Positions 1 to 64,000 of a DNA stretch of 64,000 bases are shown piece after piece. The position numbers and the translations under genes were made by a program. The notes beneath the pieces were generated by a model, which was given only the letters and a program-made list of their open reading frames with translations, ran no database searches and was not told where the DNA came from. How positions within the stretch are numbered: position 1 is the first letter of the stretch; each line of letters begins with the position of its first letter. The DNA is from Patescibacteria group bacterium (GTDB lineage: Bacteria; Patescibacteriota; Microgenomatia; Levybacterales; GWA1-39-11), in the NCBI GenBank assembly GCA_035545675.1, contig DASZYA010000004.1, positions 6,519 to 70,518 of the forward strand, in the 5' to 3' direction.

Positions 1-1
1 T

Positions 2-1297
2 ATTATTGATCCGGAGGATGAGTATAAAGCGCTTTGTCATGCACTGGACGGAGAATATATTAATTTCTCAAAGAATTCTGAGGTTAAAATAAATCCTTTT
101 GCTCTAATTGCAGAAGATATGACAGACGCACAACTTGGTATAAAAATCTTGTCCCTTCATGGACTTCTTAAAACAATGCTTGGAGATATGACCCCGACTC
201 AGGAGGCAATTCTGGACCGTGCTATTGTTCTTTGTTATAAACAAAAGGGAATTACTCCAGATCCTGCAACCTATAAGCTTGAGCCACCAATCCTTGAGGA
301 TCTTTACAAAACTCTTCTAAATATGGAGGAGCCTGAAGCAAAAGATTTATCTTTTAGATTAGAAAAATATGTTAAGGGAGGATTTTCAGGATTATTTAAC
401 CAACAAACAAATTATGATGTTAAAAACCAATTAACTGTTTTCTCGTTAAGACAGCTTGAGGATGTATTACGCCCAATCGCAATGCATGTAATTCTGGACT
501 TTGTTTGGAATAGAGTTAGAACAAAACTTAAAAAAAGAATTTTGGTGGTAGATGAAGCTTGGTATCTTATGCAACATCCAGACTCAGCTAGCTTCCTTCA
601 GGGAATTGCAAAACGTGCAAGAAAATATTTCCTAGGGGTCACTACTCTAACTCAGGATATAGAAGACTTCCTTAATAATGATTATGGAAAATCAATTCTT
701 TCTAATTCTTCTGTTCAAATTCTTTTGAAACAAAATTCTTCTGAGGTAGAAACTCTTGCAAAAGCCCTCTTCTTATCAGAAGGGGAAAAACAATTCTTGG
801 TTACAGCTCAGGTTGGAGAAGGATTATTATTTGCTGGACAAAATCACATAACAGCCGCTTTTGTAGCCTCTTCCTCTGAATATGATCTTATTACTTCAAA
901 GCCTCAGGACATTATGGATGCACAAAATAATTCCGCTCCAGTAAATGAACCTATTGATGTACAAAGCACAGAAATTCCAATACCAACTGCGCCAATTCAA
1001 AACCCTGCTCAACCTCAAAATCAACCAATAGATAATAGTGAAATAAAAGTTGTATCAACCAACCCAACGCCAGTTATGCCACAACCCATACCTCAAACAA
1101 CCAACCCAACACTCACACAAACTGCGCCTACAAGTGGCGTACCCATTGCAAGCGTGTCTCAACCACAACAACCAACAACACTCGCCGGAATATCTCAACA
1201 GAATATGAACATAGGTAATTCAACTATCCAGGCTTCAGCTACACCAACCACACCCCAGACACCCCAAGTAGGATCAGTGGGTGGACAAAATGGCTAG
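2..1297 (+). CDS. VirB4/TrbE-family type IV secretion ATPase, C-terminal part (5' truncated by window edge); P/T/Q-rich low-complexity C-terminal tail
   Basis: The reading frame is open from position 2. It contains ILVVDEAWYLM (Walker B-like DEAW) and GVTTLTQD..SVQILLKQNS..GEGLLFAGQN, typical of the VirB4/TraC C-terminal ATPase domain. The last ~130 aa are a Pro/Thr/Gln-rich tail. Confidence 0.6.
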   Translation: MIDPEDEYKALCHALDGEYINFSKNSEVKINPFALIAEDMTDAQLGIKILSLHGLLKTMLGDMTPTQEAILDRAIVLCYKQKGITPDPATYKLEPPILEDLYKTLLNMEEPEAKDLSFRLEKYVKGGFSGLFNQQTNYDVKNQLTVFSLRQLEDVLRPIAMHVILDFVWNRVRTKLKKRILVVDEAWYLMQHPDSASFLQGIAKRARKYFLGVTTLTQDIEDFLNNDYGKSILSNSSVQILLKQNSSEVETLAKALFLSEGEKQFLVTAQVGEGLLFAGQNHITAAFVASSSEYDLITSKPQDIMDAQNNSAPVNEPIDVQSTEIPIPTAPIQNPAQPQNQPIDNSEIKVVSTNPTPVMPQPIPQTTNPTLTQTAPTSGVPIASVSQPQQPTTLAGISQQNMNIGNSTIQASATPTTPQTPQVGSVGGQNG

Positions 1298-2954
1298 CAC
1301 AACTTTAGATAAAGACCAAGATCAGTCAGTTGGGTATGGGGGACAACCCCCACAGACAGAAGATATTCAGAATCCTTTTCCAGGCGGAGAACCTCCAGAA
1401 GATGATCGTGATCAATCCAATCAAGAAAGCTTATCAGACAGAATTCGTAGCGGATACAACACCGCACAAAATATAAAAAGGTTCTCAGGTGCAGGACAAG
1501 CGGCTGAGGCCGGAGAAACTGCAGAAGCGGGGGCTGCGGCAGCAGAGGGCGCTGAGGCCGGTGCGGCGGCGGCTGAAGGCGCAACAGCTGGCGAAGCAAC
1601 TGCCGGAATAGGTGCTGCTGGAACAGCGGGGGCCGAAGCTGGAGCAGCCAGTGCTGCCGGATTAGAAGGGGCTGGAGCTATTGGTGGAGCTGGCTTGGCT
1701 GGGGCCGGGGCTGGAGCTGGAGCTGCAGGAAGTGCAGCTGCAACAGCGGGGGCTGCGGCAGCAACAGAGGCAGCAACGGTAACTGCAGTTGGCGTTGGAG
1801 CAACTCCCGTTGGATGGATAGCAGCAGCGATTGCTGCAGTAATAATTTTGATAATAATCATTGTAGTGTTTTTTAGCGGAAGTACCTCTACTCTTCCCGC
1901 TAATCAAACACAGACTAATCCAACAACCAGAACTGGAACCACCGGTACAGCTATTTGTGGTGGGGGTGGATCATCTGGATCTCTTAACTATTCTGTTTCG
2001 CTCAGAGACACTTCTGTTCTTCCCCAAAACGTAACAGCTGTTCAAAATGAAATAGCTAGTGAATTCCCAAATGCTCATCTTTATGATTGGGATCATGTTG
2101 TTGACTCAGCAGTCAGAGCCGGCTGGAATCCTTCCTTTATTCTTACTTTATGGATCGAAGAAAGTGGCGCTCAGGGTGCTTCCGGCTATACAGATGCTTT
2201 AGGCTGTGATCCAACACATCCAACAACGGATCTTAATAAAAGCTTAAATTGTGTTTTTAATTCTTTTAGAAATTACGATAATTTTGATGATTTTATGTGC
2301 GTATATGGAGGAGATGGATTCCATAAAGCCCCATGTACGTTTAATTCTGATAATCCAAATTTTCCGGGTAATATCCAGAAGTGGTATACAAAGCTTACCG
2401 GTGGAACAGACTCTAGTAGCCCAGCTTCTCCACTTGCTTGTGCGCCTGGTACCCCAGGAGACTGGCCAACAATGGGTCAAATATCTCAAGGTCCTCAGGG
2501 AGCAACTGATCATGCAAGACTAGCAACCTATGGTTGGAACGCAATTGATGTAGCCGGCGCGCCAGATGAAAAAATAAAATCTGCTTTTAACGGAACTGTG
2601 ACTGCGGTACATGATTGCATAAAAGACGGTGATTGCTCAGGTGGCTACAATGGATTTGGAAATTCTGTTGAAGTTACAACAAACACAGATAAGGGGTCGT
2701 TCACTACCCTGTATGGTCACTTATCAGAAATAGATGCAGTTATTAACTCAGATATTAAAGCTGGGGATCTAATTGGACTTATGGGAACAACGGGTCACTC
2801 AACGGGGGTTCATCTTCATTATCAATTTATCGGCGCCGACATGGCTCCACCAAACATTCCCCAGCCGATTGTCCCATTAGATTGTGATTCTATTGGCGCA
2901 TGTAATCCCGATCATATTCAACCCGGCGAGCTAAGCCCGACGCCAGCTATATAA
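1281..2954 (+). CDS. membrane-anchored peptidoglycan hydrolase: Ala/Gly/Glu-rich N-terminal region, one TM helix, putative lysozyme/SLT-like region (WIEESG) and C-terminal M23 (LytM) metallopeptidase domain
   Basis: M23 motifs: HxxxD-like GWNAIDVAG and GTTGHSTGVHLHYQF (HxH). There is a hydrophobic stretch WIAAAIAAVIILIIIIVVFF. The 5' end overlaps the VirB4-like ORF by 17 nt. Confidence 0.65.
   Translation: MDKMASTTLDKDQDQSVGYGGQPPQTEDIQNPFPGGEPPEDDRDQSNQESLSDRIRSGYNTAQNIKRFSGAGQAAEAGETAEAGAAAAEGAEAGAAAAEGATAGEATAGIGAAGTAGAEAGAASAAGLEGAGAIGGAGLAGAGAGAGAAGSAAATAGAAAATEAATVTAVGVGATPVGWIAAAIAAVIILIIIIVVFFSGSTSTLPANQTQTNPTTRTGTTGTAICGGGGSSGSLNYSVSLRDTSVLPQNVTAVQNEIASEFPNAHLYDWDHVVDSAVRAGWNPSFILTLWIEESGAQGASGYTDALGCDPTHPTTDLNKSLNCVFNSFRNYDNFDDFMCVYGGDGFHKAPCTFNSDNPNFPGNIQKWYTKLTGGTDSSSPASPLACAPGTPGDWPTMGQISQGPQGATDHARLATYGWNAIDVAGAPDEKIKSAFNGTVTAVHDCIKDGDCSGGYNGFGNSVEVTTNTDKGSFTTLYGHLSEIDAVINSDIKAGDLIGLMGTTGHSTGVHLHYQFIGADMAPPNIPQPIVPLDCDSIGACNPDHIQPGELSPTPAI
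1480..1800 (+). repeat. GC-rich low-complexity coding repeat (GCx-rich codons) encoding an (Ala/Gly/Glu)n stretch inside the hydrolase gene
   Basis: Runs of gctgaggccgg / gctggagc units stand out locally as a GC-rich patch in an AT-rich genome. They generate the spurious antisense ORFs 1294..1907. Confidence 0.6.
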
Positions 2955-2961
2955 TAAGACT

Positions 2962-4008
2962 ATGGAAAAAATAAAAACAATAAATCCTAAAATCTTATTA
3001 ATCATATTTCTTTTTCTGATAACCGTCATCTTAATGGCATTTCTAAGCCTTTTAATTGGCCCAAAAAGGAGCAATAAAACAATACCCGAATCTCTTACCC
3101 CCACCCCTGTTCAAGAACAAATTCCGGAGGACGCTGAAATTCCTACCCCCATTATCCAAAATCCGGCAAGCGTTATAACAAATAATCTTGGTCAAGTAAG
3201 CTTCTCTGTTCTAAATCTTTCAATTCCCAAGGAAATGAATATTTACAGCGCAGAACCCGCTCCAATAGATCAGACAACGGCAGACTCAATTGCTCAAAAA
3301 CTAGGGATCGAAACCAAGGGCAAGATTACAACAACAACCAACGGAGACGCGATGAGTTTTTCAGACAAATCAATCAACCTTATTTTTTATCTGACTTCTG
3401 GAAACACTCAATACTTCAACAGCTTAGCAAGCACTAATCAAACACAAGGCAAGAATCTGAATGATTTACAAAATACATCTAAAAATTTCATGGATCTTTT
3501 TTCTCCTTTATCCGATGGGCTCATTATTGATGAGAAAAACACCTCTTTCATCACTGGTAGCGGAGATACAGAGAGCGTACCAAGCTTTGATCAGGCAACA
3601 ATTATAAACATTCCTTTTATACAAACAGTTGATGGTCTACCACTCTATTCACAATTTGGAAGCAACACGCAGGGAAGTGTTTCTATTAATAAAAATGGAC
3701 AAATATTAAGAGTGATACTTAACACCAAGCAGATATTGCTAGCCAAAAAATCTATCCCCACACTAACATTGGATGCAGCCAAAAAGGCCGTAATCAATGG
3801 AAACGCTGTCATAGCAAAGTATGGAACAGATAATGAGGTTTCTCTTCCAAATCCACAAAGTACATTATTCACAAAGGTAAGCTTAGGATATCTAAGAGAT
3901 ACAACAGCAAAACTCCTCTACCCAATCTTTATATTTGAAGGAGTAGCAACAACCGGAGGACAAAACTATCCAATAACAATCTATCTGACAGCTTACGCAA
4001 CTAATTAA
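2962..4008 (+). CDS. hypothetical N-terminally anchored extracellular protein (possible T4SS-associated component)
   Basis: It has a single N-terminal hydrophobic helix (ILLIIFLFLITVILMAFLSLLIG) followed by a hydrophilic Thr/Asn/Ser-rich domain. I recognise no motif in it. Confidence 0.4.
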   Translation: MEKIKTINPKILLIIFLFLITVILMAFLSLLIGPKRSNKTIPESLTPTPVQEQIPEDAEIPTPIIQNPASVITNNLGQVSFSVLNLSIPKEMNIYSAEPAPIDQTTADSIAQKLGIETKGKITTTTNGDAMSFSDKSINLIFYLTSGNTQYFNSLASTNQTQGKNLNDLQNTSKNFMDLFSPLSDGLIIDEKNTSFITGSGDTESVPSFDQATIINIPFIQTVDGLPLYSQFGSNTQGSVSINKNGQILRVILNTKQILLAKKSIPTLTLDAAKKAVINGNAVIAKYGTDNEVSLPNPQSTLFTKVSLGYLRDTTAKLLYPIFIFEGVATTGGQNYPITIYLTAYATN

Positions 4009-5105
4009 TCCTGAACCCTGACAGGCATAATAATGTGAATAAAATCCGGATCACTTTCCGATTTAAAGACTGCCGGCTCAACAGGAGACAGAAGGTCAAT
4101 TATCACTTCCTTATCTTGAATATTTTTAAGAGCGTCTGTTATGTATTTAATATTAAAAGAACTCTCATTGTCGTCCCCATCTTGTTTAACAACCAATTCA
4201 ACATCTCCTTGCCCTAAACCACTAGACTGAGAATGCATTTCAATTTTTCCATCACTAACCGTGAGCTTAACAACATTAGCACTATCCCTGGCAAAAATAG
4301 ATGCGAGTTTTAATTTCTGATTTAACTCCTCACTATCAACAACTATTTCTGTCTTATGGTTCTTTGGTATAACTCTTTGATAGTTAGGAAAATCTCCATT
4401 AATAAGTCTGCCGACAAAAAGAACGTCTCCTGACTCGAAGATGACCTGGTTTGCTTTCTGATAAACAAACATAGAAATCGCTCCACTAGTTTTAGCACTT
4501 AACACTTCTGCGATAATTCTTGATGGAATAATAAGGTTTGCGTCTATATCCATCTTTCTACCTTTAATTTTCTTCAAAGATAGTCTAAAACCATCCGTTG
4601 CGGCAAAATCAAGTTCGTCTCCGTTTTGAGATACATATACCCCTGTTAATTCAGGTCTTCCTTCGTCGAGGGACGCTGCAAAAATCACTTTTGAAAAGAT
4701 ATTATTCATCTCGTTTTCTGAAAACTCATAAATCTTGTCTCCGTACTCTTCAAAAAGAGTAGGGAATTCTTCTCTAGCTATTGTCTGAAGAGTAACCTTA
4801 TTATCTCGACATTTAACAATTAGACTATCTTTTTCAAGTGTTAGGCTCACTTTGTCTTTAGGAAAAGAAGATAAAACCTCTATAAATTGTTTTCCGGGAA
4901 TTGTTGTTGACCCATTCTCCTCAACTTTTCCTGGAATTTTAATCCTTACACCAATTTCTAGATTCGTTGCACAAAGAAATATTCCGTTTTCATTTGCATC
5001 AATTAATATATTGGAAAGTACTGGGATTTGGGATCTTACTGGAAGAATTTTTGAAATAGTTGGTAAGAAACCTTCAACGTTTTCTATTAGGAAATCTGCT
5101 TTCAT
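4005..5105 (-). CDS. dnaN: DNA polymerase III beta subunit (sliding clamp)
   Basis: 366 aa with a three-domain clamp-like sequence (MKADFLIENVEGFLPTISKI...IPGKQFIEVL). It lies immediately downstream of dnaA on the same strand. Confidence 0.85.
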   Translation of the reverse strand: MKADFLIENVEGFLPTISKILPVRSQIPVLSNILIDANENGIFLCATNLEIGVRIKIPGKVEENGSTTIPGKQFIEVLSSFPKDKVSLTLEKDSLIVKCRDNKVTLQTIAREEFPTLFEEYGDKIYEFSENEMNNIFSKVIFAASLDEGRPELTGVYVSQNGDELDFAATDGFRLSLKKIKGRKMDIDANLIIPSRIIAEVLSAKTSGAISMFVYQKANQVIFESGDVLFVGRLINGDFPNYQRVIPKNHKTEIVVDSEELNQKLKLASIFARDSANVVKLTVSDGKIEMHSQSSGLGQGDVELVVKQDGDDNESSFNIKYITDALKNIQDKEVIIDLLSPVEPAVFKSESDPDFIHIIMPVRVQD

Positions 5106-5241
5106 ATATTATATATATTAGTAGTCGTAGTAGTATATGTGGACAAGTGGAAAAAAGCAACGAAGCACGCCTGTAAAAATGTGGAAAACCTACTGATAAC
5201 TTTGTGAATAATGTGTTGATATTTTTCTATACCCATTTTTA
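5106..5241. promoter_or_regulatory. candidate oriC segment: AT-rich unwinding stretch plus cluster of DnaA-box-like 9-mers between dnaA and dnaN
   Basis: TGTGGACAA (5138-5146), TGTGGAAAA (5180-5188) and TGTGAATAA (5203-5211) are each 1 mismatch from TGTGGATAA, all in the same orientation. They are preceded by ttcatatattatatatattag (5101-5125). Confidence 0.5.
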
Positions 5242-6576
5242 TTAAAGAGAGATATCCTCTTTTATCTTCCTTTTTATAAACGACATTTCCTCACGAGTCT
5301 TATCCGAGTTTTCAAGAGTTTTCCCTATCTTTTCCACAGCGTGCATAACGGTTGAGTGATCGCGTCCGCCGAGAAGGTTTCCTATTTCAACATATGTAAG
5401 TCCTGCCTCTTCTTTTAGAAGATACATACACATGTGGCGGGGCCCTACCAGGTAAGAATCTCGCTTCACTCCTTTTAGTTGTGTAGTTTTAAGATTGTAG
5501 TAAGTGCAAATTGCGTCAATTATGGCATCTGGTCTGAAAACCACTTTGGTTTGGGTTTTGTTGACCATTGGTAGAATTGTTTCTGGGGTTATATCTCCTG
5601 CTCCGTGTATCGAAGATAGTTTTAGTAAAAATCCTTCTAATGCTCGGGCATCTTCTATGTTTTCCGCAATTGCCTTTGCAGCCTCCAGGGATAAATTTAG
5701 TCCATATTTTTTACTCTTAATAAGAAGTATTGCCGTTCTTAACTCAAAATCCGGTGGCTGAATATCAACGGATAGTCCGCCCTCAAACCTTGAAGCGAGT
5801 CTTGCCTCTAATTTCCTTATTTCAGAAGGTGGTCTATCTGAAGAAAATATAATTTGACCGCCACGATCTATGAGTGCATTAAAAGTGTGGAAAAGTTCTT
5901 CTTGAACCCTGTCTTTCCCGGCTAAAAATTGGATATCGTCAAGTAGAAGTATGTCTACATTTCTGAACTTTTTTCTTATGTCTGCTGTCGTTTTGTCTCT
6001 TATAGCTTCAACTACTTCGTTTGTAAACTCTTCTGTTGTCATATAGATAACTTTTGTGTTGTCATTTTCGGCAAAAACTTTGTTTGCTACCGCATTCATA
6101 AGATGGGTTTTTCCGACTCCTACTGTTCCATAGAAAAACAAAGGGTTATAGCGTGTTCCAGGATTTTGAGCAACGGTTGTCGCAGCCGTATAAGCGAGTT
6201 GGTTGCTTTCTGAAACAGCCAAGGAGTCAAATGTATAATCTGGTCTAATTCTTGCAGGGAGCCCTTTCCTAGCCGATAATTGAACGTCTTTTGCAAAAAG
6301 AGGCGTATCAAGCGTTTTTTTAGATGTAGGTACGTTTCTGCCTTCGGAGGTAAAAACTAAGCTAATATTACTATTAGTCTTTTTATCTAGAACCTTTTTG
6401 ATGAGTGAGTAATATCTTTTTTCCACATAGTCAGCGGTGATGTGGGTTGGTGCATCTATTGTTGCTATGGAATTCTCCAGAGAAACAAGAATAATAGGCT
6501 TAAAAAAAGTGAGAAATATTGGTTTTGAAACCTCTACTTCAATTTCAGCTAGTACTTGCTTCCAAAGATCTTCCAT
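5242..6576 (-). CDS. dnaA: chromosomal replication initiator protein DnaA
   Basis: AAA+ Walker A GTVGVGKTHLMNAV, a DnaA domain IV-like C-terminus (LKEEAGLTYVEIGNLLGGRDHSTVMHA), 444 aa. Confidence 0.9.
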   Translation of the reverse strand: MEDLWKQVLAEIEVEVSKPIFLTFFKPIILVSLENSIATIDAPTHITADYVEKRYYSLIKKVLDKKTNSNISLVFTSEGRNVPTSKKTLDTPLFAKDVQLSARKGLPARIRPDYTFDSLAVSESNQLAYTAATTVAQNPGTRYNPLFFYGTVGVGKTHLMNAVANKVFAENDNTKVIYMTTEEFTNEVVEAIRDKTTADIRKKFRNVDILLLDDIQFLAGKDRVQEELFHTFNALIDRGGQIIFSSDRPPSEIRKLEARLASRFEGGLSVDIQPPDFELRTAILLIKSKKYGLNLSLEAAKAIAENIEDARALEGFLLKLSSIHGAGDITPETILPMVNKTQTKVVFRPDAIIDAICTYYNLKTTQLKGVKRDSYLVGPRHMCMYLLKEEAGLTYVEIGNLLGGRDHSTVMHAVEKIGKTLENSDKTREEMSFIKRKIKEDISL

Positions 6577-6621
6577 AAGGGGAAAAATAAAACACTCCGA
6601 GCAGAGAACAAAGTATACGAA

Positions 6622-6630
6622 TGTGGATAA
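6622..6630. promoter_or_regulatory. perfect DnaA box (TGTGGATAA = reverse complement of TTATCCACA) upstream of dnaA
   Basis: Exact 9-mer at 6622-6630, in the dnaA upstream/divergent promoter region. Confidence 0.55.
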
Positions 6631-6695
6631 CTTTTTGTCAAGGGGAAATGAAGCAAATAATACTCCACTCTTTTGATATACTGAATAAAGAATTT

Positions 6696-9089
6696 ATGAG
6701 AATAGGACTTTTTACCGAGGGATTTTTTCCACAGCCAAACGGTGTTTCAGTAAGCGTTTTTGAGACAGCCAAGGAGTTAGAAAAACGGGGACATAATGTT
6801 ATTGTGGTTGCACCAAAATACCCAGGCTTTGTGGACAAGGAGCTAGATGTTATAAGACTTGCTTCTGTTAAAGTTCAAGAAGAAGCAAATATTAGAGTTG
6901 CATTAGCGCTTCCAGATACATCTTTTAGACGAGTTTTAGCTACAGACTTCGACTTGATACATGCACATAGTGGTGGTCCGATAACTCTTTTAGGTTCACA
7001 GATTGCTAAAAGCAAAGACATACCAATAGTCATTACTTATCACACACTTTGGAATAGATATACCCACTATTTTTTGAAAGGAAAAGTTGTTACCCCAAAA
7101 ATGATGGAGAGAGCAACAAAAATATTTGGTAATACCTTTGATTATCTTATCGCGCCAAGTGAAAGAGTTGAGAAAGAGCTTAAAAAATATGGAGTGAGGC
7201 GCCCCATAGCAGTTGTTCCAAGTGGAATTGATACTGAAAAATTTAACAAAGCAGAAAAAGGATTCCTGAGAAAAATAACAGGCATAAAAGATGCGCCAAT
7301 TGTTTTATTTGTTGGGAGAGTTGGAAGGGAAAAAAACGTGGATTTCTTAATAAGGTCATTTCGTGAGGTAGCGAAAAGGTCTGACGCACACCTAGTAATA
7401 GTTGGAGAAGGAAGAGATAGAAAAAAGTTAGAGGCTCTTGTTAAAAAGCTTGATTTAGAAAAAAGAGTACATTTTACAGGGTTAATAAATAACTCAGAGA
7501 TCCAAAAGGTTTATAAAGATGCAACTGTTTTTGTTTTTGCTTCCACCACAGAAACCCAAGGCTTAATAATCCCAGAGGCTTTGGCAAGCGGGGTTCCGGT
7601 AGTTGTGGTAGATGATCCAGCCTACAACTGCGTTGAAGATGGGAAAAATGGTTTCGTTGTAAAAAAGAACATTAATGAGTTTGCTCTAAAAACACTTGCC
7701 GTAATTGAGAACAAGGAGCTTAGAAAAAAACTATCAGAGCAAGCGATCATTACAGCAGAATCTCTTTCTGTCAAAAAAACAGTAGACAAACTAGAATCAG
7801 TTTATTTCGGTCTACTTAATAAGTATAACGAAGAAAGCGTAGCAAGAATCATGGGTCAAAATGAAAAAAGTGAGCGCATTTTTGTTGTAGACCTGGTATT
7901 CTTTGCAACTGTAATTGTCTTAAGGTTTGCTGCTCTCTTAGGGGATCACGCTACTTACCCAGCTCTATTCTTCCAAAATCAAATTATTTATCACACGGCT
8001 ATTGGTCTTTTTTTGATTTTGATGTTTTTGGCAGCCCTATTTAGAAAAAGAGATGTTGGTCTTATTCCCTTGGTAATGCTAGGAGTGGGTTTAGGCCTAA
8101 TAATAGATGAGGCCTGGTCAATAGTTGGAATACATGCAACATACCAAAATTACTGGAACCCACTAAATCTTTTGGCAATTCTTCTTGTTGGTGTTGTGCC
8201 CCCACTTCTTATAAGAAATAAGATTTCTGATAGACCAAAGTTTTATATTTCAACAAGAGAACAGAGACACGTTAATCCCGAGAACCCAAAGGTAAGCGTT
8301 GTAATACCTGCATATAATGAAGGCAATTTTATTGCCCCAACTCTTAAAAGTCTTCTCAACCAAACATACAAGAATTTTGAGTTAATAGTTGTGGATAACT
8401 CTTCAACTGATAACACTAGCGATGTTGCCGCAAGTTTTGGAGCGCGCGTAATTAAACAACACGTAACAGGCGTTGCCGCTACCCGTCAGGCAGGGTTCTT
8501 TGAGTCAAAAGGTGAAATTGTTGTATCAACTGATGCAGACTCCATAGTTCCCGAGAATTGGATAGAAAGAATTGTGGAAAAGTACAACAAAAACAAAAAA
8601 CTATCTGCTTACGGTGGATTGAATTATCTATATTCTGGGCCAGTTACAGCAAGAGCTGCCGGAAGATATCTGTTCCCAATATTCTGGAGAATAGATAGGA
8701 TTGTTAACCACGGTTGGAATTTGGTTGGATTTAATATGTCTGCAAGAAAAGATGCATTTATTAAGGTTGGAGGATTTAACTCTGATCTTAAGATGGGAGA
8801 GGATATAGATCTTTCTCAAAAACTTAGGACAGTTGGGGACATAGAGATTGACGATAGTCTTTTGGTTTATTCTTCCGGCAGGCGTTACAAGGATGGTCTC
8901 TTTGCAGGACTTACTGCTTACGTTCCCTTTTGGATATCAAAAATTCTTCTTAAGAAAGACAAGCCATTTGAATTCAAAGCAGTAAGGAGTGAAAAGAGTA
9001 ACAAAAAAGGATTTGCCTATCTACCGCTATGCGTTGTTTCTCTTCTTCTTGTGGCAATGTTTCTACTAGCCAATCCCGCCTTATTCTAG
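6696..9089 (+). CDS. fused glycosyltransferase: N-terminal GT4-family domain, central polytopic membrane segment, C-terminal GT2-family domain
   Basis: GT4-like motif ETQGLIIPEALASGVPVVV with Rossmann folds; about 5 hydrophobic helices (residues ~420-530); GT2 motif VSVVIPAYNEGNFIAPTLKSLLNQTYKNFELIVVDNSSTDNT. The ORF is open from 6621, but the start is assigned to Met26 (ATG 6696), since 6621 overlaps the DnaA box. Confidence 0.7.
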   Translation: MRIGLFTEGFFPQPNGVSVSVFETAKELEKRGHNVIVVAPKYPGFVDKELDVIRLASVKVQEEANIRVALALPDTSFRRVLATDFDLIHAHSGGPITLLGSQIAKSKDIPIVITYHTLWNRYTHYFLKGKVVTPKMMERATKIFGNTFDYLIAPSERVEKELKKYGVRRPIAVVPSGIDTEKFNKAEKGFLRKITGIKDAPIVLFVGRVGREKNVDFLIRSFREVAKRSDAHLVIVGEGRDRKKLEALVKKLDLEKRVHFTGLINNSEIQKVYKDATVFVFASTTETQGLIIPEALASGVPVVVVDDPAYNCVEDGKNGFVVKKNINEFALKTLAVIENKELRKKLSEQAIITAESLSVKKTVDKLESVYFGLLNKYNEESVARIMGQNEKSERIFVVDLVFFATVIVLRFAALLGDHATYPALFFQNQIIYHTAIGLFLILMFLAALFRKRDVGLIPLVMLGVGLGLIIDEAWSIVGIHATYQNYWNPLNLLAILLVGVVPPLLIRNKISDRPKFYISTREQRHVNPENPKVSVVIPAYNEGNFIAPTLKSLLNQTYKNFELIVVDNSSTDNTSDVAASFGARVIKQHVTGVAATRQAGFFESKGEIVVSTDADSIVPENWIERIVEKYNKNKKLSAYGGLNYLYSGPVTARAAGRYLFPIFWRIDRIVNHGWNLVGFNMSARKDAFIKVGGFNSDLKMGEDIDLSQKLRTVGDIEIDDSLLVYSSGRRYKDGLFAGLTAYVPFWISKILLKKDKPFEFKAVRSEKSNKKGFAYLPLCVVSLLLVAMFLLANPALF

Positions 9090-10112
9090 GTTTTTATAGA
9101 CAACAACTAGAAGCGAGATGAAAGGAATTGCAAGTAAAGCTCCTGCCATTCCCAAAAGCTTTCCGCCAATAATAATGCTTAGAATTATAACTATTGGGTT
9201 AAGTCCCACTGCTCTTTGCATGATTCTTGGAACGAGAACATGATTCTCAATAAATTGTATAAAGAAGTAAGATACGGCAACAACAATTCCTAAGAATGGC
9301 GAGATACTTAAAGCCACAAAAACAGCTGGAATCGCAGATATTATCGGACCAATGGTTGGAACTATTTCAAAAAGCGCTGCCGTAACAGCAAGCGGTAATG
9401 CAAACTCTATTCCAATAGCAGTCAGAACTACCCAAGTTAAGATTCCTATAAAAGCAGATAGCACTATTTGTCCACGAAGCCAGTTTCCAAGCTTGTCTTC
9501 AACTTGTTCTACTGTTCTTTTTACTTTCGCTTGATTCTTTTTTGGAAATAGCCCGGCAAAGCTGTCTATAACTGTCTCACGATACAAAAGAAGGTAAAAA
9601 GAGATAGCAAAAATTGAAACAGCCGACACTACTCCACCAAAAACTCTGGTAGTTACACTAATTGCATTTGATCCAATATTTCCAAGTTCATTTGTGGCAA
9701 GGCTATTTATTTGAGAGCTGTGAATTCTTGCACCAAAAAAGTCTATGTCGTGATTTAGATACCCCGGCAAAATCGCAAGTAAGGCTGATACCTGGCTAAT
9801 AAAGAAAGGCAGGATTGAGATTATGATTAAAACTAAGACAGCGATAGTTATAAGATACGGGATTGTTGCGGCAAGTGGCCTTGGTACGTTGTGTGATCTC
9901 AAAAACTTAACCACAGGGTAAATTGCAGACATTATGATGTAGGAAACAAAAAGAGCTACAATAATCTCGCGCATTGCAATTATTGCCCAAAATGTTACTA
10001 CAACAAGAAGCGCTGCTAATACCTGATTTTTGAGGAAGAAGTTGATAAATTGTTTTCTCATAGCCTCAATTATAAACATTATAGGTCTAAATTGCAAGTA
10101 AGAATAGGCCAA
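9081..10112 (-). CDS. AI-2E family (UPF0118/PerM-like) membrane transporter
   Basis: 8-TM protein with a conserved C-terminal block (HVLVPRIMQRAVGLNPIVIILSIIIGGKLLGMAGALLAIPF). Confidence 0.6.
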   Translation of the reverse strand: MAYSYLQFRPIMFIIEAMRKQFINFFLKNQVLAALLVVVTFWAIIAMREIIVALFVSYIIMSAIYPVVKFLRSHNVPRPLAATIPYLITIAVLVLIIISILPFFISQVSALLAILPGYLNHDIDFFGARIHSSQINSLATNELGNIGSNAISVTTRVFGGVVSAVSIFAISFYLLLYRETVIDSFAGLFPKKNQAKVKRTVEQVEDKLGNWLRGQIVLSAFIGILTWVVLTAIGIEFALPLAVTAALFEIVPTIGPIISAIPAVFVALSISPFLGIVVAVSYFFIQFIENHVLVPRIMQRAVGLNPIVIILSIIIGGKLLGMAGALLAIPFISLLVVVYKNLE

Positions 10113-10128
10113 ATGCTATAATGACCTT

Positions 10129-10731
10129 ATGGACAAATTGCTACTTCTTGATATAGACGGAACCCTATTTAACCCAGAGCAGTTCGGGAGGCTAATTAGG
10201 CACGAATTCGTCAGGATACTAGGCGTATCAGAGGAGGAGATCGTGCGTGCAAATGCCGATTATTACGCTACTCTTCCTACTACGACAGACTTTAATCCAA
10301 GAGATATAGCGCAACACATCGCAAATGCTTTCAGTGTGGACCAGGCCGAGCTAGATAAGGTATTTTGGGAAAACGAGCAAATCTATAAAGAATCTTTGTT
10401 TCCAGAAGTTCTTGATACCCTCAAAAAGCTATCAAAAACCCATACTCTTGGTATATTCTCCCAAGGAAATGAGGAGCTTCAAACAAGAAAGCTAAACGCT
10501 TGCGATATCGCCCAGTTTTTTGATCGTAACTACCTCTATATACACAAAAGGAAGCTTGAGGAAGAAGTTCTGAACCAAATTCCTGAAGCAGCCATAATAG
10601 TTGATGACAACCACGATTGGGTAAAGGAGATTAATGCAAAAAGAGGAGCGATATGGCTAAACAGAAGAACCGAAGATAAAGATCCAAGCCTTACAACCAT
10701 TCATCTCCTTTCAGATTTGTTAGCTCTTTAA
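10129..10731 (+). CDS. HAD-superfamily hydrolase
   Basis: N-terminal LLLDIDGTLF (DxDGT motif I). Confidence 0.6.
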   Translation: MDKLLLLDIDGTLFNPEQFGRLIRHEFVRILGVSEEEIVRANADYYATLPTTTDFNPRDIAQHIANAFSVDQAELDKVFWENEQIYKESLFPEVLDTLKKLSKTHTLGIFSQGNEELQTRKLNACDIAQFFDRNYLYIHKRKLEEEVLNQIPEAAIIVDDNHDWVKEINAKRGAIWLNRRTEDKDPSLTTIHLLSDLLAL

Positions 10732-11249
10732 TAAAGGTCTGGGTGCAGGAAGCGTCCTAATGCAAAAGCAACTCCATGTCTTACTCCTTCAGCTCTTGTT
10801 ACAACTCCTTTTGTCATAATTCCAAACATACCTATTCCCTCCCCAATCTTGTGGGTTCCAAATATTTCATCGATTGCTTGTTCCAGATTTTTTCCGCTTT
10901 CAATTTTTTTAATTAGCTTATCTGGTAATATGAGGCCGGCGGAAGCTCCTACTCCAATATTTCCTCTTTTATCAACTATTACAATCATTTGGTTTTCAAA
11001 ATGGCCGTAGGGATATTTTTGAATTCCTCCCTCAACGCCTACACCATAGCTTGCGTCTTTAACTTTTTTTAAAGCTCCCTTTGCTCGGTTTAAGGCTCCC
11101 TGATACATCTCGTCATTTGACATGGGTTGTTCTGAGACGCCGCTCGCAACATAGGTGCCCACGACCTTAACGTTTTTAAAATGGTGAGAGAAGACTTCCT
11201 GAACAGGAGATATCTTGGTGGGATTTGTGGAGCCTACTGCAACAATCAT
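10728..11249 (-). CDS. DUF84/YjjX-like non-canonical purine NTP phosphatase
   Basis: N-terminus MIVAVGSTNPTKISPVQEVF resembles YjjX (VCATTNPAKI); size 173 aa. Confidence 0.5.
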   Translation of the reverse strand: MIVAVGSTNPTKISPVQEVFSHHFKNVKVVGTYVASGVSEQPMSNDEMYQGALNRAKGALKKVKDASYGVGVEGGIQKYPYGHFENQMIVIVDKRGNIGVGASAGLILPDKLIKKIESGKNLEQAIDEIFGTHKIGEGIGMFGIMTKGVVTRAEGVRHGVAFALGRFLHPDLY

Positions 11250-11263
11250 GTGTAGGCCTATTA

Positions 11264-11395
11264 TATAGTAAAATTTTTATTTCTTAATTTTTAATTCTTA
11301 GCGAATTTTTAATATTTAAAATTTGAAAATTAATAATTCATTGGAAATTAGTAATTAGAAATTGGAAATTGATTAGATTATCTTTATAATCATGA
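11264..11395. repeat. intergenic repeat element copy A (~110 nt, AT-rich, aatttttatttcttaatttttaatt...gaaattag units) upstream of ruvC
   Basis: It is near-identical over ~100 nt to 16998-17110 upstream of msrA. Confidence 0.5.
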
Positions 11396-11399
11396 AGCT

Positions 11400-11882
11400 A
11401 TGATAGTTCTTGGAATAGATCCTGGTATTGGAAGAACTGGTTGGGGAGTAATTGAGGTAAAGGGTTCTAGAAATACCGCCCTTGCATATGACTGTTTTGA
11501 AACTCCTGCGACGAGAGAAACCGCTGCAAGACTAGTTGATTTGCGGGCTGAAATCTTACGAATAATTAAAAAACATAAGCCGGAAATGGTAGGTATTGAA
11601 GAGCTGTTTTTTAATACAAACGCAAAGACCGCTATGGTAGTTGGGCAAGCAAGAGGTGTTGTTTTGGAAGCTATTGCTGAAAATGGAATCCCAATAATAT
11701 CTATGACTCCACCAGAAATAAAAACTGCAGTAGCAGGATATGGAAAGGCAGATAAAGATCAGGTGGGAAAGATGGTAAAAATGCTTTTGGGGCTCCCCTC
11801 TGTTCCAAAGCCGGATGACACAGCAGATGCTTTGGCCTGCGCTTTGGCCTGTTCATTCTCTTATAAGATGAAGCTTGCCTAG
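11400..11882 (+). CDS. ruvC: crossover junction endodeoxyribonuclease RuvC
   Basis: MIVLGIDPGIGRTGWGVIE N-terminus, 160 aa. Confidence 0.85.
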   Translation: MIVLGIDPGIGRTGWGVIEVKGSRNTALAYDCFETPATRETAARLVDLRAEILRIIKKHKPEMVGIEELFFNTNAKTAMVVGQARGVVLEAIAENGIPIISMTPPEIKTAVAGYGKADKDQVGKMVKMLLGLPSVPKPDDTADALACALACSFSYKMKLA

Positions 11883-11899
11883 ATTGATATAATCACTTA

Positions 11900-12322
11900 A
11901 TGACAACCGAGCTAGACAATTTTTTTAAAGAATATCTTGAGGTCTCAAAATCTGGATTTGTTAAAGAAATTCTTCGAGGCTTGCCCTCTAATGTAGAGAG
12001 TGATGCTCGGGTAACCGCTGAGCGTTTGTTTGTGTCTTTTCGAGAAAATCGACTAAACTACAGTTCTGTAACGCTTTTTGAAGGCAGAAATAATGCCGGA
12101 CGAATAATCGCCGCATTGTATTTTGAGCAAAAACAGAAAGCTGGCTATAGTTTCGCTTTAAGCGAATTAATGGGCGAGTTAAGTGATAAAGTTGGCTCCC
12201 ACAAGACACTTGTTCCTGTGTTTGTAGATTTCGGAAGTGATTTAGATTTTGCTAGCGATATTGCAAGCAGAAATGGTGGTAAGTCTTTTAAGAAGATTTG
12301 GGAATTTTCCCCTGTGATATAA
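11900..12322 (+). CDS. hypothetical protein inserted between ruvC and ruvA
   Basis: 140 aa ORF in good context with tight spacing; no motif recognised. Confidence 0.35.
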   Translation: MTTELDNFFKEYLEVSKSGFVKEILRGLPSNVESDARVTAERLFVSFRENRLNYSSVTLFEGRNNAGRIIAALYFEQKQKAGYSFALSELMGELSDKVGSHKTLVPVFVDFGSDLDFASDIASRNGGKSFKKIWEFSPVI

Positions 12323-12332
12323 TCTTTGAGAA

Positions 12333-12902
12333 ATGATTGGATACCTCAATGGAAGTGTAATTGTAAGAGACGATCCCCTGTTAATAATTGAGGTAAATAG
12401 TGTTGGTTATAGGGTTCACGCAACTTCTGCTGTGCTCTCCTCCATTGTTGATAACAAAGTAAAAGTTTTTACATACACCCACGTTAGAGAAGATATTCTT
12501 GAGCTTTATGGGTTCTCAAAATACTCAGACCTTAAGCTTTTTGAAATGTTAATAAATGTAAGTGGTGTTGGTCCGAGAACTGCTATTGGGATTTTTTCTG
12601 TCGGAACGGCAAGCGAGATAACTCGCGCAATAATGGACGCGGATACTTCTTTTTTCACTCGTGTGCCTCGCCTTGGTGGTAAAAATGCTCAAAAGATAAT
12701 AATAGAATTAAAAAACAAAATTGGAGGCGAAGGAGTTTTGGATTTGGGAGATGGAATAGTTTCCCAGAGAAATGAGCTTGCCGATGCGCTAAGATCTTTT
12801 GGGTTTTCAAAAGACGAGATTAATGACGCAGCGCGTAATATAGATGGCTCAAAATCTGTTGAAGAGCAAATAAAGACGGCACTAAAGTACTTGGGAAAGT
12901 GA
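12333..12902 (+). CDS. ruvA: Holliday junction DNA helicase subunit RuvA
   Basis: MIGYLNGSV...VGYRV...LINVSGVGPRTAI (HhH), 189 aa. Confidence 0.8.
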   Translation: MIGYLNGSVIVRDDPLLIIEVNSVGYRVHATSAVLSSIVDNKVKVFTYTHVREDILELYGFSKYSDLKLFEMLINVSGVGPRTAIGIFSVGTASEITRAIMDADTSFFTRVPRLGGKNAQKIIIELKNKIGGEGVLDLGDGIVSQRNELADALRSFGFSKDEINDAARNIDGSKSVEEQIKTALKYLGK

Positions 12903-12973
12903 TTAAAGATTAAAGATTAAAGATTAAAGATTAAAGATTAAAGATTAAAGATTAAAGATTAAAGATTAAAGAT
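12903..12973. repeat. (TTAAAGA)n heptamer tandem repeat, ~10 copies, filling the whole ruvA-ruvB spacer
   Basis: A direct read of tgattaaagattaaag...gattaaagat followed immediately by ATG of ruvB. Confidence 0.9.
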
Positions 12974-14011
12974 ATGGTTAATATAAAGAAAACAAAGGGA
13001 ACGATTGTTGATGAGGCTACAACTCCGGAAGAAGAGGTTGTATTTACTACTCTTAGAGTCTCTGATTGGGATGATTTTGTAGGCCAAACAACGGTTAAGA
13101 AATCAATGCAGATTGGAATAGCTGCTGCCAAGAAAAGAAAAGAGCCGCTTGAACACGTCCTTCTTTATGGGCCTCCTGGACTTGGCAAGACAACCCTATC
13201 TCACCTGATCGCAAAAGAAATGGGCGCAAATATCCGCGTTACCAGTGGTCCGGCAATTGAGCGCGCCGGAGACCTTGCCTCTATTCTCACAAATTTAGAA
13301 GCCGGAGACGTTTTGTTTATTGATGAGATTCATAGGTTAAATAAAATAGTTGAAGAAACCCTGTATCCCGCAATGGAGGATTATGCTCTAGACATAGTTA
13401 TTGGTAAAGGGCCTTCGGCTCGTACTGTTAGGCTTGATCTTCCCCGCTTTACCATAGTTGGTGCAACAACTAGGGCCGGAATGTTATCTGGTCCGCTTCG
13501 TGATCGTTTTGGTGTAGTTCATAGAATGGTTTTCTATTTGCCGGAAGAGTTAGAAAAAATTGTAGAAAAAGCAGCAGCGAAACTAAAAGTAAAAATAGAT
13601 AAGGCTTCAATTGCAGAAGTTGCAAAAAGAGCTCGGGGTACACCTCGCATTGCGCTAAGGCTTCTAAAGCGCGCTCGTGATTATTCAGAAGTTCATGGTA
13701 AAGGTGATATAACGCACGACCTCACAGAAGAAGCGTTGGGTCTTCTCGAGGTTGATCCAATGGGACTAGATCATTTAGACAGACGTTATCTAAAAAGTAT
13801 TATAGAGAAGCATAGCGGTGGTCCAGTTGGAGTTGAAACAATCGCCGCCACCCTATCAGAAGACACAGGAACAATAGAGGAAATTGTTGAACCATACCTT
13901 TTGCAAATTGGATTTATAAAAAGAACAAAAGGTGGACGCGTTGCAACCCCTGAGGCTTATCGCCACTTGGAAATTAAGCAAAAAAAATCAGGACAACAAA
14001 ACCTTTTATAA
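12974..14011 (+). CDS. ruvB: Holliday junction branch-migration helicase RuvB
   Basis: [20 protein letters not shown] Walker A, sensor regions, 345 aa. Confidence 0.9.
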
Positions 14012-14056
14012 CCACTTGACAACAAATTAGCACTCGTGGTACTCTAGTGCTAGACT

Positions 14057-16210
14057 ATGAATGATGACAACCAAAACATTGCAGACTTATTAAAGCCAGT
14101 CACTCCAGAGGAAGCGCTTAAGAAATTTACATATAATCTTACAGAGCAAGCCCGCGAGCACAAGATTGATCCCGTTGTTGGACGCGAAACAGAAATTAGA
14201 CGCGTCATGGAAATTTTATCTCGAAGAACAAAAAACAATCCTATTCTTCTTGGTGATCCCGGAGTTGGTAAAACAGCAATCGTAGAGGGTCTCGCACAAA
14301 AAATTGCAACAGGCGCAGTTCCAAGCGTTCTTAAAAACAAAGAATTAATAGTTTTGGACTTCGCGCAATTGTTGGCAGGTGCTAAGTTTCGCGGAGAATT
14401 TGAAGAAAGATTAAAAGGTGTTGTAAAAGCAGTTGAGGACTCCAATGGGAAATATATTATGTTTATTGATGAGATCCACATTCTTATTGGGGGAGGAGCA
14501 GCGGAGGGATCAGTTGATGCAGCAAATATTCTTAAGCCCTCTTTGGCCCGTGGATTGCTTAGAACGATTGGTGCTACAACGCTAAGCGAATACAGAAAAT
14601 ATATTGAGAGGGATGCGGCTCTTGCAAGGCGCTTTCAGCCCGTTAACGTTGACGAGCCAACAATTGAAGATACAATTGCAATCCTTCGCGGTATTAAAGA
14701 AAAATATGAGCTTCATCATGGAATTAGAATTACAGACAATGCTCTAATTGCTGCTGCTAAACTTTCTTCCCAATATATTCCCCACCGCTTTCTACCAGAC
14801 AAGGCTATAGATTTGGTAGATGAGGCAACTGCCTCTATTAAGATTGAGACTGAAAGTATGCCTTTTGAGCTAGATCAATTAAAAAGAAAAATTACTCAAA
14901 TAGAAATAGAGTTAGCTGCTTTAAAAAATGATAAAAGTACCCTTGCAAAAACGAGACGGGAGAATTTGGAAAAAGACCTTAAAGAATTAAAAGAAAAAGC
15001 AGGTGGAATTGAGGAGCGTTGGAATGAGCAAAAAGGGCTTATTCAGAAAATTCAGGAACAACGTGCAAAAATTGATGCTCTTAAGATAGAGTTAGATCGC
15101 GCTGAACAAAATGTAGATCTAAACCGCGCAGCAGAAATAAAATACGGAAAACTGCCTCAGCTAGAAGAGGAACTTAAGAAAATAACTAGCGAGTGGGAGA
15201 AGATTCCAGAAGAAAACAGAGTTTTACGTGAAGAGGTTGATGAAAATGATATTGCAAAAGTTGTTAGTCGTTGGACAGGGATTCCGGCAACAAGACTCCT
15301 TGCAACGGAAGCAGAACGCCTAACTCATCTTGAGGACGAGCTTAAAAAAAGAGTCATAGGTCAGGATGATGCTCTTAAGATTTTGGCACGCGCTATCAGG
15401 AGAAGCAGAACTGGGTTATCTGCAAAAGATAAACCAATCGGTTCATTTTTGTTCTTGGGTCCAACGGGAGTTGGTAAAACAGAAACCGCAAAGGCATTGG
15501 CCGAAATACTATTTTCAGATGAGCATGCGATAGTAAGGATAGACATGAGCGAGTATCAGGAGCAGCATTCTGTAGCGCGTCTTATTGGTGCGCCTCCAGG
15601 ATATGTAGGTTACGAAGAAGGCGGACAATTAACAGAGGCAGTTCGCCGCCGTCCCTACTCTGTAGTTTTGCTGGATGAAATAGAAAAGGCAAATCCTAGC
15701 GTTTTCAATATTTTGTTGCAAGTATTTGATGATGGAAGACTAACCGATTCAAAAGGTGTAACGGTAGATTTTCGTAACACTATAATTATTATGACTTCAA
15801 ATCTGGGATCAGAAATAATCAGAAAGAAGACGGGTAAAAATAATGAAGCTATTGAGCGAGAACTCATGGAGCTTTTGCATAAAAGCTTTAAGCCAGAGTT
15901 TCTTAATAGGCTTGATGGAATAGTTGTTTATGATTCTCTAACCGAGATTGAAATTAAAGAAATTTCAAAGCTTCAGCTAGAAGATGTTAAAAGACGCCTG
16001 GCAGAAAACAACATTGTTCTTGATATAACCGATAGTCTTGTTTCATACTTTGCAAAAGAGGGTTTTGATCCCATCTTTGGCGCCAGACCCTTAAGAAGGC
16101 TTATAGAAGAAAAGCTGGTTGATGAAGTTGCCATGCAGATTTTGGAAGAAAAAGTAAAACCAGGCATGACCATTAAACCCACCGTTAAAGATGATAAGAT
16201 CAGCTTATAG
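14057..16210 (+). CDS. clpB: ClpB-type AAA+ disaggregase lacking the N-terminal domain
   Basis: Two NBDs (GDPGVGKTAIVEG; GPTGVGKTETAKAL) and a coiled-coil M-domain (LDQLKRKITQIEIELAALKND...). It starts at the linker preceding NBD1 (IDPVVGRETEIRRV), 717 aa. Confidence 0.8.
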   Translation: MNDDNQNIADLLKPVTPEEALKKFTYNLTEQAREHKIDPVVGRETEIRRVMEILSRRTKNNPILLGDPGVGKTAIVEGLAQKIATGAVPSVLKNKELIVLDFAQLLAGAKFRGEFEERLKGVVKAVEDSNGKYIMFIDEIHILIGGGAAEGSVDAANILKPSLARGLLRTIGATTLSEYRKYIERDAALARRFQPVNVDEPTIEDTIAILRGIKEKYELHHGIRITDNALIAAAKLSSQYIPHRFLPDKAIDLVDEATASIKIETESMPFELDQLKRKITQIEIELAALKNDKSTLAKTRRENLEKDLKELKEKAGGIEERWNEQKGLIQKIQEQRAKIDALKIELDRAEQNVDLNRAAEIKYGKLPQLEEELKKITSEWEKIPEENRVLREEVDENDIAKVVSRWTGIPATRLLATEAERLTHLEDELKKRVIGQDDALKILARAIRRSRTGLSAKDKPIGSFLFLGPTGVGKTETAKALAEILFSDEHAIVRIDMSEYQEQHSVARLIGAPPGYVGYEEGGQLTEAVRRRPYSVVLLDEIEKANPSVFNILLQVFDDGRLTDSKGVTVDFRNTIIIMTSNLGSEIIRKKTGKNNEAIERELMELLHKSFKPEFLNRLDGIVVYDSLTEIEIKEISKLQLEDVKRRLAENNIVLDITDSLVSYFAKEGFDPIFGARPLRRLIEEKLVDEVAMQILEEKVKPGMTIKPTVKDDKISL

Positions 16211-16308
16211 CCTATAAAGAATTTCTAGTTAGAAATTGTAAGTTAATTAGAAATTAGAAATTAATTACAATACTTGATACTTAATACTCAATACCCGATA
16301 CTAATCTC

Positions 16309-16995
16309 ATGGAAAGGTATTTAACTCGCGACAGACTGCTGGAGGTTAGTAAGCACAAGCACTTTGGTTGGGGAGTGTCTTTTGTCATTGCCCTACTCAT
16401 ACTTGACCTTCTTTTTTTAAATTACAAAATAATATTTGTAAAACCAACTCTAGGAAGTAATATTCAATCTCAAACAACACAAACAGCAAGTAATTCGGAA
16501 GGCTCAACAATTACTGAGGCAAAAGACAGTTGTGGTCAGAATTGCCAGGCTTATATAAATAAGGCAATTTCTGATGCGATGGGTGAATCAAGAACAACAA
16601 GTGTTGGCACAAATACTTCTGCAAACCCCGCTAGTGAATACTTTGTGCCTCTTGGTAGCGGAGTTATTAATTCAACCTCGTGGCAAACAGTAGCTGGGAT
16701 GCAGGCATATATAGATAGTTCCGCTTATTCAAATATTGGTACTGTGACGTTTGAGATATCTATTAGTATCCCCTCCGGTAATGAAACTGCCAATTTTCAA
16801 CTTTATGACCAAACACAAAATCACCCTGTTTGGAATTCTGAAGTAACTTTTACGGGTGGTGGAACTCCACAGCTTTTGATATCTGCTCCCATTACTCTTG
16901 ATCCTGGCAATAATTTATATGTTGTGCAAGCTCAAACCCAACTACCCTTCCCTGCCTATATAACTCAAGCAAGGGTCCATATCATCACGCAATAG
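16309..16995 (+). CDS. hypothetical membrane-anchored secreted protein
   Basis: N-terminal TM (GWGVSFVIALLILDLLFL), then a Ser/Thr/Asn-rich domain. Confidence 0.35.
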   Translation: MERYLTRDRLLEVSKHKHFGWGVSFVIALLILDLLFLNYKIIFVKPTLGSNIQSQTTQTASNSEGSTITEAKDSCGQNCQAYINKAISDAMGESRTTSVGTNTSANPASEYFVPLGSGVINSTSWQTVAGMQAYIDSSAYSNIGTVTFEISISIPSGNETANFQLYDQTQNHPVWNSEVTFTGGGTPQLLISAPITLDPGNNLYVVQAQTQLPFPAYITQARVHIITQ

Positions 16996-16997
16996 AT

Positions 16998-17110
16998 TGC
17001 GTAATTTTTATTTCTTAATTTTTAATTTTTATTGAATTTTTAATGTTTTAAAATTTGAAAATTAATAATTGATTAGAAATTAGAAATTAGAAATTAGAAA
17101 TTAACCCGAT
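16998..17110. repeat. intergenic repeat element copy B plus (GAAATTA)4 tandem heptamers upstream of msrA
   Basis: It aligns with 11264-11395. gaaattagaaattagaaattagaaatta lies at 17080-17107. Confidence 0.5.
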
Positions 17111-17147
17111 ACTTGATACTAAATACTTAATACTTCATACTGTTGGT

Positions 17148-17678
17148 ATGGAAACGGCTACTTTTGCGGGCGGGTGCTTTTGGTGTACTGAGGCAATTTT
17201 CCAAAGGTTAAAAGGAGTTATGTCTGTTCTTCCTGGTTATTCTGGCGGGGAAACTGAAAACCCAAGTTATGAAGATGTTTCAAGTGGTACAACAGGACAT
17301 GCTGAGGCAACCCAGATAGAATTTGATCCGAGTGTTATATCTTTTGAAAAATTGGTTGAAATATTTTTTCACCTTCACGATCCCACTACTCTAAATCGAC
17401 AAGGAAATGATGTGGGTACTCAATATAGGTCTGCAATTTTTTACCATGATGAAAAACAAAAGGAAGAAGCGTTAAAAGTAAAAAAACAAATTGAGGACGA
17501 GCATGTTTATTCTGATCCAATTGTCACAGAAATTGTTCCTTTCAAAGCCTTTTATGTAGCGGAAGATTATCATAAAAATTATTACAATAACAATAAAGAA
17601 GCAGGATATTGCCGCGTAATAATAGATCCCAAAATCAAAAAACTCCTCGCAGAATACAAAGAAGAAGTGAAAAATTAG
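17148..17678 (+). CDS. msrA: peptide methionine sulfoxide reductase MsrA
   Basis: GGCFWCTEA active-site motif. Confidence 0.85.
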   Translation: METATFAGGCFWCTEAIFQRLKGVMSVLPGYSGGETENPSYEDVSSGTTGHAEATQIEFDPSVISFEKLVEIFFHLHDPTTLNRQGNDVGTQYRSAIFYHDEKQKEEALKVKKQIEDEHVYSDPIVTEIVPFKAFYVAEDYHKNYYNNNKEAGYCRVIIDPKIKKLLAEYKEEVKN

Positions 17679-17723
17679 ACTTCAACCTAATACCTAGAAG
17701 CTAAGGCCTAATCCCTGAAAAAT

Positions 17724-19157
17724 TTGAAAAAATTTTTCACAAGTGCTACGCTAAATCTTGTGAAGATCAAAATTGTTCCTGTCCTTTTGGTTATCATAGC
17801 TGTTTTAGTTGCCGGAATTCTATTTATGGCGGTAAAAAGCGGTGGCCTATTCAGTAGCAATAGCGCAACAATCTCAGGAAAGTTTGATATCAATGGTGTT
17901 ATTCCCGATGGTTCCACAATTACCCTTACAGAAAGAGAATTAAGTGCTCCAAAGGCAAAGGTCTTTGCAAGTGGAGTTCCTGTAGCAGATGAAGAGGAAT
18001 GGAGTTTTAATAATGCTACTAAGAATAAAACCTATGAAATTCAGGCACAAGTTGTTGTAAATGGCGCAGTAGTTACAACTTCAAGTCCCGTTGAAATAAC
18101 AGCTCCAGCAAGTGACGAGACGCTCACTCTTAATATTCAGTCAGATGAAAAAAAGACTGCCGTAATTTCTGGATCAATTGTAGTTAATGGTTATATTCCA
18201 AAGGGTTCAACAATAACTATCAAGGGGAGAAAGCTTGGTGTAAACGAGTTTACCACTGTTGCAAGCAACTTAAATGGACAGGCCAGACAGTTTATGAGTT
18301 ACACAACAGCAGTTGCCGGAACAACATATGAAGTAGAAGGAGTTCTTGTAAGTCCTTCCGGTCAAGAGATTGGTGCTTCAAGCCTTCTTTCTGTTACGGC
18401 CCCCGCAATTGACGAAACACTAACCATTAATTCTTCTGCCCAGTCGCCAACCATAGTTGCAAATACTCCAACTTCTGTTCCAACTACAGCTAGCGCTCCA
18501 TCATCAACTCCCGTTCCCGCTGCTCCATCTGCAGTGGTTTCTGGTGGAATTAACTTTAACGGTGCAGCACCAAGTAATTCTAGAATCGTTGTGTTTCAAA
18601 AACCTTTAAATGGATCAAGTTATCAAGTTGCGGTTGATAATATTTCTCCAATTGATGGAACTGCCTGGCAATGGAACGGAGCCCAAGCTTCTACTTGGTA
18701 TACAATGATTGCGATTCTAAAACAAAGAAATGCTAATGGTACAGATACGGATATTGCAACTTCTGCTCCGGTTACAATTGCAGCTCCTGCTACAAATGTA
18801 ATATTCACTATTAACTCCGGCGTTTCTCTCCAAGGGCCTGGCGGACCAATTACTGTTACTTGCCAAACTTATAATGGTGGACCAAACCAAAACAATTGGA
18901 ATGTAACGGTTAACTTTGGAACCGTATCTGGGGCTCAGTCATATTGGCTTCAGATAGGGTCCACAAATGGAGGAAATAATCTTACAAATACTACTCAGAA
19001 TGTTCAGGCCGGAAGTAACCAGACAATTGGGGTGACATTTAACAACAACACAACTTATTATGCTCGTTATGCATATGCAAATATTCCAAATGCTGGGGTA
19101 AGTAATTCTCAGTATTCAGCCTTTTCATCCACCACTCCTCTTCAGTGTAGCCACTGA
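17724..19157 (+). CDS. cell-surface protein with N-terminal anchor and internal repeated beta-rich domains
   Basis: TM helix, then repeated modules (SGKFDINGVIPDGSTITL / SGSIVVNGYIPKGSTITI; VEITAPASDETLTLN / LSVTAPAIDETLTIN / VTIAAPATNVIFTIN). Confidence 0.45.
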   Translation: MKKFFTSATLNLVKIKIVPVLLVIIAVLVAGILFMAVKSGGLFSSNSATISGKFDINGVIPDGSTITLTERELSAPKAKVFASGVPVADEEEWSFNNATKNKTYEIQAQVVVNGAVVTTSSPVEITAPASDETLTLNIQSDEKKTAVISGSIVVNGYIPKGSTITIKGRKLGVNEFTTVASNLNGQARQFMSYTTAVAGTTYEVEGVLVSPSGQEIGASSLLSVTAPAIDETLTINSSAQSPTIVANTPTSVPTTASAPSSTPVPAAPSAVVSGGINFNGAAPSNSRIVVFQKPLNGSSYQVAVDNISPIDGTAWQWNGAQASTWYTMIAILKQRNANGTDTDIATSAPVTIAAPATNVIFTINSGVSLQGPGGPITVTCQTYNGGPNQNNWNVTVNFGTVSGAQSYWLQIGSTNGGNNLTNTTQNVQAGSNQTIGVTFNNNTTYYARYAYANIPNAGVSNSQYSAFSSTTPLQCSH

Positions 19158-19214
19158 TTAAAGATTAAAGATTAAAGATTAAAGATTAAAGATTAAAGAT
19201 TAAAGATTAAAGAT
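19156..19214. repeat. (GATTAAA)n heptamer tandem repeat, ~8 copies, second locus
   Basis: Same unit as 12903-12973. It starts at the TGA stop of the surface-protein gene. Confidence 0.9.
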
Positions 19215-19246
19215 GCATTCATTATTCGTTAATCATTATTCTTAAT

Positions 19247-19390
19247 TCATCTGATTATCCCAAGTGCGAGGAGGCCGGAGATTATAAGATAAGCGGCAAT
19301 TAGATAATTAAGAGCCCTTGGAAAGGCCAAGATCAGAATTCCAAAAAGAATTGAAACAACAGGGTCTAGATTGTTAAAAGCTATGCTCAT
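19247..19390 (-). CDS. small hydrophobic membrane protein (47 aa from internal Met; ORF open to 19501)
   Basis: MSIAFNNLDPVVSILFGILILAFPRALNYLIAAYLIISGLLALGIIR. Its ATG overlaps the stop of the upstream gene (ctaatg). Confidence 0.35.
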   Translation of the reverse strand: MSIAFNNLDPVVSILFGILILAFPRALNYLIAAYLIISGLLALGIIR

Positions 19391-19824
19391 TAGACATTTT
19401 CCTCCACTTCTTCTGGAGTTACTGGCTTTGCTATTTGGAGAAGTTGTACTATTCCTGCTGCAATTAAGAAGTAAACAAGTCCGGCAATTATTGTAGACCA
19501 TTCAAAAACAGATCCTTGCTCGGTTGATGTTCTAAGTATTCCTTGGAAGGGTAATGCAAGAGGAGCTGAAAGCGTATAGATAAGACTTGTAAACCCGCTA
19601 AACGGATTTGCGCCCATTGCCTTCAGCATCACCCTAAAGAATAAAAGAATTTCAATTACGCAAAGAATGTACCAGACTACTTGATAGGTTCTAAATAAGG
19701 CCTTTTTCTTCTCGTAGACTTTTTGTGGATGTTCGGTTCTAACCACCGGATTAGTCTGAGTAGTTTTAACTACTCTTGTTGGATGTGTGACTTCTCGTGT
19801 TTCTGTCGTAACGTATTCAGCCAT
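19390..19824 (-). CDS. YggT-family-like membrane protein
   Basis: Pattern R.ML...GANPFSGF...IYTLSAPLALPFQGIL with two TM helices resembles the YggT/Ycf19 family. Confidence 0.4.
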   Translation of the reverse strand: MAEYVTTETREVTHPTRVVKTTQTNPVVRTEHPQKVYEKKKALFRTYQVVWYILCVIEILLFFRVMLKAMGANPFSGFTSLIYTLSAPLALPFQGILRTSTEQGSVFEWSTIIAGLVYFLIAAGIVQLLQIAKPVTPEEVEENV

Positions 19825-19895
19825 ATAATTGCTTATAAGTTTAGGCAGGTAGTTGCAGGAAACAATATGAAGAATGTAAGAAAATGTTAAGCAAT

Positions 19896-20414
19896 TTAGC
19901 CTTTAACGACTCTGTAGTGAAGCTGAATAGTATTGAGGTTTATATTCTTGCTTTCTATGAATTCTAGGTCAAATTCAAAGTCGTCTTCTGCAAATAGCTT
20001 TATTCCCTTTCCTAGAACAAGAGGTTCTACATCAAGATAGATTTCATCAATAAGCTTTTCTTTCATAAAACTTGAATTAAGACGTCCGCCTCCAGCGACA
20101 AAAGCTTCTTTGTAGCCTTTTTCTTCTAACATCTTTAGAACATCTTTGGGACTATCATTTGTAAAAACCGCTTGGTGCTCCCAAGTGTTTTCAATTTCTT
20201 TTTGGGTCATAACAACATTTAGTGCATCTGGAAAAGGGAAATAGCCGTAGTCCGAAGCAGACTTAAAAGTGTTTGCTCCCATAACGATGTTGCCTGCTAT
20301 CTTGCTGTGTTGATAGAAGCCCTGAAGATCTTCTTCTGAAGTCCATTCGGAGTCGCCATTCTCTTTTGCAATGTAACCATTGATGGAGATACCCATGTAA
20401 AGAATCACTTTCAT
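19896..20414 (-). CDS. dihydrofolate reductase-family (RibD C-terminal-like) protein
   Basis: MKVILYMGISINGYIA...VMGANTF...AFVAGGGRLNSSF. Confidence 0.6.
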   Translation of the reverse strand: MKVILYMGISINGYIAKENGDSEWTSEEDLQGFYQHSKIAGNIVMGANTFKSASDYGYFPFPDALNVVMTQKEIENTWEHQAVFTNDSPKDVLKMLEEKGYKEAFVAGGGRLNSSFMKEKLIDEIYLDVEPLVLGKGIKLFAEDDFEFDLEFIESKNINLNTIQLHYRVVKG

Positions 20415-20449
20415 GTTTTCGATTATAGCAAAATGTTAAAATATGGACT

Positions 20450-21394
20450 ATGAAATATAAACATTCTGTTCTTGGGGGTACTTTTGATCACTTACATATT
20501 GGTCACAAACACTTTATAAAAGCAGCACTTGAGCACTCAGAAAGCTTAACCATTGGGTTAACAGTGGAAGAGCTTTATAAAAATAAAGCATTTGCCTACT
20601 CTATTCTTTCTTATGAGGCGAGAGAAAAAGAATTAAAAGAATTTCTAAGAGAGGAAGGATTTCTGGATAAGACAAAAATAGTTCCTATAAAAGATTTTTA
20701 TGGAATAACTTTAGATCAAGAAAATATAGATGCAATCTTTGTAACAAGGCATGGGGAAAAGGCCGCAAGGCTAATTAATAAGAAAAGACATGGAAAAGGT
20801 TTCAGAAAGCTAAGTGTAAATCTTGTAAATTTTGCTCGCGGAAATGATGGGAATGTAATTTCCTCTACCAGAATTAGGGCCGGCCTAATTGATAGAAATG
20901 GATTTTCATACAAAAAGTTTTTGAATAAGAATTTCACCCTAAAAGACTCTTTAAGAGAGACGGTTAAATTTATTCCCGAAGGCAAAATCTATGAGGATTA
21001 CAAGGTCGTTTTAAGGGAGAAAGTTATAATTTCTGTTGGAGATGTTGTTTCTTCCGATCTTGTTGAGCTTGGTAGACAAGCAGACCTATCAATAGTAGAT
21101 AAAAAAACAAAAAGAATTAAAAATACGGCCTTTAAAAAGCAGCCTGATAAGATAGTAAGAAATCCAAAAGGAACTTTAAAAAGAAGTGCTAGCGAGGCAA
21201 TTTTTGAGTGTTTAAGGGATGGCAAGAAAGTAATAAAAGTAATTGGTGAAGAAGATTTATTAGCTCTTTCTGCTACTCTTCTTGCGCCTCTTGGATCAAT
21301 TGTGGTTTATGGTATGCCAGACAAGGGACTTGTGGAAGTGGTAGTTACTGAGGAAAAGAAAAAAGAAGTCTTAGCCTTTTTTAAAAGTTGGTAG
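20450..21394 (+). CDS. fusion of a HIGH-motif cytidylyltransferase-like (archaeal PPAT-like) domain and a DUF359-like (GTP-dependent dephospho-CoA kinase-like) domain
   Basis: N-terminus GGTFDHLHIGHKHFIKAA (nucleotidyltransferase H-x-G-H). The C-terminal half ISVGDVVSSDLVELGRQADLSIVDKKTKR resembles DUF359. Confidence 0.5.
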   Translation: MKYKHSVLGGTFDHLHIGHKHFIKAALEHSESLTIGLTVEELYKNKAFAYSILSYEAREKELKEFLREEGFLDKTKIVPIKDFYGITLDQENIDAIFVTRHGEKAARLINKKRHGKGFRKLSVNLVNFARGNDGNVISSTRIRAGLIDRNGFSYKKFLNKNFTLKDSLRETVKFIPEGKIYEDYKVVLREKVIISVGDVVSSDLVELGRQADLSIVDKKTKRIKNTAFKKQPDKIVRNPKGTLKRSASEAIFECLRDGKKVIKVIGEEDLLALSATLLAPLGSIVVYGMPDKGLVEVVVTEEKKKEVLAFFKSW

Positions 21395-21952
21395 TTATTT
21401 CTTTTTGCTAGGTACAAAAAGAAGGGTTGCAATAAAAGTTCCAATTATAGTTACAAGCCAGCCGAACATAATTTTGCCTTCTAGGTTGTGAATATTTGCC
21501 TCAACTTCCTTCATGTTTCTTCCGGCCAATACAAAGCCAGCAGAATTAGATGATGAATAAGGTGTAATTACTGTTGCAATTCTAATGCCCGGCTCTGGCT
21601 GCCAAGTCAGCGTTTCTCCATTGTTTTCCTTTGCGTTGTTGAAAATACCCTTTGGTAAAACAGGATTCTTACCATTTAGTTGGCCTGTTGAAACGATAAC
21701 TTTTCCAGAAGAATCATAAAAAATCATAAACGGGGCTAGATTTGTTGCGATATCAATTTTTTCTGGACCCTGAAAAAGTGACGCGTTGGTAAAAGCATGA
21801 GATGTCATATTCGTAGCATAGTCTCTAGAAATTTGTAACTGTGGATCATTTGCGCCAAGGCGTAGGAGTTGCTGTGTTGTTCCAAGAATTATAAAAGTTA
21901 CTCCGGTTATAGCAACGGCGAGGGGAATGAAAATGCGAATCTTTTGATTCAT
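21395..21952 (-). CDS. hypothetical protein with N- and C-terminal TM helices
   Basis: Hydrophobic termini; no motif. Confidence 0.3.
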   Translation of the reverse strand: MNQKIRIFIPLAVAITGVTFIILGTTQQLLRLGANDPQLQISRDYATNMTSHAFTNASLFQGPEKIDIATNLAPFMIFYDSSGKVIVSTGQLNGKNPVLPKGIFNNAKENNGETLTWQPEPGIRIATVITPYSSSNSAGFVLAGRNMKEVEANIHNLEGKIMFGWLVTIIGTFIATLLFVPSKKK

Positions 21953-21967
21953 AAAAAGATTATATCA

Positions 21968-23179
21968 CTATCTTTTGTTTGCGTTTCCAAGAGCGGCTAC
22001 TGCTGCTCCAATTCTTCCAGCTTCTTCAATATTTACAAAATGGATGGATTTTTGCGTTAATCTTTTTGCCACTTCTTGAGCTATTTCTTTATAGCCTGGC
22101 ACCTTCCAGAACAATGACCCCTCAACAGGTATTTGTAATTGCTCTTCTGTAAACGTTTCTGGAAATGCTTTTGTAATTCCAGCGATCATAACTCCAACTA
22201 GTTGTGCAGATCTGTTTCTAAGTCTTTCTGCTGCTTCAATAAGCATTGGGTTTCCTTGGGTAGTTATTAAAAGATTTGTGATTGTTTCACTGTCTAGGTT
22301 CGAGGGTATATGGGGTATTCCTTCTCTTGAAAGTTCTTGTGCAACTATTTCCATTTGTTGGCCTAGCCAAAGCCCTGAAATCTGTTTTTCGGCTAAATAT
22401 TTTCCCGTCATACCACTTCTGCCACTTTGTCTGTCAACAATTTTTGCTAACTCGTTTAATGGAAAGCCAGAAAAACTTCCCGATTCTGTATTTATTACGC
22501 CATTTGGAGTATCTGCTGCAAGATTGAATCCTGTCCCCACTACTCCCCCAAGTTTTGCCCCATCGGAAAAAACCACTGCAACCGTATCATTCATTACAGA
22601 GGTTGGGGTGTTTGCATCTATTCCATAGTTTTGGGAAAGACTTTCTCTAAGCGCCTGGCCGACGGGTAATTTACTTATACCCGGAATTACAAATTCTTTT
22701 GTGAGTTGTTCCGGGGAAACAATATCTACTCCACCATCTGTTTTAACTGCTTGACCCGGGAATGAATAAACAATTCCAATAGCATCAATGTTTCCTTGAT
22801 CTAGCATTGGCGCAACACCGTTTGCTATGTGGGCAAAAAATTCATCAGCGCTTCTAAATTCTCTTCCTGGTAAAGCTGCTCTTTGAGAATCTTGTATTGA
22901 TGGTTTGCTATTTTCTATGGCAACGCGTGCTCCATACAAATTTGTTCCTCCAATCTCAACTATTAAAGCCTGACTACCTTCTCTTAAATCAGAAAGAGAT
23001 ACTGAGGATAATAAGGATGGATACATAGGAAGTCCTTTTTCACCATGCGTATCTAAGCCATCTTTTAGAGCAGTAATATAATCATCAACCGCTTGTCTTT
23101 CTTCCTGTTCATTAAGTGGGCGCAGATTCGTTCTTTCAAAGAATTCAACATCGTTTAGTTTTTCGCGCATATTGTGCAT
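21968..23179 (-). CDS. hexokinase-family sugar kinase
   Basis: LIVEIGGTNLYGARV (phosphate-1) and GVVGTGFNLAADTP (hexokinase GTG.N motif), 403 aa. Confidence 0.5.
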   Translation of the reverse strand: MHNMREKLNDVEFFERTNLRPLNEQEERQAVDDYITALKDGLDTHGEKGLPMYPSLLSSVSLSDLREGSQALIVEIGGTNLYGARVAIENSKPSIQDSQRAALPGREFRSADEFFAHIANGVAPMLDQGNIDAIGIVYSFPGQAVKTDGGVDIVSPEQLTKEFVIPGISKLPVGQALRESLSQNYGIDANTPTSVMNDTVAVVFSDGAKLGGVVGTGFNLAADTPNGVINTESGSFSGFPLNELAKIVDRQSGRSGMTGKYLAEKQISGLWLGQQMEIVAQELSREGIPHIPSNLDSETITNLLITTQGNPMLIEAAERLRNRSAQLVGVMIAGITKAFPETFTEEQLQIPVEGSLFWKVPGYKEIAQEVAKRLTQKSIHFVNIEEAGRIGAAVAALGNANKR

Positions 23180-23214
23180 ATTCTATACTAATTTAGCCAC
23201 AAATCAAGCTAAAG

Positions 23215-23688
23215 TCATTTTATAAGTTTATTTTTATACCTTTTTACAAAGTCGTCCATTTGGGAATGTGTGGGGGTTGGGAGATTTTCTAGTGTAAACC
23301 AGCCAAGTTCATCGTGTTTTTCCGGAATCATATTTTTAATTTTATCTCTATCTACCAAAACCTTGTAGTCTAGGGCTATCCAATGAGTCTTTGCACCTGA
23401 CTCATCAGTTCTATGAACATCTCTTATTCCCAAGAATTCGTGATCAAGAACATCGCCATTGTATTCTTCTTTTATTTCTCGCGCGAGTGCTTCAAGAACT
23501 GGCTCGCCCACTTCTACGCCGCCTCCTCCGGGATCCCAGGTGCCAATTTCATCTCGTGATTTTTTACTTCTTTTTGAAAGGATAAAATTGCCTTTTCCGT
23601 CATGGCAATAAAAGACTACGGCTACTCCAATGTGGTCAATTCCTGCTCTCACAAATTGATTATAAGTCTTGTGGGGATATATATCCAA
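23215..23688 (-). CDS. NUDIX hydrolase
   Basis: Nudix box GGGVEVGEPVLEALAREIKEEYNG. Confidence 0.75.
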   Translation of the reverse strand: MDIYPHKTYNQFVRAGIDHIGVAVVFYCHDGKGNFILSKRSKKSRDEIGTWDPGGGGVEVGEPVLEALAREIKEEYNGDVLDHEFLGIRDVHRTDESGAKTHWIALDYKVLVDRDKIKNMIPEKHDELGWFTLENLPTPTHSQMDDFVKRYKNKLIK

Positions 23689-23772
23689 GCGCTTTACTAA
23701 TCTTCATATAGTTATCTACAAAATATTTACCGAAGGCAGGGTCCTCCTCTTTTGCTCCAACTGTTCTTGCGG

Positions 23773-24030
23773 TCATAACCCAATAGTATGGTTTTCCAAG
23801 CCAAACCTTAGAACATGAATTAAGCTTGTTACTTGATTTTTTCTTTCTCCAAATTCATTAAGGGCCTCAATATTTGTTACAGTATCTTCTCTTCCTGGGA
23901 GTCTGCTTGGGACCTGGGGAGAAGATTCGTCTATAAACCATCGATTATTTGTATCGGTTACGTGTCTTGCGCTAATGACTTGATCTATTTCTAATGACAT
24001 AGGTTGGTATTCTAGCAGGAAATGGGCCAA
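23773..24030 (-). CDS. hypothetical ORF, possibly degenerate
   Basis: ORF only. A short out-of-frame ORF (MTARTVGAKEEDPAFGKYF...) lies between it and the Nudix gene. Confidence 0.2.
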   Translation of the reverse strand: MAHFLLEYQPMSLEIDQVISARHVTDTNNRWFIDESSPQVPSRLPGREDTVTNIEALNEFGERKNQVTSLIHVLRFGLENHTIGL

Positions 24031-24045
24031 TTTAAAACTATAAGA

Positions 24046-24486
24046 CTACTTTACTAATCTTAGAAGAAAAATGAATACTAGGGGGCCAAGAGTGATGGAT
24101 GCAACATCAAATATTGGCTTTATAAGTTGTCTCTCGCCTACTTTTATACCCTTCTTTCTATCCATTTGAGAGGTAAGAATGATCAAAGATATTGGGGCAG
24201 CAAGAGCTGCAATAATAAGATCTGTTTTCAAAATTAGCCAAGTTCCAACTAGGGATAGTGAGGCTAGGAGTCTATCTCTTTTAAATACTTCTGTTGTATG
24301 AAAGGTAGCCTCAATTTTTCTAATATCTTCCCATATTTCATTTGTTAGGCCAGTAAAAAACGCCCCCAGTACACCAAATCCAAGGCTAATGTGGAAGTGG
24401 CTTTGGAGAAAATAAAATAGAGAACCAGACACAAACATGTGAAATATTGATCTTAAGGACAGATTAAGATAATTATGTTTTGGCAT
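24046..24486 (-). CDS. hypothetical 4-TM membrane protein
   Basis: Hydrophobicity pattern. Confidence 0.35.
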   Translation of the reverse strand: MPKHNYLNLSLRSIFHMFVSGSLFYFLQSHFHISLGFGVLGAFFTGLTNEIWEDIRKIEATFHTTEVFKRDRLLASLSLVGTWLILKTDLIIAALAAPISLIILTSQMDRKKGIKVGERQLIKPIFDVASITLGPLVFIFLLRLVK

Positions 24487-24506
24487 GGGCTGTTATTATA
24501 CCAGAG

Positions 24507-24737
24507 TTAGAGCTGATAGTCGCCTCTGGGGTCATCTTCGGTTTCAGTGAGAGCGTAATACATCTGGTTTATCTCGATTGCCGGATCTTCATCAAATTGG
24601 TATTCTTTGCGATCTTCATCGTACTCCACGAGATGCGTTTTTATACCCTCATAGAGAATTCTTGCAGCCGTTTCTTTGTGATCTTGATAGGTATAAAAGA
24701 CCTTAGAACAATATGAGCAAGAATATGAGTAGTACAT
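24507..24737 (-). CDS. small acidic Cys/His protein (C-x2-C...H...H, possible zinc-binding)
   Basis: YSCSYCSKVFYTYQDHKETAARILYEGIKTH followed by an acidic tail. Confidence 0.3.
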   Translation of the reverse strand: MYYSYSCSYCSKVFYTYQDHKETAARILYEGIKTHLVEYDEDRKEYQFDEDPAIEINQMYYALTETEDDPRGDYQL

Positions 24738-24749
24738 AACAGTATTATA

Positions 24750-25007
24750 CTAAAATGACCTAACCTTCCTTTTTGCGTCTCTTTTAAAGGCCGATGCGAG
24801 TAATTGTGTTGCTTCTTCCTTTTTTAAAACTCCTTCTTTGATTAATTGACCAATTATTTTATATCTGACCAGGTCTGCTTCGGCTCTCAGATTTTCTCTG
24901 TGTTCGATTTCTCTAGGAGATCTTGGTCGGGGGTCTTGGTATTTTCTGGGTTCACCATGGCATTCTTTTTTCATTTTATTTAAATTCATGAAGATTATTT
25001 TCATCAA
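24750..25007 (-). CDS. small basic hypothetical protein
   Basis: ORF in an operon-like array downstream of the deacetylase; the true start is uncertain, as the N-terminus overlaps 24976..25941. Confidence 0.25.
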   Translation of the reverse strand: MMKIIFMNLNKMKKECHGEPRKYQDPRPRSPREIEHRENLRAEADLVRYKIIGQLIKEGVLKKEEATQLLASAFKRDAKRKVRSF

Positions 25008-25941
25008 TATAATTTAGTAATTCATTTCCGGTTCTATATCCTGGTCTAATTCTAAATAAGAAATAAAGATTGGCAGGATTCTGTTCATTTCCAAGAACCG
25101 TAGAAACAGCGCTTGTAAAGCCAGCGTCTTTTACTACCTTTATAGCCTGCTCATCAAATCCTCCGCTTGGGTATGCAAACGATACAACTTTTATTCCATA
25201 GTTTTTCTCAAGCATGGTTTTGCTTTCATTGACCTCATATTTAACAATTGGTAGAAAGGCGCCTTTTAGATAAACGTGATGAACAGTGTGGGCTCCAATT
25301 TCTACAATCTTACTGTTAATTACATCTTTAAGTTGCGCGTCTGTTAAGAAGTCTGAACCACCAATAAATCCCGGAATTATATAGGCAGTAGCCCGAGCAT
25401 TGTATTTTTTAAGAATTGGAAGAATTACGGTATCAAGATCCCAATGACCATCATCAATTGTTATTACAACAGGCTTTGGAGGTAACACTTTTTTATTCTT
25501 GAGCATGTCATTAAGCTGGCCTGCTGTCAAAAAGTGGTAACCGGCATCGTGCAGGGTTTTAATTTGGGAATCAAATACGTCCGGATTAATATTTAGGGAT
25601 ACTCTTGTTTTATCTTTCTTATCTTGTACGTATTCAACATAATGATACATGAGGATTGGAATCTTAAGGCTAGCCGAGGCCGTTGCGTCTTTTGCAAATT
25701 TTTCCTTGATATCTTTTGGTAGTTTTTTAACATCATTTCTTGGCGTTTCTACTACGGCATGAGTTTGAAAGCTTAAGAATTGATAAATAAATATCCCAAA
25801 GGCTAAAAATAAAAGAAATCTAAGCACACCCACGTGAGTTGCGTGATGACGTGATTTTGTGGTGACCCTTTTTTTGCTAGTTTTTTTGGGTTTTGGCAAA
25901 ACTTTTTTTTCCTTTGTTTTCTTTCTAGTTTTTATAGCCAT
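24976..25941 (-). CDS. polysaccharide deacetylase (NodB-domain) with N-terminal membrane anchor
   Basis: VVITIDDGHWD (TxDDG-type motif 1), a basic N-terminus plus a TM helix. Confidence 0.7.
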   Translation of the reverse strand: MAIKTRKKTKEKKVLPKPKKTSKKRVTTKSRHHATHVGVLRFLLFLAFGIFIYQFLSFQTHAVVETPRNDVKKLPKDIKEKFAKDATASASLKIPILMYHYVEYVQDKKDKTRVSLNINPDVFDSQIKTLHDAGYHFLTAGQLNDMLKNKKVLPPKPVVITIDDGHWDLDTVILPILKKYNARATAYIIPGFIGGSDFLTDAQLKDVINSKIVEIGAHTVHHVYLKGAFLPIVKYEVNESKTMLEKNYGIKVVSFAYPSGGFDEQAIKVVKDAGFTSAVSTVLGNEQNPANLYFLFRIRPGYRTGNELLNYIDENNLHEFK

Positions 25942-25999
25942 AAAATAAGTCTTGCTATATTACCACATGAATTGATCTTGAAAAAGGCTTTCATAATGG

Positions 26000-26398
26000 G
26001 TGTATAATATATTCATGAATGGATTTGTAGGAAATATTGAAAAAGAAACCCTTGAGAACCAAGATTTTAGAAGAGTTCTTTTTACAGGTCAGCATGCTCA
26101 AGTAGTTCTTATGAGTCTTAAGCCAAATGAAGATATTGGTATGGAGGTTCACGAGATTGTCGATCAATTTATAAGAATTGAGAAGGGAAATGGAAAAGTG
26201 ATAATGAATGGAGAAGAACACAAATTAAGTGATGGAGATGCTTTTGTTGTTCCAGCAGGAACTGAGCACAACGTAATCAATGAGTCAGCTGATGCTGAAA
26301 TGAAACTATACACAGTTTATTCTCCACCCCACCACAAGGATGGAACAGTTCACCAAACAAAAGAAGACGCAGAAAAAGATACCGCAGACCACCTATAA
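26000..26398 (+). CDS. cupin-domain protein
   Basis: G(x)5HxH-like MEVHEIVDQFIRIEKGNG...PAGTEHNVIN. Confidence 0.6.
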   Translation: MYNIFMNGFVGNIEKETLENQDFRRVLFTGQHAQVVLMSLKPNEDIGMEVHEIVDQFIRIEKGNGKVIMNGEEHKLSDGDAFVVPAGTEHNVINESADAEMKLYTVYSPPHHKDGTVHQTKEDAEKDTADHL

Positions 26399-26399
26399 A

Positions 26400-26951
26400 T
26401 TATTTAGGTTGGTAATAGAGAAGAATATTTCCGTTTCCAAAAGTCCTTGAGTTAACTAGCTTTAAATCTGTTTTCTTAACTCCTTTAAACAACAACTTCC
26501 CTTCACCTAAAACTACCGGGCTAACCATGAGTCTGTATTCATCAATTAGGTCTAGATTTGCAAATTGTTGGACTATTTGCCCGCTTCCAAAAATAGCCAT
26601 GTCTTTACCCTCTTCTTCTTTAAGTTTTTTAATTGCAGCAGTATCTATTTCATCTATTACAACAGTATTTTGCCAGGTAGCATTTTTAATAGATTTTGAA
26701 AAAACAATTTTTGGAGTTTCGTTCATGAGCTTTGCAACGGTTGGATCATCTTTCAAGGCTCCCTCTGTTGGCCAATAGCTTTTCATTAGGTCATAAGTAG
26801 TTCGGCCAAACATAAGAGTCCCAAATTCACTGGTCTGTTTAATTGCAAATTCATTAAACTCTTCGTCAACTGTATGCCAGTCAATATTGCCGTCAGGCCC
26901 GGCAAAATATCCATCAACCGTCACCATATTAAAAACAATTATCCTTCTCAT
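26400..26951 (-). CDS. dihydrofolate reductase-family (RibD C-terminal-like) protein, second paralog
   Basis: MRRIIVFNMVTVDGYFAGPDG...LMFGRTTYD...AIFGSGQIVQQF. Confidence 0.65.
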   Translation of the reverse strand: MRRIIVFNMVTVDGYFAGPDGNIDWHTVDEEFNEFAIKQTSEFGTLMFGRTTYDLMKSYWPTEGALKDDPTVAKLMNETPKIVFSKSIKNATWQNTVVIDEIDTAAIKKLKEEEGKDMAIFGSGQIVQQFANLDLIDEYRLMVSPVVLGEGKLLFKGVKKTDLKLVNSRTFGNGNILLYYQPK

Positions 26952-27226
26952 TAGTTTTGTTTTCCAAATCTTTTCAATGCGCGTAAATGTGCTTTTTCTG
27001 CTTCTTTTTCTCTGTTGTGGGGATGGGAATGTGCAGTGAGCGAACCTAATAAATGTTCTGTTGTGTGAGCTATATCTTCAACTGCAGCATTGAATGCCTC
27101 TTCATTATCAGTAGAAGGCTTGTTAAATCCTGAGACTTTTCTGACGTATTGAAGAGCTGCTGCATGAACTTCTTCATGTGTTGCTGTGGGTTCAAAATTG
27201 AAAAGATGTTTTATGTTGTGACACAT
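26951..27226 (-). CDS. hypothetical His-rich small protein
   Basis: ORF with ATGA overlap to the upstream gene. Confidence 0.3.
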   Translation of the reverse strand: MCHNIKHLFNFEPTATHEEVHAAALQYVRKVSGFNKPSTDNEEAFNAAVEDIAHTTEHLLGSLTAHSHPHNREKEAEKAHLRALKRFGKQN

Positions 27227-27310
27227 ATAAATAGCTTATAGCTGATAGGTTTTAGCTCGTAGGGAGATTTTAAGCCTTTGATAAATATGTTTCAAGGGTA
27301 TTTTTGTTAA

Positions 27311-27706
27311 TTAATTTTTGAGTTCTTCCTCTTCTTCAGCGTTCCAGGGGGTAATTAGCTGAAAGTAATTTCCATCAGGGTCAGCAAAGGTGGCAATCCA
27401 GAAATTTCCATCCTCTCCCATTGCGTAAGGTTCTTTTACTACCTCTACTCCTTCTATTTCTTTGATTCTTTCAAATTCACCCTTAACGTCTTTTGTTTCA
27501 AAATTAAAGAGTACGCGGTCAGGGTCTTTTGCTTTTCCATGAATCTTGTCATGAAATCCAATGCTTAAGAAGCAGCTCCCTACTAAAAATCCTTTGTAGT
27601 TCTCGTCTTCCATATCTGGCTTCTTTTCAAAAACCTTTTCGTAGAAATCAGCAAGTTTTTTAACGTCCTCTGTTGATAATAATATTGAATTAAAATTTAA
27701 TTTCAT
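27311..27706 (-). CDS. VOC (glyoxalase/bleomycin-resistance/dioxygenase) family protein
   Basis: Size and a beta-alpha-beta(3) module pattern (LLSTEDVKKLADFYEKVF). Confidence 0.55.
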   Translation of the reverse strand: MKLNFNSILLSTEDVKKLADFYEKVFEKKPDMEDENYKGFLVGSCFLSIGFHDKIHGKAKDPDRVLFNFETKDVKGEFERIKEIEGVEVVKEPYAMGEDGNFWIATFADPDGNYFQLITPWNAEEEEELKN

Positions 27707-27773
27707 TTCATTTATATCCCCCGGTTAGATAGCTTCTCTGAAGCATCGAACGGGGCCACGTTGAATGTGTAAG

Positions 27774-28295
27774 CTATTCAACTGTGGCTGCTTTTTTAAT
27801 AGCTTCTAAGTCTAATTTTTTCATTGGCATAAATACTTTTGTTACTGCCTCTGCTCTTGTTGGATCTTTCATGAGCTCATCTAGGATTCTTGGTGTTATT
27901 TGCCATGTGATACCAAAGCGATCTGTACACCATCCACATTGTTCTGCTTCTGGAACTGCTGACAGTTTCTCCCAGAAGTGATCAATTTCTTCTTGAGTTT
28001 CGCATTCAACTATAAAAGATACTGATCCATTAAGTTTAAATTGTTCTAGTGGCCCACCATTTAGTGCCATGAATTTTGATCCATCAAGGGTGTATTCGAG
28101 AGTCATAACTGTTCCCTCTTTGATTTTGGAAATTTCTTCTCCTTCTTTTGTGGCTTTTGTAATGTCTCCGAGTTCTCCGTGGTGAACCCCGCCTGGAGCA
28201 GAATTAAAAGTATCTACGTAGTATTTTGCGGCTTCCTCTCCGTCGCTATTTACAAACCAAATACAAGTAGTCATTCTTCTTACATTATAGCGCAA
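27774..28295 (-). CDS. VOC-family PhnB-like protein
   Basis: C-terminal CGWCTDRFGITWQI hallmark of the PhnB-like/3-demethylubiquinone methyltransferase-like family. Confidence 0.6.
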   Translation of the reverse strand: MRYNVRRMTTCIWFVNSDGEEAAKYYVDTFNSAPGGVHHGELGDITKATKEGEEISKIKEGTVMTLEYTLDGSKFMALNGGPLEQFKLNGSVSFIVECETQEEIDHFWEKLSAVPEAEQCGWCTDRFGITWQITPRILDELMKDPTRAEAVTKVFMPMKKLDLEAIKKAATVE

Positions 28296-28385
28296 GTTTT
28301 GTTAGAAAGAAGTATGAATTTATCAGAGCTTAGGTGTGATTTAGATCATTTATGTCTTTTCAAGCAATTATTAGAATGAAAGCAT

Positions 28386-28796
28386 ATGATACCGGAGAAA
28401 ATACAAAGAATAATTCTTCTAATAGTTCTTGCCTATGAAGGCTTAGGTGGGCTTTTGGGAGGAATACTTTTGGTTTTAGGGCCAGATGGACATTATATGG
28501 ATATGAATATTGAAATTATGCATGGAGCCTTTCCTGACTTTTTAATCCCAGGAGTAATTCTCACTTGTATGGGAGCGCTTACAACAACAGCATTCTTCGC
28601 AGTTCTTAGAAGAAGCAGATATGATTGGCTTCTTGCCGGGTTTTCAATGGGTGGATATATTATTTGGTTTGCAACAGAAATCACGATACTAAGAGAACTT
28701 CATTGGCTTCATATTATGTGGGGAGTCCCGGTTTTAATAGGTGCCTCAATGGTTATTCCAATGCTCCCTTGGTTTAGGAGAAATCTAAGCTCTTAA
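28386..28796 (+). CDS. hypothetical 4-TM membrane protein
   Basis: Hydrophobicity. Confidence 0.35.
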   Translation: MIPEKIQRIILLIVLAYEGLGGLLGGILLVLGPDGHYMDMNIEIMHGAFPDFLIPGVILTCMGALTTTAFFAVLRRSRYDWLLAGFSMGGYIIWFATEITILRELHWLHIMWGVPVLIGASMVIPMLPWFRRNLSS

Positions 28797-29455
28797 ACCC
28801 TTGCGGCGAGAAGGTCTTCCACTAGTCTTTGAGATTTTAAGGCAATTGCGAATTCTGCGCCTTGCCCAGTTTTCTTAAGTGCTTCTTCTATATCTTCTTT
28901 GATACCACTTTTGCTTAAAGTTTCTACAATGTAAATATTTCCGTGATCACGAGTCCCATTTATTTGAATGTTCATTTTTTCTCCTTCTTTTCCATCAATC
29001 GTAATTAGAGGTTTTACTGCCATGTCTGCCCACTCGAAAATCTTAATCATTGTATCTATTGGCCACTCAGAGTTTATACCTGGAAACATAATCACTTGGA
29101 TTTTGGAATTAGGTTCCTCTTCTGGTTGAGTATTATATATTTGAGCAAAGCCGGTTATTCCCATTTGGGCAAAATATCCCTCGTATATATCCCTAACCTT
29201 TGCTGCATTGGGGTCAAAATAGCTTACAAAAAGATTGGGATTTTTTGATTGTTTGTAGAGCTCCTCCACTGTTCCTCTCAATTCATCAGGTTCATCTTGT
29301 AAGCCTGGAAAATAATGGCCATGCGCAAGTCTGTGACGCTTAGCCACATAAGGAAGATATATCCCTTGATTTTGTAGTAGGCCTAAGTTATCCGCGAATT
29401 CCTCTACGGACCATGCGGAAAGCTGCTCCGGTACGTATGTAAGCGTTTCTGCCAT
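28793..29455 (-). CDS. hypothetical protein
   Basis: ORF only. Confidence 0.3.
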   Translation of the reverse strand: MAETLTYVPEQLSAWSVEEFADNLGLLQNQGIYLPYVAKRHRLAHGHYFPGLQDEPDELRGTVEELYKQSKNPNLFVSYFDPNAAKVRDIYEGYFAQMGITGFAQIYNTQPEEEPNSKIQVIMFPGINSEWPIDTMIKIFEWADMAVKPLITIDGKEGEKMNIQINGTRDHGNIYIVETLSKSGIKEDIEEALKKTGQGAEFAIALKSQRLVEDLLAARV

Positions 29456-29505
29456 AAGGAGGTATTATAGCATTTTACTAATCCTATAGGAAATTTAGAA
29501 TGAAT

Positions 29506-30231
29506 TTATTGAAGTTTGGAAAACCAGTCTGTGTATTCTTTATCAACCATATCTCTAAACTTTTCTTCTTGAATACTGTGTGGGGCGCCTTTCAGAAGGT
29601 GGTAGGTTAATTTTGAACTGTCCTTTACCGCATTCTTATAGTTTTGAAGAGTTTGGCGTGGGACGGAATTGTCGAATTCTGATTCGAGAATTAAAATATT
29701 GCCATCAAAGTTATGTATGGCTTCAAGTGCCATCGTATCAGTGGGTTCTCTTTTTTCCGCTCGCCATTCTAAAACGCCTGGATTCTCAGAGCCAGCAAGT
29801 CTTGCAAGTCCTGTAAAGGTTTCTCTTGGATAGTTTGCAGGAACTCTTAAAACTAAATTTTTAACTTTCCTTTTTGATGTAAGAAGCGCAACTAAATATC
29901 CTCCAAGACTTGATCCCACAACACTTATGTTGTCCGGATCAACTCCATCTATTTTTGCAAGATGATCATAAGCCTTTAGGGCATCGCTTAGAAGCTCTTC
30001 ATGGGTTACTGTGTTGATATCGCCTTCGCTATCTCCATGCCCTCTTAGGTCAACCAAAAAACAAATATATCCAAGTTTAGTAAGTGACTCTGCATATTGG
30101 ATGTTTCTTATTCTTTTGCCTGTCCAGCCAGGAATAAAAAGAATTGCGGGGTTTTTGCTCGTTTTGTTTTTAGGAAGAAAGAGAGTTGTTGCTAATTTAA
30201 GACCATCATTTTCTATAAATGAGTTTTCCAT
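29506..30231 (-). CDS. alpha/beta hydrolase
   Basis: GxSxG nucleophile elbow VVGSSLGGYL; HGDSEG. Confidence 0.65.
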   Translation of the reverse strand: MENSFIENDGLKLATTLFLPKNKTSKNPAILFIPGWTGKRIRNIQYAESLTKLGYICFLVDLRGHGDSEGDINTVTHEELLSDALKAYDHLAKIDGVDPDNISVVGSSLGGYLVALLTSKRKVKNLVLRVPANYPRETFTGLARLAGSENPGVLEWRAEKREPTDTMALEAIHNFDGNILILESEFDNSVPRQTLQNYKNAVKDSSKLTYHLLKGAPHSIQEEKFRDMVDKEYTDWFSKLQ

Positions 30232-30246
30232 GAAGCTATTATAGCA

Positions 30247-30753
30247 TTACTGTTCCATTGCTTTGAGGATGCGGTGGATAGTTTTCCAGGTTCTACTGGT
30301 TACCTCTTTTTTGTGATCTCTGTCCATTTTGGCCATAAAGTTGGTTGATTTATCTGTGTTCATGTTAAGAACCGTTGCTATTTCTTTCCTTCTGTCTTTA
30401 AAAAAAGTTACGAGTAAATAATTTGGCGCCTTATCTTCTACTCCTTTGAATGGGTCACTTTTTACAAGCTTTTTTAGATCTTCTTCTGATCTGACAATTG
30501 TCATTCGAGAGAAATCCAATTTTTTAGGAAGATTTTCTTCAATCTTATCTTCTAGTGCTTTTTCATCCGTTTCTTTTGATTCAAAAACTACATTTCCACT
30601 AGCAATAACTGGCTTTACCTTTGTAAATCCTAGGCCTTCAAAGAATTCTGTAAATTTGGGACCACTCATATTGGGGTTTCCTGGTCCAACTCCACGAATT
30701 AGCGCAACATACATCATACATTTAGCCGAGTACGCGTGATAGAAGGAGTACAA
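30247..30753 (-). CDS. DUF1697-family protein
   Basis: YVALIRGVGPGNPNMSGPKFTEFFEGLGFTKVKPVIASGNVVFE matches the DUF1697 N-terminal pattern. Confidence 0.5.
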   Translation of the reverse strand: MYSFYHAYSAKCMMYVALIRGVGPGNPNMSGPKFTEFFEGLGFTKVKPVIASGNVVFESKETDEKALEDKIEENLPKKLDFSRMTIVRSEEDLKKLVKSDPFKGVEDKAPNYLLVTFFKDRRKEIATVLNMNTDKSTNFMAKMDRDHKKEVTSRTWKTIHRILKAMEQ

Positions 30754-31024
30754 GAAGGATGATTGTTAGGATTCCAAAAGTAGCAAGAGATTTAAAAGCA
30801 AGTTCAATTGCGGCTTTTTTCTTCCCGTTAAAATACATTTGGAAGGGATTAAAAAAGAAAATGTAAGCCATGATAGCTGCTGAGAAGGTGAATAAGGAAA
30901 GAACTATTATTGGCATAAATACAGAAGGTTTGTTGTCGATGTGGGGAGCATAAAACATTGTGGATGCAATGATTGATATATAGGCAAGCGCTGCTATTCC
31001 GTTAAGTATTGGGTTTTTGCTCAT
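30722..31024 (-). CDS. small 3-TM membrane protein
   Basis: Hydrophobicity. Confidence 0.3.
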   Translation of the reverse strand: MSKNPILNGIAALAYISIIASTMFYAPHIDNKPSVFMPIIVLSLFTFSAAIMAYIFFFNPFQMYFNGKKKAAIELAFKSLATFGILTIILLVLLLSRVLG

Positions 31025-31026
31025 AG

Positions 31027-31440
31027 CTATTTAAGATACGGTCTTGTTGGCTGCAGAACGCCTACCGCATTTCCTTCTGTATCAAGAATTGAAATGTATT
31101 TCCCAATTCCAGGGATGTCCATTACATCATTTTTTATAGTTCCACCAGCGGCTAATATATCTTTTTTAGCTTGCTCTATGTCATCAACGTTTATTACTAC
31201 ATGTACGGTTTTGTCTTCTGGTTTTGGTACGTGGGTTTCATCGTAAAACCCTCCGTTAATTGTTCCTGGGGTTTTTACCATTCCATTTTCATCAGTGTCA
31301 GAAGTTAGTGCGATTACATAATTACCCATTTCTTCATTTGTTGGTTCCATTCCCCAACCAAAAGCGCTTTTGTAGAATTCTGAAACGCGTTTTGCGTCTT
31401 TGTATGGCATTTCAAAGTGTACAACGGGGTTTTTACTCAT
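31027..31440 (-). CDS. VOC/glyoxalase-family protein
   Basis: VVHFEMPYKDAKRVSEFYKSAFGW... Confidence 0.6.
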   Translation of the reverse strand: MSKNPVVHFEMPYKDAKRVSEFYKSAFGWGMEPTNEEMGNYVIALTSDTDENGMVKTPGTINGGFYDETHVPKPEDKTVHVVINVDDIEQAKKDILAAGGTIKNDVMDIPGIGKYISILDTEGNAVGVLQPTRPYLK

Positions 31441-31463
31441 AAATTTATTATAGCACAGGGTGT

Positions 31464-32258
31464 CTATCGTCCAAGAGCCGTATCCATTTCTCTCCAGCTA
31501 ATCTCTCTGTCTCGAGATGCTTCTAAAAGTAGCTTTACGCTCCTAGAGCTATTGGGGTTAACCTTATCTCTTTTATCTGTTGCGTCAACATTGTGAAGAA
31601 ATCCAAGCCCAAATCTAATGATTCGTCTTGCCTCTTCTTCATCTGGAACATATTCGCCCCAGGCTTCATTTTTTGGATCAATAGCCTCTTTAGGGGGATA
31701 AATCATTGCTTTTAAGACTTCTTCTACTAGAACTTGGGGTGCAGGACAGGAATTAGATTTGGGATTTTTGTTATCCGCAATAAAATGGTTCTTTTTTGCA
31801 GTGTTGTTACCATCAGCAAAATTGTAGGTTTGTCTTTGGGTTTTGGGCTTATCGCTTAACTTGGGATCTCTTACCATTTCGTATGCCACGGCTTTTATTC
31901 CATCTGCCGCCCTTGATGCATCAATAAAATAAGGGGGTAATATGTCAACCGGATTATTTGCTCGCATTCGAAGATACATGGGCATTGCATGGATTGCGTA
32001 GGCAAACTCTTCTAATTGTTTAGGTGTTAGGGGCGTTTCTGAGTAAGTCGATCTGATGTATTTTATTAAGCTTATTGCCTCGTCGTTGGACTGTTGAAAT
32101 TCTGAAAATGCTACTGTGTCTGTAGGGTGTCCTATTCTTCCTGGTAATCTGTTCGGGACAAAGCTTCGATTTTCCTGTAGTTTTGCAATAATATTTCTAC
32201 CGCTTGTATCAAAACCCTCTCTTATTGCATCGCCAATGTGCCTTTCTGTGTATGACAT
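31464..32258 (-). CDS. hypothetical protein
   Basis: ORF only. Confidence 0.3.
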   Translation of the reverse strand: MSYTERHIGDAIREGFDTSGRNIIAKLQENRSFVPNRLPGRIGHPTDTVAFSEFQQSNDEAISLIKYIRSTYSETPLTPKQLEEFAYAIHAMPMYLRMRANNPVDILPPYFIDASRAADGIKAVAYEMVRDPKLSDKPKTQRQTYNFADGNNTAKKNHFIADNKNPKSNSCPAPQVLVEEVLKAMIYPPKEAIDPKNEAWGEYVPDEEEARRIIRFGLGFLHNVDATDKRDKVNPNSSRSVKLLLEASRDREISWREMDTALGR

Positions 32259-32306
32259 AGGGGGATATTCTATAAGAAATCTAGGATTCTTTCAAACTTA
32301 AAGAGG

Positions 32307-32696
32307 TTATTTCTTCTCAGAAATTAACGAGAGTATGTTTCCGGCTGGATCTTTGAACCAGGCTATTGAGCCTCCATCTGGGTTCTTCATAATGCCTTTT
32401 TCATCTGTTTTCATTCCTTCTCCCATGTCATAGTGCTCGAAAGTTACACCTTTTGCTACTAGTTTATCTACTGCTTTTTCTACATCATCTACTAAAAAGT
32501 TAAGAACTGTAAAAGTTGCTGGTTTGTGGTCAGGCTTTGGATAAATCATTCCCATTGCGCCTTGTCCTAGGTGAAGCTCTAATACTCCCATTTCATTGTC
32601 TTTTGTTTCTATTCCAAGGGTTGTGCCATAAAATTCTTTTGCACGTTTTAAGTCATCTGTAGAAAAACTTGAAAAGGTTTTTGTATCTTTAAACAT
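32307..32696 (-). CDS. VOC/glyoxalase-family protein
   Basis: FSTDDLKRAKEFYGTTLG... pattern. Confidence 0.6.
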   Translation of the reverse strand: MFKDTKTFSSFSTDDLKRAKEFYGTTLGIETKDNEMGVLELHLGQGAMGMIYPKPDHKPATFTVLNFLVDDVEKAVDKLVAKGVTFEHYDMGEGMKTDEKGIMKNPDGGSIAWFKDPAGNILSLISEKK

Positions 32697-33106
32697 TATT
32701 CTTTTGCTGAAACATTTACCATCCAGTGGATTCCAAATTTATCTGTTAACATTCCAAAAGTATCTCCCCATGGAGCTTTTGCTAAGGGATAGTCTGCTTT
32801 TCCACCTTCTGCGAGTTTATTAAACCATTCGGTTAACTGTTCCAGGTCTGAGCCAATAAGACTCATGCTAATATTGTCCCCTACATGTACTGGGTGTTCT
32901 GAATTTCCGTCAGCAGCCATAAAAGTGAAGTTTTCTGTTTTTAGCTCTGAGTGCATTGTTAAGTCTTTATCCTCTGGTGCACAGTTTGGATTGCCTTCTG
33001 CGTAAGTTTGGGTTGTTAGTTCTCCACCAAAAATAGATTTGTAGAATTCCATAGCTTCGCGTGTCTTTCCGGTGAAATTTAGATAAGGAAGAAGAGTTGA
33101 TTTCAT
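32696..33106 (-). CDS. VOC-family PhnB-like protein
   Basis: LNFTGKTREAMEFYKSIFGG...GDTFGMLTDKFGIHWMVN. Confidence 0.6.
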   Translation of the reverse strand: MKSTLLPYLNFTGKTREAMEFYKSIFGGELTTQTYAEGNPNCAPEDKDLTMHSELKTENFTFMAADGNSEHPVHVGDNISMSLIGSDLEQLTEWFNKLAEGGKADYPLAKAPWGDTFGMLTDKFGIHWMVNVSAKE

Positions 33107-33206
33107 TAGGAAAATTAGTATAACAAGCAGTTCTTACAAAAACAAGCAAATTCTTCTCGCAGCAAAAATCAGACTCCTTACGACATCTGACTTTTGCTAG
33201 AATGGT

Positions 33207-33620
33207 CTACTTTATGCCATTCTCAGTACTTGTAACATTAAAGTTACTATCAAGTTTAACCGTGACCTGTGAGCCGTCTGACTTTGTCATATGAGCTTCG
33301 TATTTTGCTCCTTCAGCGTCGGTCTCTACACGTTCTATAGTTGCGCCTGGTACTGCTTTTTGTGCTGCCTTTTTGACCTCATCTGCAGTGTCTCCTGTTA
33401 ATAATTCTTCTTTTGTCCCGTTGGCTCCTATGTGGCCGCCTTTACTAGGATCAAAAGTAGAATCTTGTGGAGGTTTTGTACTTTGGGTGGTTTGAGTTGT
33501 GCTATCTGCTGCATTTGCTGAGCCAATTATATTTGCACCAGCAAACATTCCGATAGTAAGCATTAATACACCCATCCCAATTGCCGCTACTTTATTCCTC
33601 ATCCTATCACCTCCTTTCAT
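33207..33620 (-). CDS. secreted PepSY-like domain protein
   Basis: Signal/anchor, then ...EVKKAAQKAVPGATIERVETDAEG..YEAHMTKSDGSQVTVKLDSNFNV. Confidence 0.4.
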   Translation of the reverse strand: MKGGDRMRNKVAAIGMGVLMLTIGMFAGANIIGSANAADSTTQTTQSTKPPQDSTFDPSKGGHIGANGTKEELLTGDTADEVKKAAQKAVPGATIERVETDAEGAKYEAHMTKSDGSQVTVKLDSNFNVTSTENGIK

Positions 33621-33665
33621 TTTTTCAATTATTGCAGGTGGATCTTAAAAACGCCTTAAGAGGAG

Positions 33666-34517
33666 CTATTCGTTTTCATTAATGAATTCGCGAATGAAGT
33701 TTATGCACTCTTCTCTTTCTGTCCAGAAAGGAAAGTGGGCGCTGTTTTCAAATATTCTCATTCTTGAATCTGGAATAAGAGTTGTAAAGTATTCTGTTGC
33801 TTCTGGGGTTGTTTCGTCTATTCTTCCACAAAAAAGAAGCGTTGGAACATTAATATCTTTTAGTTTATTTGAGAGGCTGATATTTGCCGATGGACCATTT
33901 GGTTCAAAGAAGTTTGGGCCAAACATTATCTTTTCAACTTCTGGATTCATCTTGTGTTCTGATTTTAGAACCGCTGTGGGAAGATCCTTTACTCCATATA
34001 GATATTTTTCAAGGAATTCACCCATCGCATTTTTATATTCCTCTGATTCTTCTGGTTGCTTAAGTCCTTTTTGAACACTTTCCGGGAAAGTGTTAATGAT
34101 CTCCTTAATTTGTTTTGTCCAAAGAGGTATATCAAGGAATGGATTTGCCAAGATTAACAATTTAAGTCCCGGAGGGTTTTTAATAGCAAAGTTTGCTGCA
34201 ATTGTTGTTCCCCAGGATTGGCCAAGAATAATATATTCTTTGAACCCAAGGTGTTTTATGAGTGTTTCCAGCTCTCCTGTGTAGTAGTCAAGAGTAAACG
34301 CAGACTTATCAGTAGTCCATTCAGAGTTCCCACAGCCTAGTTGATCATAAAAAACAACCTGACGATCGTTTGCTAAATCTCTAAATGGCTCAAGATAATC
34401 ATGAGGATAAGCTGGCCCGCCGTGAATCACAATAATTGGAGTTTTGTTGCCTTCTCCAACTATTTCATACCAGACTTTTCCCTTGCCTGCATCAATAAAT
34501 CCTTCTGTTGTTGTCAT
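33666..34517 (-). CDS. proline iminopeptidase-like alpha/beta hydrolase (S33 family)
   Basis: IVIHGGPAYPHDY; GQSWGTT nucleophile elbow. Confidence 0.65.
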   Translation of the reverse strand: MTTTEGFIDAGKGKVWYEIVGEGNKTPIIVIHGGPAYPHDYLEPFRDLANDRQVVFYDQLGCGNSEWTTDKSAFTLDYYTGELETLIKHLGFKEYIILGQSWGTTIAANFAIKNPPGLKLLILANPFLDIPLWTKQIKEIINTFPESVQKGLKQPEESEEYKNAMGEFLEKYLYGVKDLPTAVLKSEHKMNPEVEKIMFGPNFFEPNGPSANISLSNKLKDINVPTLLFCGRIDETTPEATEYFTTLIPDSRMRIFENSAHFPFWTEREECINFIREFINENE

Positions 34518-34540
34518 AAAGCGATTATATCAATTTATCT

Positions 34541-34900
34541 CTATCTTTTATTTTCTTCATTCCATTTTGCCTGAGCTTTTATTAGCCTTTGGATTAAATC
34601 AAAAGGAATAGGCTTATTGAGTGGAAAGCGAATTGTTCCTTTGCTCATTTCATAATCTTTTAACTCATCTTTGAATTGTTTTCTAACGGGTTCAAAAATT
34701 GCATAGATTCCAATGTGTGTTTTTGTTTGGGCAAAATAAACTAGTCTACCGTGGTATGAATAAAAAGGCATGCTGTAGCTAATTCTCTCCTCGGCTTCAG
34801 GAACTGTGGTTTTTATAATCTCACGGATTTTAGTAAGACTTTCTTGAACGTTTTTTGGAGAAGCGGCAATATACTCGTCTACTGTTTTATAAGATTGCAT
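34541..34900 (-). CDS. DUF1801 (YdhG-like) protein
   Basis: VDEYIAASPKNVQESLTKIREIIKTTVPEAEERISYSMPFY. Confidence 0.5.
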   Translation of the reverse strand: MQSYKTVDEYIAASPKNVQESLTKIREIIKTTVPEAEERISYSMPFYSYHGRLVYFAQTKTHIGIYAIFEPVRKQFKDELKDYEMSKGTIRFPLNKPIPFDLIQRLIKAQAKWNEENKR

Positions 34901-34903
34901 ATA

Positions 34904-35302
34904 TTATTCAAACCACATCGGCGTTTTATCATATGGATTTGCATGATTATAATTAACAGTTATCTCCTCGTCTTTTTTAATATTTTCTATGGCAGTAAAT
35001 TCAATTACGCCTTCTTTCTCTTTTATTTCATATGTGGCGTTTGGTTTTCTGGTGTGGTTGTATATTGATCCAAAACCTAAAGCAACAGCGGCTTGTTCTT
35101 TTTTCTTGCCAAAGTAGTAAAGATAGGTAATGAGAATGTTGTCATTTATTTCACTTGTGTCGTGCTCAGAAAGCTCAATTATTGGACATATCTCAATTAA
35201 TTCGCCTTTCTTAATATCATCTCTTGCAAATACTCCTCTTTCTGATTTTGCTATATCAGATGGGGCCACATATATTTTATTTGGAGACAAGATCTTATTC
35301 AT
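34904..35302 (-). CDS. SET-domain-like protein (putative protein lysine methyltransferase)
   Basis: IYNHTRKPNATYE (NHSxxPN-like motif) and EEITVNYN (ELTxxY-like). Confidence 0.4.
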   Translation of the reverse strand: MNKILSPNKIYVAPSDIAKSERGVFARDDIKKGELIEICPIIELSEHDTSEINDNILITYLYYFGKKKEQAAVALGFGSIYNHTRKPNATYEIKEKEGVIEFTAIENIKKDEEITVNYNHANPYDKTPMWFE

Positions 35303-35332
35303 GAAGTGATTATAGTAGTTGGAGATTTGACA

Positions 35333-36031
35333 TTACTCTGCCGGATATCCCGGGAACCAATCACCCTTGATGTGTTCTTTTGGAATTCCCATCTTCTCAA
35401 GCATTTCATTTAGTGAATCTACCATTGGTTCGGGACCTGAAACATAGAAAATTGGTCCGCCAGCTGGCGGATTGAAGTCAGGAACTAATTCTTTTACCTT
35501 ATTCTCATCAATATGTTCTGGAGAAAATACATAATTAATTTTTAGATTCGGATTTCTTGTGGATAGCTCCTCTAGTTCATCTCTGAAAACTACATTTTGA
35601 TCGCGATTTGCATATATTAAATTTACATTAATTGGTTTTTTGTCATGATCAAGCTGTCTTAATATTGATCTGAATGGCGTTATTCCAATTCCTCCTGCAA
35701 TGAATACATATTCTAAGTCTGGATTATCCAGGGTAAAGTCGCCTTCCACGTAAGAAATTTCAATCTCATCTCCCTCTTTTAGACTTGCAAGCTTTTTCTT
35801 AAATGAACTTCCTTTGTCTTGTGTAATTCTTGTTGTAATCTGTACGTGGTTTTCATATGGAGCAGCTGCATTTGTAAACCAACGATCAGATCCTCTATTA
35901 TCTGTTGGTTCGTGATGTAATACGTAGTGAAGATATTGTCCTGGAACCCATTCAAGTTTTTCTTGTGGCTCAAAAATAAAAGTGAGGACTCCAGCGGTAG
36001 CTTCTTTTTTCTCTTTGAGCTTGAGGATCAT
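35333..36031 (-). CDS. ferredoxin-NADP reductase-like FAD/NAD(P)-binding oxidoreductase
   Basis: RWFT..AAP (RxYS-like FAD motif) and FIAGGIGITPFRSIL (NAD-binding GxGxxP). Confidence 0.55.
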   Translation of the reverse strand: MILKLKEKKEATAGVLTFIFEPQEKLEWVPGQYLHYVLHHEPTDNRGSDRWFTNAAAPYENHVQITTRITQDKGSSFKKKLASLKEGDEIEISYVEGDFTLDNPDLEYVFIAGGIGITPFRSILRQLDHDKKPINVNLIYANRDQNVVFRDELEELSTRNPNLKINYVFSPEHIDENKVKELVPDFNPPAGGPIFYVSGPEPMVDSLNEMLEKMGIPKEHIKGDWFPGYPAE

Positions 36032-36080
36032 GATTTATTATAGCACCATAGATCAATCCCTTTGGTATACTCTGCTTATT

Positions 36081-36290
36081 ATGAATCTTAAAAACGATAG
36101 TTATGTGATTCACATGGGGACAAAGAATTTCACAGAGAAGTATTATAAAGATGAAAAGGGTTGGTTGAAGATTTCTGCAAAGGGAAAAGAGTTCAGAATG
36201 ACAGCAGAACAGGTGCTTAATCATTTATTGCCTGCTGTTGCCGGGGTAAAGCCAGGATTAATACTCAAAGTAGAACACAAAGAAGAATAG
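36081..36290 (+). CDS. small hypothetical protein (start assigned to internal Met; ORF open from 35982)
   Basis: ORF only. Confidence 0.25.
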   Translation: MNLKNDSYVIHMGTKNFTEKYYKDEKGWLKISAKGKEFRMTAEQVLNHLLPAVAGVKPGLILKVEHKEE

Positions 36291-36292
36291 AA

Positions 36293-36631
36293 TTACTTAG
36301 TTTTCTTTCTTGACCTGGAGGGGATTAAATTACCAATAATGCTTAAGACTGCTCCGAAAACTGCACTTACAACTCCCATCAAAACAAAAAATGGAATTTT
36401 GGTTGCTACAGGATCAGCGCCGTTATAGTTTGCTACCATAAAAACAAAACCCAAGAAAAATCCATATGCCAACCCATTTTTAATTGACTCTTTTCTGTTG
36501 TTGCTAAGATATCCAATTATTAAAGCAGCCAATCCCCAGGGAATTACGGTTAAAACTTGCAGTGTAAGTACTTTTGTCGCCAAGAAGCCTAAGATTATTC
36601 CTAGGATTCCCGTGATAAGTATTCTCTTCAT
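36293..36631 (-). CDS. hypothetical membrane protein
   Basis: 3-4 TM helices. Confidence 0.3.
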   Translation of the reverse strand: MKRILITGILGIILGFLATKVLTLQVLTVIPWGLAALIIGYLSNNRKESIKNGLAYGFFLGFVFMVANYNGADPVATKIPFFVLMGVVSAVFGAVLSIIGNLIPSRSRKKTK

Positions 36632-36996
36632 TACTCTATTGTACGACTTTTTCTAAAGCCAACCAATATTGGTAAAAGAAAAGTTAGGGCGTAATAAAGG
36701 TAAACATCTGGCTTGTAATAAACGCTAGTTGTTGTGAATGCTCTAACAAGGAAGAAATAGTCACAAATAACTGCAATCAAGGTCCATACGATTGCTATTC
36801 CTAGATAATGTTTTATATCTCTGCTCTTTATTTGTTTTATTAGTACCCACAAAGAAACAATAATTCCAATTGGCATTACGAACCAGCCAATAAGATCATG
36901 TGGCACTATGGTAAAGAAAACTATTCCAAGTCCATATCCAATTAGCCATACCATAAACCCCCAAAAAAATGCATCTTTTAAAAATTGTTTGTTCAT
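36631..36996 (-). CDS. hypothetical membrane protein
   Basis: 4 TM helices; ATGA overlap with the downstream gene. Confidence 0.3.
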   Translation of the reverse strand: MNKQFLKDAFFWGFMVWLIGYGLGIVFFTIVPHDLIGWFVMPIGIIVSLWVLIKQIKSRDIKHYLGIAIVWTLIAVICDYFFLVRAFTTTSVYYKPDVYLYYALTFLLPILVGFRKSRTIE

Positions 36997-37185
36997 AGTA
37001 AATTCCTCTTTTTAATTTCTTCTAAGATTTTCCCGCCAAGAGGACGGCAGCTACAGTTTTTTGCATGTGCCAGATGCCACTCTATTCTTTGGTCAAGCGT
37101 TGGATTTTTTGGCATTTTGTTTTTTGTGTGCCACTCAGCATTTATTTTCATACCAAGAGTTTATCCTACAAGAAAGCAAAATGAT

Positions 37186-37201
37186 GTGATCTTAATCACT
37201 C
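37186..37201. promoter_or_regulatory. CRP/FNR-type palindrome TGTGA-N6-TCACT
   Basis: A direct read: tgtgatcttaatcact. Confidence 0.45.
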
Positions 37202-37630
37202 AAAGGGGTTGTTGTTTTTCATGAATTGATAGGATTTCTCTACTAACTTGGTAAGTGTATCTAGGTCTACATCTGATAGCTTATTTATATAAAGGCAGCC
37301 TCCCATTCCGCCACTGGTTTTGTGCTTGCCCAGTTTTTTCAATAGTGCCTCGCTCTCATTGTTGCCGTGCATAATATATAGAGTTAAATTGGCTTTTCTT
37401 GGGGAGAATCCAACGAGCATCCAGTCTCCTTCTTGGGAACTTTTTTTGGATTTGTAATGATATTTACCAAAACCAACAATACTTCCACCCCACATCACTG
37501 CTTTTTCGCCAGTAATGTTTTCAAACATTTCTAGCAATTTAAGGGCGTCTTTTCTTTTTTCTTCAGGTTCAATAGTATTTAAAAAATCTTTGGGGTCTTG
37601 GGTTGTGACTTTTGTTTTTAACTCTGCCAT
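37196..37630 (-). CDS. DUF1801 (YdhG/YdeI-like) protein, second paralog
   Basis: DPKDFLNTIEPEEKRKDALKLLEMFENITGEKAVMWGGSIVGFGKYHY. Confidence 0.5.
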   Translation of the reverse strand: MAELKTKVTTQDPKDFLNTIEPEEKRKDALKLLEMFENITGEKAVMWGGSIVGFGKYHYKSKKSSQEGDWMLVGFSPRKANLTLYIMHGNNESEALLKKLGKHKTSGGMGGCLYINKLSDVDLDTLTKLVEKSYQFMKNNNPFE

Positions 37631-37695
37631 ACGGGAATTATATCAGATATTCTGCTCAAGCTATTTAGCTTTGATTAAGGTATAATAAACACACA

Positions 37696-38169
37696 ATGGC
37701 ATTTAATAGAGATAGAAATCGTGGCGGTGGACATTTTTCCGGCGGAGGAAGAAGAGATGATAGACGAGAACGTCCACAAATGTTTCCAGCAACCTGCAGT
37801 AACTGTGGGAAAGCATGTGAAGTCCCCTTTAGACCAACTGGAGATAAGCCGGTTTTGTGTAGAGATTGTTTTAGACAAAATGGAGGACCAAGAGAAAGAA
37901 GAGATGATAGGCCTCGTTTTGAGCCAAGACATGATGGTCCACCTCCTCCACCACCATTCCCACCACATATTAAAGAAGAGCTTGATTCTATAAATCAAAA
38001 GGTGGATAAGATCTTGGATATTTTACTTGCTGCAACAGAAATGCCAGAGGAAATAAAAGATGAGGCAATTGATGCTGTTAATGAAGTATTTGAAGACGCT
38101 CCGGTAGAAGTAAAAGCAAAAACCCCCAGAAAAAAGACTTCAAAAGCTACTCCTTCAGAAGAAGTATAA
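37696..38169 (+). CDS. Arg/Gly-rich zinc-ribbon protein (CxxC-x17-CxxC) with acidic C-terminal helix
   Basis: CSNCGKACEVPFRPTGDKPVLCRDC, flanked by RGG/RRDD low complexity. Confidence 0.4.
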   Translation: MAFNRDRNRGGGHFSGGGRRDDRRERPQMFPATCSNCGKACEVPFRPTGDKPVLCRDCFRQNGGPRERRDDRPRFEPRHDGPPPPPPFPPHIKEELDSINQKVDKILDILLAATEMPEEIKDEAIDAVNEVFEDAPVEVKAKTPRKKTSKATPSEEV

Positions 38170-38176
38170 GATACCT

Positions 38177-38250
38177 TGCTCCCCCGCGTGGACTCGGACC
38201 ACGAACCTTATTCTTAACAGGAATCTGCTCTACCATTGAGCTACAGGGGA
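38177..38250 (-). tRNA. tRNA-Asn (anticodon GUU)
   Basis: Hand fold of the reverse complement: acceptor TCCCCTG/CGGGGGA, D-arm GCTC-AATGGTA-GAGC, anticodon loop CTGTTAA, T-arm CGTGG-TCCGAGT-CCACG, discriminator G. Confidence 0.7.
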
Positions 38251-38342
38251 ATGTCCTGACAATTGACAACTAACAATTGACAATTGACGCTCGTAACATT
38301 GAATTATATAAAACCTGAAGCTGATTGTAAATTACTAAGCGG

Positions 38343-39158
38343 TTAGCCTGTTATGAATACGGGAATCCAGGATGGGTAGTTTGCATGTAGTAAGGCAAAA
38401 TACAAAATAAAGTCTACCGTGAGATGAATTGCAATTACATAAACAAGATCATTTGTCTTGTTGTAAACCCAGCCTTGCAGGAAACAAAATATAGGAACAA
38501 TAAGAAACCCCCACTCTCTGAATCCCAGCTCGTAAAGAAAAGACGTAAAGACAATGGTTGTAGCAATATTCGCAGTCATAAAGGGAAAATAACGCTTAAG
38601 GATTCCAAGAGTTGTACTTACAAAGAAAAGTTCATCCCAAATTCCTAGAAGATTTGTCCCCAAGAATAAAACAAAAAGGTTCATGAAGCCCGGCATTACT
38701 GGCCAATTGTGATAAACCCCAGAAGTTTTTAGATAAAAAGGAATCATAAGATAAGCAAGTACAAAAGCAAAAAGGATATAACCGTAGCGAATAGGCTTCC
38801 ATTTGTGAGGAATATGAAAGTTGTATTTGATTTTATCTTCTTTGTAGAAAAATCGGGATATAAGAAAAGGTAGAATTAGTGCTAGTCCCAGTGCTCCACC
38901 CATGGCTACAATATGCTCCGGGCTGATATTGGTTGAAATTGGGGTCACACCCATAATGGAAATGCTTATAAAAGGAAGAAATAGCTCGCGAGCGGCTGTT
39001 CTCTTGTTAAGAATCCAAGTAAGTGCCGTTCCACACACTATGGCAATCCACCCTGCTATATGCTGTTGGAGACCTATTAATAGAACTCCTGAGAGACATA
39101 TAAAAAATAGACTAATATATTTTGCGTAAGTTTGGTTTTTCATTTGCTTAAGATTCAT
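38343..39158 (-). CDS. polytopic membrane protein, possibly CPBP-family intramembrane protease
   Basis: 8 TM helices; WDELFF...FTSFLYE...IAIHLTVD loosely resemble the CPBP EExxxR/FxxxH/HxxxD motifs. Confidence 0.35.
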   Translation of the reverse strand: MNLKQMKNQTYAKYISLFFICLSGVLLIGLQQHIAGWIAIVCGTALTWILNKRTAARELFLPFISISIMGVTPISTNISPEHIVAMGGALGLALILPFLISRFFYKEDKIKYNFHIPHKWKPIRYGYILFAFVLAYLMIPFYLKTSGVYHNWPVMPGFMNLFVLFLGTNLLGIWDELFFVSTTLGILKRYFPFMTANIATTIVFTSFLYELGFREWGFLIVPIFCFLQGWVYNKTNDLVYVIAIHLTVDFILYFALLHANYPSWIPVFITG

Positions 39159-39208
39159 GAATTATATGAAATTGCGTGCGTAGTTGTAAATTGTTAGGGT
39201 GATATAAT

Positions 39209-39460
39209 ATGTTTATGGCAAAAAAAACAAAAACAGAAACGTTTGAGATAAAAGGCGAAGAGCTTCTCAAGAAAATAAAGGAATTGATAAAAGAAGGAAA
39301 CGTAAGAAGAATTATTATCAAAGATAAATTTGGAAAAACAATTATAGAACTTCCCCTAACTGTTGGCGTGGTTGGCGCTGTACTCGCCCCTAGCTTTGCA
39401 GCAATCGGAGCAATAGCCGCCCTAATTGCTGAATGTACAATTATTGTTGAAAGAGAATAG
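39209..39460 (+). CDS. small DUF4342-like protein
   Basis: ETFEIKGEELLKKIKELIKEGNVRRIIIKDKFGKTIIELPLTVG, then a hydrophobic tail. Confidence 0.35.
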   Translation: MFMAKKTKTETFEIKGEELLKKIKELIKEGNVRRIIIKDKFGKTIIELPLTVGVVGAVLAPSFAAIGAIAALIAECTIIVERE

Positions 39461-39473
39461 TTAACAAATAATT

Positions 39474-40109
39474 ATGGATTCTATTAAAGAAAAAATAGAA
39501 GAATTCTTCTCCAAATATAAAATCCAAAAATATAAAAAGGGAGAAATTTTGGTTCGTGCCGGAGATGACCCTGCTGGCATTTTCTATCTTAAATCTGGAC
39601 TTGTTCGAGAATACGCAATTTCCAAGACCGGGGAAGAGGTTGTTGTAAATATATTTAAGACCGGGGCTTTTTTCCCAATGTCTTTTGCAATTAACAAAAC
39701 TCCCAACACATATTTTTTTGAGGCCATGGAAGATCTTATTCTAGTACGAGCGCCAAGTGAGGATGTTGTTGAATTCATAAAAACAAATTCAGACGTTTTA
39801 TTTGACCTTCTTAGACGTGTATATCTGGGAACAGATGGATTATTATCTCGTATGGCTTATCTAATGTCTGGAAGTGCAAGCGAAAGGTTGATTATTGAGC
39901 TTATAATTACTGCCAAAAGATTTGGTACCAAAGAAAGTAGCGAAATTATGGTTAGTACTACAGAAAAAGATCTTGCAACTCAAACCGGAATCACGCGCGA
40001 GACCGTAAGTAGAGAAATAAAAAAACTTAAAGACAAAGGGCTAATAGATTTTGGAAAGCATAGTCTTGTAATAAAGGATATAGCAAAGCTAGAGGAAGAG
40101 ATCTATTAA
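39474..40109 (+). CDS. Crp/Fnr-family transcriptional regulator
   Basis: cNMP-binding beta-roll (ILVRAGDDPAGIFYLKSGLVREY) and a C-terminal HTH (DLATQTGITRETVSREIKKLKDKGLI). Confidence 0.75.
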   Translation: MDSIKEKIEEFFSKYKIQKYKKGEILVRAGDDPAGIFYLKSGLVREYAISKTGEEVVVNIFKTGAFFPMSFAINKTPNTYFFEAMEDLILVRAPSEDVVEFIKTNSDVLFDLLRRVYLGTDGLLSRMAYLMSGSASERLIIELIITAKRFGTKESSEIMVSTTEKDLATQTGITRETVSREIKKLKDKGLIDFGKHSLVIKDIAKLEEEIY

Positions 40110-40456
40110 TTAATAGATTTAGTTATTACTTCTCCAGTTGGTTGAATTCTTCTCCTTATCCTCCCATCTGGAAGTCCTGTTGGAAGTAAGTATCCTTGCC
40201 AATTACCCTCCCCAATAAATAATTCTAAGTGTTTGAGGTCTACAAAATCCGGTTCATTTTTTACTTCATAAAGCCTATAGGGGCCAGCAGAAACTGTGAG
40301 TCTTGGATTAAACTTTTTTTTGGTTGCAACCAAAATATCTCCAATCTCTTCTGCTTCTATCCATGCGAATCTATCCTTTTCATCTAGTGTAAGTATTTTT
40401 GTTTTATCAAAGGTTTCTATCAGAGAATATTTTCCTTGTTTTATTAGTCTTATCAT
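40106..40456 (-). CDS. hypothetical protein
   Basis: ORF; a CRP-like site lies ~30 nt upstream. Confidence 0.3.
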   Translation of the reverse strand: MIRLIKQGKYSLIETFDKTKILTLDEKDRFAWIEAEEIGDILVATKKKFNPRLTVSAGPYRLYEVKNEPDFVDLKHLELFIGEGNWQGYLLPTGLPDGRIRRRIQPTGEVITKSIN

Positions 40457-40484
40457 AGAGTCAAATATATACTTCTTGTAGATA

Positions 40485-40500
40485 GAAATATGTGATTTTA
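40485..40500. promoter_or_regulatory. CRP/FNR-type palindrome TGTGA-N6-TCACT
   Basis: A direct read: tgtgattttaatcact. Confidence 0.45.
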
Positions 40501-41106
40501 ATCACTCTAATTTATTGATTTATTTCATCGATTCAATCTCTTAATAGTTTTAATATTGGTTTATGAGAAAGATGAGAAAAGAAAGTAGAAATTTTTTAAG
40601 AGAAATTTTAGAAGAAATTGAACTAACAATTGCACCGTTTATCAGAATTTTAATGATAAATCCAAATAAGAAATATGTTTAACAAAATATATACATTTTT
40701 AAATAAAGTTCAAGCCCTCACTCTTTTTATGGGACTATTTATAGTTTTTGCTGTAATTCACAATTTGTTTTATGGATTTTTAAGTTTTGAGGAGCCCGTA
40801 TTTTTTGTTTTAGCTCTATTTTTCTTATTCATGTCATTTATATGTTTAATTTTTCAGGTTAGAACAAAGAAGGTTTTCTAGGCAGAGATTGGAGGTGAAT
40901 CATATGGTTTATGAAATAACAGTTCCAGATTATCAGAGAATAATTAAGAAAGAACAAAAGAAAACATTGCTTGAGCAGCTTAAGGCAATACTTTGGGGAA
41001 GGAACAAGACTCCAGATTTTGAAGATGGGGAACCAACGGATGAGCCTGACGAAGAAGGTTATAGGGTAAATTACCCAGCATATAACAGGGTTCATTAACG
41101 GGTCTA

Positions 41107-41754
41107 TTGTTATGGTTAAAATTTGGCTATACTTTTTGTATGGGTAAAATCGCGGGAGTTTTATTTGCTTTAGCTGGCTTTGTAATCTTAATGGGTATCA
41201 CAACTGCTGAATCTTTTTATCCAGGCTATAATCTTCACAGTAGTTATATTAGTTGGCTTGGAGCCACGCCTCCGCCAAACATTATTATTAAGCAGCCTTC
41301 TGCAACCATCTTTGATTTATCTATGGTTTTTGCAGGGATTTTAATTCTTGCCGGAGGAATATTCTTTTATCGTAGATATGGAAACAAGATCCTTTTTGCT
41401 CCGATTCTTTTTATGGGCTTAGGAACTCTTGGAGTTGGTTTGTTTCCAGCTTCTCATGCATCTATTCATCCCTTGATTGCTGGGATCGCTTTTGCTGCAG
41501 GAGGAATTGCAGGGATTCTCTCTTATAGAAAAACCACTGCTCCATTTAGGTATTTGGCTCTGGTTCTTGGATTGGTGACTCTCGGCTTTTTAATACTTGG
41601 GATCCTTGATCCAAAAATCCTCTCTCCGCTTGGTATTGGGGGAGCTGAACGTTGGGTTGCTTACCCAATAACTATTTGGCTAATTTTATTTGGAGGATAT
41701 CTCATGGGTCCAAGACCTACCTCAAAAGCTTCTAAAATCAAAAGTAAAAGATAG
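41107..41754 (+). CDS. hypothetical 6-TM membrane protein
   Basis: Hydrophobicity. Confidence 0.35.
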   Translation: MLWLKFGYTFCMGKIAGVLFALAGFVILMGITTAESFYPGYNLHSSYISWLGATPPPNIIIKQPSATIFDLSMVFAGILILAGGIFFYRRYGNKILFAPILFMGLGTLGVGLFPASHASIHPLIAGIAFAAGGIAGILSYRKTTAPFRYLALVLGLVTLGFLILGILDPKILSPLGIGGAERWVAYPITIWLILFGGYLMGPRPTSKASKIKSKR

Positions 41755-42183
41755 GGCTTGATAGCGCCCAAAACCCTCATTTGTAAGAGCAATTTAGACC
41801 TATAGCATGCCACTTTACAGTAGGATTCACTTATGATATATTCCACCTATAGGAAAGATGTTTAGCCGCTATTTTGCATGGCGGTAATGAACGCTTTCTT
41901 TTTTTTGGTTTTGCAGAATTCGTGCCTAAAATTGCATTTAGGTTTTGAGCTTTGCATTCGCACTTTGAAAACTAGATTTTTGGAAAGAAAATAATTTTAA
42001 TTTTTAATATATGTAACGCAGAATTTTGACTGCGGCGCTCTAGAAATAAAACGCATTGTTTTTAGAAGGCCGTGGTCAAAGTGGCTAATTGACTAAATAT
42101 AAGGCATAGAAAGGATATAGCCAACCAAAAGGGACATGTAGACAGCAATATCGTTACGTGAATAGTTCTTTAAGGACCGAACA

Positions 42184-44547
42184 TTGAATAGGACAGATCG
42201 TTCCGACCCGCCAGTCAACGAGACCTTCAAGACCTTCGTTACGCCTTATGTTGCTCCCTTCGAGCGATTCGGGCAGAACGACGGCAGAGAGGTCGGCGGC
42301 AAGGTAGCCAACATCGGTGAGATGATTCGGGCAGAAATACCCGTACCCGATGGGTTCGCCATCAAGGTGAGCGCATGGGATCGTTTCATCGAGTACAACA
42401 ACCTGATGCCGCGCATCCTCGAACTTCACGAGGGTCTCGACTTCAGGAACGAAGGCGAGCGTCATGAGCGCTCAAATCACCTCATGGCACTCATTAAGGG
42501 TGCTAGTATGCCTCCGGATGTCGCTCAAGACATCAGGCAGGCGTACCGTCTGCTCTCTGGTTCGACCGACGTACGAGTGGCGGTAAGATCTTCGGCTACG
42601 GCTGAGGACCTTGCTAAAGCTTCGAGCGCCGGCGAGTACGACTCCAAGCTCAACGTTTACGGAGAGGTGGACGTCGTAGTTGCAGTACAGGCGGTATTCG
42701 CGTCAGTGTTCACTGCTCGCGCGATGCTCTATCGCGATCAAAACGGCATTCCCTTCACGGGAGTTAAGATGGCCGTTGCGGTTATGAGGATGGTTCAGTC
42801 CGTAAGGTCTGCCATCGTTTTCACCGCGGACCGCATTTCCGGCAACCGAAACGTTATGTCGATGACAATCGGCATGGGTCTCGGCGAGACGCTGGTCCAG
42901 AGCACGGTTACTGCCGACTTCATCAAGGTCGACAGGGCGAGGCGCACGATCATTTCCAGGATAATCGGTAGTCAAACTCACCAGATGGTGTGGTCCGATG
43001 ACCTGCGAAAGAACATCGACGTTGAGATCGAACCCGAACTCCGGGACGCTCCCAAGGCCGATGAGGTGCAGACCCTGGATTTGGCCGACATCTGCGAAAT
43101 GGTGGAACGACACTACGGGCGTCCCCGCGACATCGAAGCCGCGATGGCCCCCAATGGTCGTTGGTACATCGTTCAGTCACGTGACTGTACGACTCCCCTG
43201 ATCGAGGACGAGCCCGAACCGGCAGTCGCGCTCAGGCCGTTTGTTACTGGTATCGAAGCTTCCGCAGGGATTGCTTCGGGCCCAGTTCGAATCATCCGGA
43301 CGCTGCAAGATCTTCACGCGTTCAGCGAGGGAGATATTCTCGTCACCGAGATGACCACTCCCGACATGCTTGACGAGATGGAGCTGGCCGCCGCCGTTGT
43401 TGCGGAAATCGGTACCTCCAACTCGCATGCTGCAATCGTTTGCGGAGAGATGGAAACCCCATGTGTTGTGGGAGCGGACGGAGTTATGTCTCTCCTTCGC
43501 GATGGGGACATCATCACCGTGGATGGTAGCCATGGCAAGGTGTATAGGGGAGAAATTCCTGAGCTCTTGGCCTGGCACGATCGGCGTGAAGCTCGGCTGA
43601 CCAAGCTGGCAGAAGAAGGTGAGAAGGTAAAAACCCGCACAAAGATTGGGTTGATCGCCGCCACGCCTCGAGCTGCTGTCAAGCTGGCCCGCCGAAACGT
43701 CGACATGGTATGTCTCTATCGTACGGAGCTAGCGGTTAGCCGCCTCAAGTTGCACCCTCGCGTCTTCGACGCTCAGGGCCGACGAGAGGTGTTCATTCGA
43801 AGCCTGGTTGACTCCATGTCTGCCTACTGCGAGGCATTTTTTCCCCGTTACCTTGCAGATAACAGCAAGGGCCTCGTGGTCGTTCGGACTCTCGACTACA
43901 AAGATGACGAGATGGCTCGACTCGAAGGCTCGGAGCTGTACGAAAAGCCCGGCAAGAACTTTATGCTGGGTAAGCGGGGACTTTTCCGTTACGAATGGGA
44001 TCATGTTACACACGAGATGGAGACTGAGGCACTCAAACGAGTCGCCCAGAAGTATCCTAACCTCGTCGTGATGGTGCCGTTCCCGCGGACGCCCGAAGAA
44101 CTCGGACGTGTCACCGCCAAGTTGGTTGAGCGAGGCCTCAATGTCCCTCTGTGGGCTATGGCTGAGGTACCGCTAACCATTATGTATCTCGAGGAGTTTG
44201 TTGATGCTTGCCAAGGCCGACTCAAGGGTCTGTCGATCGGTAGCAACGATGCGCTTCAGGGACTCATGATGGTTGACCGCGAAGATCCAATTCTCGCCGC
44301 CCACGCTGAGTACTCGGAGAACCATCCGCTCATGCGTCGGACTTTCGTCGACATCGTTCGTCGAGGTAAGGCAAGGGGTCTCACGGTCAGTCTGTGTGGT
44401 AATGCTGTCAGCAAATTCCCGGAAATCGCCGCGGATTTGGTGGAAGCAGGAATTGATTCCATTGGGGTTGATCCGCGCAAGGCTGACATCGTTCGCAACA
44501 TCGTCAAGGAGACTGAGGAGAGGCTCGGCATTACGCTCGAAGCATAA
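42184..44547 (+). CDS. ppsA: phosphoenolpyruvate synthase (pyruvate, water dikinase)-like PEP-utilizing enzyme; sits in a ~58% GC island
   Basis: N-terminal GGKVANIGEM (PPDK_N ATP-grasp); phosphohistidine swivel domain GTSNSHAAIVCGEMETPCVVG; C-terminal TIM-barrel PEP-binding domain (SIGSNDALQGLM; SLCGNAVSKFPE). 787 aa, similar to E. coli PpsA at 792 aa. Its codon usage and GC are wholly unlike the flanks. Confidence 0.75.
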   Translation: MNRTDRSDPPVNETFKTFVTPYVAPFERFGQNDGREVGGKVANIGEMIRAEIPVPDGFAIKVSAWDRFIEYNNLMPRILELHEGLDFRNEGERHERSNHLMALIKGASMPPDVAQDIRQAYRLLSGSTDVRVAVRSSATAEDLAKASSAGEYDSKLNVYGEVDVVVAVQAVFASVFTARAMLYRDQNGIPFTGVKMAVAVMRMVQSVRSAIVFTADRISGNRNVMSMTIGMGLGETLVQSTVTADFIKVDRARRTIISRIIGSQTHQMVWSDDLRKNIDVEIEPELRDAPKADEVQTLDLADICEMVERHYGRPRDIEAAMAPNGRWYIVQSRDCTTPLIEDEPEPAVALRPFVTGIEASAGIASGPVRIIRTLQDLHAFSEGDILVTEMTTPDMLDEMELAAAVVAEIGTSNSHAAIVCGEMETPCVVGADGVMSLLRDGDIITVDGSHGKVYRGEIPELLAWHDRREARLTKLAEEGEKVKTRTKIGLIAATPRAAVKLARRNVDMVCLYRTELAVSRLKLHPRVFDAQGRREVFIRSLVDSMSAYCEAFFPRYLADNSKGLVVVRTLDYKDDEMARLEGSELYEKPGKNFMLGKRGLFRYEWDHVTHEMETEALKRVAQKYPNLVVMVPFPRTPEELGRVTAKLVERGLNVPLWAMAEVPLTIMYLEEFVDACQGRLKGLSIGSNDALQGLMMVDREDPILAAHAEYSENHPLMRRTFVDIVRRGKARGLTVSLCGNAVSKFPEIAADLVEAGIDSIGVDPRKADIVRNIVKETEERLGITLEA

Positions 44548-44549
44548 CT

Positions 44550-44885
44550 CTGATGTCTGTTCAGTGAGCCCGCCCGAGTTTCAGGACGAGATAAGCTCAC
44601 AGCTTCCTGATCACGGTGTGACGCGTTACGTAGGTGTCTCACCTGCAGGAAGAGATCTTTGGCATAAGCCAGATCAATCCGAGGCCTTAGGTCTCACTCC
44701 GGCGTCTCGCCAAGTTCGCGCAAGGCGCCACCATCGGGTCCCCAAAAGGACAAGCCCGACTCTTTCCAGAGTCTAGATCATCCCCTGCCGTTTGGTAGAC
44801 CGCTTGCGTATGCGAGTTGTTGCCATTCGGCGGGGGATTTTTTTGGGGAAAATTGAAAAAATAAAAATCTTCTATATAATCCACA
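44550..44885. other. GC-rich non-coding tail of the island with inverted repeats and a terminal G-rich/T-run (possible terminator at ~44825-44850)
   Basis: cttcctg..caggaag and ggtgtgac..gtctcacc inverted repeats at 44590-44655; ggcgggggattttttt at 44826-44842. Confidence 0.3.
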
Positions 44886-44887
44886 AT

Positions 44888-45385
44888 ATGCCAAAAGAAA
44901 CACAGCAAGAAATAAAGCTTAGGTTATTCCATGAGAATGCAGATAGATTTTATAGACCTCCCCTGATGATGGATATTGCCTTAGAAGAAGCTAGAAGAAG
45001 AAGGTTACAGTCGAGATTTACGAATAAAGATCTTTTTGAGGCAGCACTAGGTACTTATGCAGTTATTAAGCAACAAGATATTCATGACATGTTAGAACCT
45101 CAAGAACATGTATATCCTTGGACAGAATCTACTTCTCCTGTTGAGTCGGATGATATAGAGGCAGGTCCGGTAATTCTTTTTGCAGAGCAAGAGCCGTCTG
45201 TTCCACATCTTCCAAGACTTGAACATGTAACTCTTGATATTGGAGAGGCGAGTTATAATTTTGATAGGAATATTAGTGGTGTAGTTACATCATATGTTAA
45301 TCAGAGGGAACAAAGTCTTGCCCCAGAAGAAGCAAGGGATATTGTTGAAATTCTTTACAGAATGCTTGTAGTCAACGCTAGATAG
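44888..45385 (+). CDS. hypothetical protein (start assigned to first low-GC Met; ORF open from 44792 through the island tail)
   Basis: ORF only. Confidence 0.3.
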   Translation: MPKETQQEIKLRLFHENADRFYRPPLMMDIALEEARRRRLQSRFTNKDLFEAALGTYAVIKQQDIHDMLEPQEHVYPWTESTSPVESDDIEAGPVILFAEQEPSVPHLPRLEHVTLDIGEASYNFDRNISGVVTSYVNQREQSLAPEEARDIVEILYRMLVVNAR

Positions 45386-45387
45386 AT

Positions 45388-45960
45388 TTAAAAAGTGGGA
45401 TCTAATTTTACACTTTGAACTAAAGTCTTTGCATCTGCTTCATATTGTCCCCAGTTTTTAACTAGAGTTTCAAAGTTTACTATATATAATTTATCTGTCC
45501 TCTCATTTCCAGTTACTTCCATGTAGTTCATTTTTGGTTTAAAGGCAACATTTCCCATTGGTGTTCCTCCTGTCTCGAATAGTCCTCCAACGGTGAATAA
45601 AAATCTATTATTAGTATCACGCCTTCTTATAAGAGGCCCTCGGAGTTTCATAAATGGAGATTTCATTAAATTTTCTGCATAGTCAAAGACGCCAGCCTTA
45701 TAAAGTGCGCTGAGATTATCTATTGCGCCAACTTGAAAAAGCGTTTTGTTAGCGTCTTTACTTGATGTTATTATCGTTCGTTTATCTAGGATTACAGTAG
45801 GCGTTTTTGCTAATTGATCAGGACTCATTGTAAAGGCATAAGAGTTATTAGCCTCTGATTCGCGCGCATTCCATGTGTCAGGAACTAAAATTTCCGCATG
45901 AATACTGGGTAGTGATTTGGGCACAAGTCTAAGAGCTGTTTCTTTCTGATCTATGGTCAT
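45388..45960 (-). CDS. hypothetical protein
   Basis: ORF only. Confidence 0.3.
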   Translation of the reverse strand: MTIDQKETALRLVPKSLPSIHAEILVPDTWNARESEANNSYAFTMSPDQLAKTPTVILDKRTIITSSKDANKTLFQVGAIDNLSALYKAGVFDYAENLMKSPFMKLRGPLIRRRDTNNRFLFTVGGLFETGGTPMGNVAFKPKMNYMEVTGNERTDKLYIVNFETLVKNWGQYEADAKTLVQSVKLDPTF

Positions 45961-46025
45961 AAGGTAAATTATATTATAGGTTTAGACTAATATCAAACAA
46001 TTCAATTAGTAGTGGGAGATGTAGA

Positions 46026-47246
46026 TTATTCGAGGTAGTCGCGGAGTTTATTACCTCTACTTGGATGACGAAGTTTTCTGAGTGCTTTTGCTTCAATTTG
46101 TCTTATACGTTCACGTGTAACCGCAAACATTTTTCCTACTTCTTCCAAAGTCTTTGGTTTTCCGTCCCTAAGCCCAAATCTTTCTTCTAATACGCGTCTC
46201 TCACGATCAGAAAGAGTCGAAAGAACTGCGTTGAGCTGCTCTTTTAGAAGTCCACGAGATGCTGTATCAAACAAAGTTGGAGCTGTAATATCATAAATAA
46301 AGTCACCAAGATATGAATCTTCCTCGTCTCCTACTGGAGTATCAAGAGATGCTGGCTGTTGGCTAATTTTGATGATCTCACGAGCTTTATCTGGCTCTAT
46401 TTCAAGAATTTCTGATATTTCTTCTGGACTTGGTTGACGGCCAAGCTCTTGCATGAGTTTTCTTTGAACTCTCATAAATCTATTGATGTTTTCAACCATG
46501 TGAACAGGAATACGAATTGTTCTTGCCTGGTCTGCAATTGCACGAGTTATAGCCTGTCTAATCCACCAAGTAGCATAGGTTGAGAATTTAAATCCTTTTT
46601 TCCAGTCATACTTTTCAACAGCACGGATCAATCCCTGGTTTCCTTCTTGAATGAGATCGAGTAATGTCATTCCACGTCCCACATATTTCTTAGCAATAGA
46701 AACAACAAGTCTAAGATTACTTTCAACAAGCTTCTTGCGAGCTTTTTGATCTCCTTTTTCAATACGTTTTGCAAGTTCTACCTCTTCTGGGAAGGTAAGA
46801 AGTGGAATTCTTCCAATTTCTTTGAGATACATGCGGACTGGATCAGTAACTGCTCCACCCTGGATGATATTAAGTGCTTCTAATTCACGTTCAAGATCTT
46901 CAATTGATCTTTGTGAATCTTTTTCTTCTTCTACTGTTTCAAATATATCTATACCCTTTTTGAGTAATTGATCATAAAGATAATCAAGATCAGCTATATG
47001 ATCTTCTGGTTTTTGAAATGCATTTAATATTTCCTCTTGGGATATATAGCCACGTTTCTTTGCAAGAGCTAGTAGATCTTCAATTTTGGAGTGTTTTGGA
47101 GTATTGGTTCCTCCCTTTTCTTTTGTAGCTTTTGTTTTTACAACAACTTCTTCCTCAACCTTTTTAGCAGCTGTTTTTTTGGCGGCCTTTTCTTTAGTTG
47201 ATGGGGATTTTTTGGTTTTTACCACAGAATTAGAAACCTTAGGCAT
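46026..47246 (-). CDS. rpoD: RNA polymerase sigma-70 factor RpoD
   Basis: Region 2 [43 protein letters not shown]; region 4 HTH; a basic N-terminal tail. Confidence 0.9.
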
Positions 47247-47360
47247 AAGTTATACCTATTCTACTCTCAATTTGTGCTTAAAGCAAGGGTACGATTGGGT
47301 GTTGGGTCTTAGTTCTTGATTTTTGGTTTTTCCTAAGATCTAGGATCTAATAACCAAGAT

Positions 47361-49151
47361 CTAGCTTAGGAGTTTGGAGTATTTATTAAATTCTGTTTCT
47401 AGCTCTTCTACTTTTTGGCTGTCCTTTTCTTTTTCTGCTTCACCAATTAACGTTCCAAGTTTTTTAAGTTTTGCTCGGACGCTTGTAGTTTTGGCTTGCT
47501 TTGCAATCTTTTCAATTTCTGTTTTTAGTTTCTCATCACTGTTAAAATCAGCAATCGGTGCAATTGAAGCTGTATCAAAAGCCATTTTGAGTTCACTTGG
47601 TAAATATGAGGCAAAATGGCTTGCATCAAATGTAGTGCTAGTTTGCGTATAGTCTTCAAGTTTTTTTAAAACCTTCTCGTATGAGGGGTTTGTGAGGCCA
47701 ATCCCATCCAATACTGTTTTTGCGGTTACTAAAAATTCTTTAGGACGGGGCGATTGAAAAATCAAAGATAAAAGATATGTTTCAATTTTCTCCTCTTTTG
47801 TTAGTTGGCGATTAATATCTGATACTACTTTTTTGGGTTCTGGTTTTGTGCTCTTTTGAGCCTGACGTGTAACTGAGTCAAGAGAAACGTCAAGTTTTTC
47901 TGCCAATTTTTTAAGATAATGCTCTTTTATAACCTCGTTTTCTATTGCGGCAAGATATGGTAGAGTTCTGTCTAGTATCTTTTTCATTCCCTCAGCGCTC
48001 GCCTTATCTGATTCTTTTATCGCTGAGTCAATAATGAAGTCATAAACATTTATGTCATCTCTCATTGCCTTCTTAAAAGCTGGCGCGTTTTCATTTAGTA
48101 GTTCATCTGGATCTTTACCTAGAGGAGGAATAATAACTGTGGCTGTAATTCCCTCATGTTCAATTAATTGAATTGATCTACGCTGTGCTTCTGTTCCGGC
48201 CTTATCTGTGTCAAAACAAAATACAAATTTTGGAGCAAAACGTTTTAGAAGTTTTATTTGATTTTCTGTTAAGGCAGTTCCTTTGACTGCGACTATATTT
48301 GTAATTCCTTCCTTGTGAGCCGTTATTACATCAAACTCTCCTTCAACAATTATTACTTTCCCCTCTTTTTTAATTCCATCACGAGCAAGATTTATTCCAA
48401 AAAGAGTGTCACCCTTTACATAAACCGGAGTTTCACGAGTGTTTACATATTTTGGTTGGGTTTCAGCATTTAACCCACGGCCCGAGAAGGCAATAACATT
48501 TCCACGGGCATCAATTATTGGAAAGATTATTCTACTTCTAAAAAAGTCTGATACGTAGCGTCCACGCCTAAAACCAAGACCCGCATTAAGAACTTCATCC
48601 TCTGTGTATTTTTTCTTGCCAATAAGATATTTGACTAACGCATCATTGTCTGGTGCAAACCCAAGATTGAAAGTTTTTATAAGCGGAATAGACATTTTTC
48701 TTTCATTCAATAAATAATCTAGTGCTTTTTTTCCAACCGGATGGCTAAGCAATAGATAGTTATAAAATTGGGAGGTAAGATGATTTAGGGAGTAAATTGA
48801 CTCTTGTTTCTTCTCTCTTTCTGTTCTGGCTGCTGGGGCGCTAAGCTTTATTCCAGCCCGCATTGCAAGTTCTTTCAGAGCTTCTCCAAATCCAATATTT
48901 TCGTACTCTTCTACAAAAGTAAAAACATCTCCTCCTTTTTGACACCCAAAACAGTGCCAAATTTGACGATCCGGAGATACTACAAAAGAAGCGCTTTTTT
49001 CATCATGGAATGGACAATTGGATTTAAAGTTACGTCCTGCTTTCTTAAGCTGAATATAGCTTCCAATTACATCAACTATATCTAGTTTTTGTTTTACTTT
49101 TTCTATATCGTCCATGGGTATAACAAACAACTGACAATTGACCACTGACAA
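47361..49151 (-). CDS. dnaG: DNA primase DnaG (ORF opens at a TTG at 49151; the conserved N-terminus begins at the ATG at 49114)
   Basis: Zinc-binding CPFHDEKSASF..WHCFGCQKGGD; TOPRIM IIVEGEFDV..DTDKAG. Confidence 0.85.
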   Translation of the reverse strand: MSVVNCQLFVIPMDDIEKVKQKLDIVDVIGSYIQLKKAGRNFKSNCPFHDEKSASFVVSPDRQIWHCFGCQKGGDVFTFVEEYENIGFGEALKELAMRAGIKLSAPAARTEREKKQESIYSLNHLTSQFYNYLLLSHPVGKKALDYLLNERKMSIPLIKTFNLGFAPDNDALVKYLIGKKKYTEDEVLNAGLGFRRGRYVSDFFRSRIIFPIIDARGNVIAFSGRGLNAETQPKYVNTRETPVYVKGDTLFGINLARDGIKKEGKVIIVEGEFDVITAHKEGITNIVAVKGTALTENQIKLLKRFAPKFVFCFDTDKAGTEAQRRSIQLIEHEGITATVIIPPLGKDPDELLNENAPAFKKAMRDDINVYDFIIDSAIKESDKASAEGMKKILDRTLPYLAAIENEVIKEHYLKKLAEKLDVSLDSVTRQAQKSTKPEPKKVVSDINRQLTKEEKIETYLLSLIFQSPRPKEFLVTAKTVLDGIGLTNPSYEKVLKKLEDYTQTSTTFDASHFASYLPSELKMAFDTASIAPIADFNSDEKLKTEIEKIAKQAKTTSVRAKLKKLGTLIGEAEKEKDSQKVEELETEFNKYSKLLS

Positions 49152-49170
49152 TTGACCACTGACAATTGAC
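49128..49170. repeat. three direct copies of CTGACAATTGACCA immediately upstream of the dnaG start
   Basis: A direct read; a related motif occurs at 38251-38290. Confidence 0.6.
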
Positions 49171-49341
49171 GGTTTGCAAGGCTATTGTAGCACAGAAGAT
49201 ATATTCGCTTGCTCTCTACAATTATTCATATGCTTAACCAATTATTGCTATTAGCTATAAGCTCGAAGTATGTTTTTTCTTTGATTTATGTTTCCTGTCT
49301 TGAAAACTATTAGCTATTTGCTATTAACTATTAACTAGAAT

Positions 49342-50868
49342 ATGTTTGCCAAGGTTTTTTCAGGCGCTGTCATTGGGCTTGATGGGGTTTTGGTTGAGGT
49401 TGAAACAGATATTCTGTCTGGACTACCGGCTTTTAATATTGTGGGCTTAGCAGACCGCGCTGTAGAAGAATCTCGTGAACGAGTTAGGTCTGCTCTAAAA
49501 AATATTTCAGCAGATTTACCTGCCAAAAGAATCACTGTAAATTTAGCACCCGGCGATCTACCAAAAGAAGGTTCATCCTTTGATCTTCCGATTGCCATTT
49601 CAATACTTCTTGCAACGGGACAATTATCAGCAGATGTTTCGCGCTCCATGTTCTTGGGAGAATTGTCTTTGGATGGTTCGGTTCGTAATACCAACGGGGT
49701 TTTGCCGGTGGTGTTGCTAGCCAAAGAGCTTGGAATGGAGAATATTTTTGTCCCTGAGCAAAATATATTAGAAGCTGCCGTTGTATCGGGTGTTAATATC
49801 TATCCGGTAAAAACTTTAAAAGAAATTTTTCTTCATTTGTCTGGTCAAAAAATCTTAGAGGTTTTTCCGCAAGCCTCTTATGAGAGTTATCTAAAGGATG
49901 AAGAGTACGATTTTGATATGAGAGATATTAAGGGACAGGAATTTGTAAAGCGCGCAATAGAGATTGCAGTTGCCGGAGGACACAATATCTTACTTAAAGG
50001 GCCACCCGGAAGTGGAAAAACCTTAATATCAAAAACCGTCCCATCAATTCTTCCGCCACTTACTTTTGATGAAGCAATTGAGGTAACAAAGATTTATAGT
50101 ATCTCGGGTCTTCTTGGTAAAAATGCTCTCATGGTTGTCCGCCCTTTTAGGAACCCCCATCATACTACGTCTCATATCGGGCTAATTGGTGGATCAGCTG
50201 TTCCCAAGCCAGGAGAAGTGTCACTTGCACATCGCGGAGTTCTATTCTTAGATGAATTTCCTGAATTCCCAAGACAAGTTCTTGAAGCTCTTCGTCAGCC
50301 CTTAGAGGATGGTCATGTAGTTGTTTCTCGTGCTCGCCAAAGAGTAACTTTTCCAAGCCGCTTTATGCTAGTTGCTGCTCTTAATCCATGTCCTTGTGGG
50401 TTTTATGGAGATCCAAATAATGAATGTAAATGTACTTATTCTCAGGTTCTTCGTTACCAAAAAAGGGTTTCAGGGCCAATGCTAGATAGAATTGATATTC
50501 ATATTGATGTTCCAGCAGTTAAAGCTTCAAAGATAGTAAATGATGATGAAGAAGAGGGAGAGTCTTCTAAAAAGATAAGAGGGCGCGTTGTAAAAGCTCG
50601 TAAAGTTCAAGAGAATCGTTTTAAGGGCAAAAAAGTTATTACAAATAGCGAAATGAGTACGCGAGACATAAAGCAATTGTGTAAAATAGATGAAGAAGCA
50701 AAGGAAGTCTTAAAGCAAGCACTTCTTAAGCTCTCTTTATCTGCTCGGGCGTATCATAAGGTCATAAAAATTGCCCAGACTATTTCTGATCTAGATAATT
50801 CTGACACTATTTCTCGAAATCATGTCCTTGAGGCCCTGCAATATAGACCCAAATTGGCAGAGAGCTGA
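49342..50868 (+). CDS. comM: YifB/ComM-family Mg-chelatase-like AAA+ ATPase
   Basis: N-terminal Lon-like domain (VFSGAVIGLDGVLVEVE), Walker A GPPGSGKT, C-terminal ChlI-like domain. Confidence 0.8.
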   Translation: MFAKVFSGAVIGLDGVLVEVETDILSGLPAFNIVGLADRAVEESRERVRSALKNISADLPAKRITVNLAPGDLPKEGSSFDLPIAISILLATGQLSADVSRSMFLGELSLDGSVRNTNGVLPVVLLAKELGMENIFVPEQNILEAAVVSGVNIYPVKTLKEIFLHLSGQKILEVFPQASYESYLKDEEYDFDMRDIKGQEFVKRAIEIAVAGGHNILLKGPPGSGKTLISKTVPSILPPLTFDEAIEVTKIYSISGLLGKNALMVVRPFRNPHHTTSHIGLIGGSAVPKPGEVSLAHRGVLFLDEFPEFPRQVLEALRQPLEDGHVVVSRARQRVTFPSRFMLVAALNPCPCGFYGDPNNECKCTYSQVLRYQKRVSGPMLDRIDIHIDVPAVKASKIVNDDEEEGESSKKIRGRVVKARKVQENRFKGKKVITNSEMSTRDIKQLCKIDEEAKEVLKQALLKLSLSARAYHKVIKIAQTISDLDNSDTISRNHVLEALQYRPKLAES

Positions 50869-51010
50869 TAGGTGTTAGCTCATAGGTTTTAGGGAATAGG
50901 GATTAGAGAAATTCAATTATCAAATTCCAATTAATCAAACCAATTAATAAATAACAAAAGATAGCGAGTTTGAAAATTGATCAATTGATTTAATTGGTAA
51001 TTAATTAAAA

Positions 51011-51892
51011 ATGGATAAAAATATCTTTACAAAAATATTTACAGTTTTTCTCATTTACTCTCTTCTACTTCTTTTTATTGGAAGACAAATTGGTTTTATT
51101 CCAGAACTTCATTTTGGAAATAAAAAAGTAGTAACAGCTACCCAAGATACAAGAAAACAGGTTTTAGATCAGTTTTTAAGAAATGAAAAAGGAGAATACA
51201 GTATTTATTATAAGAATCTAAAAACCGGAGAAGAGTTTGGGATAGATGAGAACAAAGTTCAGACAGCTGCTTCTTTGAATAAGCTCCCCTATGTTGCCTA
51301 TTTATACAACCAAGCAGGCAAAGGAAAAATAAGTCTTTCTGATCAAATTACAATTCAGAAAGATGATATACAAGATTACGGTACGGGATCGTTACGGTAT
51401 GCGGATCCTGGAGGATCATACTCTCTTAAGACATTAACAAAACTTGCTATGGAGCAATCTGATAATACAGCGGCTCATGTTCTTGGCGTAAGGCTTGGTG
51501 CGGACAATGTGCAGGATTATGTTAATTCTCTTGGGATGCTAGCAACAAATCTTGATAACAATACAACCTCAGCCAAGGATATGGGAACAATTCTAGGAGA
51601 TCTCTATATGGGTAAAGTTGTAAATTCTGCCTTAAAGCTTGAGCTTCTTGATTTTATGAAAGATACGGATTTTGAAGATAGACTTGCCCGCAACATTCCC
51701 AAAAGCGTTTCCGTTTATCATAAGGCCGGGGATGGAGTTGGTTTTGTGCATGACGCTGGAATAATTGATGATGGTAAGAATCCGTTTATTCTAGTAGTCA
51801 TGACAAGTGAGGTTCCAGATATAGAACATGCAAAATCAACAATTGGAAAGATCGCAAAGTTTGTCTACGATAAACAGGTTTCAGCGAATTAG
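51011..51892 (+). CDS. class A beta-lactamase-like serine hydrolase with N-terminal anchor
   Basis: SxxK (ASLNK), SDN (EQSDNTA), K[ST]G-like (HKAGDG). Confidence 0.55.
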   Translation: MDKNIFTKIFTVFLIYSLLLLFIGRQIGFIPELHFGNKKVVTATQDTRKQVLDQFLRNEKGEYSIYYKNLKTGEEFGIDENKVQTAASLNKLPYVAYLYNQAGKGKISLSDQITIQKDDIQDYGTGSLRYADPGGSYSLKTLTKLAMEQSDNTAAHVLGVRLGADNVQDYVNSLGMLATNLDNNTTSAKDMGTILGDLYMGKVVNSALKLELLDFMKDTDFEDRLARNIPKSVSVYHKAGDGVGFVHDAGIIDDGKNPFILVVMTSEVPDIEHAKSTIGKIAKFVYDKQVSAN

Positions 51893-52510
51893 TTTCACTA
51901 AGTTGTGATAACTCTCTGCTGGATTCGGTGCGGTCCAGATGCAGCTGGTTGAAACGAATCGCGTTGCTCCGGATTCATGTGCTTTAGCAATAGTTTTGTC
52001 GTTTATTCCCCCATCTGCTCCTATTGGAATATTAGTCAGTTTTCTAAGATGACGGATTTTATCAAGCCTGTCTTCCATAAGGGGTGGGCCAGAAAATCCA
52101 ACTCTATCTGATGTGTAGATAAGTAGAGAATCTAATTCTTCGAAAGGAACTTTTATAGAAGAAATATGAGTTGGTCCATCCAGCGCTAGTCCTACTTCTC
52201 CAAATCTTTTTGCTTCTTTTATAAATTCATTCTGGGAGCTCATGTGTTCAATATGTCCTAAAAATCTTTTAAACCCCGCTTTGCCCCAATTATTAAGCAA
52301 ATTTATAGGGTCTTGGACCATCATGTGAAGTTCTAAAAATAAATCTTGTGAATATTTACTAAATGGTTCCGGGTCAAGAAAAGTTAGATTATTTACAAAT
52401 TTTCCATCAATGATATCTACATGGACGGTGTTGGTGAATGTTTTGATTTGGTTTAGTTTTTTTTCGATTGAATCCCAATCTTTTTCAAGTACGCCGGGGA
52501 TAACTTGCAT
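51881..52510 (-). CDS. rpe: ribulose-phosphate 3-epimerase
   Basis: VHVDIIDGKFVNNLTF, HMMVQDP, GADGGIN. Confidence 0.6.
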   Translation of the reverse strand: MQVIPGVLEKDWDSIEKKLNQIKTFTNTVHVDIIDGKFVNNLTFLDPEPFSKYSQDLFLELHMMVQDPINLLNNWGKAGFKRFLGHIEHMSSQNEFIKEAKRFGEVGLALDGPTHISSIKVPFEELDSLLIYTSDRVGFSGPPLMEDRLDKIRHLRKLTNIPIGADGGINDKTIAKAHESGATRFVSTSCIWTAPNPAESYHNLVKLIR

Positions 52511-52598
52511 GAATCTAGTATAAGATATCAGGTGTTAAGTATTAAAGAGTTAACGAGTTAAAGAGTTTAAAATTTATCTGTGATCCAAGATCTAAGAA

Positions 52599-53102
52599 CT
52601 AAGATCTATTTTCGATTGCTGTAATCTTATCTATTCTTCTCTGGTGTCTTGCTTCTCCAGAAAATGGAGTTTCAATAAATACTTTAGATGCCTTCTCGGC
52701 ATCCTCTTTTGTAACAAAGCGAACTCCAAAAGAAAGCATATTTGCATTGTTATGAATCCTTGCGAGTTTCACTATCTCAAAGGGATCAGAACTTTTTGTG
52801 CCATTTATGTCAATGGAATCTATTGGAGCTGCTGCTGTATAAAATAATGCGCAACGAATTCCTGGATATTTATTAGCAGCCATTTGTTCTCCTTGTCCCG
52901 ATCCTCCTATTACGATTCCAAAACTTCCAGGATTTTGACTGACTTTTTGTGCGGCTAGTCCAATAAAGTCTGGATAGTCGTCATCTGGATCATATTTCTC
53001 TGGTCCGCAGTCTTCTACATCATAGTTGTCATCAACCAGATATCTTCTAATGGCTGCTTTTAGATCTAATCCTGTATGATCTGCTGCTATATAAATTTTC
53101 AT
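52599..53102 (-). CDS. rpiB: ribose-5-phosphate isomerase B
   Basis: MKIYIAADHTGLDLKAAI. Confidence 0.75.
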   Translation of the reverse strand: MKIYIAADHTGLDLKAAIRRYLVDDNYDVEDCGPEKYDPDDDYPDFIGLAAQKVSQNPGSFGIVIGGSGQGEQMAANKYPGIRCALFYTAAAPIDSIDINGTKSSDPFEIVKLARIHNNANMLSFGVRFVTKEDAEKASKVFIETPFSGEARHQRRIDKITAIENRS

Positions 53103-53123
53103 AATTAACCTAAAACCTAATCT

Positions 53124-54011
53124 CTAAATTATTGCCTTATTGCTTGATCCGAATACGTCTATCTTTTCTTCTACCACTTTTTGTACATCATCTTCAACTG
53201 TTTTCATTAGTTTTACTACTGCATATTCATCTGGATTATCCTTAAGTTGTTCTTCTAGCTCATTTCTAAAAGCAACTCTCATATCAGAATTTATGTTGAT
53301 TTTACTTACGCCCACCTCAATAGCTTGCTTAAAATATTCAGGAGGAGTCCCTGATCCGCCGTGGAGTGATATAGCACAAGGTAAAACTGCCCTAATTCTT
53401 TTTAGAAGCTCTATGTCGAGGATTTTGGGCACGGGATATTTGCCATGAAGATTTCCTATTGCTGCAGCAAATGTATCAATTCCTGTTGCTTCTACAAAAG
53501 CTTTTGCTCCCTCTGGTGTTGAGAAAGTCTTTTTAATCTCTTCGTAATCTATTTCCTCTTTGTGTAGGTTTGAACTTCCTCCAAAATAGTGAGGTTCTGA
53601 TTCAACGAGTGCTCCTGTTTTTTTAGCATACTCTACAACCTCTTTTGTTGCTTGAATTATTTCTTCTTCTGTTGCATCTTTTTTTGCTTGGGATAGATCT
53701 ATGTGGATAAATTCAAATCCTGCATCAATACCCGCCTTTGCTGCTTCAACGCTTGGCGAATGATCTAGGTTTATATACATTTCAACACCAAACTCTTGCT
53801 TGTAGTTATCAACCATGTCGCGAACATTAGCAAGTCCCATTGCTTCTACTTCTCCGTGCGATACTTCTACCAAGACGGGTGCGTTTTTATTTTTTGCTGC
53901 TCTGACGATTGCTATGAGGGTTTCTTGATTGTCTATGTTGAAGGCACCTACTGCGAATTTTTCTTTCTTAGTTCTCTCCCATAATTCTCTTGCCTTGTCT
54001 TGATTTGTCAT
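53124..54011 (-). CDS. fba: class II fructose/tagatose-bisphosphate aldolase
   Basis: FAVGAFNIDN...ISLHGGSGTP. Confidence 0.8.
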   Translation of the reverse strand: MTNQDKARELWERTKKEKFAVGAFNIDNQETLIAIVRAAKNKNAPVLVEVSHGEVEAMGLANVRDMVDNYKQEFGVEMYINLDHSPSVEAAKAGIDAGFEFIHIDLSQAKKDATEEEIIQATKEVVEYAKKTGALVESEPHYFGGSSNLHKEEIDYEEIKKTFSTPEGAKAFVEATGIDTFAAAIGNLHGKYPVPKILDIELLKRIRAVLPCAISLHGGSGTPPEYFKQAIEVGVSKININSDMRVAFRNELEEQLKDNPDEYAVVKLMKTVEDDVQKVVEEKIDVFGSSNKAII

Positions 54012-54958
54012 ATCTGTTTTGCACTTAAATTATTATTGCTTTTTATTCTTTCGTCAAGCTCTTTTTTGGATAGTAAGCCGTTTTCTGCACCAATTTGTTG
54101 CATTTTGTATTCAGCATTTGTTGCTCCCCAAAGCATTGAGGTGGGAATATCTTGTTCGTTGAGTATTCCGGCAAAGAAACCCGAGGCATATGCATCTCCT
54201 GCGCCGGTTTTTTCTTTCCCTACACCTGGAGCTGGGTCAATATGATACATGGTTCTTGTTTTGTCAGCAGCATAGGCTCCATTTGCCCCGTCTGTTATTG
54301 AGATAGTTTCTACTCCTAAATCAAGAAGAGTCGCTAGCTGCTCTTTTATATCAGATTTATCTGTTATCTTTTCTGCTTCTTCCTTGTTTGAGAAATATGC
54401 CTTTGAATTTTTTACTACGTCTAGAGTTAATTCATTTTTCTCTTCAATTTGGCGTGTTCCAGGAGAGAAAGCTAGGGGAATATTGTTTTCTCGGGCATAA
54501 GATAGAACTTTCTTATAGGCGTCTTCCCACATTTCTGGAATTGAAGTTAGAAATATATAGTCATACTTTTCTTCTTTTGGAGCAAAACCGTAAGAAGCCC
54601 TGCCATAATTGGAAACAATAATACGATCTTCTGGGAAATCTAGGATCAGGTGTATTGGGGAGGCAAGATCAGGCACCCTCTCGATATCAAGTCCTACTCC
54701 TTGGCTCGAAAGGCCATTTTCTATTTCGCGGGAGAAAAAATCTGATCCTAAATATGTGTAGAATGTGGTTGGAGTTTCCAATTTTGTCAGACCAACTGAA
54801 ACATTCGCGCCATTTCCCCCAATAGAATGACCCTGGATTTGGGATGGAATTTTATCCCCCAGAGATAGCTCTACTTTCTTATCGTTGAGATTAAAATGAT
54901 CTTTATCAAGAGTTAAAAAGAGGTCAATAACAGAGGATCCAATTACAAGAACATGCAT
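54008..54958 (-). CDS. PfkB-family carbohydrate kinase
   Basis: GGNGANVSVGL; DPAPGVGKEKTGAGDAYASGF (PfkB signature 2). Confidence 0.7.
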   Translation of the reverse strand: MHVLVIGSSVIDLFLTLDKDHFNLNDKKVELSLGDKIPSQIQGHSIGGNGANVSVGLTKLETPTTFYTYLGSDFFSREIENGLSSQGVGLDIERVPDLASPIHLILDFPEDRIIVSNYGRASYGFAPKEEKYDYIFLTSIPEMWEDAYKKVLSYARENNIPLAFSPGTRQIEEKNELTLDVVKNSKAYFSNKEEAEKITDKSDIKEQLATLLDLGVETISITDGANGAYAADKTRTMYHIDPAPGVGKEKTGAGDAYASGFFAGILNEQDIPTSMLWGATNAEYKMQQIGAENGLLSKKELDERIKSNNNLSAKQI

Positions 54959-55187
54959 AGATTAATTGTAGAACAATTTAGCAGCTACTGACAACCCTTC
55001 GACAGGCTCAGGCCAGGTCTTATCTCAGAATGAACAAAAGGCTGATTCCTCTTCCAAATAAGGCTAATTCTTGGTATAATTTGGATTGATTTCAAGGCCT
55101 TTTTGTTAAGTGGTCTGATTCTGCCTGTCCTAAGAATTTATACCTCTGCGTGATTTTTGGTTAACGTAGATCTCTTAAGTATTTATT

Positions 55188-57611
55188 ATGCGTATTATCA
55201 TGGCTGTCCTAAACTTTATTGTTAACCTACTTGTGAGGATTGGTGATTTTGTGCTTGATATGTTTTATCTTCCGGTAAAGGCTACTAAGAGCGCAGTTCC
55301 CTCTGTAAAAAATATTACAAAACCTAGAAGTGGCACATTTAACCTTAAGAAAAAAGAACCCATAAAGTTGCCAAAAATAAAAGTAAAAAGTCCAATACCT
55401 TTAGTTAGTTCATTTTTTTTAAAAGTATTCCAGGTAGTAAAAAAAGCATTTTTGATTGTTGTAAAAATCTTAAAACTTCCTTTTGTTTTTATTGCTTTCG
55501 TTTTTGGTTTTATTGTGGGTGGAATCAAGAAAATTCATCTTCCAAGGTTCAAGAAACCAAGCATTACGCTTTCCGCAAGAACATCAACGTCTAGGAAAAT
55601 GGCTGTGAAAAAGCCAATCAAGAAGGCAAAGTTTACTTACCATAAGCCAAGCTTTACCTACAAGCTAAAGTACGTTTTTATAGGTTTTATGTTTTCTTTT
55701 GTTTTTCTATTCATGCCTCTTGTCTCGTTTCTTTTTGTGTCCGATCTTCCAAATCCATCTGATCTATCTGTAAATTACATTCCAAAAACCACAAAGATTT
55801 ATGATAGAAACGGAACGCTTCTTTATGAGATCTATGCAAATCAAAACAGAACTATAGTAAGTCTTAATGACATACCAAAAAACCTTACAAATGCTACTGT
55901 TGCAATTGAAGATAAAGATTTCTATAACCATCCAGGATTTGATATTAGAGGAATAATAAGAGCACTTATTACAAACGTTAGAAATCAAGGTTTTCAGGGA
56001 GGATCAACTATTACTCAGCAGCTTATTAAATCTGCTTTTTTAACGCCTGATCCAACCATTGTCAGAAAAGTAAAAGAAATAGCTCTGGCCTTCTGGGCAG
56101 AAAGAGTTTATTCAAAAAATCAGATACTCGAGCTTTATTTGAATTATGTTCCTTATGGTGGAACTGCTTGGGGAGCACAAGCTGCTTCTGATGTCTATTT
56201 TGGCAAAGATGTAAAAGATTTAGATCTTGCTCAGTCTGCTTTTCTTGCCGGTCTTCCCCAGTCTCCATCTGTTTATTCACCTTTTTCTGGAAATAAAGAT
56301 CTTTGGAAACAAAGACAGCGTGAAGTTCTTAATGCGATGGTTAAATCAAATTACATTACAAAAGATCAGGCAAAGAAAGCCTACGATGAAAAGCTAACGT
56401 TTAATACTCCCGATGTTTCTATTAAGGCTCCACATTTTGTTATGTATGTAAGGCGTTTACTAGAAGAAAAATATGGTCTTACAGAGGTTGAGCGTGGAGG
56501 GTTATCGGTTTATACCAGTCTTGACCTTGGGGTCCAGAATAAGGCTGAGCAAATAGTAAGTGATGAAGTTGATTCTGATTCATATCTTAACATTGGAAAT
56601 GGAGCGGCTTTAATTACTGATCCAAGGAATGGAGATATACTCGCTATGGTAGGAAGTAAAAACTATTTTGATACGGCAAACGATGGAAATGTTAATCTTA
56701 CGACTTCACTTAGACAGCCCGGATCATCAATAAAACTAATTACCTATTCCCTTGCTTTGTCACAAGGTTATACGGAGGCATCTATTATGGATGATACCCC
56801 TCTTACAATTAGTGTTGCAGGTGGTCCATCTTATAGCCCTGTAAACTATGATGGTAATTTCCATGGAAAAGTTCCTTTAAGAACGGCTTTTGCAAATTCA
56901 TTTAACATTCCACCGGTTAGGCTTGCTCAAAAATTTGGAGCGGATAAGGTAAAAGACTTTGGGGTAAAAATGGGAATTAGTTCTTGGACTAATGTTCAAA
57001 ATTATGGCGTTTCAATTACTCTTGGAGGAGTTGAGGTTAAGATGACAGATCTTGCAACAGCCTACGGAGTTATTGCAAATAGCGGACAAAGAGTTGATCT
57101 TAATCCAATTCTTAAAGTTCAGGATTCTCATGGTCAAACAATCTATTCAAAGAGCATTAATGAGACTCCAATTCTTGATCCTGGAGTAGCTTTCATAATT
57201 TCTGATATCCTAGCTGACAACAATGCGAGAAGTATTGAATTTGGACTTAACACACCACTTAACGTTCCTGGTGCTCGTGTTTCTGTAAAAACTGGAACAA
57301 CAGATAATAAGCGTGATAATTGGACAATTGGTTTTACCCCAAATGTAGTTGTGGCAACTTGGGTTGGAAATAATGACAATTCCCCTCTAAACCCCGCTCT
57401 TGCCTCTGGAATAACTGGTGCTGCTCCTATGTGGAATAAGATTATGACTATGATGCTTGATAAAATTGGAACCCCATCAGCCGTTGTAATACCGGGAGAT
57501 GTTGTTAAGAAATATTGCCTTGGGCAGGATAGATATTTTGTGCAAGGAACAGAAAATTCTGTAAGTTGTAGCGGACCGGCAACCTCTACTACTCCCACTC
57601 CACAACGTTAA
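55188..57611 (+). CDS. bifunctional penicillin-binding protein 1A (GT51 transglycosylase + transpeptidase) with unusually long basic N-terminal extension
   Basis: GT51 RNQGFQGGSTITQQLIK; TPase SxxK (SSIKLI), KTGTT. The first ~125 aa are Lys-rich with hydrophobic stretches, and the true start may be at an internal Met. Confidence 0.8.
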   Translation: MRIIMAVLNFIVNLLVRIGDFVLDMFYLPVKATKSAVPSVKNITKPRSGTFNLKKKEPIKLPKIKVKSPIPLVSSFFLKVFQVVKKAFLIVVKILKLPFVFIAFVFGFIVGGIKKIHLPRFKKPSITLSARTSTSRKMAVKKPIKKAKFTYHKPSFTYKLKYVFIGFMFSFVFLFMPLVSFLFVSDLPNPSDLSVNYIPKTTKIYDRNGTLLYEIYANQNRTIVSLNDIPKNLTNATVAIEDKDFYNHPGFDIRGIIRALITNVRNQGFQGGSTITQQLIKSAFLTPDPTIVRKVKEIALAFWAERVYSKNQILELYLNYVPYGGTAWGAQAASDVYFGKDVKDLDLAQSAFLAGLPQSPSVYSPFSGNKDLWKQRQREVLNAMVKSNYITKDQAKKAYDEKLTFNTPDVSIKAPHFVMYVRRLLEEKYGLTEVERGGLSVYTSLDLGVQNKAEQIVSDEVDSDSYLNIGNGAALITDPRNGDILAMVGSKNYFDTANDGNVNLTTSLRQPGSSIKLITYSLALSQGYTEASIMDDTPLTISVAGGPSYSPVNYDGNFHGKVPLRTAFANSFNIPPVRLAQKFGADKVKDFGVKMGISSWTNVQNYGVSITLGGVEVKMTDLATAYGVIANSGQRVDLNPILKVQDSHGQTIYSKSINETPILDPGVAFIISDILADNNARSIEFGLNTPLNVPGARVSVKTGTTDNKRDNWTIGFTPNVVVATWVGNNDNSPLNPALASGITGAAPMWNKIMTMMLDKIGTPSAVVIPGDVVKKYCLGQDRYFVQGTENSVSCSGPATSTTPTPQR

Positions 57612-57656
57612 GGATTAGGATTTAGGGAATAGGGATTAGAGATTTAATCTGCTATT

Positions 57657-57694
57657 CGCTATTCGCTATTCGCTATTCGCTATTCGCTATGTAT
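57657..57694. repeat. (CTATTCG)n tandem heptamer repeat, ~5.5 copies
   Basis: A direct read, between the PBP1A stop and the pgk start. Confidence 0.8.
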
Positions 57695-57706
57695 AATGAT
57701 TAAGGA

Positions 57707-58762
57707 ATGGTTAAAAGTATTGCTTCTTTAGGTTCACTCAATGGTAAAACAGTTCTTCTAAGAGTTGATAGTGATGTTGATATTGAAAACGGAAAAATAG
57801 TAGACGATACAAGGCTTCTTGCTTCTCTTGATACGCTTCATCATCTTCTTAAAAAAAGAGCAGATGTAAATATTATAGGGCATCTTGGTCGTCCAGATCC
57901 CAAGGATCCAGAATCCAATAGTAAAAACTTCACCTTAGAGCCAGTAGCACAATGGTTCGCTGATAAGTTAAAGGGGAAAGTTAAGCCTATAACTATAGGA
58001 CGCCTTAAAGCTTTTGAAATTACTAATCATATTAATTTAATAGAAAATCTTAGATTTTTCCCTGAAGAGGAGAAAAATGATCCTGAATTTGCGCGAGAAT
58101 TGGCACTTCTTGGAGATATTTATGTGGATGATGCGTTTGCGGTAAGTCACCGAGCACATGCAAGTATTGTAGGTGTCACAAAGTATCTACCCTCCTACGC
58201 AGGCCTTCATATGCAAAATGAAATTGAAGAACTATCAAAAATCTTAGTAAATCCAAAAAGACCTTTGGCGATTCTTATTGGTGGTGCGAAAATCGAGACA
58301 AAACTTCCAATGGTTGAAAAGATGCATCATGTTGCAGATTACGTCTTAGTAGGTGGGGAAATTGCCGAGCAAGACAAGGTAATCATAAAAGTTCAGCACG
58401 AAAAGATTGTGGGTCAAAAATCTGCAGTAGTTGTTTCCGAATCGACTGAAGATGGAAAAGATATTGACCAAAAATCAGTTGAGAATTTCTGCCAAATTTT
58501 AGGACTTGCCAATACAATTGTTTGGAATGGGCCGGTTGGATTTACTGACCATGGAGAAAAGACGGAAAGAGGTACAAAAGCACTGGCTGAATTTATAGTT
58601 TCAACAAATGCCTATAAGGTTGTAGGTGGCGGAGATACACTTGCCTATTTAAGTCGATTAAATCTTTTGGATAAGTTCGACTTCGTCTCAACAGGCGGCG
58701 GCGCAATGCTTGAGTTTTTGTCAGGAAAAGAATTGCCAGGAATTAAAGCCCTTGAGAAGTAG
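57707..58762 (+). CDS. pgk: phosphoglycerate kinase
   Basis: LLRVDSDVDIENGKI..IIGHLGRP; TGGGAMLEFLSGKELPGIKALE. Confidence 0.8.
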   Translation: MVKSIASLGSLNGKTVLLRVDSDVDIENGKIVDDTRLLASLDTLHHLLKKRADVNIIGHLGRPDPKDPESNSKNFTLEPVAQWFADKLKGKVKPITIGRLKAFEITNHINLIENLRFFPEEEKNDPEFARELALLGDIYVDDAFAVSHRAHASIVGVTKYLPSYAGLHMQNEIEELSKILVNPKRPLAILIGGAKIETKLPMVEKMHHVADYVLVGGEIAEQDKVIIKVQHEKIVGQKSAVVVSESTEDGKDIDQKSVENFCQILGLANTIVWNGPVGFTDHGEKTERGTKALAEFIVSTNAYKVVGGGDTLAYLSRLNLLDKFDFVSTGGGAMLEFLSGKELPGIKALEK

Positions 58763-59489
58763 ACTGATCTTGTCCGCTCGACTCATTTGGAATAAAAGTC
58801 CAAACCCTATCACTTTCGATTTTGTGGTAATCGATTTTATATTTGCCACCGCTAACTTCAGCTTCAAATACTCCAGCATCTTGCCAAGTTTTATAGATAT
58901 CAAACGTTTTTCTCATAAAACCCAAAGTCTGTGCATCAGTTAGAGTAGTAGTTTGCTCCCATGGATAATCTATCTCAACAGGTTTGTCTTCAGTTAGCGC
59001 CTTAAAATACTGTGGGACTACTCTGTTGTTATCTAAATAATATGTCGCTTCAGTGAAATACTCTGGTGAAAAAGATGGGGATCCCATGTTTAATCTGACT
59101 TCTTCGCCTTTTGTGTGGAGAGGTTTGGTTTCATCCATACATTCATTACGTGTGCGAATAGAATACTTTCTGTCTTCTCCTTGCTCAAACCAAATTCCAA
59201 TAGAATGTCCGTCGGAAAATCCTTGAATCATATTTGACGTTGCTTGTCGGGGAGAATTTTCTGTGCATCCAAGAATCTGGACCATAGAATCAACATAAAT
59301 GTCAAAATCTTGTGGTGTAATTTTTTCTTTTGCAAGAATTCTTTCGCAATCTACCTCAAGTCTTTGTTTTTCCCACTCATTGATAGGGTCAATAATAGAT
59401 GGATATTTTGGAGGTTCTTGTGAGGGTGTTTCTGTAGCTTTTCGAAAGGCAAATGGTCTGAGTTTTCTGAATCTTTCTAGCTGTTGCAT
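58743..59489 (-). CDS. hypothetical protein
   Basis: ORF only. Confidence 0.3.
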   Translation of the reverse strand: MQQLERFRKLRPFAFRKATETPSQEPPKYPSIIDPINEWEKQRLEVDCERILAKEKITPQDFDIYVDSMVQILGCTENSPRQATSNMIQGFSDGHSIGIWFEQGEDRKYSIRTRNECMDETKPLHTKGEEVRLNMGSPSFSPEYFTEATYYLDNNRVVPQYFKALTEDKPVEIDYPWEQTTTLTDAQTLGFMRKTFDIYKTWQDAGVFEAEVSGGKYKIDYHKIESDRVWTFIPNESSGQDQSTSQGL

Positions 59490-59544
59490 TGGCTTATTTT
59501 TAACAAACAGATTTTACATTGTCAATATTTGATATATTAAATTT

Positions 59545-59916
59545 ATGAAGATTGCAAATAAAACTGGAGTTTTAGGAGAAGATATAGCAGTTGACTACTT
59601 AAAAAAGAAAGGCTACAAGATAATTGAGAGAAACTTCCGCAAAAAATACGAGGAGATAGATATTATTTCTATTAAAGATAAGACTTTGGTTTTTATAGAA
59701 GTAAAAACCCGTAAATCAACTGCTTTTGGTACCCCATTTGAAGCTATTGCTCCCTGGAAATTAAAACATCTTGTGCAACTAGCTCAATTCTATAAGATTA
59801 CACATAAAAATCTGCCTGAGGATATGAGAATAGATGCAATTGGAGTTAAGTTTAATGGTGAGAGTCTTGAGTCGATTGAGCACTTAGAAAATATTATGGA
59901 TATCGATTTTACTTGA
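59545..59916 (+). CDS. YraN-family (UPF0102) endonuclease-like protein
   Basis: GEDIAVDYLKKKGYKIIERNFRKKYEEIDIISIK..VFIEVKTRK. Confidence 0.7.
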   Translation: MKIANKTGVLGEDIAVDYLKKKGYKIIERNFRKKYEEIDIISIKDKTLVFIEVKTRKSTAFGTPFEAIAPWKLKHLVQLAQFYKITHKNLPEDMRIDAIGVKFNGESLESIEHLENIMDIDFT

Positions 59917-60535
59917 GGATTTCGCTCCTTTTTGCTTCCATTATTCCCTTAATTTTTGATAGAGTTCCTTCTAGGTCTCCTTCTTCATTTATTACCAAAT
60001 AATCACAATCATCATATTGTTCCATTTCCCACTTAACAAGAGAGGGGTTCCAGCGATGTTTGTGTTTTCCTTCTCCCTCGTCTCTTTTTACCCTTGTCTC
60101 TAAAACCTCAATATCTGGAGCAGTTAAAAATACAAAAACTGATCTATCAGTCATGCTTTTAACTTTTTGTTTTATATTCTTAACTCCCTTTGCATCAATG
60201 TGCCAGATAATGTCTTTTCCAGTCTTTAGAGCTTCTTCTAGTGTCCTTTTCTCAGTTCCATACAAATGTTCACGAAACTCTACCCATTCAAAGAAGTCAT
60301 GGCTAGCAATTTTATCCTCAAAAGCACCTCTTTCTATAAAGTAGTACGGATTTCCTTCTGATTCACCTTCACGTGGTATGCGGCTTGTTGTTGTAATAAT
60401 TCTAACGAGATTTGGATCATCTACCTGAAGTTTTGCGAAAAGCGCATCTTTTCCTGCAGCGGTTGGTCCGGTTAATACTAGGAGTGTTCCTCTTTTTTGC
60501 TGGAGCTCTATTTCCTCATCAATGGGTTTTCCCAT
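59909..60535 (-). CDS. gmk: guanylate kinase
   Basis: LVLTGPTAAGKDAL; TTTSRIPREGESEGNPYYF. Confidence 0.8.
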   Translation of the reverse strand: MGKPIDEEIELQQKRGTLLVLTGPTAAGKDALFAKLQVDDPNLVRIITTTSRIPREGESEGNPYYFIERGAFEDKIASHDFFEWVEFREHLYGTEKRTLEEALKTGKDIIWHIDAKGVKNIKQKVKSMTDRSVFVFLTAPDIEVLETRVKRDEGEGKHKHRWNPSLVKWEMEQYDDCDYLVINEEGDLEGTLSKIKGIMEAKRSEILK

Positions 60536-60666
60536 AGCCTATTATATCAAACTATTGATGATTGATTATTGATTAATGATTAAAGTTTAAAATCAACTGA
60601 AAATTAAAACATATAAAATCATTAAGAATTAGGAATTAAAAATTGCTTTGATCTAGGATCTGATAA

Positions 60667-61764
60667 CTAAGAACTAGCTTGTGGAGTTGTTTGAGCCTGT
60701 GTTCCGAGCAATATTGTTTCTTCAATGAGTCTGTTTGAGTATCCAAATTCATTGTCATACCAAGCAATGACTTTTACCATGTTCCCACCAACAACTTGAG
60801 TAAGGGATAGATCTGCAATTGATGAGTGATAGTTGCCAATAATATCAGAAGAAACTATTGGATCATGCGTTGTTGCAAGAATTCCTTCAAATTGTGGTTG
60901 TTTTGATGCATTCTCAAGAGCCTGATTTACTTCTTCTACCGTTGTGTCACGTTTTACCAAAAAGGTAAAGTCTGATAAGGATCCTGTTGGGACAGGAACA
61001 CGGACTGCTAATCCATTAAATTTACCCTCTAAGCTTGGAATAGCTTTTGCTGCTGCTTTTGTAGCACCAGTTGAAGTTGGAATAATGTTTGCTGCTGCGG
61101 CTCTTGCTCTCCTGTAATCTTTGTGCCCTCCGTCTTGAAGTCTTTGATCGGAAGTATATCCATGAATTGTAGTCATCATGGCCTTTTCTATCCCAAAAGT
61201 TGTTTCCATTACATGTGCAACTGGAGTTATGCAGTTTGTTGTGCAACTTGCGTTACTTATGATGTTTTCTGTTTTTGAACTTCCATCTTGGTTCATGTTG
61301 ACTCCAAGTACATACGTAGATCCACTCGCCTCGTCTTTAAAAGGAGCAGAAAGGATTGCGGCTTTGGCTCCGGCCTGAAGATGTTTTTGGAGTCCTTCTT
61401 GGGTTGTAAATGCTCCGGTTGATTCAATAACTATATCTACGTTTAAATCTTTCCATGGAAGTTTTTCTGGTTCACGACCCGAGAAAACTGGGATTTCTTT
61501 TCCATTTATAACAAGTGCTCCAATGAGTGGGGTTTGGCTTTGAAAAGGAAGACTTACTTCTTCCGCTTTTTTAACTGATAGCTCAATTCCTTGAAGTGGT
61601 CCATAAACTGTATCGTATTTAAGAAGATACATCCAGCCAGTAATATCGGTTGATGACCCGGCATTAATTCCAACAACGTCTACTTCATCCATGTGGGATA
61701 GAAGAATTACTCGATGAGCAACACGCCCTATTCTTCCATAACCATTGATTCCAACCCTTACCAT
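60667..61764 (-). CDS. gap: glyceraldehyde-3-phosphate dehydrogenase
   Basis: VRVGINGYGRIGR; ASCTTNC. Confidence 0.9.
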   Translation of the reverse strand: MVRVGINGYGRIGRVAHRVILLSHMDEVDVVGINAGSSTDITGWMYLLKYDTVYGPLQGIELSVKKAEEVSLPFQSQTPLIGALVINGKEIPVFSGREPEKLPWKDLNVDIVIESTGAFTTQEGLQKHLQAGAKAAILSAPFKDEASGSTYVLGVNMNQDGSSKTENIISNASCTTNCITPVAHVMETTFGIEKAMMTTIHGYTSDQRLQDGGHKDYRRARAAAANIIPTSTGATKAAAKAIPSLEGKFNGLAVRVPVPTGSLSDFTFLVKRDTTVEEVNQALENASKQPQFEGILATTHDPIVSSDIIGNYHSSIADLSLTQVVGGNMVKVIAWYDNEFGYSNRLIEETILLGTQAQTTPQASS

Positions 61765-61842
61765 ATATTTAGAATAAAGAATTATGAATAAAGAATCAAG
61801 CCTTCATGTTTTTGATTCTAATTTCTGATAGAATGTCTCCCT

Positions 61843-62529
61843 ATGAATGAGAAAATGTTGATTGCAGCTCATAAAGCGTGGAAAAAAGGCGAGGCGGCAG
61901 AAAATCTTCAAAGAAGCACGTTGAGATCGGCATACCATAGAGGACTTGATGATCGGGATACTTCTCTAAGTGGAGTTAATTTTCTCGCAGGTCGAGCAAG
62001 GGAGTTGGCGAATTTAGCTTTAACATCTGAAGAAGAAATTTACTGGGCAACAGCGTCACACGACTTTTACATAGAGAGTGCAAGTTTATACGCGACTAGG
62101 GGCGATAAAGCTCGCCAGTTAAATGTCTTGTCTAGAGCCTCTGAGTTATCTGAGTCTTTATTCAGTTTTACACGAGATTTCAAATGGGCCAATTCAGCAA
62201 TCGATGAGAAGGTAGCCGATGCAGAGCTTTATCTTGAGTTGGGTAAAAAAGATGCGGCCGCTTTCTCTCTTGCCATAGCTGCTAATATTGCAGGTAAATT
62301 TGCTAGTAGAGCCGGTAGGGAGGGCTCTGTGCCCTTTAGAGAAAAGATTTGTGAGTTCAATATTAGATCTGGTCAGTTATTTTTGGAAGTAGGAGATAGA
62401 AGAAGAGCCATTACTTCTCATCATATTCTGCGCGAAACAGCCTATTCCTTGATGGAACTGACAGGAGATCCCAAATATTCTTCATGGATTGAAATCGGAG
62501 ACCGTTTTTTTGAATCACTCAATAAATAG
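61843..62529 (+). CDS. hypothetical protein
   Basis: ORF only. Confidence 0.3.
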   Translation: MNEKMLIAAHKAWKKGEAAENLQRSTLRSAYHRGLDDRDTSLSGVNFLAGRARELANLALTSEEEIYWATASHDFYIESASLYATRGDKARQLNVLSRASELSESLFSFTRDFKWANSAIDEKVADAELYLELGKKDAAAFSLAIAANIAGKFASRAGREGSVPFREKICEFNIRSGQLFLEVGDRRRAITSHHILRETAYSLMELTGDPKYSSWIEIGDRFFESLNK

Positions 62530-62551
62530 GAGATGAATTGTTGCCTTCTTG

Positions 62552-62580
62552 TTGTGATTTGGGCACGTATTCGGTATAAT
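62552..62580 (+). promoter_or_regulatory. candidate sigma-70 promoter for rpmH (TTGTGA -17 nt- TATAAT), predicting a near-leaderless transcript
   Basis: ttgtga at 62552-62557, a 17-nt spacer, tataat at 62575-62580, rpmH ATG at 62588. Confidence 0.35.
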
Positions 62581-62587
62581 ATGCTTT

Positions 62588-62719
62588 ATGCCAGAGTTAT
62601 TACCAAAAAGGAAAAAATTAAAAGGTAAGAGAAAGCACGGCTTTTTAGGAAGACTAAAGACCAGAACCGGCAAGCAAGTTATTAAAAGAAGAAGGCTTAA
62701 GGGTCGAAAGCGCGTCTAA
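62588..62719 (+). CDS. rpmH: 50S ribosomal protein L34
   Basis: Hand translation: MPELLPKRKKLKGKRKHGFLGRLKTRTGKQVIKRRRLKGRKRV (43 aa); it is absent from the ORF track because it is short. Confidence 0.8.
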   Translation: MPELLPKRKKLKGKRKHGFLGRLKTRTGKQVIKRRRLKGRKRV

Positions 62720-62721
62720 GA

Positions 62722-63042
62722 ATGTTTCCTAAGAAATCTCGTTATTCTTTTAAAGAAGGATTGCCGAGAAAAGTCATTTCTTTCCCATCTTTTTCATTAA
62801 GATTCGAAAAAAATGATATTGGCGCAAGAATAGCGGTAGTTGTGAGTAAGAAAGTAGATAAAAGCGCAGTTGCGAGGAACAGCATTAAGAGAAAATTCCT
62901 CGATCTATTAAAAGAAAACGGCGCTCAAGATCTATCTTACAGCCTTGTTTTCTATTTAAGGAGAAATGCTCTTGAAAATGATATGCTTTCAGGAGAAATA
63001 AAAGAAGCATTAAACAAACTTAACAATGTTCCAAATCTTTAA
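62722..63042 (+). CDS. rnpA: ribonuclease P protein component
   Basis: Position after rpmH; basic RNR-like motif SIKRKFLDLLKE; 106 aa. Confidence 0.75.
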   Translation: MFPKKSRYSFKEGLPRKVISFPSFSLRFEKNDIGARIAVVVSKKVDKSAVARNSIKRKFLDLLKENGAQDLSYSLVFYLRRNALENDMLSGEIKEALNKLNNVPNL

Positions 63043-63868
63043 CGTCATATTCACTTACCCAATAACTAACCTCTTAGTAGCTTTTTATCAATTATTTACC
63101 CATTTTGGTGTGCCCTACGCTTTTGGTTTTTCAATTATTCTTTTAACCGCTGTAGTTAAATTATTTCTTTTTCCTTTCATGTCTGCTCAGATTAAGTCTA
63201 CCTATAAAATGCAAAAAGTTGCGCCTCTTATAAATTCACTCAAAGAAAAGCACAAGGGAGACAACAAGCGTCAACAGGAAGAAATAATGAAGCTCTATAA
63301 GGAACATGGAGTAAATCCAGCCGGTGGATGCATACCATTACTTGTTCAAATTCCTATCATTTATAGCCTTTATCACGTATTAATAACTGCAGTTAATGCA
63401 AACACAACCCAAGAGATAAATGCTATCAATAAAGTACTTTACTTTGATTGGCTAAAAATCCAATCTATCTGGAACCTGACATTTTTTGGTCTGCCATTGG
63501 GAGCAAATCCTTGGGAGCTTGCTAAGCATGGTAGTTATCTAATGCTTTTGATCCCATTAATTACAGGTCTTGGTCAGTTTGTTCTTTCTAAGATGATGAT
63601 GCCAGAAGAGGTTGTTGATGCAAAAATAAAACTTGCAAAGCAAACTCCTCAAAAAGAAGATGATTTCCAAGCTGCTTTTCAAAAGCAATCTATGTTTATT
63701 TTTCCAGCAATGATTGGTTTGTTTTCAGCAACATTACCAATTGGACTCTCTTTGTACTGGAATACGTTCACAGTTTTTGGTATACTCCAGCAATACATTT
63801 TAGTTGGAGCCGGATCTTTGACTCCACATGTTAATAAATTGAAAGGAAAAGTAAATGGAAATAAATAA
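63026..63868 (+). CDS. yidC: membrane protein insertase YidC (short form)
   Basis: 5 TM helices; conserved GGCIPLLVQIPIIYSLY; position after rnpA. Confidence 0.8.
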   Translation: MFQIFNVIFTYPITNLLVAFYQLFTHFGVPYAFGFSIILLTAVVKLFLFPFMSAQIKSTYKMQKVAPLINSLKEKHKGDNKRQQEEIMKLYKEHGVNPAGGCIPLLVQIPIIYSLYHVLITAVNANTTQEINAINKVLYFDWLKIQSIWNLTFFGLPLGANPWELAKHGSYLMLLIPLITGLGQFVLSKMMMPEEVVDAKIKLAKQTPQKEDDFQAAFQKQSMFIFPAMIGLFSATLPIGLSLYWNTFTVFGILQQYILVGAGSLTPHVNKLKGKVNGNK

Positions 63869-64000
63869 AGTTATTCAAGAAGAAGCAGAAAACCTACTTG
63901 ATCAAGTTGGTATAAAAGCAACAGTTAAAGTTGAAGTTGACGGAGAAGGATTCAAGCTCCATTTAGACGGTGAGGAGAACGCTCTTCTTATTGGAAAGCA
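63855..64000 (+). CDS. Jag/KhpB-family RNA-binding protein, N-terminal fragment (3' truncated by window edge)
   Basis: MEINKVIQEEAENLLDQVGIKATVKVEVDGEGFKLHLDGEE (Jag N-domain); position after yidC. Confidence 0.6.
   Translation, partial: MEINKVIQEEAENLLDQVGIKATVKVEVDGEGFKLHLDGEENALLIGK

Follow-up and report, generated by a model that had tools for sequence, protein, structure and literature searches.

Which machine is served by a VirB4-type ATPase gene, a cell-wall hydrolase gene and a gene for an anchored extracytoplasmic protein that together abut the replication origin of a Patescibacterium? We analysed a 64-kb stretch of DNA (the window) that opens inside such a gene set. The data argue, with a probability of roughly 0.8, that positions 1..4008 are the 3′ end of a chromosomal, vertically inherited type IV secretion system (T4SS) operon of Microgenomates-type Patescibacteria, derived from monoderm MPF-FATA systems, in which VirB4 would power a channel, the hydrolase would open the wall and a 348-aa protein would control the M23 domain, with a role in epibiotic life. 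The features of the locus are:

2..1297, plus strand: 3′ part of virB4, a frame-2 ORF encoding the C-terminal 431 aa of a VirB4-family ATPase
about 2..870, plus strand: ATPase core of VirB4 with Walker B (RILVVDEAW)
about 870..1294, plus strand: P/T/Q-rich, disordered, low-complexity tail of VirB4, roughly 140 aa
1290..2954, plus strand: putative membrane-anchored bifunctional peptidoglycan hydrolase, VirB1/PrgK analogue (from ORF list and sequence)
1290..1811, plus strand: N-terminal region of the hydrolase, predicted to be cytoplasmic; acidic/proline-rich, then A/G/E-rich and of low complexity (from the translation)
1812..1880, plus strand: single transmembrane helix of the hydrolase, WIAAAIAAVIILIIIIVVFF (hydropathy scan; position kept in the alignment)
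1983..2402, plus strand: lysozyme-fold domain of the hydrolase (LZ), motif LTLWIEESGAQG with invariant E-E
2535..2831, plus strand: Peptidase_M23 (LytM) domain of the hydrolase
2962..4008, plus strand: 348-aa protein with N-terminal transmembrane anchor, P/T-rich linker and tandem alpha/beta domains of YycH/YycI/YpeB (PepSY-like) fold
4005..5105, minus strand: dnaN, for the beta clamp of DNA polymerase III; faces the T4SS operon tail-to-tail (Pfam domains on an identical Logan contig; synteny script)
5106..5241: dnaN–dnaA spacer, a candidate oriC segment, with DnaA-box-like 9-mers at 5138, 5180 and 5203
5242..6576, minus strand: dnaA
6577..6695: region upstream of dnaA with a promoter-like site and, overlapping it, a perfect DnaA box (6622..6630)

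A VirB4-type ATPase in a conserved chromosomal cassette

Profile searches bear out the initial annotation of ORF 2..1297 as a VirB4-family protein, with matches to Pfam P-loop_TraG (PF19044; E 4.5e-25, 88.6 bits, cut-off 25.8) and to the NCBIfam VirB4-like CD1110 family (NF045971; E 2.5e-68). The NF045971 score of 231 bits stays below the whole-protein cut-off of 325 because the window holds only the last third of VirB4, and the alignments to CD1110, TraC (E 1.8e-42) and VirB4_CagE (E 1.7e-27) all fall on the C-terminal third of these models. The full-length VirB4 of the relative L006 (747 aa), whose C-terminal half is by eye about identical to the window fragment, reaches 419 bits against the CD1110 model (cut-off 325), and its N-terminal domain matches PF03135 (CagE_TrbE_VirB) at 21.8 bits (cut-off 21). 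Its Walker A, GKSGSGKS, lies 22 aa ahead of the point that matches the window start; judged from this position, Walker A of the window virB4, like the N-terminal domain, lies upstream of base 1. Since the best model is that of the CD1110 (CTn2, MPF-FATA) family, the analogy to Gram-positive systems of the PrgJ–PrgK type drawn initially is apt. The nearest VirB4 homologues, which include Beckwith-, Woese-, Shapiro-, Levy- and Daviesbacteria, come from CPR genomes or metagenomes, in agreement with the proposed CPR host; among the best 120 matches, those with names belong to CPR or unclassified MAGs, except for one partial protein labelled Rhabdochlamydiaceae.

The window lacks the 5′ half of virB4, and the upstream gene order was taken from relatives with a near-identical VirB4 and a hydrolase of ~75% identity. 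In the syntenic relatives L006 and L007, a PrgI/VirB3-like gene (PF12666, 35.3 bits, cut-off 27) and a TrsD-like gene (a weak match to NF041427, E 1.7e-5, below cut-off) precede full-length VirB4, and the operon of close relatives reads: large surface or unknown proteins, PrgI/VirB3-like, TrsD-like, VirB4, hydrolase, 348-aa protein. Both the PrgI and the TrsD-like genes precede VirB4 in 17 loci examined, a count in which L009 stands for its contig and the duplicates L006–L008 are left out. The synteny script found the cassette PrgI–TrsD–VirB4–LZ hydrolase facing dnaN/dnaA in L009, L012, L015–L022, L026 and L031, and truncated versions in L010, L011 and L033; the position beside dnaN/dnaA is common to L005, L009–L012, L015–L022, L026, L031 and L033. 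At least 11 further species-level genomes of Microgenomates type share the arrangement. As predicted initially, further genes of the system lie upstream in relatives, namely the PrgI/VirB3-like and TrsD-like ones, whereas relaxase, VirD4, VirB8 and VirB6 were not found within 10 kb upstream. Neither the window nor the closest relative, over its 10 kb upstream, yielded a VirB6-, VirB8-, VirB2- or VirD4-like gene; L019 and L026 contain candidates for a VirB2 pilin array or VirB6, by topology only.

The best-scoring VirB4 models are those of conjugation families (CD1110, TraC and Mycoplasma ICE VirB4), and a hydrolase after VirB4 is the typical order in Gram-positive conjugative operons, as would be expected if the module were part of an ICE or a plasmid remnant whose T4SS moves DNA by conjugation, as in pCF10, pCW3 and CTn2. 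However, the same cassette occupies the same chromosomal spot by dnaN/dnaA in more than 11 species-level genomes with diverged VirB4, which indicates vertical inheritance. Profiles that are not MOB/T4CP-specific gave no relaxase, VirD4/coupling protein, VirB8 or integrase signal in the 10 kb upstream in relatives or in the nine window ORFs of ≥400 aa scanned, and relaxases occur in only 103 of 3,035 Patescibacteria genomes, rarely near virB4 (PMC12102498). A mobile origin is therefore highly improbable, and the resemblance to conjugative systems, with relaxase, VirD4 and VirB8 not found nearby, is no evidence of a conjugative element.

VirB4 also weakly matches the ATPases CedB and CedD (E 2e-5 to 6e-10), which serve DNA import in archaea. 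Together with the apparent absence of relaxase and T4CP, which suits a system not exporting DNA, and with a 2026 preprint that reports a cultivated Patescibacterium feeding on host RNA, with tubular structures, maybe T4SS pili, at the host interface, this could point to an uptake device, Ced-like or based on a pilus, that brings in host DNA, RNA or nucleotides for a cell unable to make them. We consider such a device unlikely: no Ced membrane components were identified, no direct evidence points to any substrate, the T4SS link in the preprint is circumstantial, and transport direction is not readable from sequence. Because no relaxase or coupling protein was seen beside the cassette, we favour a secretion machine with a probable role in epibiotic life, in which it would export proteins or exchange macromolecules with the host cell rather than conjugate plasmids. 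From family knowledge, a VirB4 hexamer docked on the PrgI/VirB3-like protein would power its assembly and substrate passage through a putative membrane channel.

Comparison with published Patescibacteria systems

The T4SS of Patescibacteria has been described as nested in MPF-FATA, without relaxase, and, in Microgenomatia and Paceibacteria, as a neighbour of dnaA/dnaN (Quiñonero-Coronel et al. 2025, PMC12102498). In the same study, VirB1 homologues, where recognisable, are mostly not virB4-associated outside Paceibacteria, and only 22.6% of the VirB3 homologues of Microgenomatia lie near virB4. Southlakia epibionticum requires its T4SS for epibiotic growth (Wang et al. 2023, PMC10633639), and the T4SS cluster there contains no recognisable coupling protein or relaxase (PMC10633639; PMC12857230).

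The present locus shares with these systems a VirB4 related to MPF-FATA, neighbouring TrsD-like and PrgI/VirB3-like genes (here in relatives), a peptidase/lysozyme-type hydrolase just 3′ of virB4, and adjoining dnaA/dnaN; as in those systems, neither relaxase nor coupling protein was seen, here over the 10 kb upstream in relatives and the window ORFs scanned. Unlike in the systems as published, an unannotated lysozyme-fold family adjoins VirB4 and PrgI-like genes lie two genes 5′ in every cassette examined, and the sampled 10 kb of this lineage yielded no VirB2 pilin array or VirB6. The novelty implied initially for T4SS genes beside dnaA/dnaN is superseded by the 2025 publication of this arrangement, which leaves a genuine but mostly unremarkable finding. 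What may be new here is at most the LZ glycosidase family beside VirB4 and the YycH/YycI/YpeB-like fold of the 348-aa protein.

A membrane-anchored hydrolase with a distinct lysozyme-fold domain

NCBI lists the same hydrolase product as P0121, a 554-aa “M23 family metallopeptidase”. Its gene starts at the ATG at 1290 (NCBI call) or at a GTG at 1281; from the ATG, it overlaps the end of virB4 (stop codon 1295–1297) by 8 nt (ATGGCTAG), and 7 nt separate its 3′ end from the 348-aa gene. No excess of internal promoters or terminators was found within the virB4–hydrolase–348-aa stretch, and the hydrolase is probably translationally coupled to virB4. Both low-complexity extensions noted initially, the P/T/Q-rich tail of VirB4 and the A/G-rich N-terminus of the hydrolase, were recovered; the latter is also found in the nearest homologues (P0122, P0123) and is absent from more distant ones. 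The A/G/E-rich stretch lifts local GC and yields spurious antisense ORFs at 1294..1907.

The description of the protein as an anchored bifunctional hydrolase holds for the transmembrane helix (about aa 178–200), the M23 domain and a lysozyme-fold domain, but not for the proposed SLT domain, as the Pfam model PF01464 gave no match; the lysozyme assignment is at fold level only. LZ is a conserved domain of about 150 aa with an invariant W-x-E-E-x-G (WIEESG in the window), and the family has no sequence matches in Pfam, NCBIfam, PHROG or PDB. One member, P0131, joins LZ to CHAP.

The M23 domain (aa 419–517) matches Peptidase_M23 at E 2.2e-15 (57 bits, cut-off 28.7), and the top structural matches of the hydrolase include the M23/LytM proteins EnvC and DipM. 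Despite this Pfam membership, the active-site motif set of M23 enzymes is incomplete: GHL, HLH (HxH) and the D of HxxxD are present, but the first His of HxxxD is replaced by W (WNAID), a position that varies among W, L, A, E and H across homologues. Because this canonical His is absent, the domain may be catalytically inactive, like LytM-type activators. An invariant His ~13–17 residues before the HxxxD Asp (TDHARL) might substitute for it.

The order of an ATPase gene followed by that of an N-terminally membrane-anchored, multi-domain peptidoglycan hydrolase is shared with PrgJ–PrgK of Enterococcus pCF10 and TraE–TraG of pIP501. PrgK and TraG carry Pfam-recognisable SLT and CHAP domains, whereas the glycosidase here is a distinct lysozyme-fold family without SLT HMM match, and CHAP is absent. 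The pCF10 and pIP501 systems also differ in being plasmid-borne and conjugative, with relaxase and T4CP. The hydrolase would span the membrane once, exposing its glycosidase and M23 peptidase domains, which, from their folds, are expected to cut peptidoglycan. They would thereby open the cell's own wall locally for the machine, and possibly the host's too, a task equivalent to that of VirB1, PrgK or TraG.

The 348-aa protein and the origin-proximal end

As initially annotated, the third protein is N-anchored and extracytoplasmic, with an N-terminal transmembrane helix followed by tandem PepSY-like alpha/beta domains. YycH and YycI are among its top structural matches, and it has no detectable sequence similarity to them or to YpeB, with no match to Pfam PepSY, YycH or YycI. 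It has neither of the folds put up for comparison earlier, the VirB8 (NTF2-like) and the pilin fold. YpeB of Bacillus spores acts with the spore cortex lytic enzyme SleB, and YycH/YycI regulate a histidine kinase, the cell-wall kinase WalK, whereas the putative partner here would be an M23/lysozyme-fold enzyme linked to a secretion system.

The family of the 348-aa protein (ORF3; 202 clusters at 50% identity, so far unannotated) lies directly 3′ of an M23-bearing gene in 9/9 distinct loci with the upstream gene visible, an order that holds at 28–29% identity and without an LZ domain (L002, L032), and it is present in none of 16 LZ loci without M23. This constant position after an M23-bearing gene suggests that ORF3 regulates the hydrolase, although the M23-bearing loci are at the same time the closest relatives, so that phylogeny confounds the association. 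We propose that the 348-aa protein is a partner or regulator of the M23 hydrolase, which it would bind and restrain, stabilise or position as YpeB does SleB. More tentatively, and at clearly less than even odds, the family could represent a T4SS accessory component so far overlooked in Microgenomates-type Patescibacteria, with a gating role for the M23/lysozyme-fold hydrolase; it might replace the VirB8 scaffold that surveys miss in most Patescibacteria, with LZ as the “missing VirB1” of the class.

The structural matches could also be read as housekeeping wall remodelling by a division-site M23 factor and a YycH/YycI-type regulator that are mere neighbours of virB4, since EnvC, DipM and YycH/YycI have roles in the general homeostasis of the wall. 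Consistent with this, VirB4 is absent within 10 kb of LZ in 5/22 loci (L013, L014, L027, L028, L030), of which L027 has LZ and M23 without ORF3 or VirB4 nearby. Yet VirB4 is the direct neighbour of LZ in 12 of the 22 genome loci, with a distance of at most 6 kb in four more, despite LZ domains only ~31–55% identical to that of the window, and the 8-nt overlap with virB4 is also kept in L006. In Southlakia, the passage of PMC12102498 that cites Wang 2023 describes peptidase and lysozyme homologues directly 3′ of virB4 as essential for epibiotic growth. A housekeeping role is thus improbable, and we retain the T4SS assignment for both proteins.

At its 3′ end, the T4SS operon would terminate tail-to-tail against dnaN–dnaA at the replication origin: the stop codon of the 348-aa gene overlaps that of dnaN, and the two genes are convergent. 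The position against dnaN–dnaA/oriC claimed initially agrees with dnaN and dnaA on the minus strand and with clustered DnaA boxes, 12 of the 34 DnaA-box-like 9-mers of the 64-kb window falling within 3152..6838. The promoter-like site for dnaA (TTGACA-18-TATACT, 6641→6612, minus strand) is an 11/12 match, and the cumulative GC skew has its minimum at about 4–6 kb of the window.

The virB4 terminus and a predicted composite wall hydrolase

The window opens in virB4, whose 5′ half lies outside it, and runs through a hydrolase gene and a third reading frame to dnaN and dnaA:

2..1297, + strand, frame 2: 3′ part of virB4, 431-aa translation
1290..2954, + strand: hydrolase gene, from ATG 1290, as in NCBI’s call of the identical 554-aa protein (P0121)
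2962..4008, + strand: 348-aa ORF with an N-terminal transmembrane (TM) helix, starting 7 bases after the hydrolase gene
4005..5105, − strand, opposite to the 348-aa ORF: dnaN; the stops of the two overlap
5242..6576, after dnaN: dnaA

The VirB4 fragment matches Pfam PF19044 (TraG/VirB4 P-loop) above the cut-off (E = 4.5e-25) and three NCBIfam models, the VirB4-like CD1110 family (2.5e-68), F-type TraC (1.8e-42) and VirB4_CagE (1.7e-27), with all three NCBIfam alignments falling in the last third of the models. It carries a Walker B motif (RILVVDEAW) and ends in a P/T/Q-rich low-complexity tail of ~140 residues. The named nearest homologues of VirB4 and the hydrolase are mostly from Beckwith-, Woese-, Shapiro-, Levy- and Daviesbacteria and “Microgenomates group” MAGs.

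The virB4 stop and the hydrolase start overlap by 8 nt (ATGGCTAG). The hydrolase has an acidic, A/G-rich N-terminus followed by a single TM helix, a conserved middle domain of 150 aa with an invariant W-x-E-E-x-G motif (the LZ domain), and a Peptidase_M23 match (PF01551, E = 2.2e-15). Opposite the A/G-rich coding stretch lie three further reading frames, rejected as genes and regarded as by-products of GC-rich low-complexity sequence:

1294..1907, − strand: three antisense ORFs of 81-146 aa

The LZ domain is helical, and its fold matches are lysozyme-superfamily enzymes: LytB GH73 (10.5), C. difficile glucosaminidase (8.9), MltF (7.8), FlgJ (7.5), g-type lysozyme (7.3), Slt70 (7.2) and the Tn916-like Orf17 hydrolase (6.2). 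At sequence level it goes unmatched in Pfam, NCBIfam, PHROGs and PDB profile searches, so the “lysozyme/SLT-like” label given to this region in the initial annotation holds for the fold but not for the sequence. The C-terminal partner of LZ varies: the closest relatives have M23, the protein P0131 has CHAP and other members have other domains; monoderm VirB1-type hydrolases show a similar modular pattern. The M23 domain retains the GHL and HLH motifs, but its HxxxD motif reads WNAID, making the catalytic competence of this predicted domain uncertain. Among M23 homologues the first position of HxxxD varies, and a His 13-17 residues before the Asp is invariant.

The 348-residue protein and its M23 neighbor

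Homologs of the 348-aa protein (ORF3) numbered two by word-indexed search and 202 clusters at 50% identity by exhaustive phmmer; nearly all among the clusters listed are ~310-370 aa long. A narrow alignment of the family, used as query, recovered four loci, all from metagenomes. Neither the protein nor its family has a meaningful sequence match in Pfam or the PDB, and NCBIfam and PHROGs also gave nothing. An AlphaFold2 model from a 60-sequence alignment reached pLDDT 93.8 and pTM 0.82, and Foldseek with this model returned a probability of 1.00 for 5coz, YycH and YycI, against 0.13 for the VirB8-like OrfG. The fold is therefore YycI/YpeB-like, and a VirB8 or pilin identity, which the initial annotation had put forward for comparison, is ruled out.

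An M23-bearing gene lies directly 5′ of a full-length ORF3 member in the window, the closest relative (the L006 group) and the related loci L010, L011 and L012, and the same order occurs in L002, L031, L032 and L033, with the adjacency kept down to 28-29% identity. In L002 and L032 the upstream gene has M23 without an LZ domain, and none of the 16 LZ loci without M23 has a full-length ORF3 member. Phylogeny partly confounds this association. SleB, a cortex-lytic enzyme, shares a transcript with YpeB and requires it, PepSY domains are proposed peptidase inhibitors, and the WalK wall-hydrolase regulon is controlled by YycH and YycI. With this background and the M23 gene context, we infer that ORF3 is probably a partner and regulator of the M23 hydrolase. 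Gene order and predicted structures are the basis for the functions proposed for the hydrolase domains and ORF3.

The operon in relatives and its position at the origin

The upstream genes were read in the closest relative (L006, L007 and L009), in which synteny with the window is complete on both sides, the hydrolase is 75% identical and the VirB4 C-terminus almost identical. The gene order in L006 is giant gene, 589-aa, PrgI/VirB3-like, TrsD-like, VirB4, hydrolase and 348-aa protein, with dnaN and dnaA on the opposite strand. The first two are:

1..5607 of L006 (a span including the 589-aa gene), same strand as and 5′ of the PrgI-like gene: internally repetitive giant protein of at least 2,604 aa
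between the giant gene and the PrgI-like gene of L006: P/T-rich protein of 589 aa

Neither has a Pfam, NCBIfam or PDB match, and no TM helix is predicted in the C-terminal 1,263 aa of the giant protein that were scanned. A homologue of the giant protein occupies the same place in L018 (3..3326, E = 2e-36); the protein may be secreted or surface-exposed as part of the system. The PrgI/VirB3-like membrane protein (412 aa; PF12666, 35.3 bits vs a cut-off of 27) ends in a CarboxypepD_reg-like domain. The TrsD-like protein (219 aa) matches NF041427 at a sub-threshold E = 1.7e-5 and also the N-terminal part of the Mycoplasma ICE VirB4 model (1.7e-8). VirB4 itself (747 aa) exceeds the cut-offs of CD1110 (419 vs 325 bits) and PF03135 (21.8 vs 21), and its Walker A motif, GKSGSGKS, sits 22 aa before the point at which the window starts. 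The expectation that the rest of the system lies upstream is thus borne out in relatives for PrgI- and TrsD-like genes, but no relaxase, VirD4, VirB6 or VirB8 was recognized among the upstream operon genes of L006.

No channel subunit (VirB6/VirB8) or pilin was identified in the window’s lineage. In two other Microgenomates-type genomes, arrays of three to five small proteins (96-158 aa, each with 2-3 predicted TM segments) lie immediately 5′ of the PrgI-like gene (L026 1179..4656 and L019 2830..5261), accompanied by a polytopic membrane protein (552 aa and 7 TM in L026). By predicted topology these would fit VirB2-like pilins and a VirB6-like subunit. Used as queries, these candidates found no VirB2- or VirB6-like protein in the window or L006, and neither the window nor the closest relative’s 10 kb upstream has counterparts of the arrays or the polytopic protein.

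A scan for the WIEESG-bearing LZ domain, with each GTDB species represented by a single genome, gave 22 loci (the window genome is not a GTDB representative), and loci were annotated with phmmer and with HMMs made for the purpose. PrgI-like, TrsD-like, VirB4 and LZ proteins converge on dnaN/dnaA in L009, L012, L015-L022 and L026; the same cassette is present in metagenome locus L031 and truncated in L010, L011 and L033. PrgI-TrsD-VirB4 is preceded by the LZ gene at a distance of 3-6 kb in L023, L024, L025 and L029, five loci have no VirB4 within 10 kb of the LZ gene, and VirB4 directly adjoins dnaN/dnaA in the other Microgenomates L003 and L005. This conservation is vertical and chromosomal, not a mobile-element pattern. 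A conjugative element is highly improbable, as the chromosomal synteny is conserved and no relaxase was recognized in the 10 kb upstream in relatives or in the nine window ORFs of at least 400 aa that were scanned. That the hydrolase and ORF3 are housekeeping wall genes merely neighboring virB4 is unlikely, because both the virB4-hydrolase overlap and the linkage are conserved. A nucleic-acid importer, to which weak CedB/CedD similarity and the host-RNA feeding described in a 2026 preprint lend some weight, is also improbable. We favor, at a probability of roughly 80%, a non-conjugative, host-interaction type IV secretion system (T4SS) whose last three genes would encode the ATPase powering it, an enzyme that opens the wall and that enzyme’s probable regulator.

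Like the window, the contigs of L005 and L008 start inside virB4, and in L002 the gene is also broken. In L002 (ERZ23287679 NODE_634, 8310..8520) VirB4 is 82% identical; its frame starts 17 codons before “IIDPEDEY”, just past the expected Walker A, and adjoins a divergently oriented 5′-3′ exonuclease gene. The same 12-kb contig carries a second M23, ORF3 and dnaN/dnaA block, and the join looks like either a chimeric assembly or an origin-region rearrangement.

The window contains more DnaA-box-like 9-mers than expected (34 observed vs 17.5 ± 4.2); 12 of the 34 fall in 3152..6838, three of them in the dnaN-dnaA spacer. The only perfect box nearby (6622..6630) overlaps a dnaA promoter-like site on the − strand (6612..6641, TTGACA-18-TATACT), which at 11/12 sigma-70-like positions is the strongest in the first 7 kb. 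A DnaA box overlapping the dnaA promoter is the classic layout of dnaA autoregulation. Cumulative GC skew has its minimum at 4-6 kb. With domain matches, overlaps, DnaA boxes and skew minimum all at the site, the initial observation of a VirB4-like ATPase, an overlapping membrane-anchored M23 protein and an N-anchored third protein abutting dnaN-dnaA/oriC is confirmed in every particular. If oriC lies at or beside dnaA, the T4SS operon, including the relatives’ giant gene, runs head-on to the leftward fork. Minus-strand genes form a long run at ~21-37 kb; from this and the head-on operon, the genome’s gene-strand bias seems weak.

The published system and the rest of the window

Patescibacteria account for a large part of bacterial diversity and lead an attached life on other cells. 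In a survey of 3,035 of their genomes, Quiñonero-Coronel et al. (2025; PMC12102498) found VirB4 in ~80%, as a monophyletic clade nested in MPF-FATA, the monoderm T4SS class, with TrsD and PrgI/VirB3 as frequent neighbors and relaxases nearly absent. In Paceibacteria and Microgenomatia, virB4 often has dnaA, dnaN, rnpA and rpmH in its vicinity, and a gene-dosage rationale was proposed for this placement close to the origin (PMC12102498). The same paper notes that Southlakia cannot do without the peptidase and lysozyme homologues immediately 3′ of virB4. Wang et al. (2023; PMC10633639) found the Southlakia T4SS (genes 0006-0019) essential, with no recognizable relaxase or coupling protein. With Southlakia, this chromosomal system became the first T4SS known to be indispensable to the bacterium bearing it. 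A 2025 review treats the Patescibacteria T4SS as an established new branch (PMC12857230). The survey findings match our locus, which adds another example of an arrangement already described and therefore leaves the overall picture unchanged.

Two elements seem to be new: the lysozyme-fold LZ family as the virB4-linked hydrolase in Microgenomates-type genomes, and its proposed YycI/YpeB-fold partner. VirB1 homologues were reported as mostly unlinked to virB4 in Microgenomatia (PMC12102498); an LZ family missed by current HMM libraries would explain this seeming absence. ORF3 folds well, is linked to the operon and makes a YycI/YpeB-like candidate for regulating the hydrolase, and both it and the LZ family are biochemically testable without culturing the organism.

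Elsewhere the window is ordinary chromosome (ClpB, RuvB, sigma-70, DnaG, ComM-like, PBP1), with three further features:

6696..9089, + strand: glycosyltransferase fusion beside dnaA, an 822-aa ORF (797 aa from the likelier ATG 6696)
21971..23179, − strand: 403-aa hexokinase-like protein, Hexokinase_1 E = 9e-15 and Hexokinase_2 E = 2e-18 (eukaryote-type)
42184..44547, + strand: phosphoenolpyruvate synthase (pyruvate, water dikinase), with PPDK_N, PEP-utilizers and PEP-utilizers_C; NF005057 E = 9e-171

No NCBIfam model matches the hexokinase-like protein; to our knowledge, a glucose kinase with eukaryote-type hexokinase domains may be unusual for a bacterium. The phosphoenolpyruvate synthase gene sits in a sharp-edged GC island (~42.2-44.7 kb, 53-58% vs ~37% for the genome) that looks like a recent horizontal acquisition. 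The fusion joins a GT4 glycosyltransferase (monoglucosyl-diacylglycerol-synthase-like), a block of TM helices and a GT2 glycosyltransferase, and is kept in the same place in L006.

Follow-up and report, generated by a model that had tools for sequence, protein, structure and literature searches.

Perfect GATTAAA heptamer arrays at the ruvA-ruvB junction and at a second gene end of a Levybacteria genome are probably slippage-generated microsatellites

The closest described counterparts of the arrays reported here are the LSSRs, whose heptanucleotide forms have been proposed to arise by polymerase slippage (Mrazek, Guo & Shah 2007, as related in PMC4679880 and PMC4692102). There, heptanucleotide LSSRs (long simple-sequence repeats) are depicted as perfect or near-perfect head-to-tail 7-nt units, mostly intergenic, with a dominance of period 7 and a sporadic occurrence across phylogeny, and even close relatives differ greatly in repeat length and sequence at a given intergenic site; all these traits are also seen in the genome studied here. 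Likewise, the GGGAATC repeats of Xanthomonas are intergenic heptamer SSRs located between the same gene pairs in related species, with extensive variation in length and sequence and some inverted pairs (PMC4692102). In cyanobacteria, (GGGGATT)26 lies between pecE and pecF in Calothrix/Nostoc (PMC4692102), and in Nostoc (GACYAAT)8 overlaps the start of recO, and a regulatory effect of heptamer repeats is reported (bioRxiv 10.1101/2022.06.06.494920). Lastly, in marine Beggiatoaceae direct repeats of TAACTGA, for which a translational role has been suggested, immediately precede start codons that lack a Shine-Dalgarno (SD) sequence, also in housekeeping genes; there is one dominant unit, found forward before the starts in sets of 2–6 copies (PMC4679880). 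A literature search for heptamer repeats or leaderless genes in CPR bacteria retrieved nothing specific.

We analyzed a window of 64,000 nt (positions 6,519 to 70,518 of contig DASZYA010000004.1, assembly GCA_035545675.1) from a Levybacteria MAG (CPR/Patescibacteria), whose nearest named RuvB relatives are from Candidatus Levybacteria. This window contains two perfect arrays of the unit GATTAAA, which is a rotation of TTAAAGA, and TRF, an exact-run scan and direct reading of the sequence agree in their limits: array 1 (12901-12973, + strand) spans 73 nt with 10.4 copies and is 100% perfect at period 7, and array 2 (19156-19214, + strand) spans 59 nt with 8.4 copies, also perfect. The TGA stop codon of ruvA (12900-12902) contributes its last two bases to array 1, whose final base, 12973, abuts the ATG of ruvB, so that the 71-nt spacer between these genes is array throughout; the initial annotation, which had described about 10 copies of TTAAAGA from stop to start, was correct in this, as it was in placing some eight copies of the same unit at a TGA stop at 19156-19214. 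Array 2 begins in turn at the second base of a TGA (19155-19157), occupies a convergent 3′-3′ spacer and has no downstream gene on its strand.

The genes around array 1 were identified with Pfam and include ruvC (11400-11882), ruvA (12333-12902, + strand, 189 aa; RuvA_N/HHH_5/RuvA_C) and ruvB (12974-14011, + strand, 345 aa; RuvB_N/AAA_lid_4/RuvB_C). The deduced C-terminus of RuvA, LKYLGK, agrees with those of its orthologs, and RuvB orthologs align from residue 1. The ORF whose stop codon overlaps the onset of array 2 (17724-19157, + strand) encodes 477 aa and has a syntenic ortholog in the closest relative, L222. This product had been annotated as a surface protein, which is plausible from its richness in S/T and its N-terminal hydrophobic segment, although a Pfam search with it gave no match. 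The genes flanking other arrays include dnaG, pgk, gap, fba, rpiB and a PBP gene, and across the window the array-flanking genes appear to be of housekeeping rather than contingency type.

Both arrays are made of head-to-tail copies of one short unit without spacers, as are LSSRs, have 86% A+T and carry TAA in all three frames. They share the unit, the + strand and both boundaries, which run from a T followed by GATTAAA to a final GAT, and the coincidence in strand and in both end phases has a probability of approximately 1/49 under random phases. Apart from this single T, their flanks have no similarity. A chance origin of the arrays is excluded: allowing for up to two mismatches, the 14-mer GATTAAAGATTAAA has 21 matches in the window against 2.8 expected, a figure reached in none of 100 shuffles, and near-periodic sequence at lag 7 amounts to 360 nt, versus 0 nt in 20 second-order Markov simulations and 32 nt or less at other non-multiple lags. 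The search with mismatches to GATTAAAGATTAAA also found a degenerate triplet, GATTAAT GATTAAA GTTTAAA (60571-60591, + strand), and a single-copy TGATTAAGAT (37186-37198, − strand) is located at the TGA stop of ORF 37196-37630, which is a third gene end with TGATTAA(A)GAT. Directly 3′ of array 2, TRF detected a degenerate period-7 array of ATTCATT-like units (19217-19250, + strand), whose predicted pairing with array 2 was no better than chance (z −0.87).

The arrays could conceivably be produced by collapsed or chimeric low-complexity reads, the kind of circumstance that had been named as refuting the observation. The MAG derives from short reads, and the Logan de Bruijn contigs of SRR12170518, which is probably the same read set as that of the MAG, break inside the arrays; the copy numbers of 10.4 and 8.4 are thus those of the MAG assembly. 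Nevertheless, each of the four unique flanks continues into its array in these contigs, by 30, 27, and 29 nt on three sides and by 8 nt on the fourth (contig L220, at array 2), before the contig ends. A break after 27–30 nt is the behavior of a k=31 graph at a repeat, and the continuation of the flanks in contigs from a second assembler indicates that the arrays are present in the reads. Additionally, arrays of 59–73 nt are shorter than typical read lengths, and many relatives whose genomes were assembled independently have arrays of this kind at this junction. We therefore consider an artefact to be extremely improbable.

The GATTAAA arrays are the two longest of about 20 heptamer tandem repeats in the window. 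Period 7 is the only one found among exact arrays of at least three units, of which there are four, with units GATTAAA (twice), ATTAGAA, and GCTATTC. With TRF, we found 22 period-7 arrays, all 22 intergenic even though intergenic DNA represents 7.9% of the window, and 13 of the 39 spacers of at least 40 nt contain one. Autocorrelation of the intergenic DNA shows peaks at lags 7, 14, and 21 (0.368 vs. around 0.285), which are maintained (0.352) after removal of both GATTAAA arrays, whereas coding DNA shows only a 3-nt periodicity and no peak at lag 7. Units recur in families (GATTAAA, ATTAGAA, GATACTT, AGATCTT, TTAGGxx, TGACAAT, and GCTATxx), with five pairs of arrays having identical units where 0.42 would be expected, and 27 pairs differing by at most one mismatch where 8.0 would be expected, neither value being reached in any of 2000 simulations; this recurrence goes beyond pure local slippage. 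The orientation relative to the upstream gene is constant within array families (2/2, 3/3, and 3/3), which could reflect a role at the RNA level.

These arrays occupy diverse positions with respect to genes. Two of the GATACTT type, both detected by TRF on the + strand, end close to start codons: the first (16269-16294) terminates in a promoter-like GATACT separated by 6 nt from an ATG, and its proximal part is kept in L222, and the second (17109-17141) terminates in CATACT, also 6 nt from the ATG, of msrA. The perfect array (GCTATTC)5.7 (57651-57690, + strand), found by TRF and by the exact-run scan, abuts the TGTATAAT box of pgk. The remaining examples were all found by TRF: a TTAGGGA-type array (57608-57644, + strand) starts at the TAA stop of the PBP gene, two AGATCTT-type arrays on the − strand include the TAG stops of dnaG (47333-47363) and of rpiB (52582-52608), a (TGACAAT)4.6 array adjoins the gene for tRNA-Asn (38257-38288, + strand), and an array of (ACTGACAATTGACC)2.9, of period 7/14, is situated in the divergent spacer between dnaG and a Mg-chelatase-like gene (49127-49170, + strand). 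A scan of the whole window with Rfam retrieved that tRNA-Asn as its sole match, and the GATTAAA arrays matched no Rfam covariance model.

Comparison with relatives revealed that the ruvA-ruvB junction is highly variable. The closest relative, represented by three assemblies in agreement (L222, L223, and L224), is fully syntenic with the window, with an 87% identical RuvB, and its junction consists of 42 nt of degenerate ACCAATT-type heptamers, without GATTAAA. The genes overlap by ATGA in L009, L010, and L227, and by TAATG in L225; they are separated by (ATGAATC)n in L005 and L229/L230, with an inverted partner array that would form a hairpin in L005, by (AATTTGA)9 followed by (AAAATTA)4 in L006, by a 9-mer repeat in L004, and by (GATTAAA)10.4 in the window. 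Altogether, in at least 10 relatives the orthologous junction is either an overlap or is filled by arrays of unrelated units, which is the turnover that characterizes LSSRs, and a search for (GATTAAA)3 in 80 RuvB loci of relatives found none. The second locus has a different history: between conserved flanks, the closest relative contains CCAC-TAA-TTAA-(CTTAAAA CATAAAA CTTAAAA)-CAT-GC, that is, a short related array, so that array 2 appears to have grown in place.

The same comparison shows that L222 and the window have kept in common their DnaA boxes, −10 boxes and the CIRCE operator that precedes clpB. The arrays have not been conserved, and along 21 kb of syntenic sequence there are 11 in the window and three in L222; moreover, the gene ends with AGATCTT-type arrays differ between both. 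Period-7 arrays of at least three copies reach a density of 32.8 per 100 kb in the window, compared to 11.6 for the loci of the closest Levybacteria, 6.8 for the rest of the Patescibacteria and 3.7 for other bacteria (the remaining RuvB loci), with period 7 being the top repeat class in every group compared. L225 and L227 are among the relatives poor in heptamers. In relatives, heptamer arrays are also found in coding loops, with units lacking stop triplets, and (AAGTTCA)n occurs within ruvC. Read from these sequences, the pattern across relatives bears the signature of a lineage-wide mutational process filtered by selection. The description of the repeats as slippage-prone is hence supported, as they are perfect heptamer microsatellites in a genome and a clade where period 7 dominates and turnover is fast.

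We consider that the arrays are probably slippage-generated heptanucleotide microsatellites, similar to LSSR/STRR and so of a known kind in a new host lineage, and we give this explanation a probability of around 0.6. According to it, slipped-strand mispairing during replication would be the source of the arrays and would also keep their units perfect, and the Levybacteria lineage would gain sequence chiefly through period-7 slippage. New copies would survive where they are unconstrained, as in short spacers, upstream of extended −10 promoters and at the 3′ ends of genes, and in relatives also in protein loops. The ancestral ruvA-ruvB junction would have been a stop/start overlap into which arrays with unrelated units were inserted time and again in the various Levybacteria, with (GATTAAA)10 as its recent version in this genome, and the array at the second locus would result from the expansion in place of an older TTAAA-type array.

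Both arrays coincide in unit, strand and phase. Within the slippage explanation, this could reflect copying from the second locus to the ruvA-ruvB junction, by ectopic conversion or template switch, to which we give not quite an even chance, or growth of both arrays from a common seed, TGATTAAAGAT, which we find somewhat less likely. As an alternative to slippage, a GATTAAA array or its seed might have moved as a copy-and-paste micro-repeat from the second locus to the ruvA-ruvB spacer, 6.2 kb apart, by ectopic gene conversion, template switching or a small mobile element, a process that would also have dispersed the other families. The two loci are alike in unit, strand and left and right boundaries, a related ancestral array exists in the closest relative at the second locus and not at the first, unit families recur far above chance, and the AGATCTT-type arrays of the window and of L222 do not share their gene ends. 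Nonetheless, the similarity of the flanks is limited to one T, with no terminal inverted repeats, target-site duplication or nearby transposase, and the recurrence of one AT-rich 7-mer among 22 arrays is not very improbable (0.42 pairs expected). The unit, besides, is common in AT-rich, heptamer-rich DNA and arises easily: public scans retrieved (GATTAAA) of at least four copies in unrelated organisms, from 17 contigs of viral and over 120 of metagenome origin, and none of the public (GATTAAA)4 matches was from a close relative, the best protein identity to the window being 52–60% (ClpB). We deem movement of this sort, taken as the whole explanation, unlikely. In favor of the mobile micro-repeat first put forward for these arrays are the shared unit, strand and phase and the existence of a copied module of ~100 nt, but hallmarks of mobile elements are missing.

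That module has plainly been copied. Its heptamer blocks, (AATTTTT)n...(ATTAGAA)n, are arranged as inverted repeats, and it appears twice on the + strand, upstream of ruvC (11272-11370) and between ORF 16309-16995 and msrA (17003-17102); both copies are identical in 91 of 99 positions (approximately 92%) and are predicted to form hairpins, with −25 kcal/mol and z −4.9 in copy 2 and z −2.5 in copy 1. The ~100-nt module is absent from both orthologous sites of L222, and its presence twice in the window therefore indicates that array-bearing sequence was copied in this lineage, which also speaks for the copy-and-paste alternative. In an extended form of this idea, which we find quite unlikely, heptamer arrays would be tiny, self-propagating dispersed elements whose units or blocks are copied between loci. 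If this were true, they would have been co-opted as sequence-unspecific building material for leaderless transcription units, serving as spacers that uncouple ruvA from ruvB, as regions upstream of extended −10 promoters and as multi-frame stops at 3′ ends; array 1 would then be a recent copy of 19156-19214, and its copy number would tune the ruvA:ruvB ratio. On the other hand, the GATTAAA arrays themselves lack the inverted arms of MITE/REP elements, and their fold is no better than that of shuffled sequences.

Translation signals in the window put the ruvB start in context. The initial annotation pointed out that array 1 leaves no conventional SD before ruvB; this is true, but it is not special to this gene, since an SD-like core precedes only three of 79 ORFs. 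Conversely, a match of at least 5/6 to TATAAT lies no more than 12 nt before the start codon in 42 of these 79 ORFs, most often at 6 nt (the modal spacing), and in 19 of the 42 the TG of an extended −10 is also present. A TATAAT box around 6 nt before the start corresponds, judging from its position, to a layout of leaderless type, which is common to Levybacteria relatives and lacking in Firmicutes controls. Boxes of this type precede ruvC, a 140-aa ORF and ruvA, but not ruvB. The one of ruvA is the extended −10 box TGATATAAT (12315-12323, + strand), 9 nt before its ATG, which is likely the promoter of a leaderless transcript of ruvA, and possibly of ruvA-ruvB. A promoter inside array 1 was rejected, as a scan of 12903-12973 with −10/−35 consensus sequences gave no match and its best score with a −10 PWM, trained on boxes of the window itself, was 0.3 bits, whereas real boxes score at least 3.3 (median 8.9). 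A GC-rich block (42184-44547) was considered as an rRNA gene, and hence as a source of the anti-SD; it corresponds instead to a PPDK/PEP-synthase-like gene.

Since ruvB lacks its own promoter box, it would be co-transcribed from the extended −10 promoter of ruvA. In the slippage explanation, array 1 would then have taken the place of the ancestral stop/start coupling and would act as a passive spacer. It is A/U-rich, contains no ATG, GTG, or TTG, has a TAA in every unit and is predicted to be unstructured (141 nt of RNA; MFE −4.1 kcal/mol, z +1.8). Ribosomes terminating at the UGA of ruvA, or loading without an SD, would thus meet the start of ruvB as their first AUG, and initiation would be SD-independent or by re-initiation. 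A change in copy number could shift the ruvA:ruvB ratio, with no sign of selection for such a shift.

The same features might instead mean that array 1 is a functional element, a 5′ spacer selected for ruvB that acts as an A/U-rich enhancer of the S1 or standby type, or as a copy-number “knob”, like those of contingency loci, which would set the level of RuvB. In its favor, the array directly precedes the ATG, has no predicted structure and lacks competing start codons, ruvB lacks the usual −10 box and so needs an internal route of translation, and there are precedents in the pre-start repeats of Beggiatoaceae (PMC4679880) and in the heptamer repeats at recO/recF of Nostoc (bioRxiv 10.1101/2022.06.06.494920). 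However, array 2 has an identical unit and no downstream gene on its strand, and the junction of relatives has no spacer or has unrelated units, which indicates that there is no conserved sequence-specific element. The genes flanking the arrays appear to be housekeeping and not of contingency type, and array 1 is neither within an ORF nor between −35 and −10 boxes. Selection for a function of this kind is to our judgment decidedly improbable. In particular, nothing positive came to light for the proposed contingency switch of ruvB, given that the unit at the junction is not conserved and the flanking genes are housekeeping.

Both arrays and several families start at stop codons and have one orientation relative to the upstream gene, which might suggest arrays that bind a protein or substitute for terminators at gene 3′ ends, be it as a roadblock or through a nucleoid protein or a terminator factor. 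In agreement with this, sites resembling intrinsic terminators are not enriched in the window (8 vs. 7.1 expected in 8.7 kb). Against it, we found no candidate binding protein, the unit is not kept in relatives and many units are used, and GATTAAA, which contains no C, would be a poor site for Rho utilization. Further, adjacency to stops is to be expected in spacers of 20–150 nt and with units that contain stop triplets. We regard such a function as very improbable, and the earlier proposal of a protein- or RNA-binding array gained no positive support, with the unit of the junction conserved in no relative. Likewise, the recurrence at stop codons to which attention had been drawn is real, but largely forced by the shortness of the spacers and by a unit that brings a TAA into each of the three frames. 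Of another 143 arrays from metagenomes, with at least four copies of GATTAAA, only two show the boundary between T and GA after a long ORF, and there is no general link between GATTAAA arrays and TGA stops.

The arrays differ from each of the described systems in several respects. With respect to LSSRs, many AT-rich units coexist in this genome and the host is a CPR/Levybacteria, a lineage not among the hosts described in the literature searched. As in the STRR of cyanobacteria, several heptamer families are each dispersed in one genome, and, as in cyanobacterial heptamers, arrays occupy intra-operon spacers or abut starts, including those of DNA-repair genes, and form inverted pairs; nevertheless, the phylum and the units are others, and the arrays of the window have no potential to form G-quadruplexes. 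Given that the host is not a heterocystous cyanobacterium, and that its units are presumably unlike those of STRR, the arrays are not STRR proper. The repeats of Xanthomonas are G-rich and form quadruplexes, in contrast to the GATTAAA arrays. As for TAACTGA, array 1 occupies an equivalent position, ending at −1 of the SD-less ruvB, but array 2 has no downstream gene, the unit is GATTAAA, and the window contains many units, with up to 10 copies.

Contingency loci usually have units of 1–5 nt and are located within ORFs or between the −35 and −10 boxes of surface or virulence genes. Array 1 resembles them in being a slippage-prone perfect SSR near a gene start, but the unit here has 7 nt, and the arrays lie between two cistrons of a housekeeping repair operon and in a 3′-3′ spacer, respectively. 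Their positions, between a stop and a start for array 1 and in a 3′-3′ spacer for array 2, are not those of contingency loci, no −10 or −35 element exists within array 1 or near it, and the genes concerned are ruvA/ruvB at the first locus and, at the second, a putative surface protein gene past whose stop the array lies.

By itself, a ruvA-ruvB spacer filled by an ordinary, if unusually clean, microsatellite is of little import. Of wider interest is its context, with a heptamer-rich genome of leaderless type, hairpin modules of inverted arrays and sister genomes that display a natural series of states at the junction. With some 33 heptamer arrays per 100 kb in a minimal CPR genome, the long-unexplained bias of bacterial SSRs for period 7 extends to the Patescibacteria. 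Additionally, sister genomes with 83–87% protein identity provide natural before/after pairs, with an overlap, unrelated arrays or a perfect array at the same place, which can be used to examine the birth of arrays and the translation of internal cistrons almost without SD sequences. In practical terms, heptamer arrays break k-mer assemblies and define ORF ends, which is relevant for annotation and assembly. Units also differ at a shared place within coding sequence: at one site of a ValRS-like gene, two species carry (GATTTAC)4.6 and (GTCAAAA)4.7, respectively.

Putative promoter boxes lie close to the start codons throughout the window. For 42 of the 79 ORFs, a hexamer agreeing with TATAAT at 5/6 or more of its positions ends 0-12 nt upstream of the start, with a modal spacing of 6 nt and an extended TG in 19 of the 42 (examples of these boxes lie at 12315-12323, 11385-11390, and 10110-10128), and such boxes are also found within gene clusters. 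An SD-like core was found for just 3 of the 79 ORFs; judged from sequence, the layout of the whole window is of the leaderless type. The same SD-poor pattern, with TATAAT near the start, is common to the Levybacteria relatives and absent from the Firmicutes controls.

Some of the heptamer arrays contain hexamers that resemble promoter elements. Two GATACTT-type arrays (16269-16308 and 17109-17147) terminate in a hexamer, GATACT or CATACT, with 6 nt between it and the ATG. Both were called as TTGATA-17-(G/C)ATACT promoters in a consensus scan, so the array itself seems to be the source of the hexamers, and would supply both the -35-like and the -10-like elements of leaderless promoters. Arrays of the TGACAAT family, one adjoining tRNA-Asn (array, 38257-38288; tRNA, 38178-38250) and the other in the divergent spacer between dnaG and a Mg-chelatase-like gene (49127-49170), contain repeated TTGACA/TTGACC hexamers, which are similar to -35 boxes.

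Other arrays are placed at stop codons. The TAG stops of dnaG, rpiB, and gap are included in, or abutted by, AGATCT-rich heptamer arrays (TAGATCTTGG...; 47333-47363, 52582-52608, and 60645-60670), which have one orientation relative to the gene in all three cases; AGATCT is a palindrome that includes GATC. In L222, the closest relative, a similar AGATCT-rich stretch follows msrA (L222 14831-14856), a different gene from those three. Likewise, the stop codons of three genes are the starting points of TTAGGxx-type arrays (57608-57644, 50863-50892, and 53103-53123), the last of which occupies the 21 nt fba-rpiB spacer from end to end.

Inverted heptamer blocks, (AATTTTT/ATTTCTT)n ... (ATTAGAA)n, also compose a module of around 100 nt that occurs in two copies (11272-11370 and 17003-17102), identical at 91 of 99 positions and predicted to form a long A/U hairpin (z -2.5 and z -4.9, respectively). 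The module was absent from both orthologous sites in L222, and its appearance suggests an element that is MITE-like or was copied recently.

Among Levybacteria relatives, heptamer arrays occur within coding sequence. A loop of RuvC is encoded by (AAGTTCA)n in five genomes (e.g., L006 6380-6412, L008 7737-7770, L009 8936-8966, and L010 7194-7223), but not in the window, and a single site in a ValRS-like gene holds (GATTTAC)4.6 or (GTCAAAA)4.7, differing between two species (L010 5669-5700 and L004 6833-6865). Heptamer arrays are also plentiful in a Clostridiales MAG, a 'Bacteroidota' MAG, and a metagenome contig, all unrelated to the window, where they are frequently inverted pairs of a single unit (L072 1793-1889 and 2539-2654; L076 10986-11305; L134 3135-3800); in L134, GATTAAA appears at several loci, alternating with AGCTGAA arrays.

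In a second assembly, the Logan contig that enters the GATTAAA array at 19156-19214 from the right (L220) ends after just 8 nt of it (L220 3611-3618, corresponding to 19207-19214 in the window), and the remaining three Logan flank contigs reach 27-30 nt into GATTAAA arrays. Low coverage could explain why L220 stops so early, as could a sequence variant that the sample carries at the right end of this array.

The segment 42184-44547 has a G+C content of 0.55, versus around 0.37 elsewhere in the window, and yields spurious ORFs on both strands; it was considered as rRNA and rejected, being a PPDK/PEP-synthase-like gene that may be a recent horizontal acquisition. The window probably adjoins oriC. 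The dnaN-dnaA spacer contains DnaA-box-like TGTGGA motifs (5106-5241). A CIRCE-like inverted repeat, TTAGCACTC-N9-TAGTGCTAG (14027-14053), is found upstream of a clpB-like gene; L222 keeps both the repeat and the spacer motifs.

Follow-up and report, generated by a model that had tools for sequence, protein, structure and literature searches.

A PPAT–DUF359 fusion gene of a Patescibacteria bacterium, predicted to encode a bifunctional CoA synthase built from archaeal-type enzymes

Can a single bacterial gene encode the last two steps of coenzyme A (CoA) biosynthesis, both in their archaeal versions? This question is raised by an open reading frame (ORF) in the window analysed here, a 64 kb stretch of DNA assigned to the Patescibacteria group. 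A sequence-only reading of the window had placed an archaeal-type phosphopantetheine adenylyltransferase (PPAT) and a domain resembling DUF359, to which the GTP-dependent dephospho-CoA kinase (DPCK) belongs, on one polypeptide inside a bacterium. This description has held, as both domains were matched in profile searches and the host belongs to the Patescibacteria/CPR.

The gene is a single uninterrupted ORF on the + strand, running from an ATG at 20450 to a stop codon at 21392–21394 and encoding a protein of 314 aa with the N-terminus MKYKHSVLGGTFDHLHIGH. In the databases, the identical sequence is HVT00719.1 (NCBI), which lies on a 79 kb contig of a metagenome-assembled genome (MAG) labelled "Patescibacteria group bacterium", and a second contig carrying the identical gene (L001) comes from an independent Logan assembly. 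An artefact might be suspected, either the joining of two neighbouring genes through an error of sequencing or assembly or the mis-binning of an archaeal contig into the MAG of a bacterium, given that the window stems from a metagenome assembly, that CPR and DPANN organisms are found together, and that several public MAG labels among the fusion homologues are wrong. However, an ORF scan of 81 loci found one intact ORF matching the query in each of 79 related, species-level genome loci and in L001, with no ORF found in L029, and tblastn matched the query nearly end to end in all of the 80 best loci out of at least 511 loci of species-representative genomes that hold a confirmed relative. The persistence of the same single ORF in 79 loci and in the independent assembly of the identical gene implies that the fusion did not arise from an assembly error or a frameshift.

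The bacterial nature of the host speaks equally against a mis-binned contig. Pfam searches identified DnaA (all three domains), sigma-70 (regions 1.1–4), a class A PBP (PBP1), and RnpA within the same window, RuvC, RuvA, RuvB, ClpB, DnaG, and YidC were recognized by reading its ORFs, and NCBI places HVT00719.1 in the Patescibacteria group. Moreover, the GC content of the fusion gene agrees with that of the host (0.342, where genes average 0.382 with an sd of 0.032), and its neighbourhood is syntenic with that of an orthologue of 63% identity, which lies on a contig of 164 kb (L082). Host-like GC and conserved synteny indicate that the gene is resident in the lineage and not a recent import; thus, the fusion gene is old in this lineage. 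The artefact is effectively refuted, with a probability close to nil, and both the ORF at 20450–21394 and the domain fusion are confirmed. The features of the gene are collected in Table 1.

Table 1. Features of the fusion gene and of its encoded domains and motifs (positions refer to the window).
Feature	Position	Strand	Basis
Complete gene, predicted PPAT + DUF359-type DPCK, 314 aa	20450..21394	+	ORF list; both Pfam domains; 100% identical to HVT00719.1 (P0001)
Archaeal/eukaryotic-type PPAT domain (by profile), residues 2–153	20453..20908	+	NF001985; 3do8 by sequence and Foldseek
GGTFDHLHIGH, residues 9–19, (H/T)xGH nucleotide-binding motif of the nucleotidyltransferase superfamily	20474..20506	+	Sequence; conservation in 120 homologues
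ISSTRIR, residues 137–143, second conserved nucleotidyltransferase motif	20858..20878	+	Sequence; aligns with ISSTRIK of 3do8
DUF359/arCOG04076 domain, family of GTP-dependent dephospho-CoA kinase, residues 156–314	20915..21391	+	PF04019; 8jvc; Foldseek 8jvg/8jvc
Asp198 codon (VGDVV), equivalent to catalytic Asp48 of TK1697	21041..21043	+	8jvc alignment; invariant in 120 homologues
Asp217 codon (VDKKTKR), equivalent to catalytic Asp67 of TK1697	21098..21100	+	8jvc alignment; invariant in 120 homologues
Asp269 codon (GEEDL), equivalent to Asp125 of TK1697	21254..21256	+	8jvc alignment; invariant in 120 homologues

Judged by its profile matches, the N-terminal domain is of the archaeal/eukaryotic PPAT type and not of the bacterial CoaD type. 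The Pfam model CTP_transf_like covers residues 7–144 (E 4.8e-14, 53 bits vs. a cut-off of 21), and residues 2–153 pass the curated NCBIfam cut-off of the archaeal-type PPAT subfamily NF001985 (PRK00777; COG1019) with 138.1 vs. 104 bits, whereas the bacterial CoaD equivalog TIGR01510 failed with 13.7 vs. 103.3 bits and the next non-PPAT family reached at most 20.7 bits. These scores bear out the archaeal type that had been proposed for this half. The Thermococcales CoaD equivalog NF041124 was missed (106.2 vs. 290 bits); this model is lineage-specific, so that the failure means "not a Thermococcales orthologue" and does not mean "not a PPAT". In agreement with the subfamily assignment, a sequence search against the PDB aligned the Archaeoglobus fulgidus PPAT, 3do8, with residues 7–151 (E 7.8e-18), and Foldseek recovered 3do8 with an E value of 6.6e-9 and a TM(target) of 0.78–0.84 (0.78 for 3do8_A, with an rmsd of 2.0 Å). 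In a MAFFT alignment of 120 homologues, G10, F12, G18, and H19 of the first nucleotidyltransferase motif are invariant and H16 is 99% conserved, while the second motif has I142 and R143 in every sequence, with conservation of 99% at S139 and 92% at R141; a smaller alignment of 44 sequences shows S139, I142, and R143 as invariant.

The C-terminal half was less certain at the outset, since its DUF359-like and DPCK-like character had been proposed from a weak motif resemblance. PF04019 (DUF359) matches residues 200–312 well above its gathering score (E 1.1e-27, 96.5 bits vs. 25) and covers profile positions 1–123 of 126, and the GTP-dependent DPCK of Thermococcus kodakarensis (8jvc) aligns with residues 156–307 (E 5.1e-18) in the sequence search against the PDB. 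The proposal is thus upheld, and the profile search of this half returned neither an unrelated family in place of DUF359 nor a lack of DUF359 similarity. Residues 162–307 reach 79–83 bits on the DUF359/PRK01160 and Thermococcales DPCK models, short of their lineage-specific cut-offs of 300 bits (NCBIfam NF041125, 79.4 vs. 300 bits), and low scores on Thermococcales equivalogs are expected for models of this kind, although they leave the exact functional equivalence of both halves uncertified. No CoaE family is present among the Pfam and NCBIfam matches of the protein, and the kinase half is accordingly not of the P-loop CoaE type by these models. In the characterized kinase TK1697, mutagenesis has established that Asp48, Asp67, and Asp125 matter for function, and the D48A substitution abolishes function in T. 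kodakarensis (PMC6650551). The equivalent residues are all retained here (Table 1), and G266, E267, E268, D269, and L270, which surround the third of them, are likewise invariant in the MAFFT alignment of 120 homologues.

The stretches matched by the two solved structures are directly adjacent, the match to 3do8 ending at residue 151 and that to 8jvc starting at residue 156, which leaves essentially no linker between the domains. An AlphaFold2 model built from the 44-sequence alignment has a mean pLDDT of 94.4 and a pTM of 0.90, which points to a defined two-domain body. When this model was compared with the PDB by Foldseek, 8jvg and 8jvc came first (E 1.2e-12, TM(target) 0.76–0.80, with 0.80 for 8jvg_B and 0.77 for 8jvc), followed by 3do8 and then by many bacterial PPATs and archaeal NMN adenylyltransferases (NMNATs). 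Fused pseudo-enzyme domains occur in other pathways, and one half of the protein alone could be active while the other is degenerate, regulatory, or a scaffold, e.g., a module sensing CoA or dephospho-CoA. Such an arrangement is very unlikely here, as each half keeps its key catalytic residues, either without exception or at 99%, across 120 homologues that are 35–63% identical, and both domains are modelled with high confidence in native-like folds. The retention of catalytic residues in both halves across proteins of such divergence suggests that both sites are under selection and argues for purifying selection on two active sites.

The best explanation of these observations, and one that is quite probable, is that the gene encodes a bifunctional "CoA synthase" assembled from archaeal-type enzymes, a prediction in which both activities, the phosphate donor, and the physiological role are inferred. 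The PPAT domain would adenylylate 4'-phosphopantetheine with the AMP of ATP to form dephospho-CoA, and the abutting DUF359 (DPCK) domain would then phosphorylate the 3'-OH of dephospho-CoA to yield CoA. The phosphate donor would be GTP, by analogy with TK1697, and the fusion would take the place of the two bacterial enzymes CoaD and CoaE.

The same folds could, however, serve other substrates: the N-terminal domain might adenylylate another phosphorylated precursor, such as FMN, NMN, or a phosphate of a sugar or polyol, while DUF359 might phosphorylate a compound other than dephospho-CoA, in another cofactor pathway or in a cell-envelope pathway. The nucleotidyltransferase superfamily is promiscuous in annotation, the protein gives weak matches to models of NMNAT, FAD synthetase, and glycerol-3-phosphate cytidylyltransferase, it misses the equivalog cut-offs of both Thermococcales enzymes, and there are no CoA genes nearby. 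On the other side, the archaeal PPAT is the best model by a wide margin and above its curated cut-off, with every non-PPAT family far behind, the sole characterized member of the DUF359 family is a DPCK whose three catalytic Asp residues are invariant here, and the triple fusions considered next have a distinct NMNAT domain of their own. Moreover, a fusion of PPAT with DUF359 makes sense in terms of a pathway because the two steps are consecutive. Other substrates are therefore unlikely, and a role in the completion of CoA is preferred.

These triple fusions comprise 8 of the 120 closest homologues and the proteins of five loci (L021, L025, L033, L037, and L039), which are about 500 aa long and carry an extra N-terminal domain; one protein of this NMNAT–PPAT–DPCK kind is HEX7542988.1. 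The extra domain has the motif GRFQPFHKGH and, with 118.5 bits, narrowly misses the cut-off of 127 set for the archaeal-type NMN adenylyltransferase subfamily. Since a distinct NMNAT-type domain precedes the PPAT domain in these relatives, the middle domain is not itself an NMNAT. In L084, the NMNAT-type domain is encoded by a separate gene of 158 aa, which shares 4 nt with the fusion gene; NAD synthase is encoded two genes upstream, and the gene directly downstream is that of an MFS transporter. Together, the ~500-aa proteins and the arrangement of L084 tie the completion of NAD to that of CoA, which agrees with a role in "cofactor finishing" for organisms whose genomes are reduced.

The surroundings of the fusion gene in the window lend no support to a CoA function. 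On its 5' side, a RibD_C/DHFR-like gene (19896–20414, minus strand) is divergent from it at a distance of 35 bp, and on its 3' side a putative membrane-protein gene (21395–21952, minus strand) is convergent, stop against stop, so that the fusion gene looks monocistronic. No clear Shine–Dalgarno sequence was found in the 35-bp divergent spacer, and a scan for promoter and terminator consensus sequences at the fusion gene gave nothing beyond chance. Its further neighbours in the window are a hexokinase gene and a NUDIX gene; with no CoA gene beside the fusion here and unrelated housekeeping neighbours in three relatives, there is no conserved operon among these loci. A Pfam scan of 30 further ORFs of the window likewise gave no CoA gene. 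Furthermore, phmmer searches of six-frame translations of the 64 kb window and ~1.4 Mb of related loci gave no match to E. coli CoaA, CoaBC, or CoaE and, with CoaD as query, weak superfamily matches alone; no PanK homologue was found in the same window and loci. As the scope of this search was the window and ~1.4 Mb of related loci, it amounts to weak negative evidence.

Relatives of the fusion are numerous. A word-indexed search gave 558 of them, and nearly all of the best 120 of these 558 have both Pfam domains and a length of 314–357 aa. An exhaustive search among representatives of 50%-identity clusters returned 4070 matches at E<=1e-3 and 631 at E<=1e-30, the latter being a score that would need both domains. 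The fusion is common in CPR genomes, mostly of the Microgenomates type, and also occurs in DPANN and Thermoplasmatota archaea. Its bacterial hosts include Levybacteria, Gottesmanbacteria, Roizmanbacteria, Beckwithbacteria (with the closed genome CP011210.1), Chisholmbacteria, Woesebacteria, and Pacebacteria, as well as some Parcubacteria, Paceibacterota, and Kaiserbacteria and one member of the Saccharibacteria. The archaeal hosts are Norongarragalinales and Aenigmatarchaeota among the DPANN, together with Thermoplasmata and Poseidoniales (marine group II), and tblastn showed the fusions of Poseidoniales/Thermoplasmatota and DPANN to be full-length homologues with 26–37% identity. In one Norongarragalinales locus (L015), RadA lies directly downstream of the fusion, with Rad50/Mre11, a wyosine radical-SAM enzyme (Taw1-like), and a YGR210-type GTPase nearby, and these neighbours mark the locus as archaeal.

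Many TPA MAGs among the matches are labelled "uncultured Gammaproteobacteria" or "uncultured Pseudomonadales". A wider bacterial spread on the strength of such a label was considered and rejected for L007, whose Lon protease is 75–77% identical to that of Candidatus Levybacteria, which shows the label to be wrong; the other sequences labelled Gammaproteobacteria or Pseudomonadales group with the CPR in a neighbour-joining tree.

The fusion proteins clearly cross the boundary between bacteria and archaea. A neighbour-joining tree of 80 of them has a star-like backbone in which single archaeal groups are supported (Thermoplasmatota 100%, an Aenigmatarchaeota-like group 100%, and Norongarragalinales 99%), whereas all archaea form one clan in 8 of 100 bootstraps and the Norongarragalinales sit amid CPR sequences. 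A star-like backbone with such weak archaeal monophyly allows no claim about the number or direction of inter-domain transfers. For both domains, the type found here is the usual one of archaea and not the usual one of bacteria, which makes an archaeal origin of the fusion the simpler reading.

The architecture itself has a history. In 2019, a fusion of PPAT with arCOG04076 in uncultured archaea was the lead that Shimosaka, Makarova, Koonin, and Atomi followed to the archaeal DPCK, and experiments then proved that the DUF359 partner has this activity (PMC6650551). In that work, the family was treated as archaeal and bacteria were unmentioned, with PSI-BLAST retrieving members of arCOG04076 alone (PMC6650551). 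The archaeal fusions, e.g., AIF21550.1 of group II/III Euryarchaeota, have the same two domains in the same order and a similar size (~320–340 aa) (PMC6650551), but the host here is a CPR bacterium and not an archaeon. The fusion architecture is therefore already published for archaea, and the window gene is one of its hundreds of bacterial members. The searchable literature yielded no biochemical characterization of the fused form, archaeal or bacterial, and no paper that ties CPR/Patescibacteria to DUF359, dephospho-CoA, or PPAT.

Each half can also be set against its stand-alone counterparts. The C-terminal domain shares ~30% identity with TK1697 (8jvc, 8jvf, 8jvg) over the whole domain, along with the same fold (TM 0.76–0.80) and identical Asp48, Asp67, and Asp125; however, TK1697 is a stand-alone protein of 177 residues, whereas the CPR domain is fused and, at 79 bits, stays well under the 300 bits required by the Thermococcales equivalog, which is specific to that lineage. 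The N-terminal domain passes the subfamily cut-off and shares the HxGH and ISSTxIR motifs and the fold with archaeal and eukaryotic PPATs (COG1019; 3do8; TK2128), but is here fused to a DPCK and located in a bacterium, although bacteria normally have CoaD (TIGR01510). The closest parallel in organization is the eukaryotic COASY, which likewise has the last two CoA steps on one polypeptide with the PPAT first and of the same type (PMC6650551). Its kinase is of the P-loop CoaE type, whereas that of the window protein is of the unrelated DUF359 type, a strongly diverged form of the Rossmann fold related to thiamine pyrophosphokinase (PMC6650551). A functional analogue of COASY in which a DUF359-type kinase replaces the P-loop CoaE type is thus the best-supported description of the predicted enzyme.

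CPR organisms do use CoA: a closed Microgenomates genome has been reported to encode pyruvate:ferredoxin oxidoreductase and acetyl-CoA synthetase (PMC7143001), and an acetyl-CoA synthetase gene is also present on L084. The most likely role of the fusion, in an organism with a reduced genome, would be one of salvage, in which 4'-phosphopantetheine or dephospho-CoA is acquired from a host or the surroundings and finished to CoA. E. coli excretes 4'-phosphopantetheine, which makes a host-derived supply of this compound plausible, but its inability to re-import it (PMC12570885) weighs against salvage.

A broader scenario, held tentatively and falling somewhat short of probable, would join these points. 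A large part of the CPR, above all those of the Microgenomates type, would be without CoaD and CoaE and would finish CoA solely by an archaeal-type PPAT–DPCK shared with DPANN and Thermoplasmatota through ancient inter-domain transfer and fed by 4'-phosphopantetheine or dephospho-CoA from a host, while in some lineages the enzyme would have grown into a three-domain NMNAT–PPAT–DPCK protein for "cofactor finishing", which turns scavenged precursors into both NAD and CoA. If this were true, the archaeal DPCK would be a two-domain enzyme family, and 4'-phosphopantetheine would be a traded metabolite in episymbiosis.

The fusion is not a new kind of system, but its bacterial member is under-annotated in public records. 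NCBI names the bacterial relatives "pantetheine-phosphate adenylyltransferase" or "hypothetical protein", and HVT00719.1 is named as a PPAT alone, while JGI names some of them "UPF0218 family/phosphopantetheine adenylyltransferase" or "GTP-dependent dephospho-CoA kinase". As a consequence of the PPAT-only names, automated metabolic reconstructions of CPR genomes will score the last step of CoA synthesis as missing. Moreover, the DUF359-type DPCK has been published as archaeal, so that finding it routinely in a major radiation of bacteria alters the picture of its distribution, and the fusion adds to the list of archaeal-type enzymes in the CPR. If the upstream pathway is absent from these organisms, the enzyme points to one metabolite, 4'-phosphopantetheine, which could help to cultivate episymbionts.

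The second gene downstream of the fusion gene, which joins an archaeal-type PPAT domain to a DUF359 domain, encodes a eukaryote-type hexokinase and is followed by a gene for a NUDIX hydrolase (see the table for the coordinates of this and the other features). Eukaryote-type hexokinases are uncommon in bacteria. The order fusion gene, hexokinase and NUDIX hydrolase is kept in L082, the syntenic locus that carries a fusion orthologue of 63% identity. Pfam matches in this same locus were used to infer the domains of an extended series of short genes on the minus strand of the window, among them RibD_C, DUF2277, glyoxalase-like and 3-demethylubiquinone-9 3-methyltransferase-like domains, and the run resembles a cluster of small genes with detoxification or accessory roles.

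Features of the window and of the relative locus L084
Feature	Sequence	Positions	Strand	Remarks
TraG-like P-loop ATPase ORF	window	119-1297	+	
Peptidase_M23 ORF	window	1281-2954	+	557 aa; elevated GC (0.476); follows the TraG-like ORF
dnaN and dnaA	window	4005-6576	-	at 4.0-6.6 kb
Eukaryote-type hexokinase	window	21968-23179	-	Pfam Hexokinase_1 and Hexokinase_2
Extended series of short genes	window	26400-37630	-	
PEP synthase/pyruvate phosphate dikinase-like ORF	window	42184-44547	+	787 aa; PPDK_N, PEP-utilizers, PEP-utilizers_C
rnpA and yidC	window	62722-63868	+	at 62.7-63.9 kb
Separate NMN adenylyltransferase-like gene	L084	9528-10004		same domain as in three-domain relatives

The most extreme outlier in composition within the window is the PEP synthase-like ORF, with a GC content of 0.563, where the genes average 0.382 (sd 0.032); it is also a candidate for recent horizontal acquisition. 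An rRNA source of this high-GC block was ruled out by an Rfam scan, whose sole match in the whole window was one tRNA-Asn. At the left edge, the TraG-like and Peptidase_M23 ORFs may belong to an apparatus for type IV secretion or DNA transfer. Moreover, dnaN, dnaA, rnpA and yidC are neighbours at the replication origin in many bacteria; here, 56 kb separate rnpA/yidC from dnaN/dnaA, and the cumulative GC skew rises nearly steadily from one end of the window to the other and shows no distinct change of direction at dnaA.

Among the TPA_asm MAG records with the fusion, many bear the title 'uncultured Gammaproteobacteria bacterium' or 'uncultured Pseudomonadales bacterium' (loci L003, L005-L008, L010, L013, L017, L020-L022, L036, L038, L040, L041, L050, L053, L058, L062, L063, L066, L067, L073 and L076), and one (L059, GC 0.435) is titled 'Vitreimonas sp.'. 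In L007, the one locus examined individually, the Lon protease adjoining the fusion is 75-77% identical to that of Candidatus Levybacteria, which marks this record as mislabelled.

Proteins of about 500 aa with three domains were found among the database relatives (P0062, P0067, P0092, P0094, P0098 (HEX7542988.1), P0099, P0103 and P0110) and are encoded at loci L021, L025, L033, L037 and L039. This architecture, noted in relatives and not in the fusion of the window, places an archaeal-type NMN adenylyltransferase-like domain N-terminal to PPAT-DUF359. The additional domain contains the motif GRFQPFHKGH and scores 118.5 bits on NF002243, below the cut-off of 127. In L084, a stand-alone NMN adenylyltransferase-like gene and the fusion gene have 4 nt in common, and this overlapping pair is neighboured by genes for NAD synthase and an MFS transporter. 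The association of an NMN adenylyltransferase-like domain with PPAT-DUF359 suggests a joint module for the completion of NAD and CoA.
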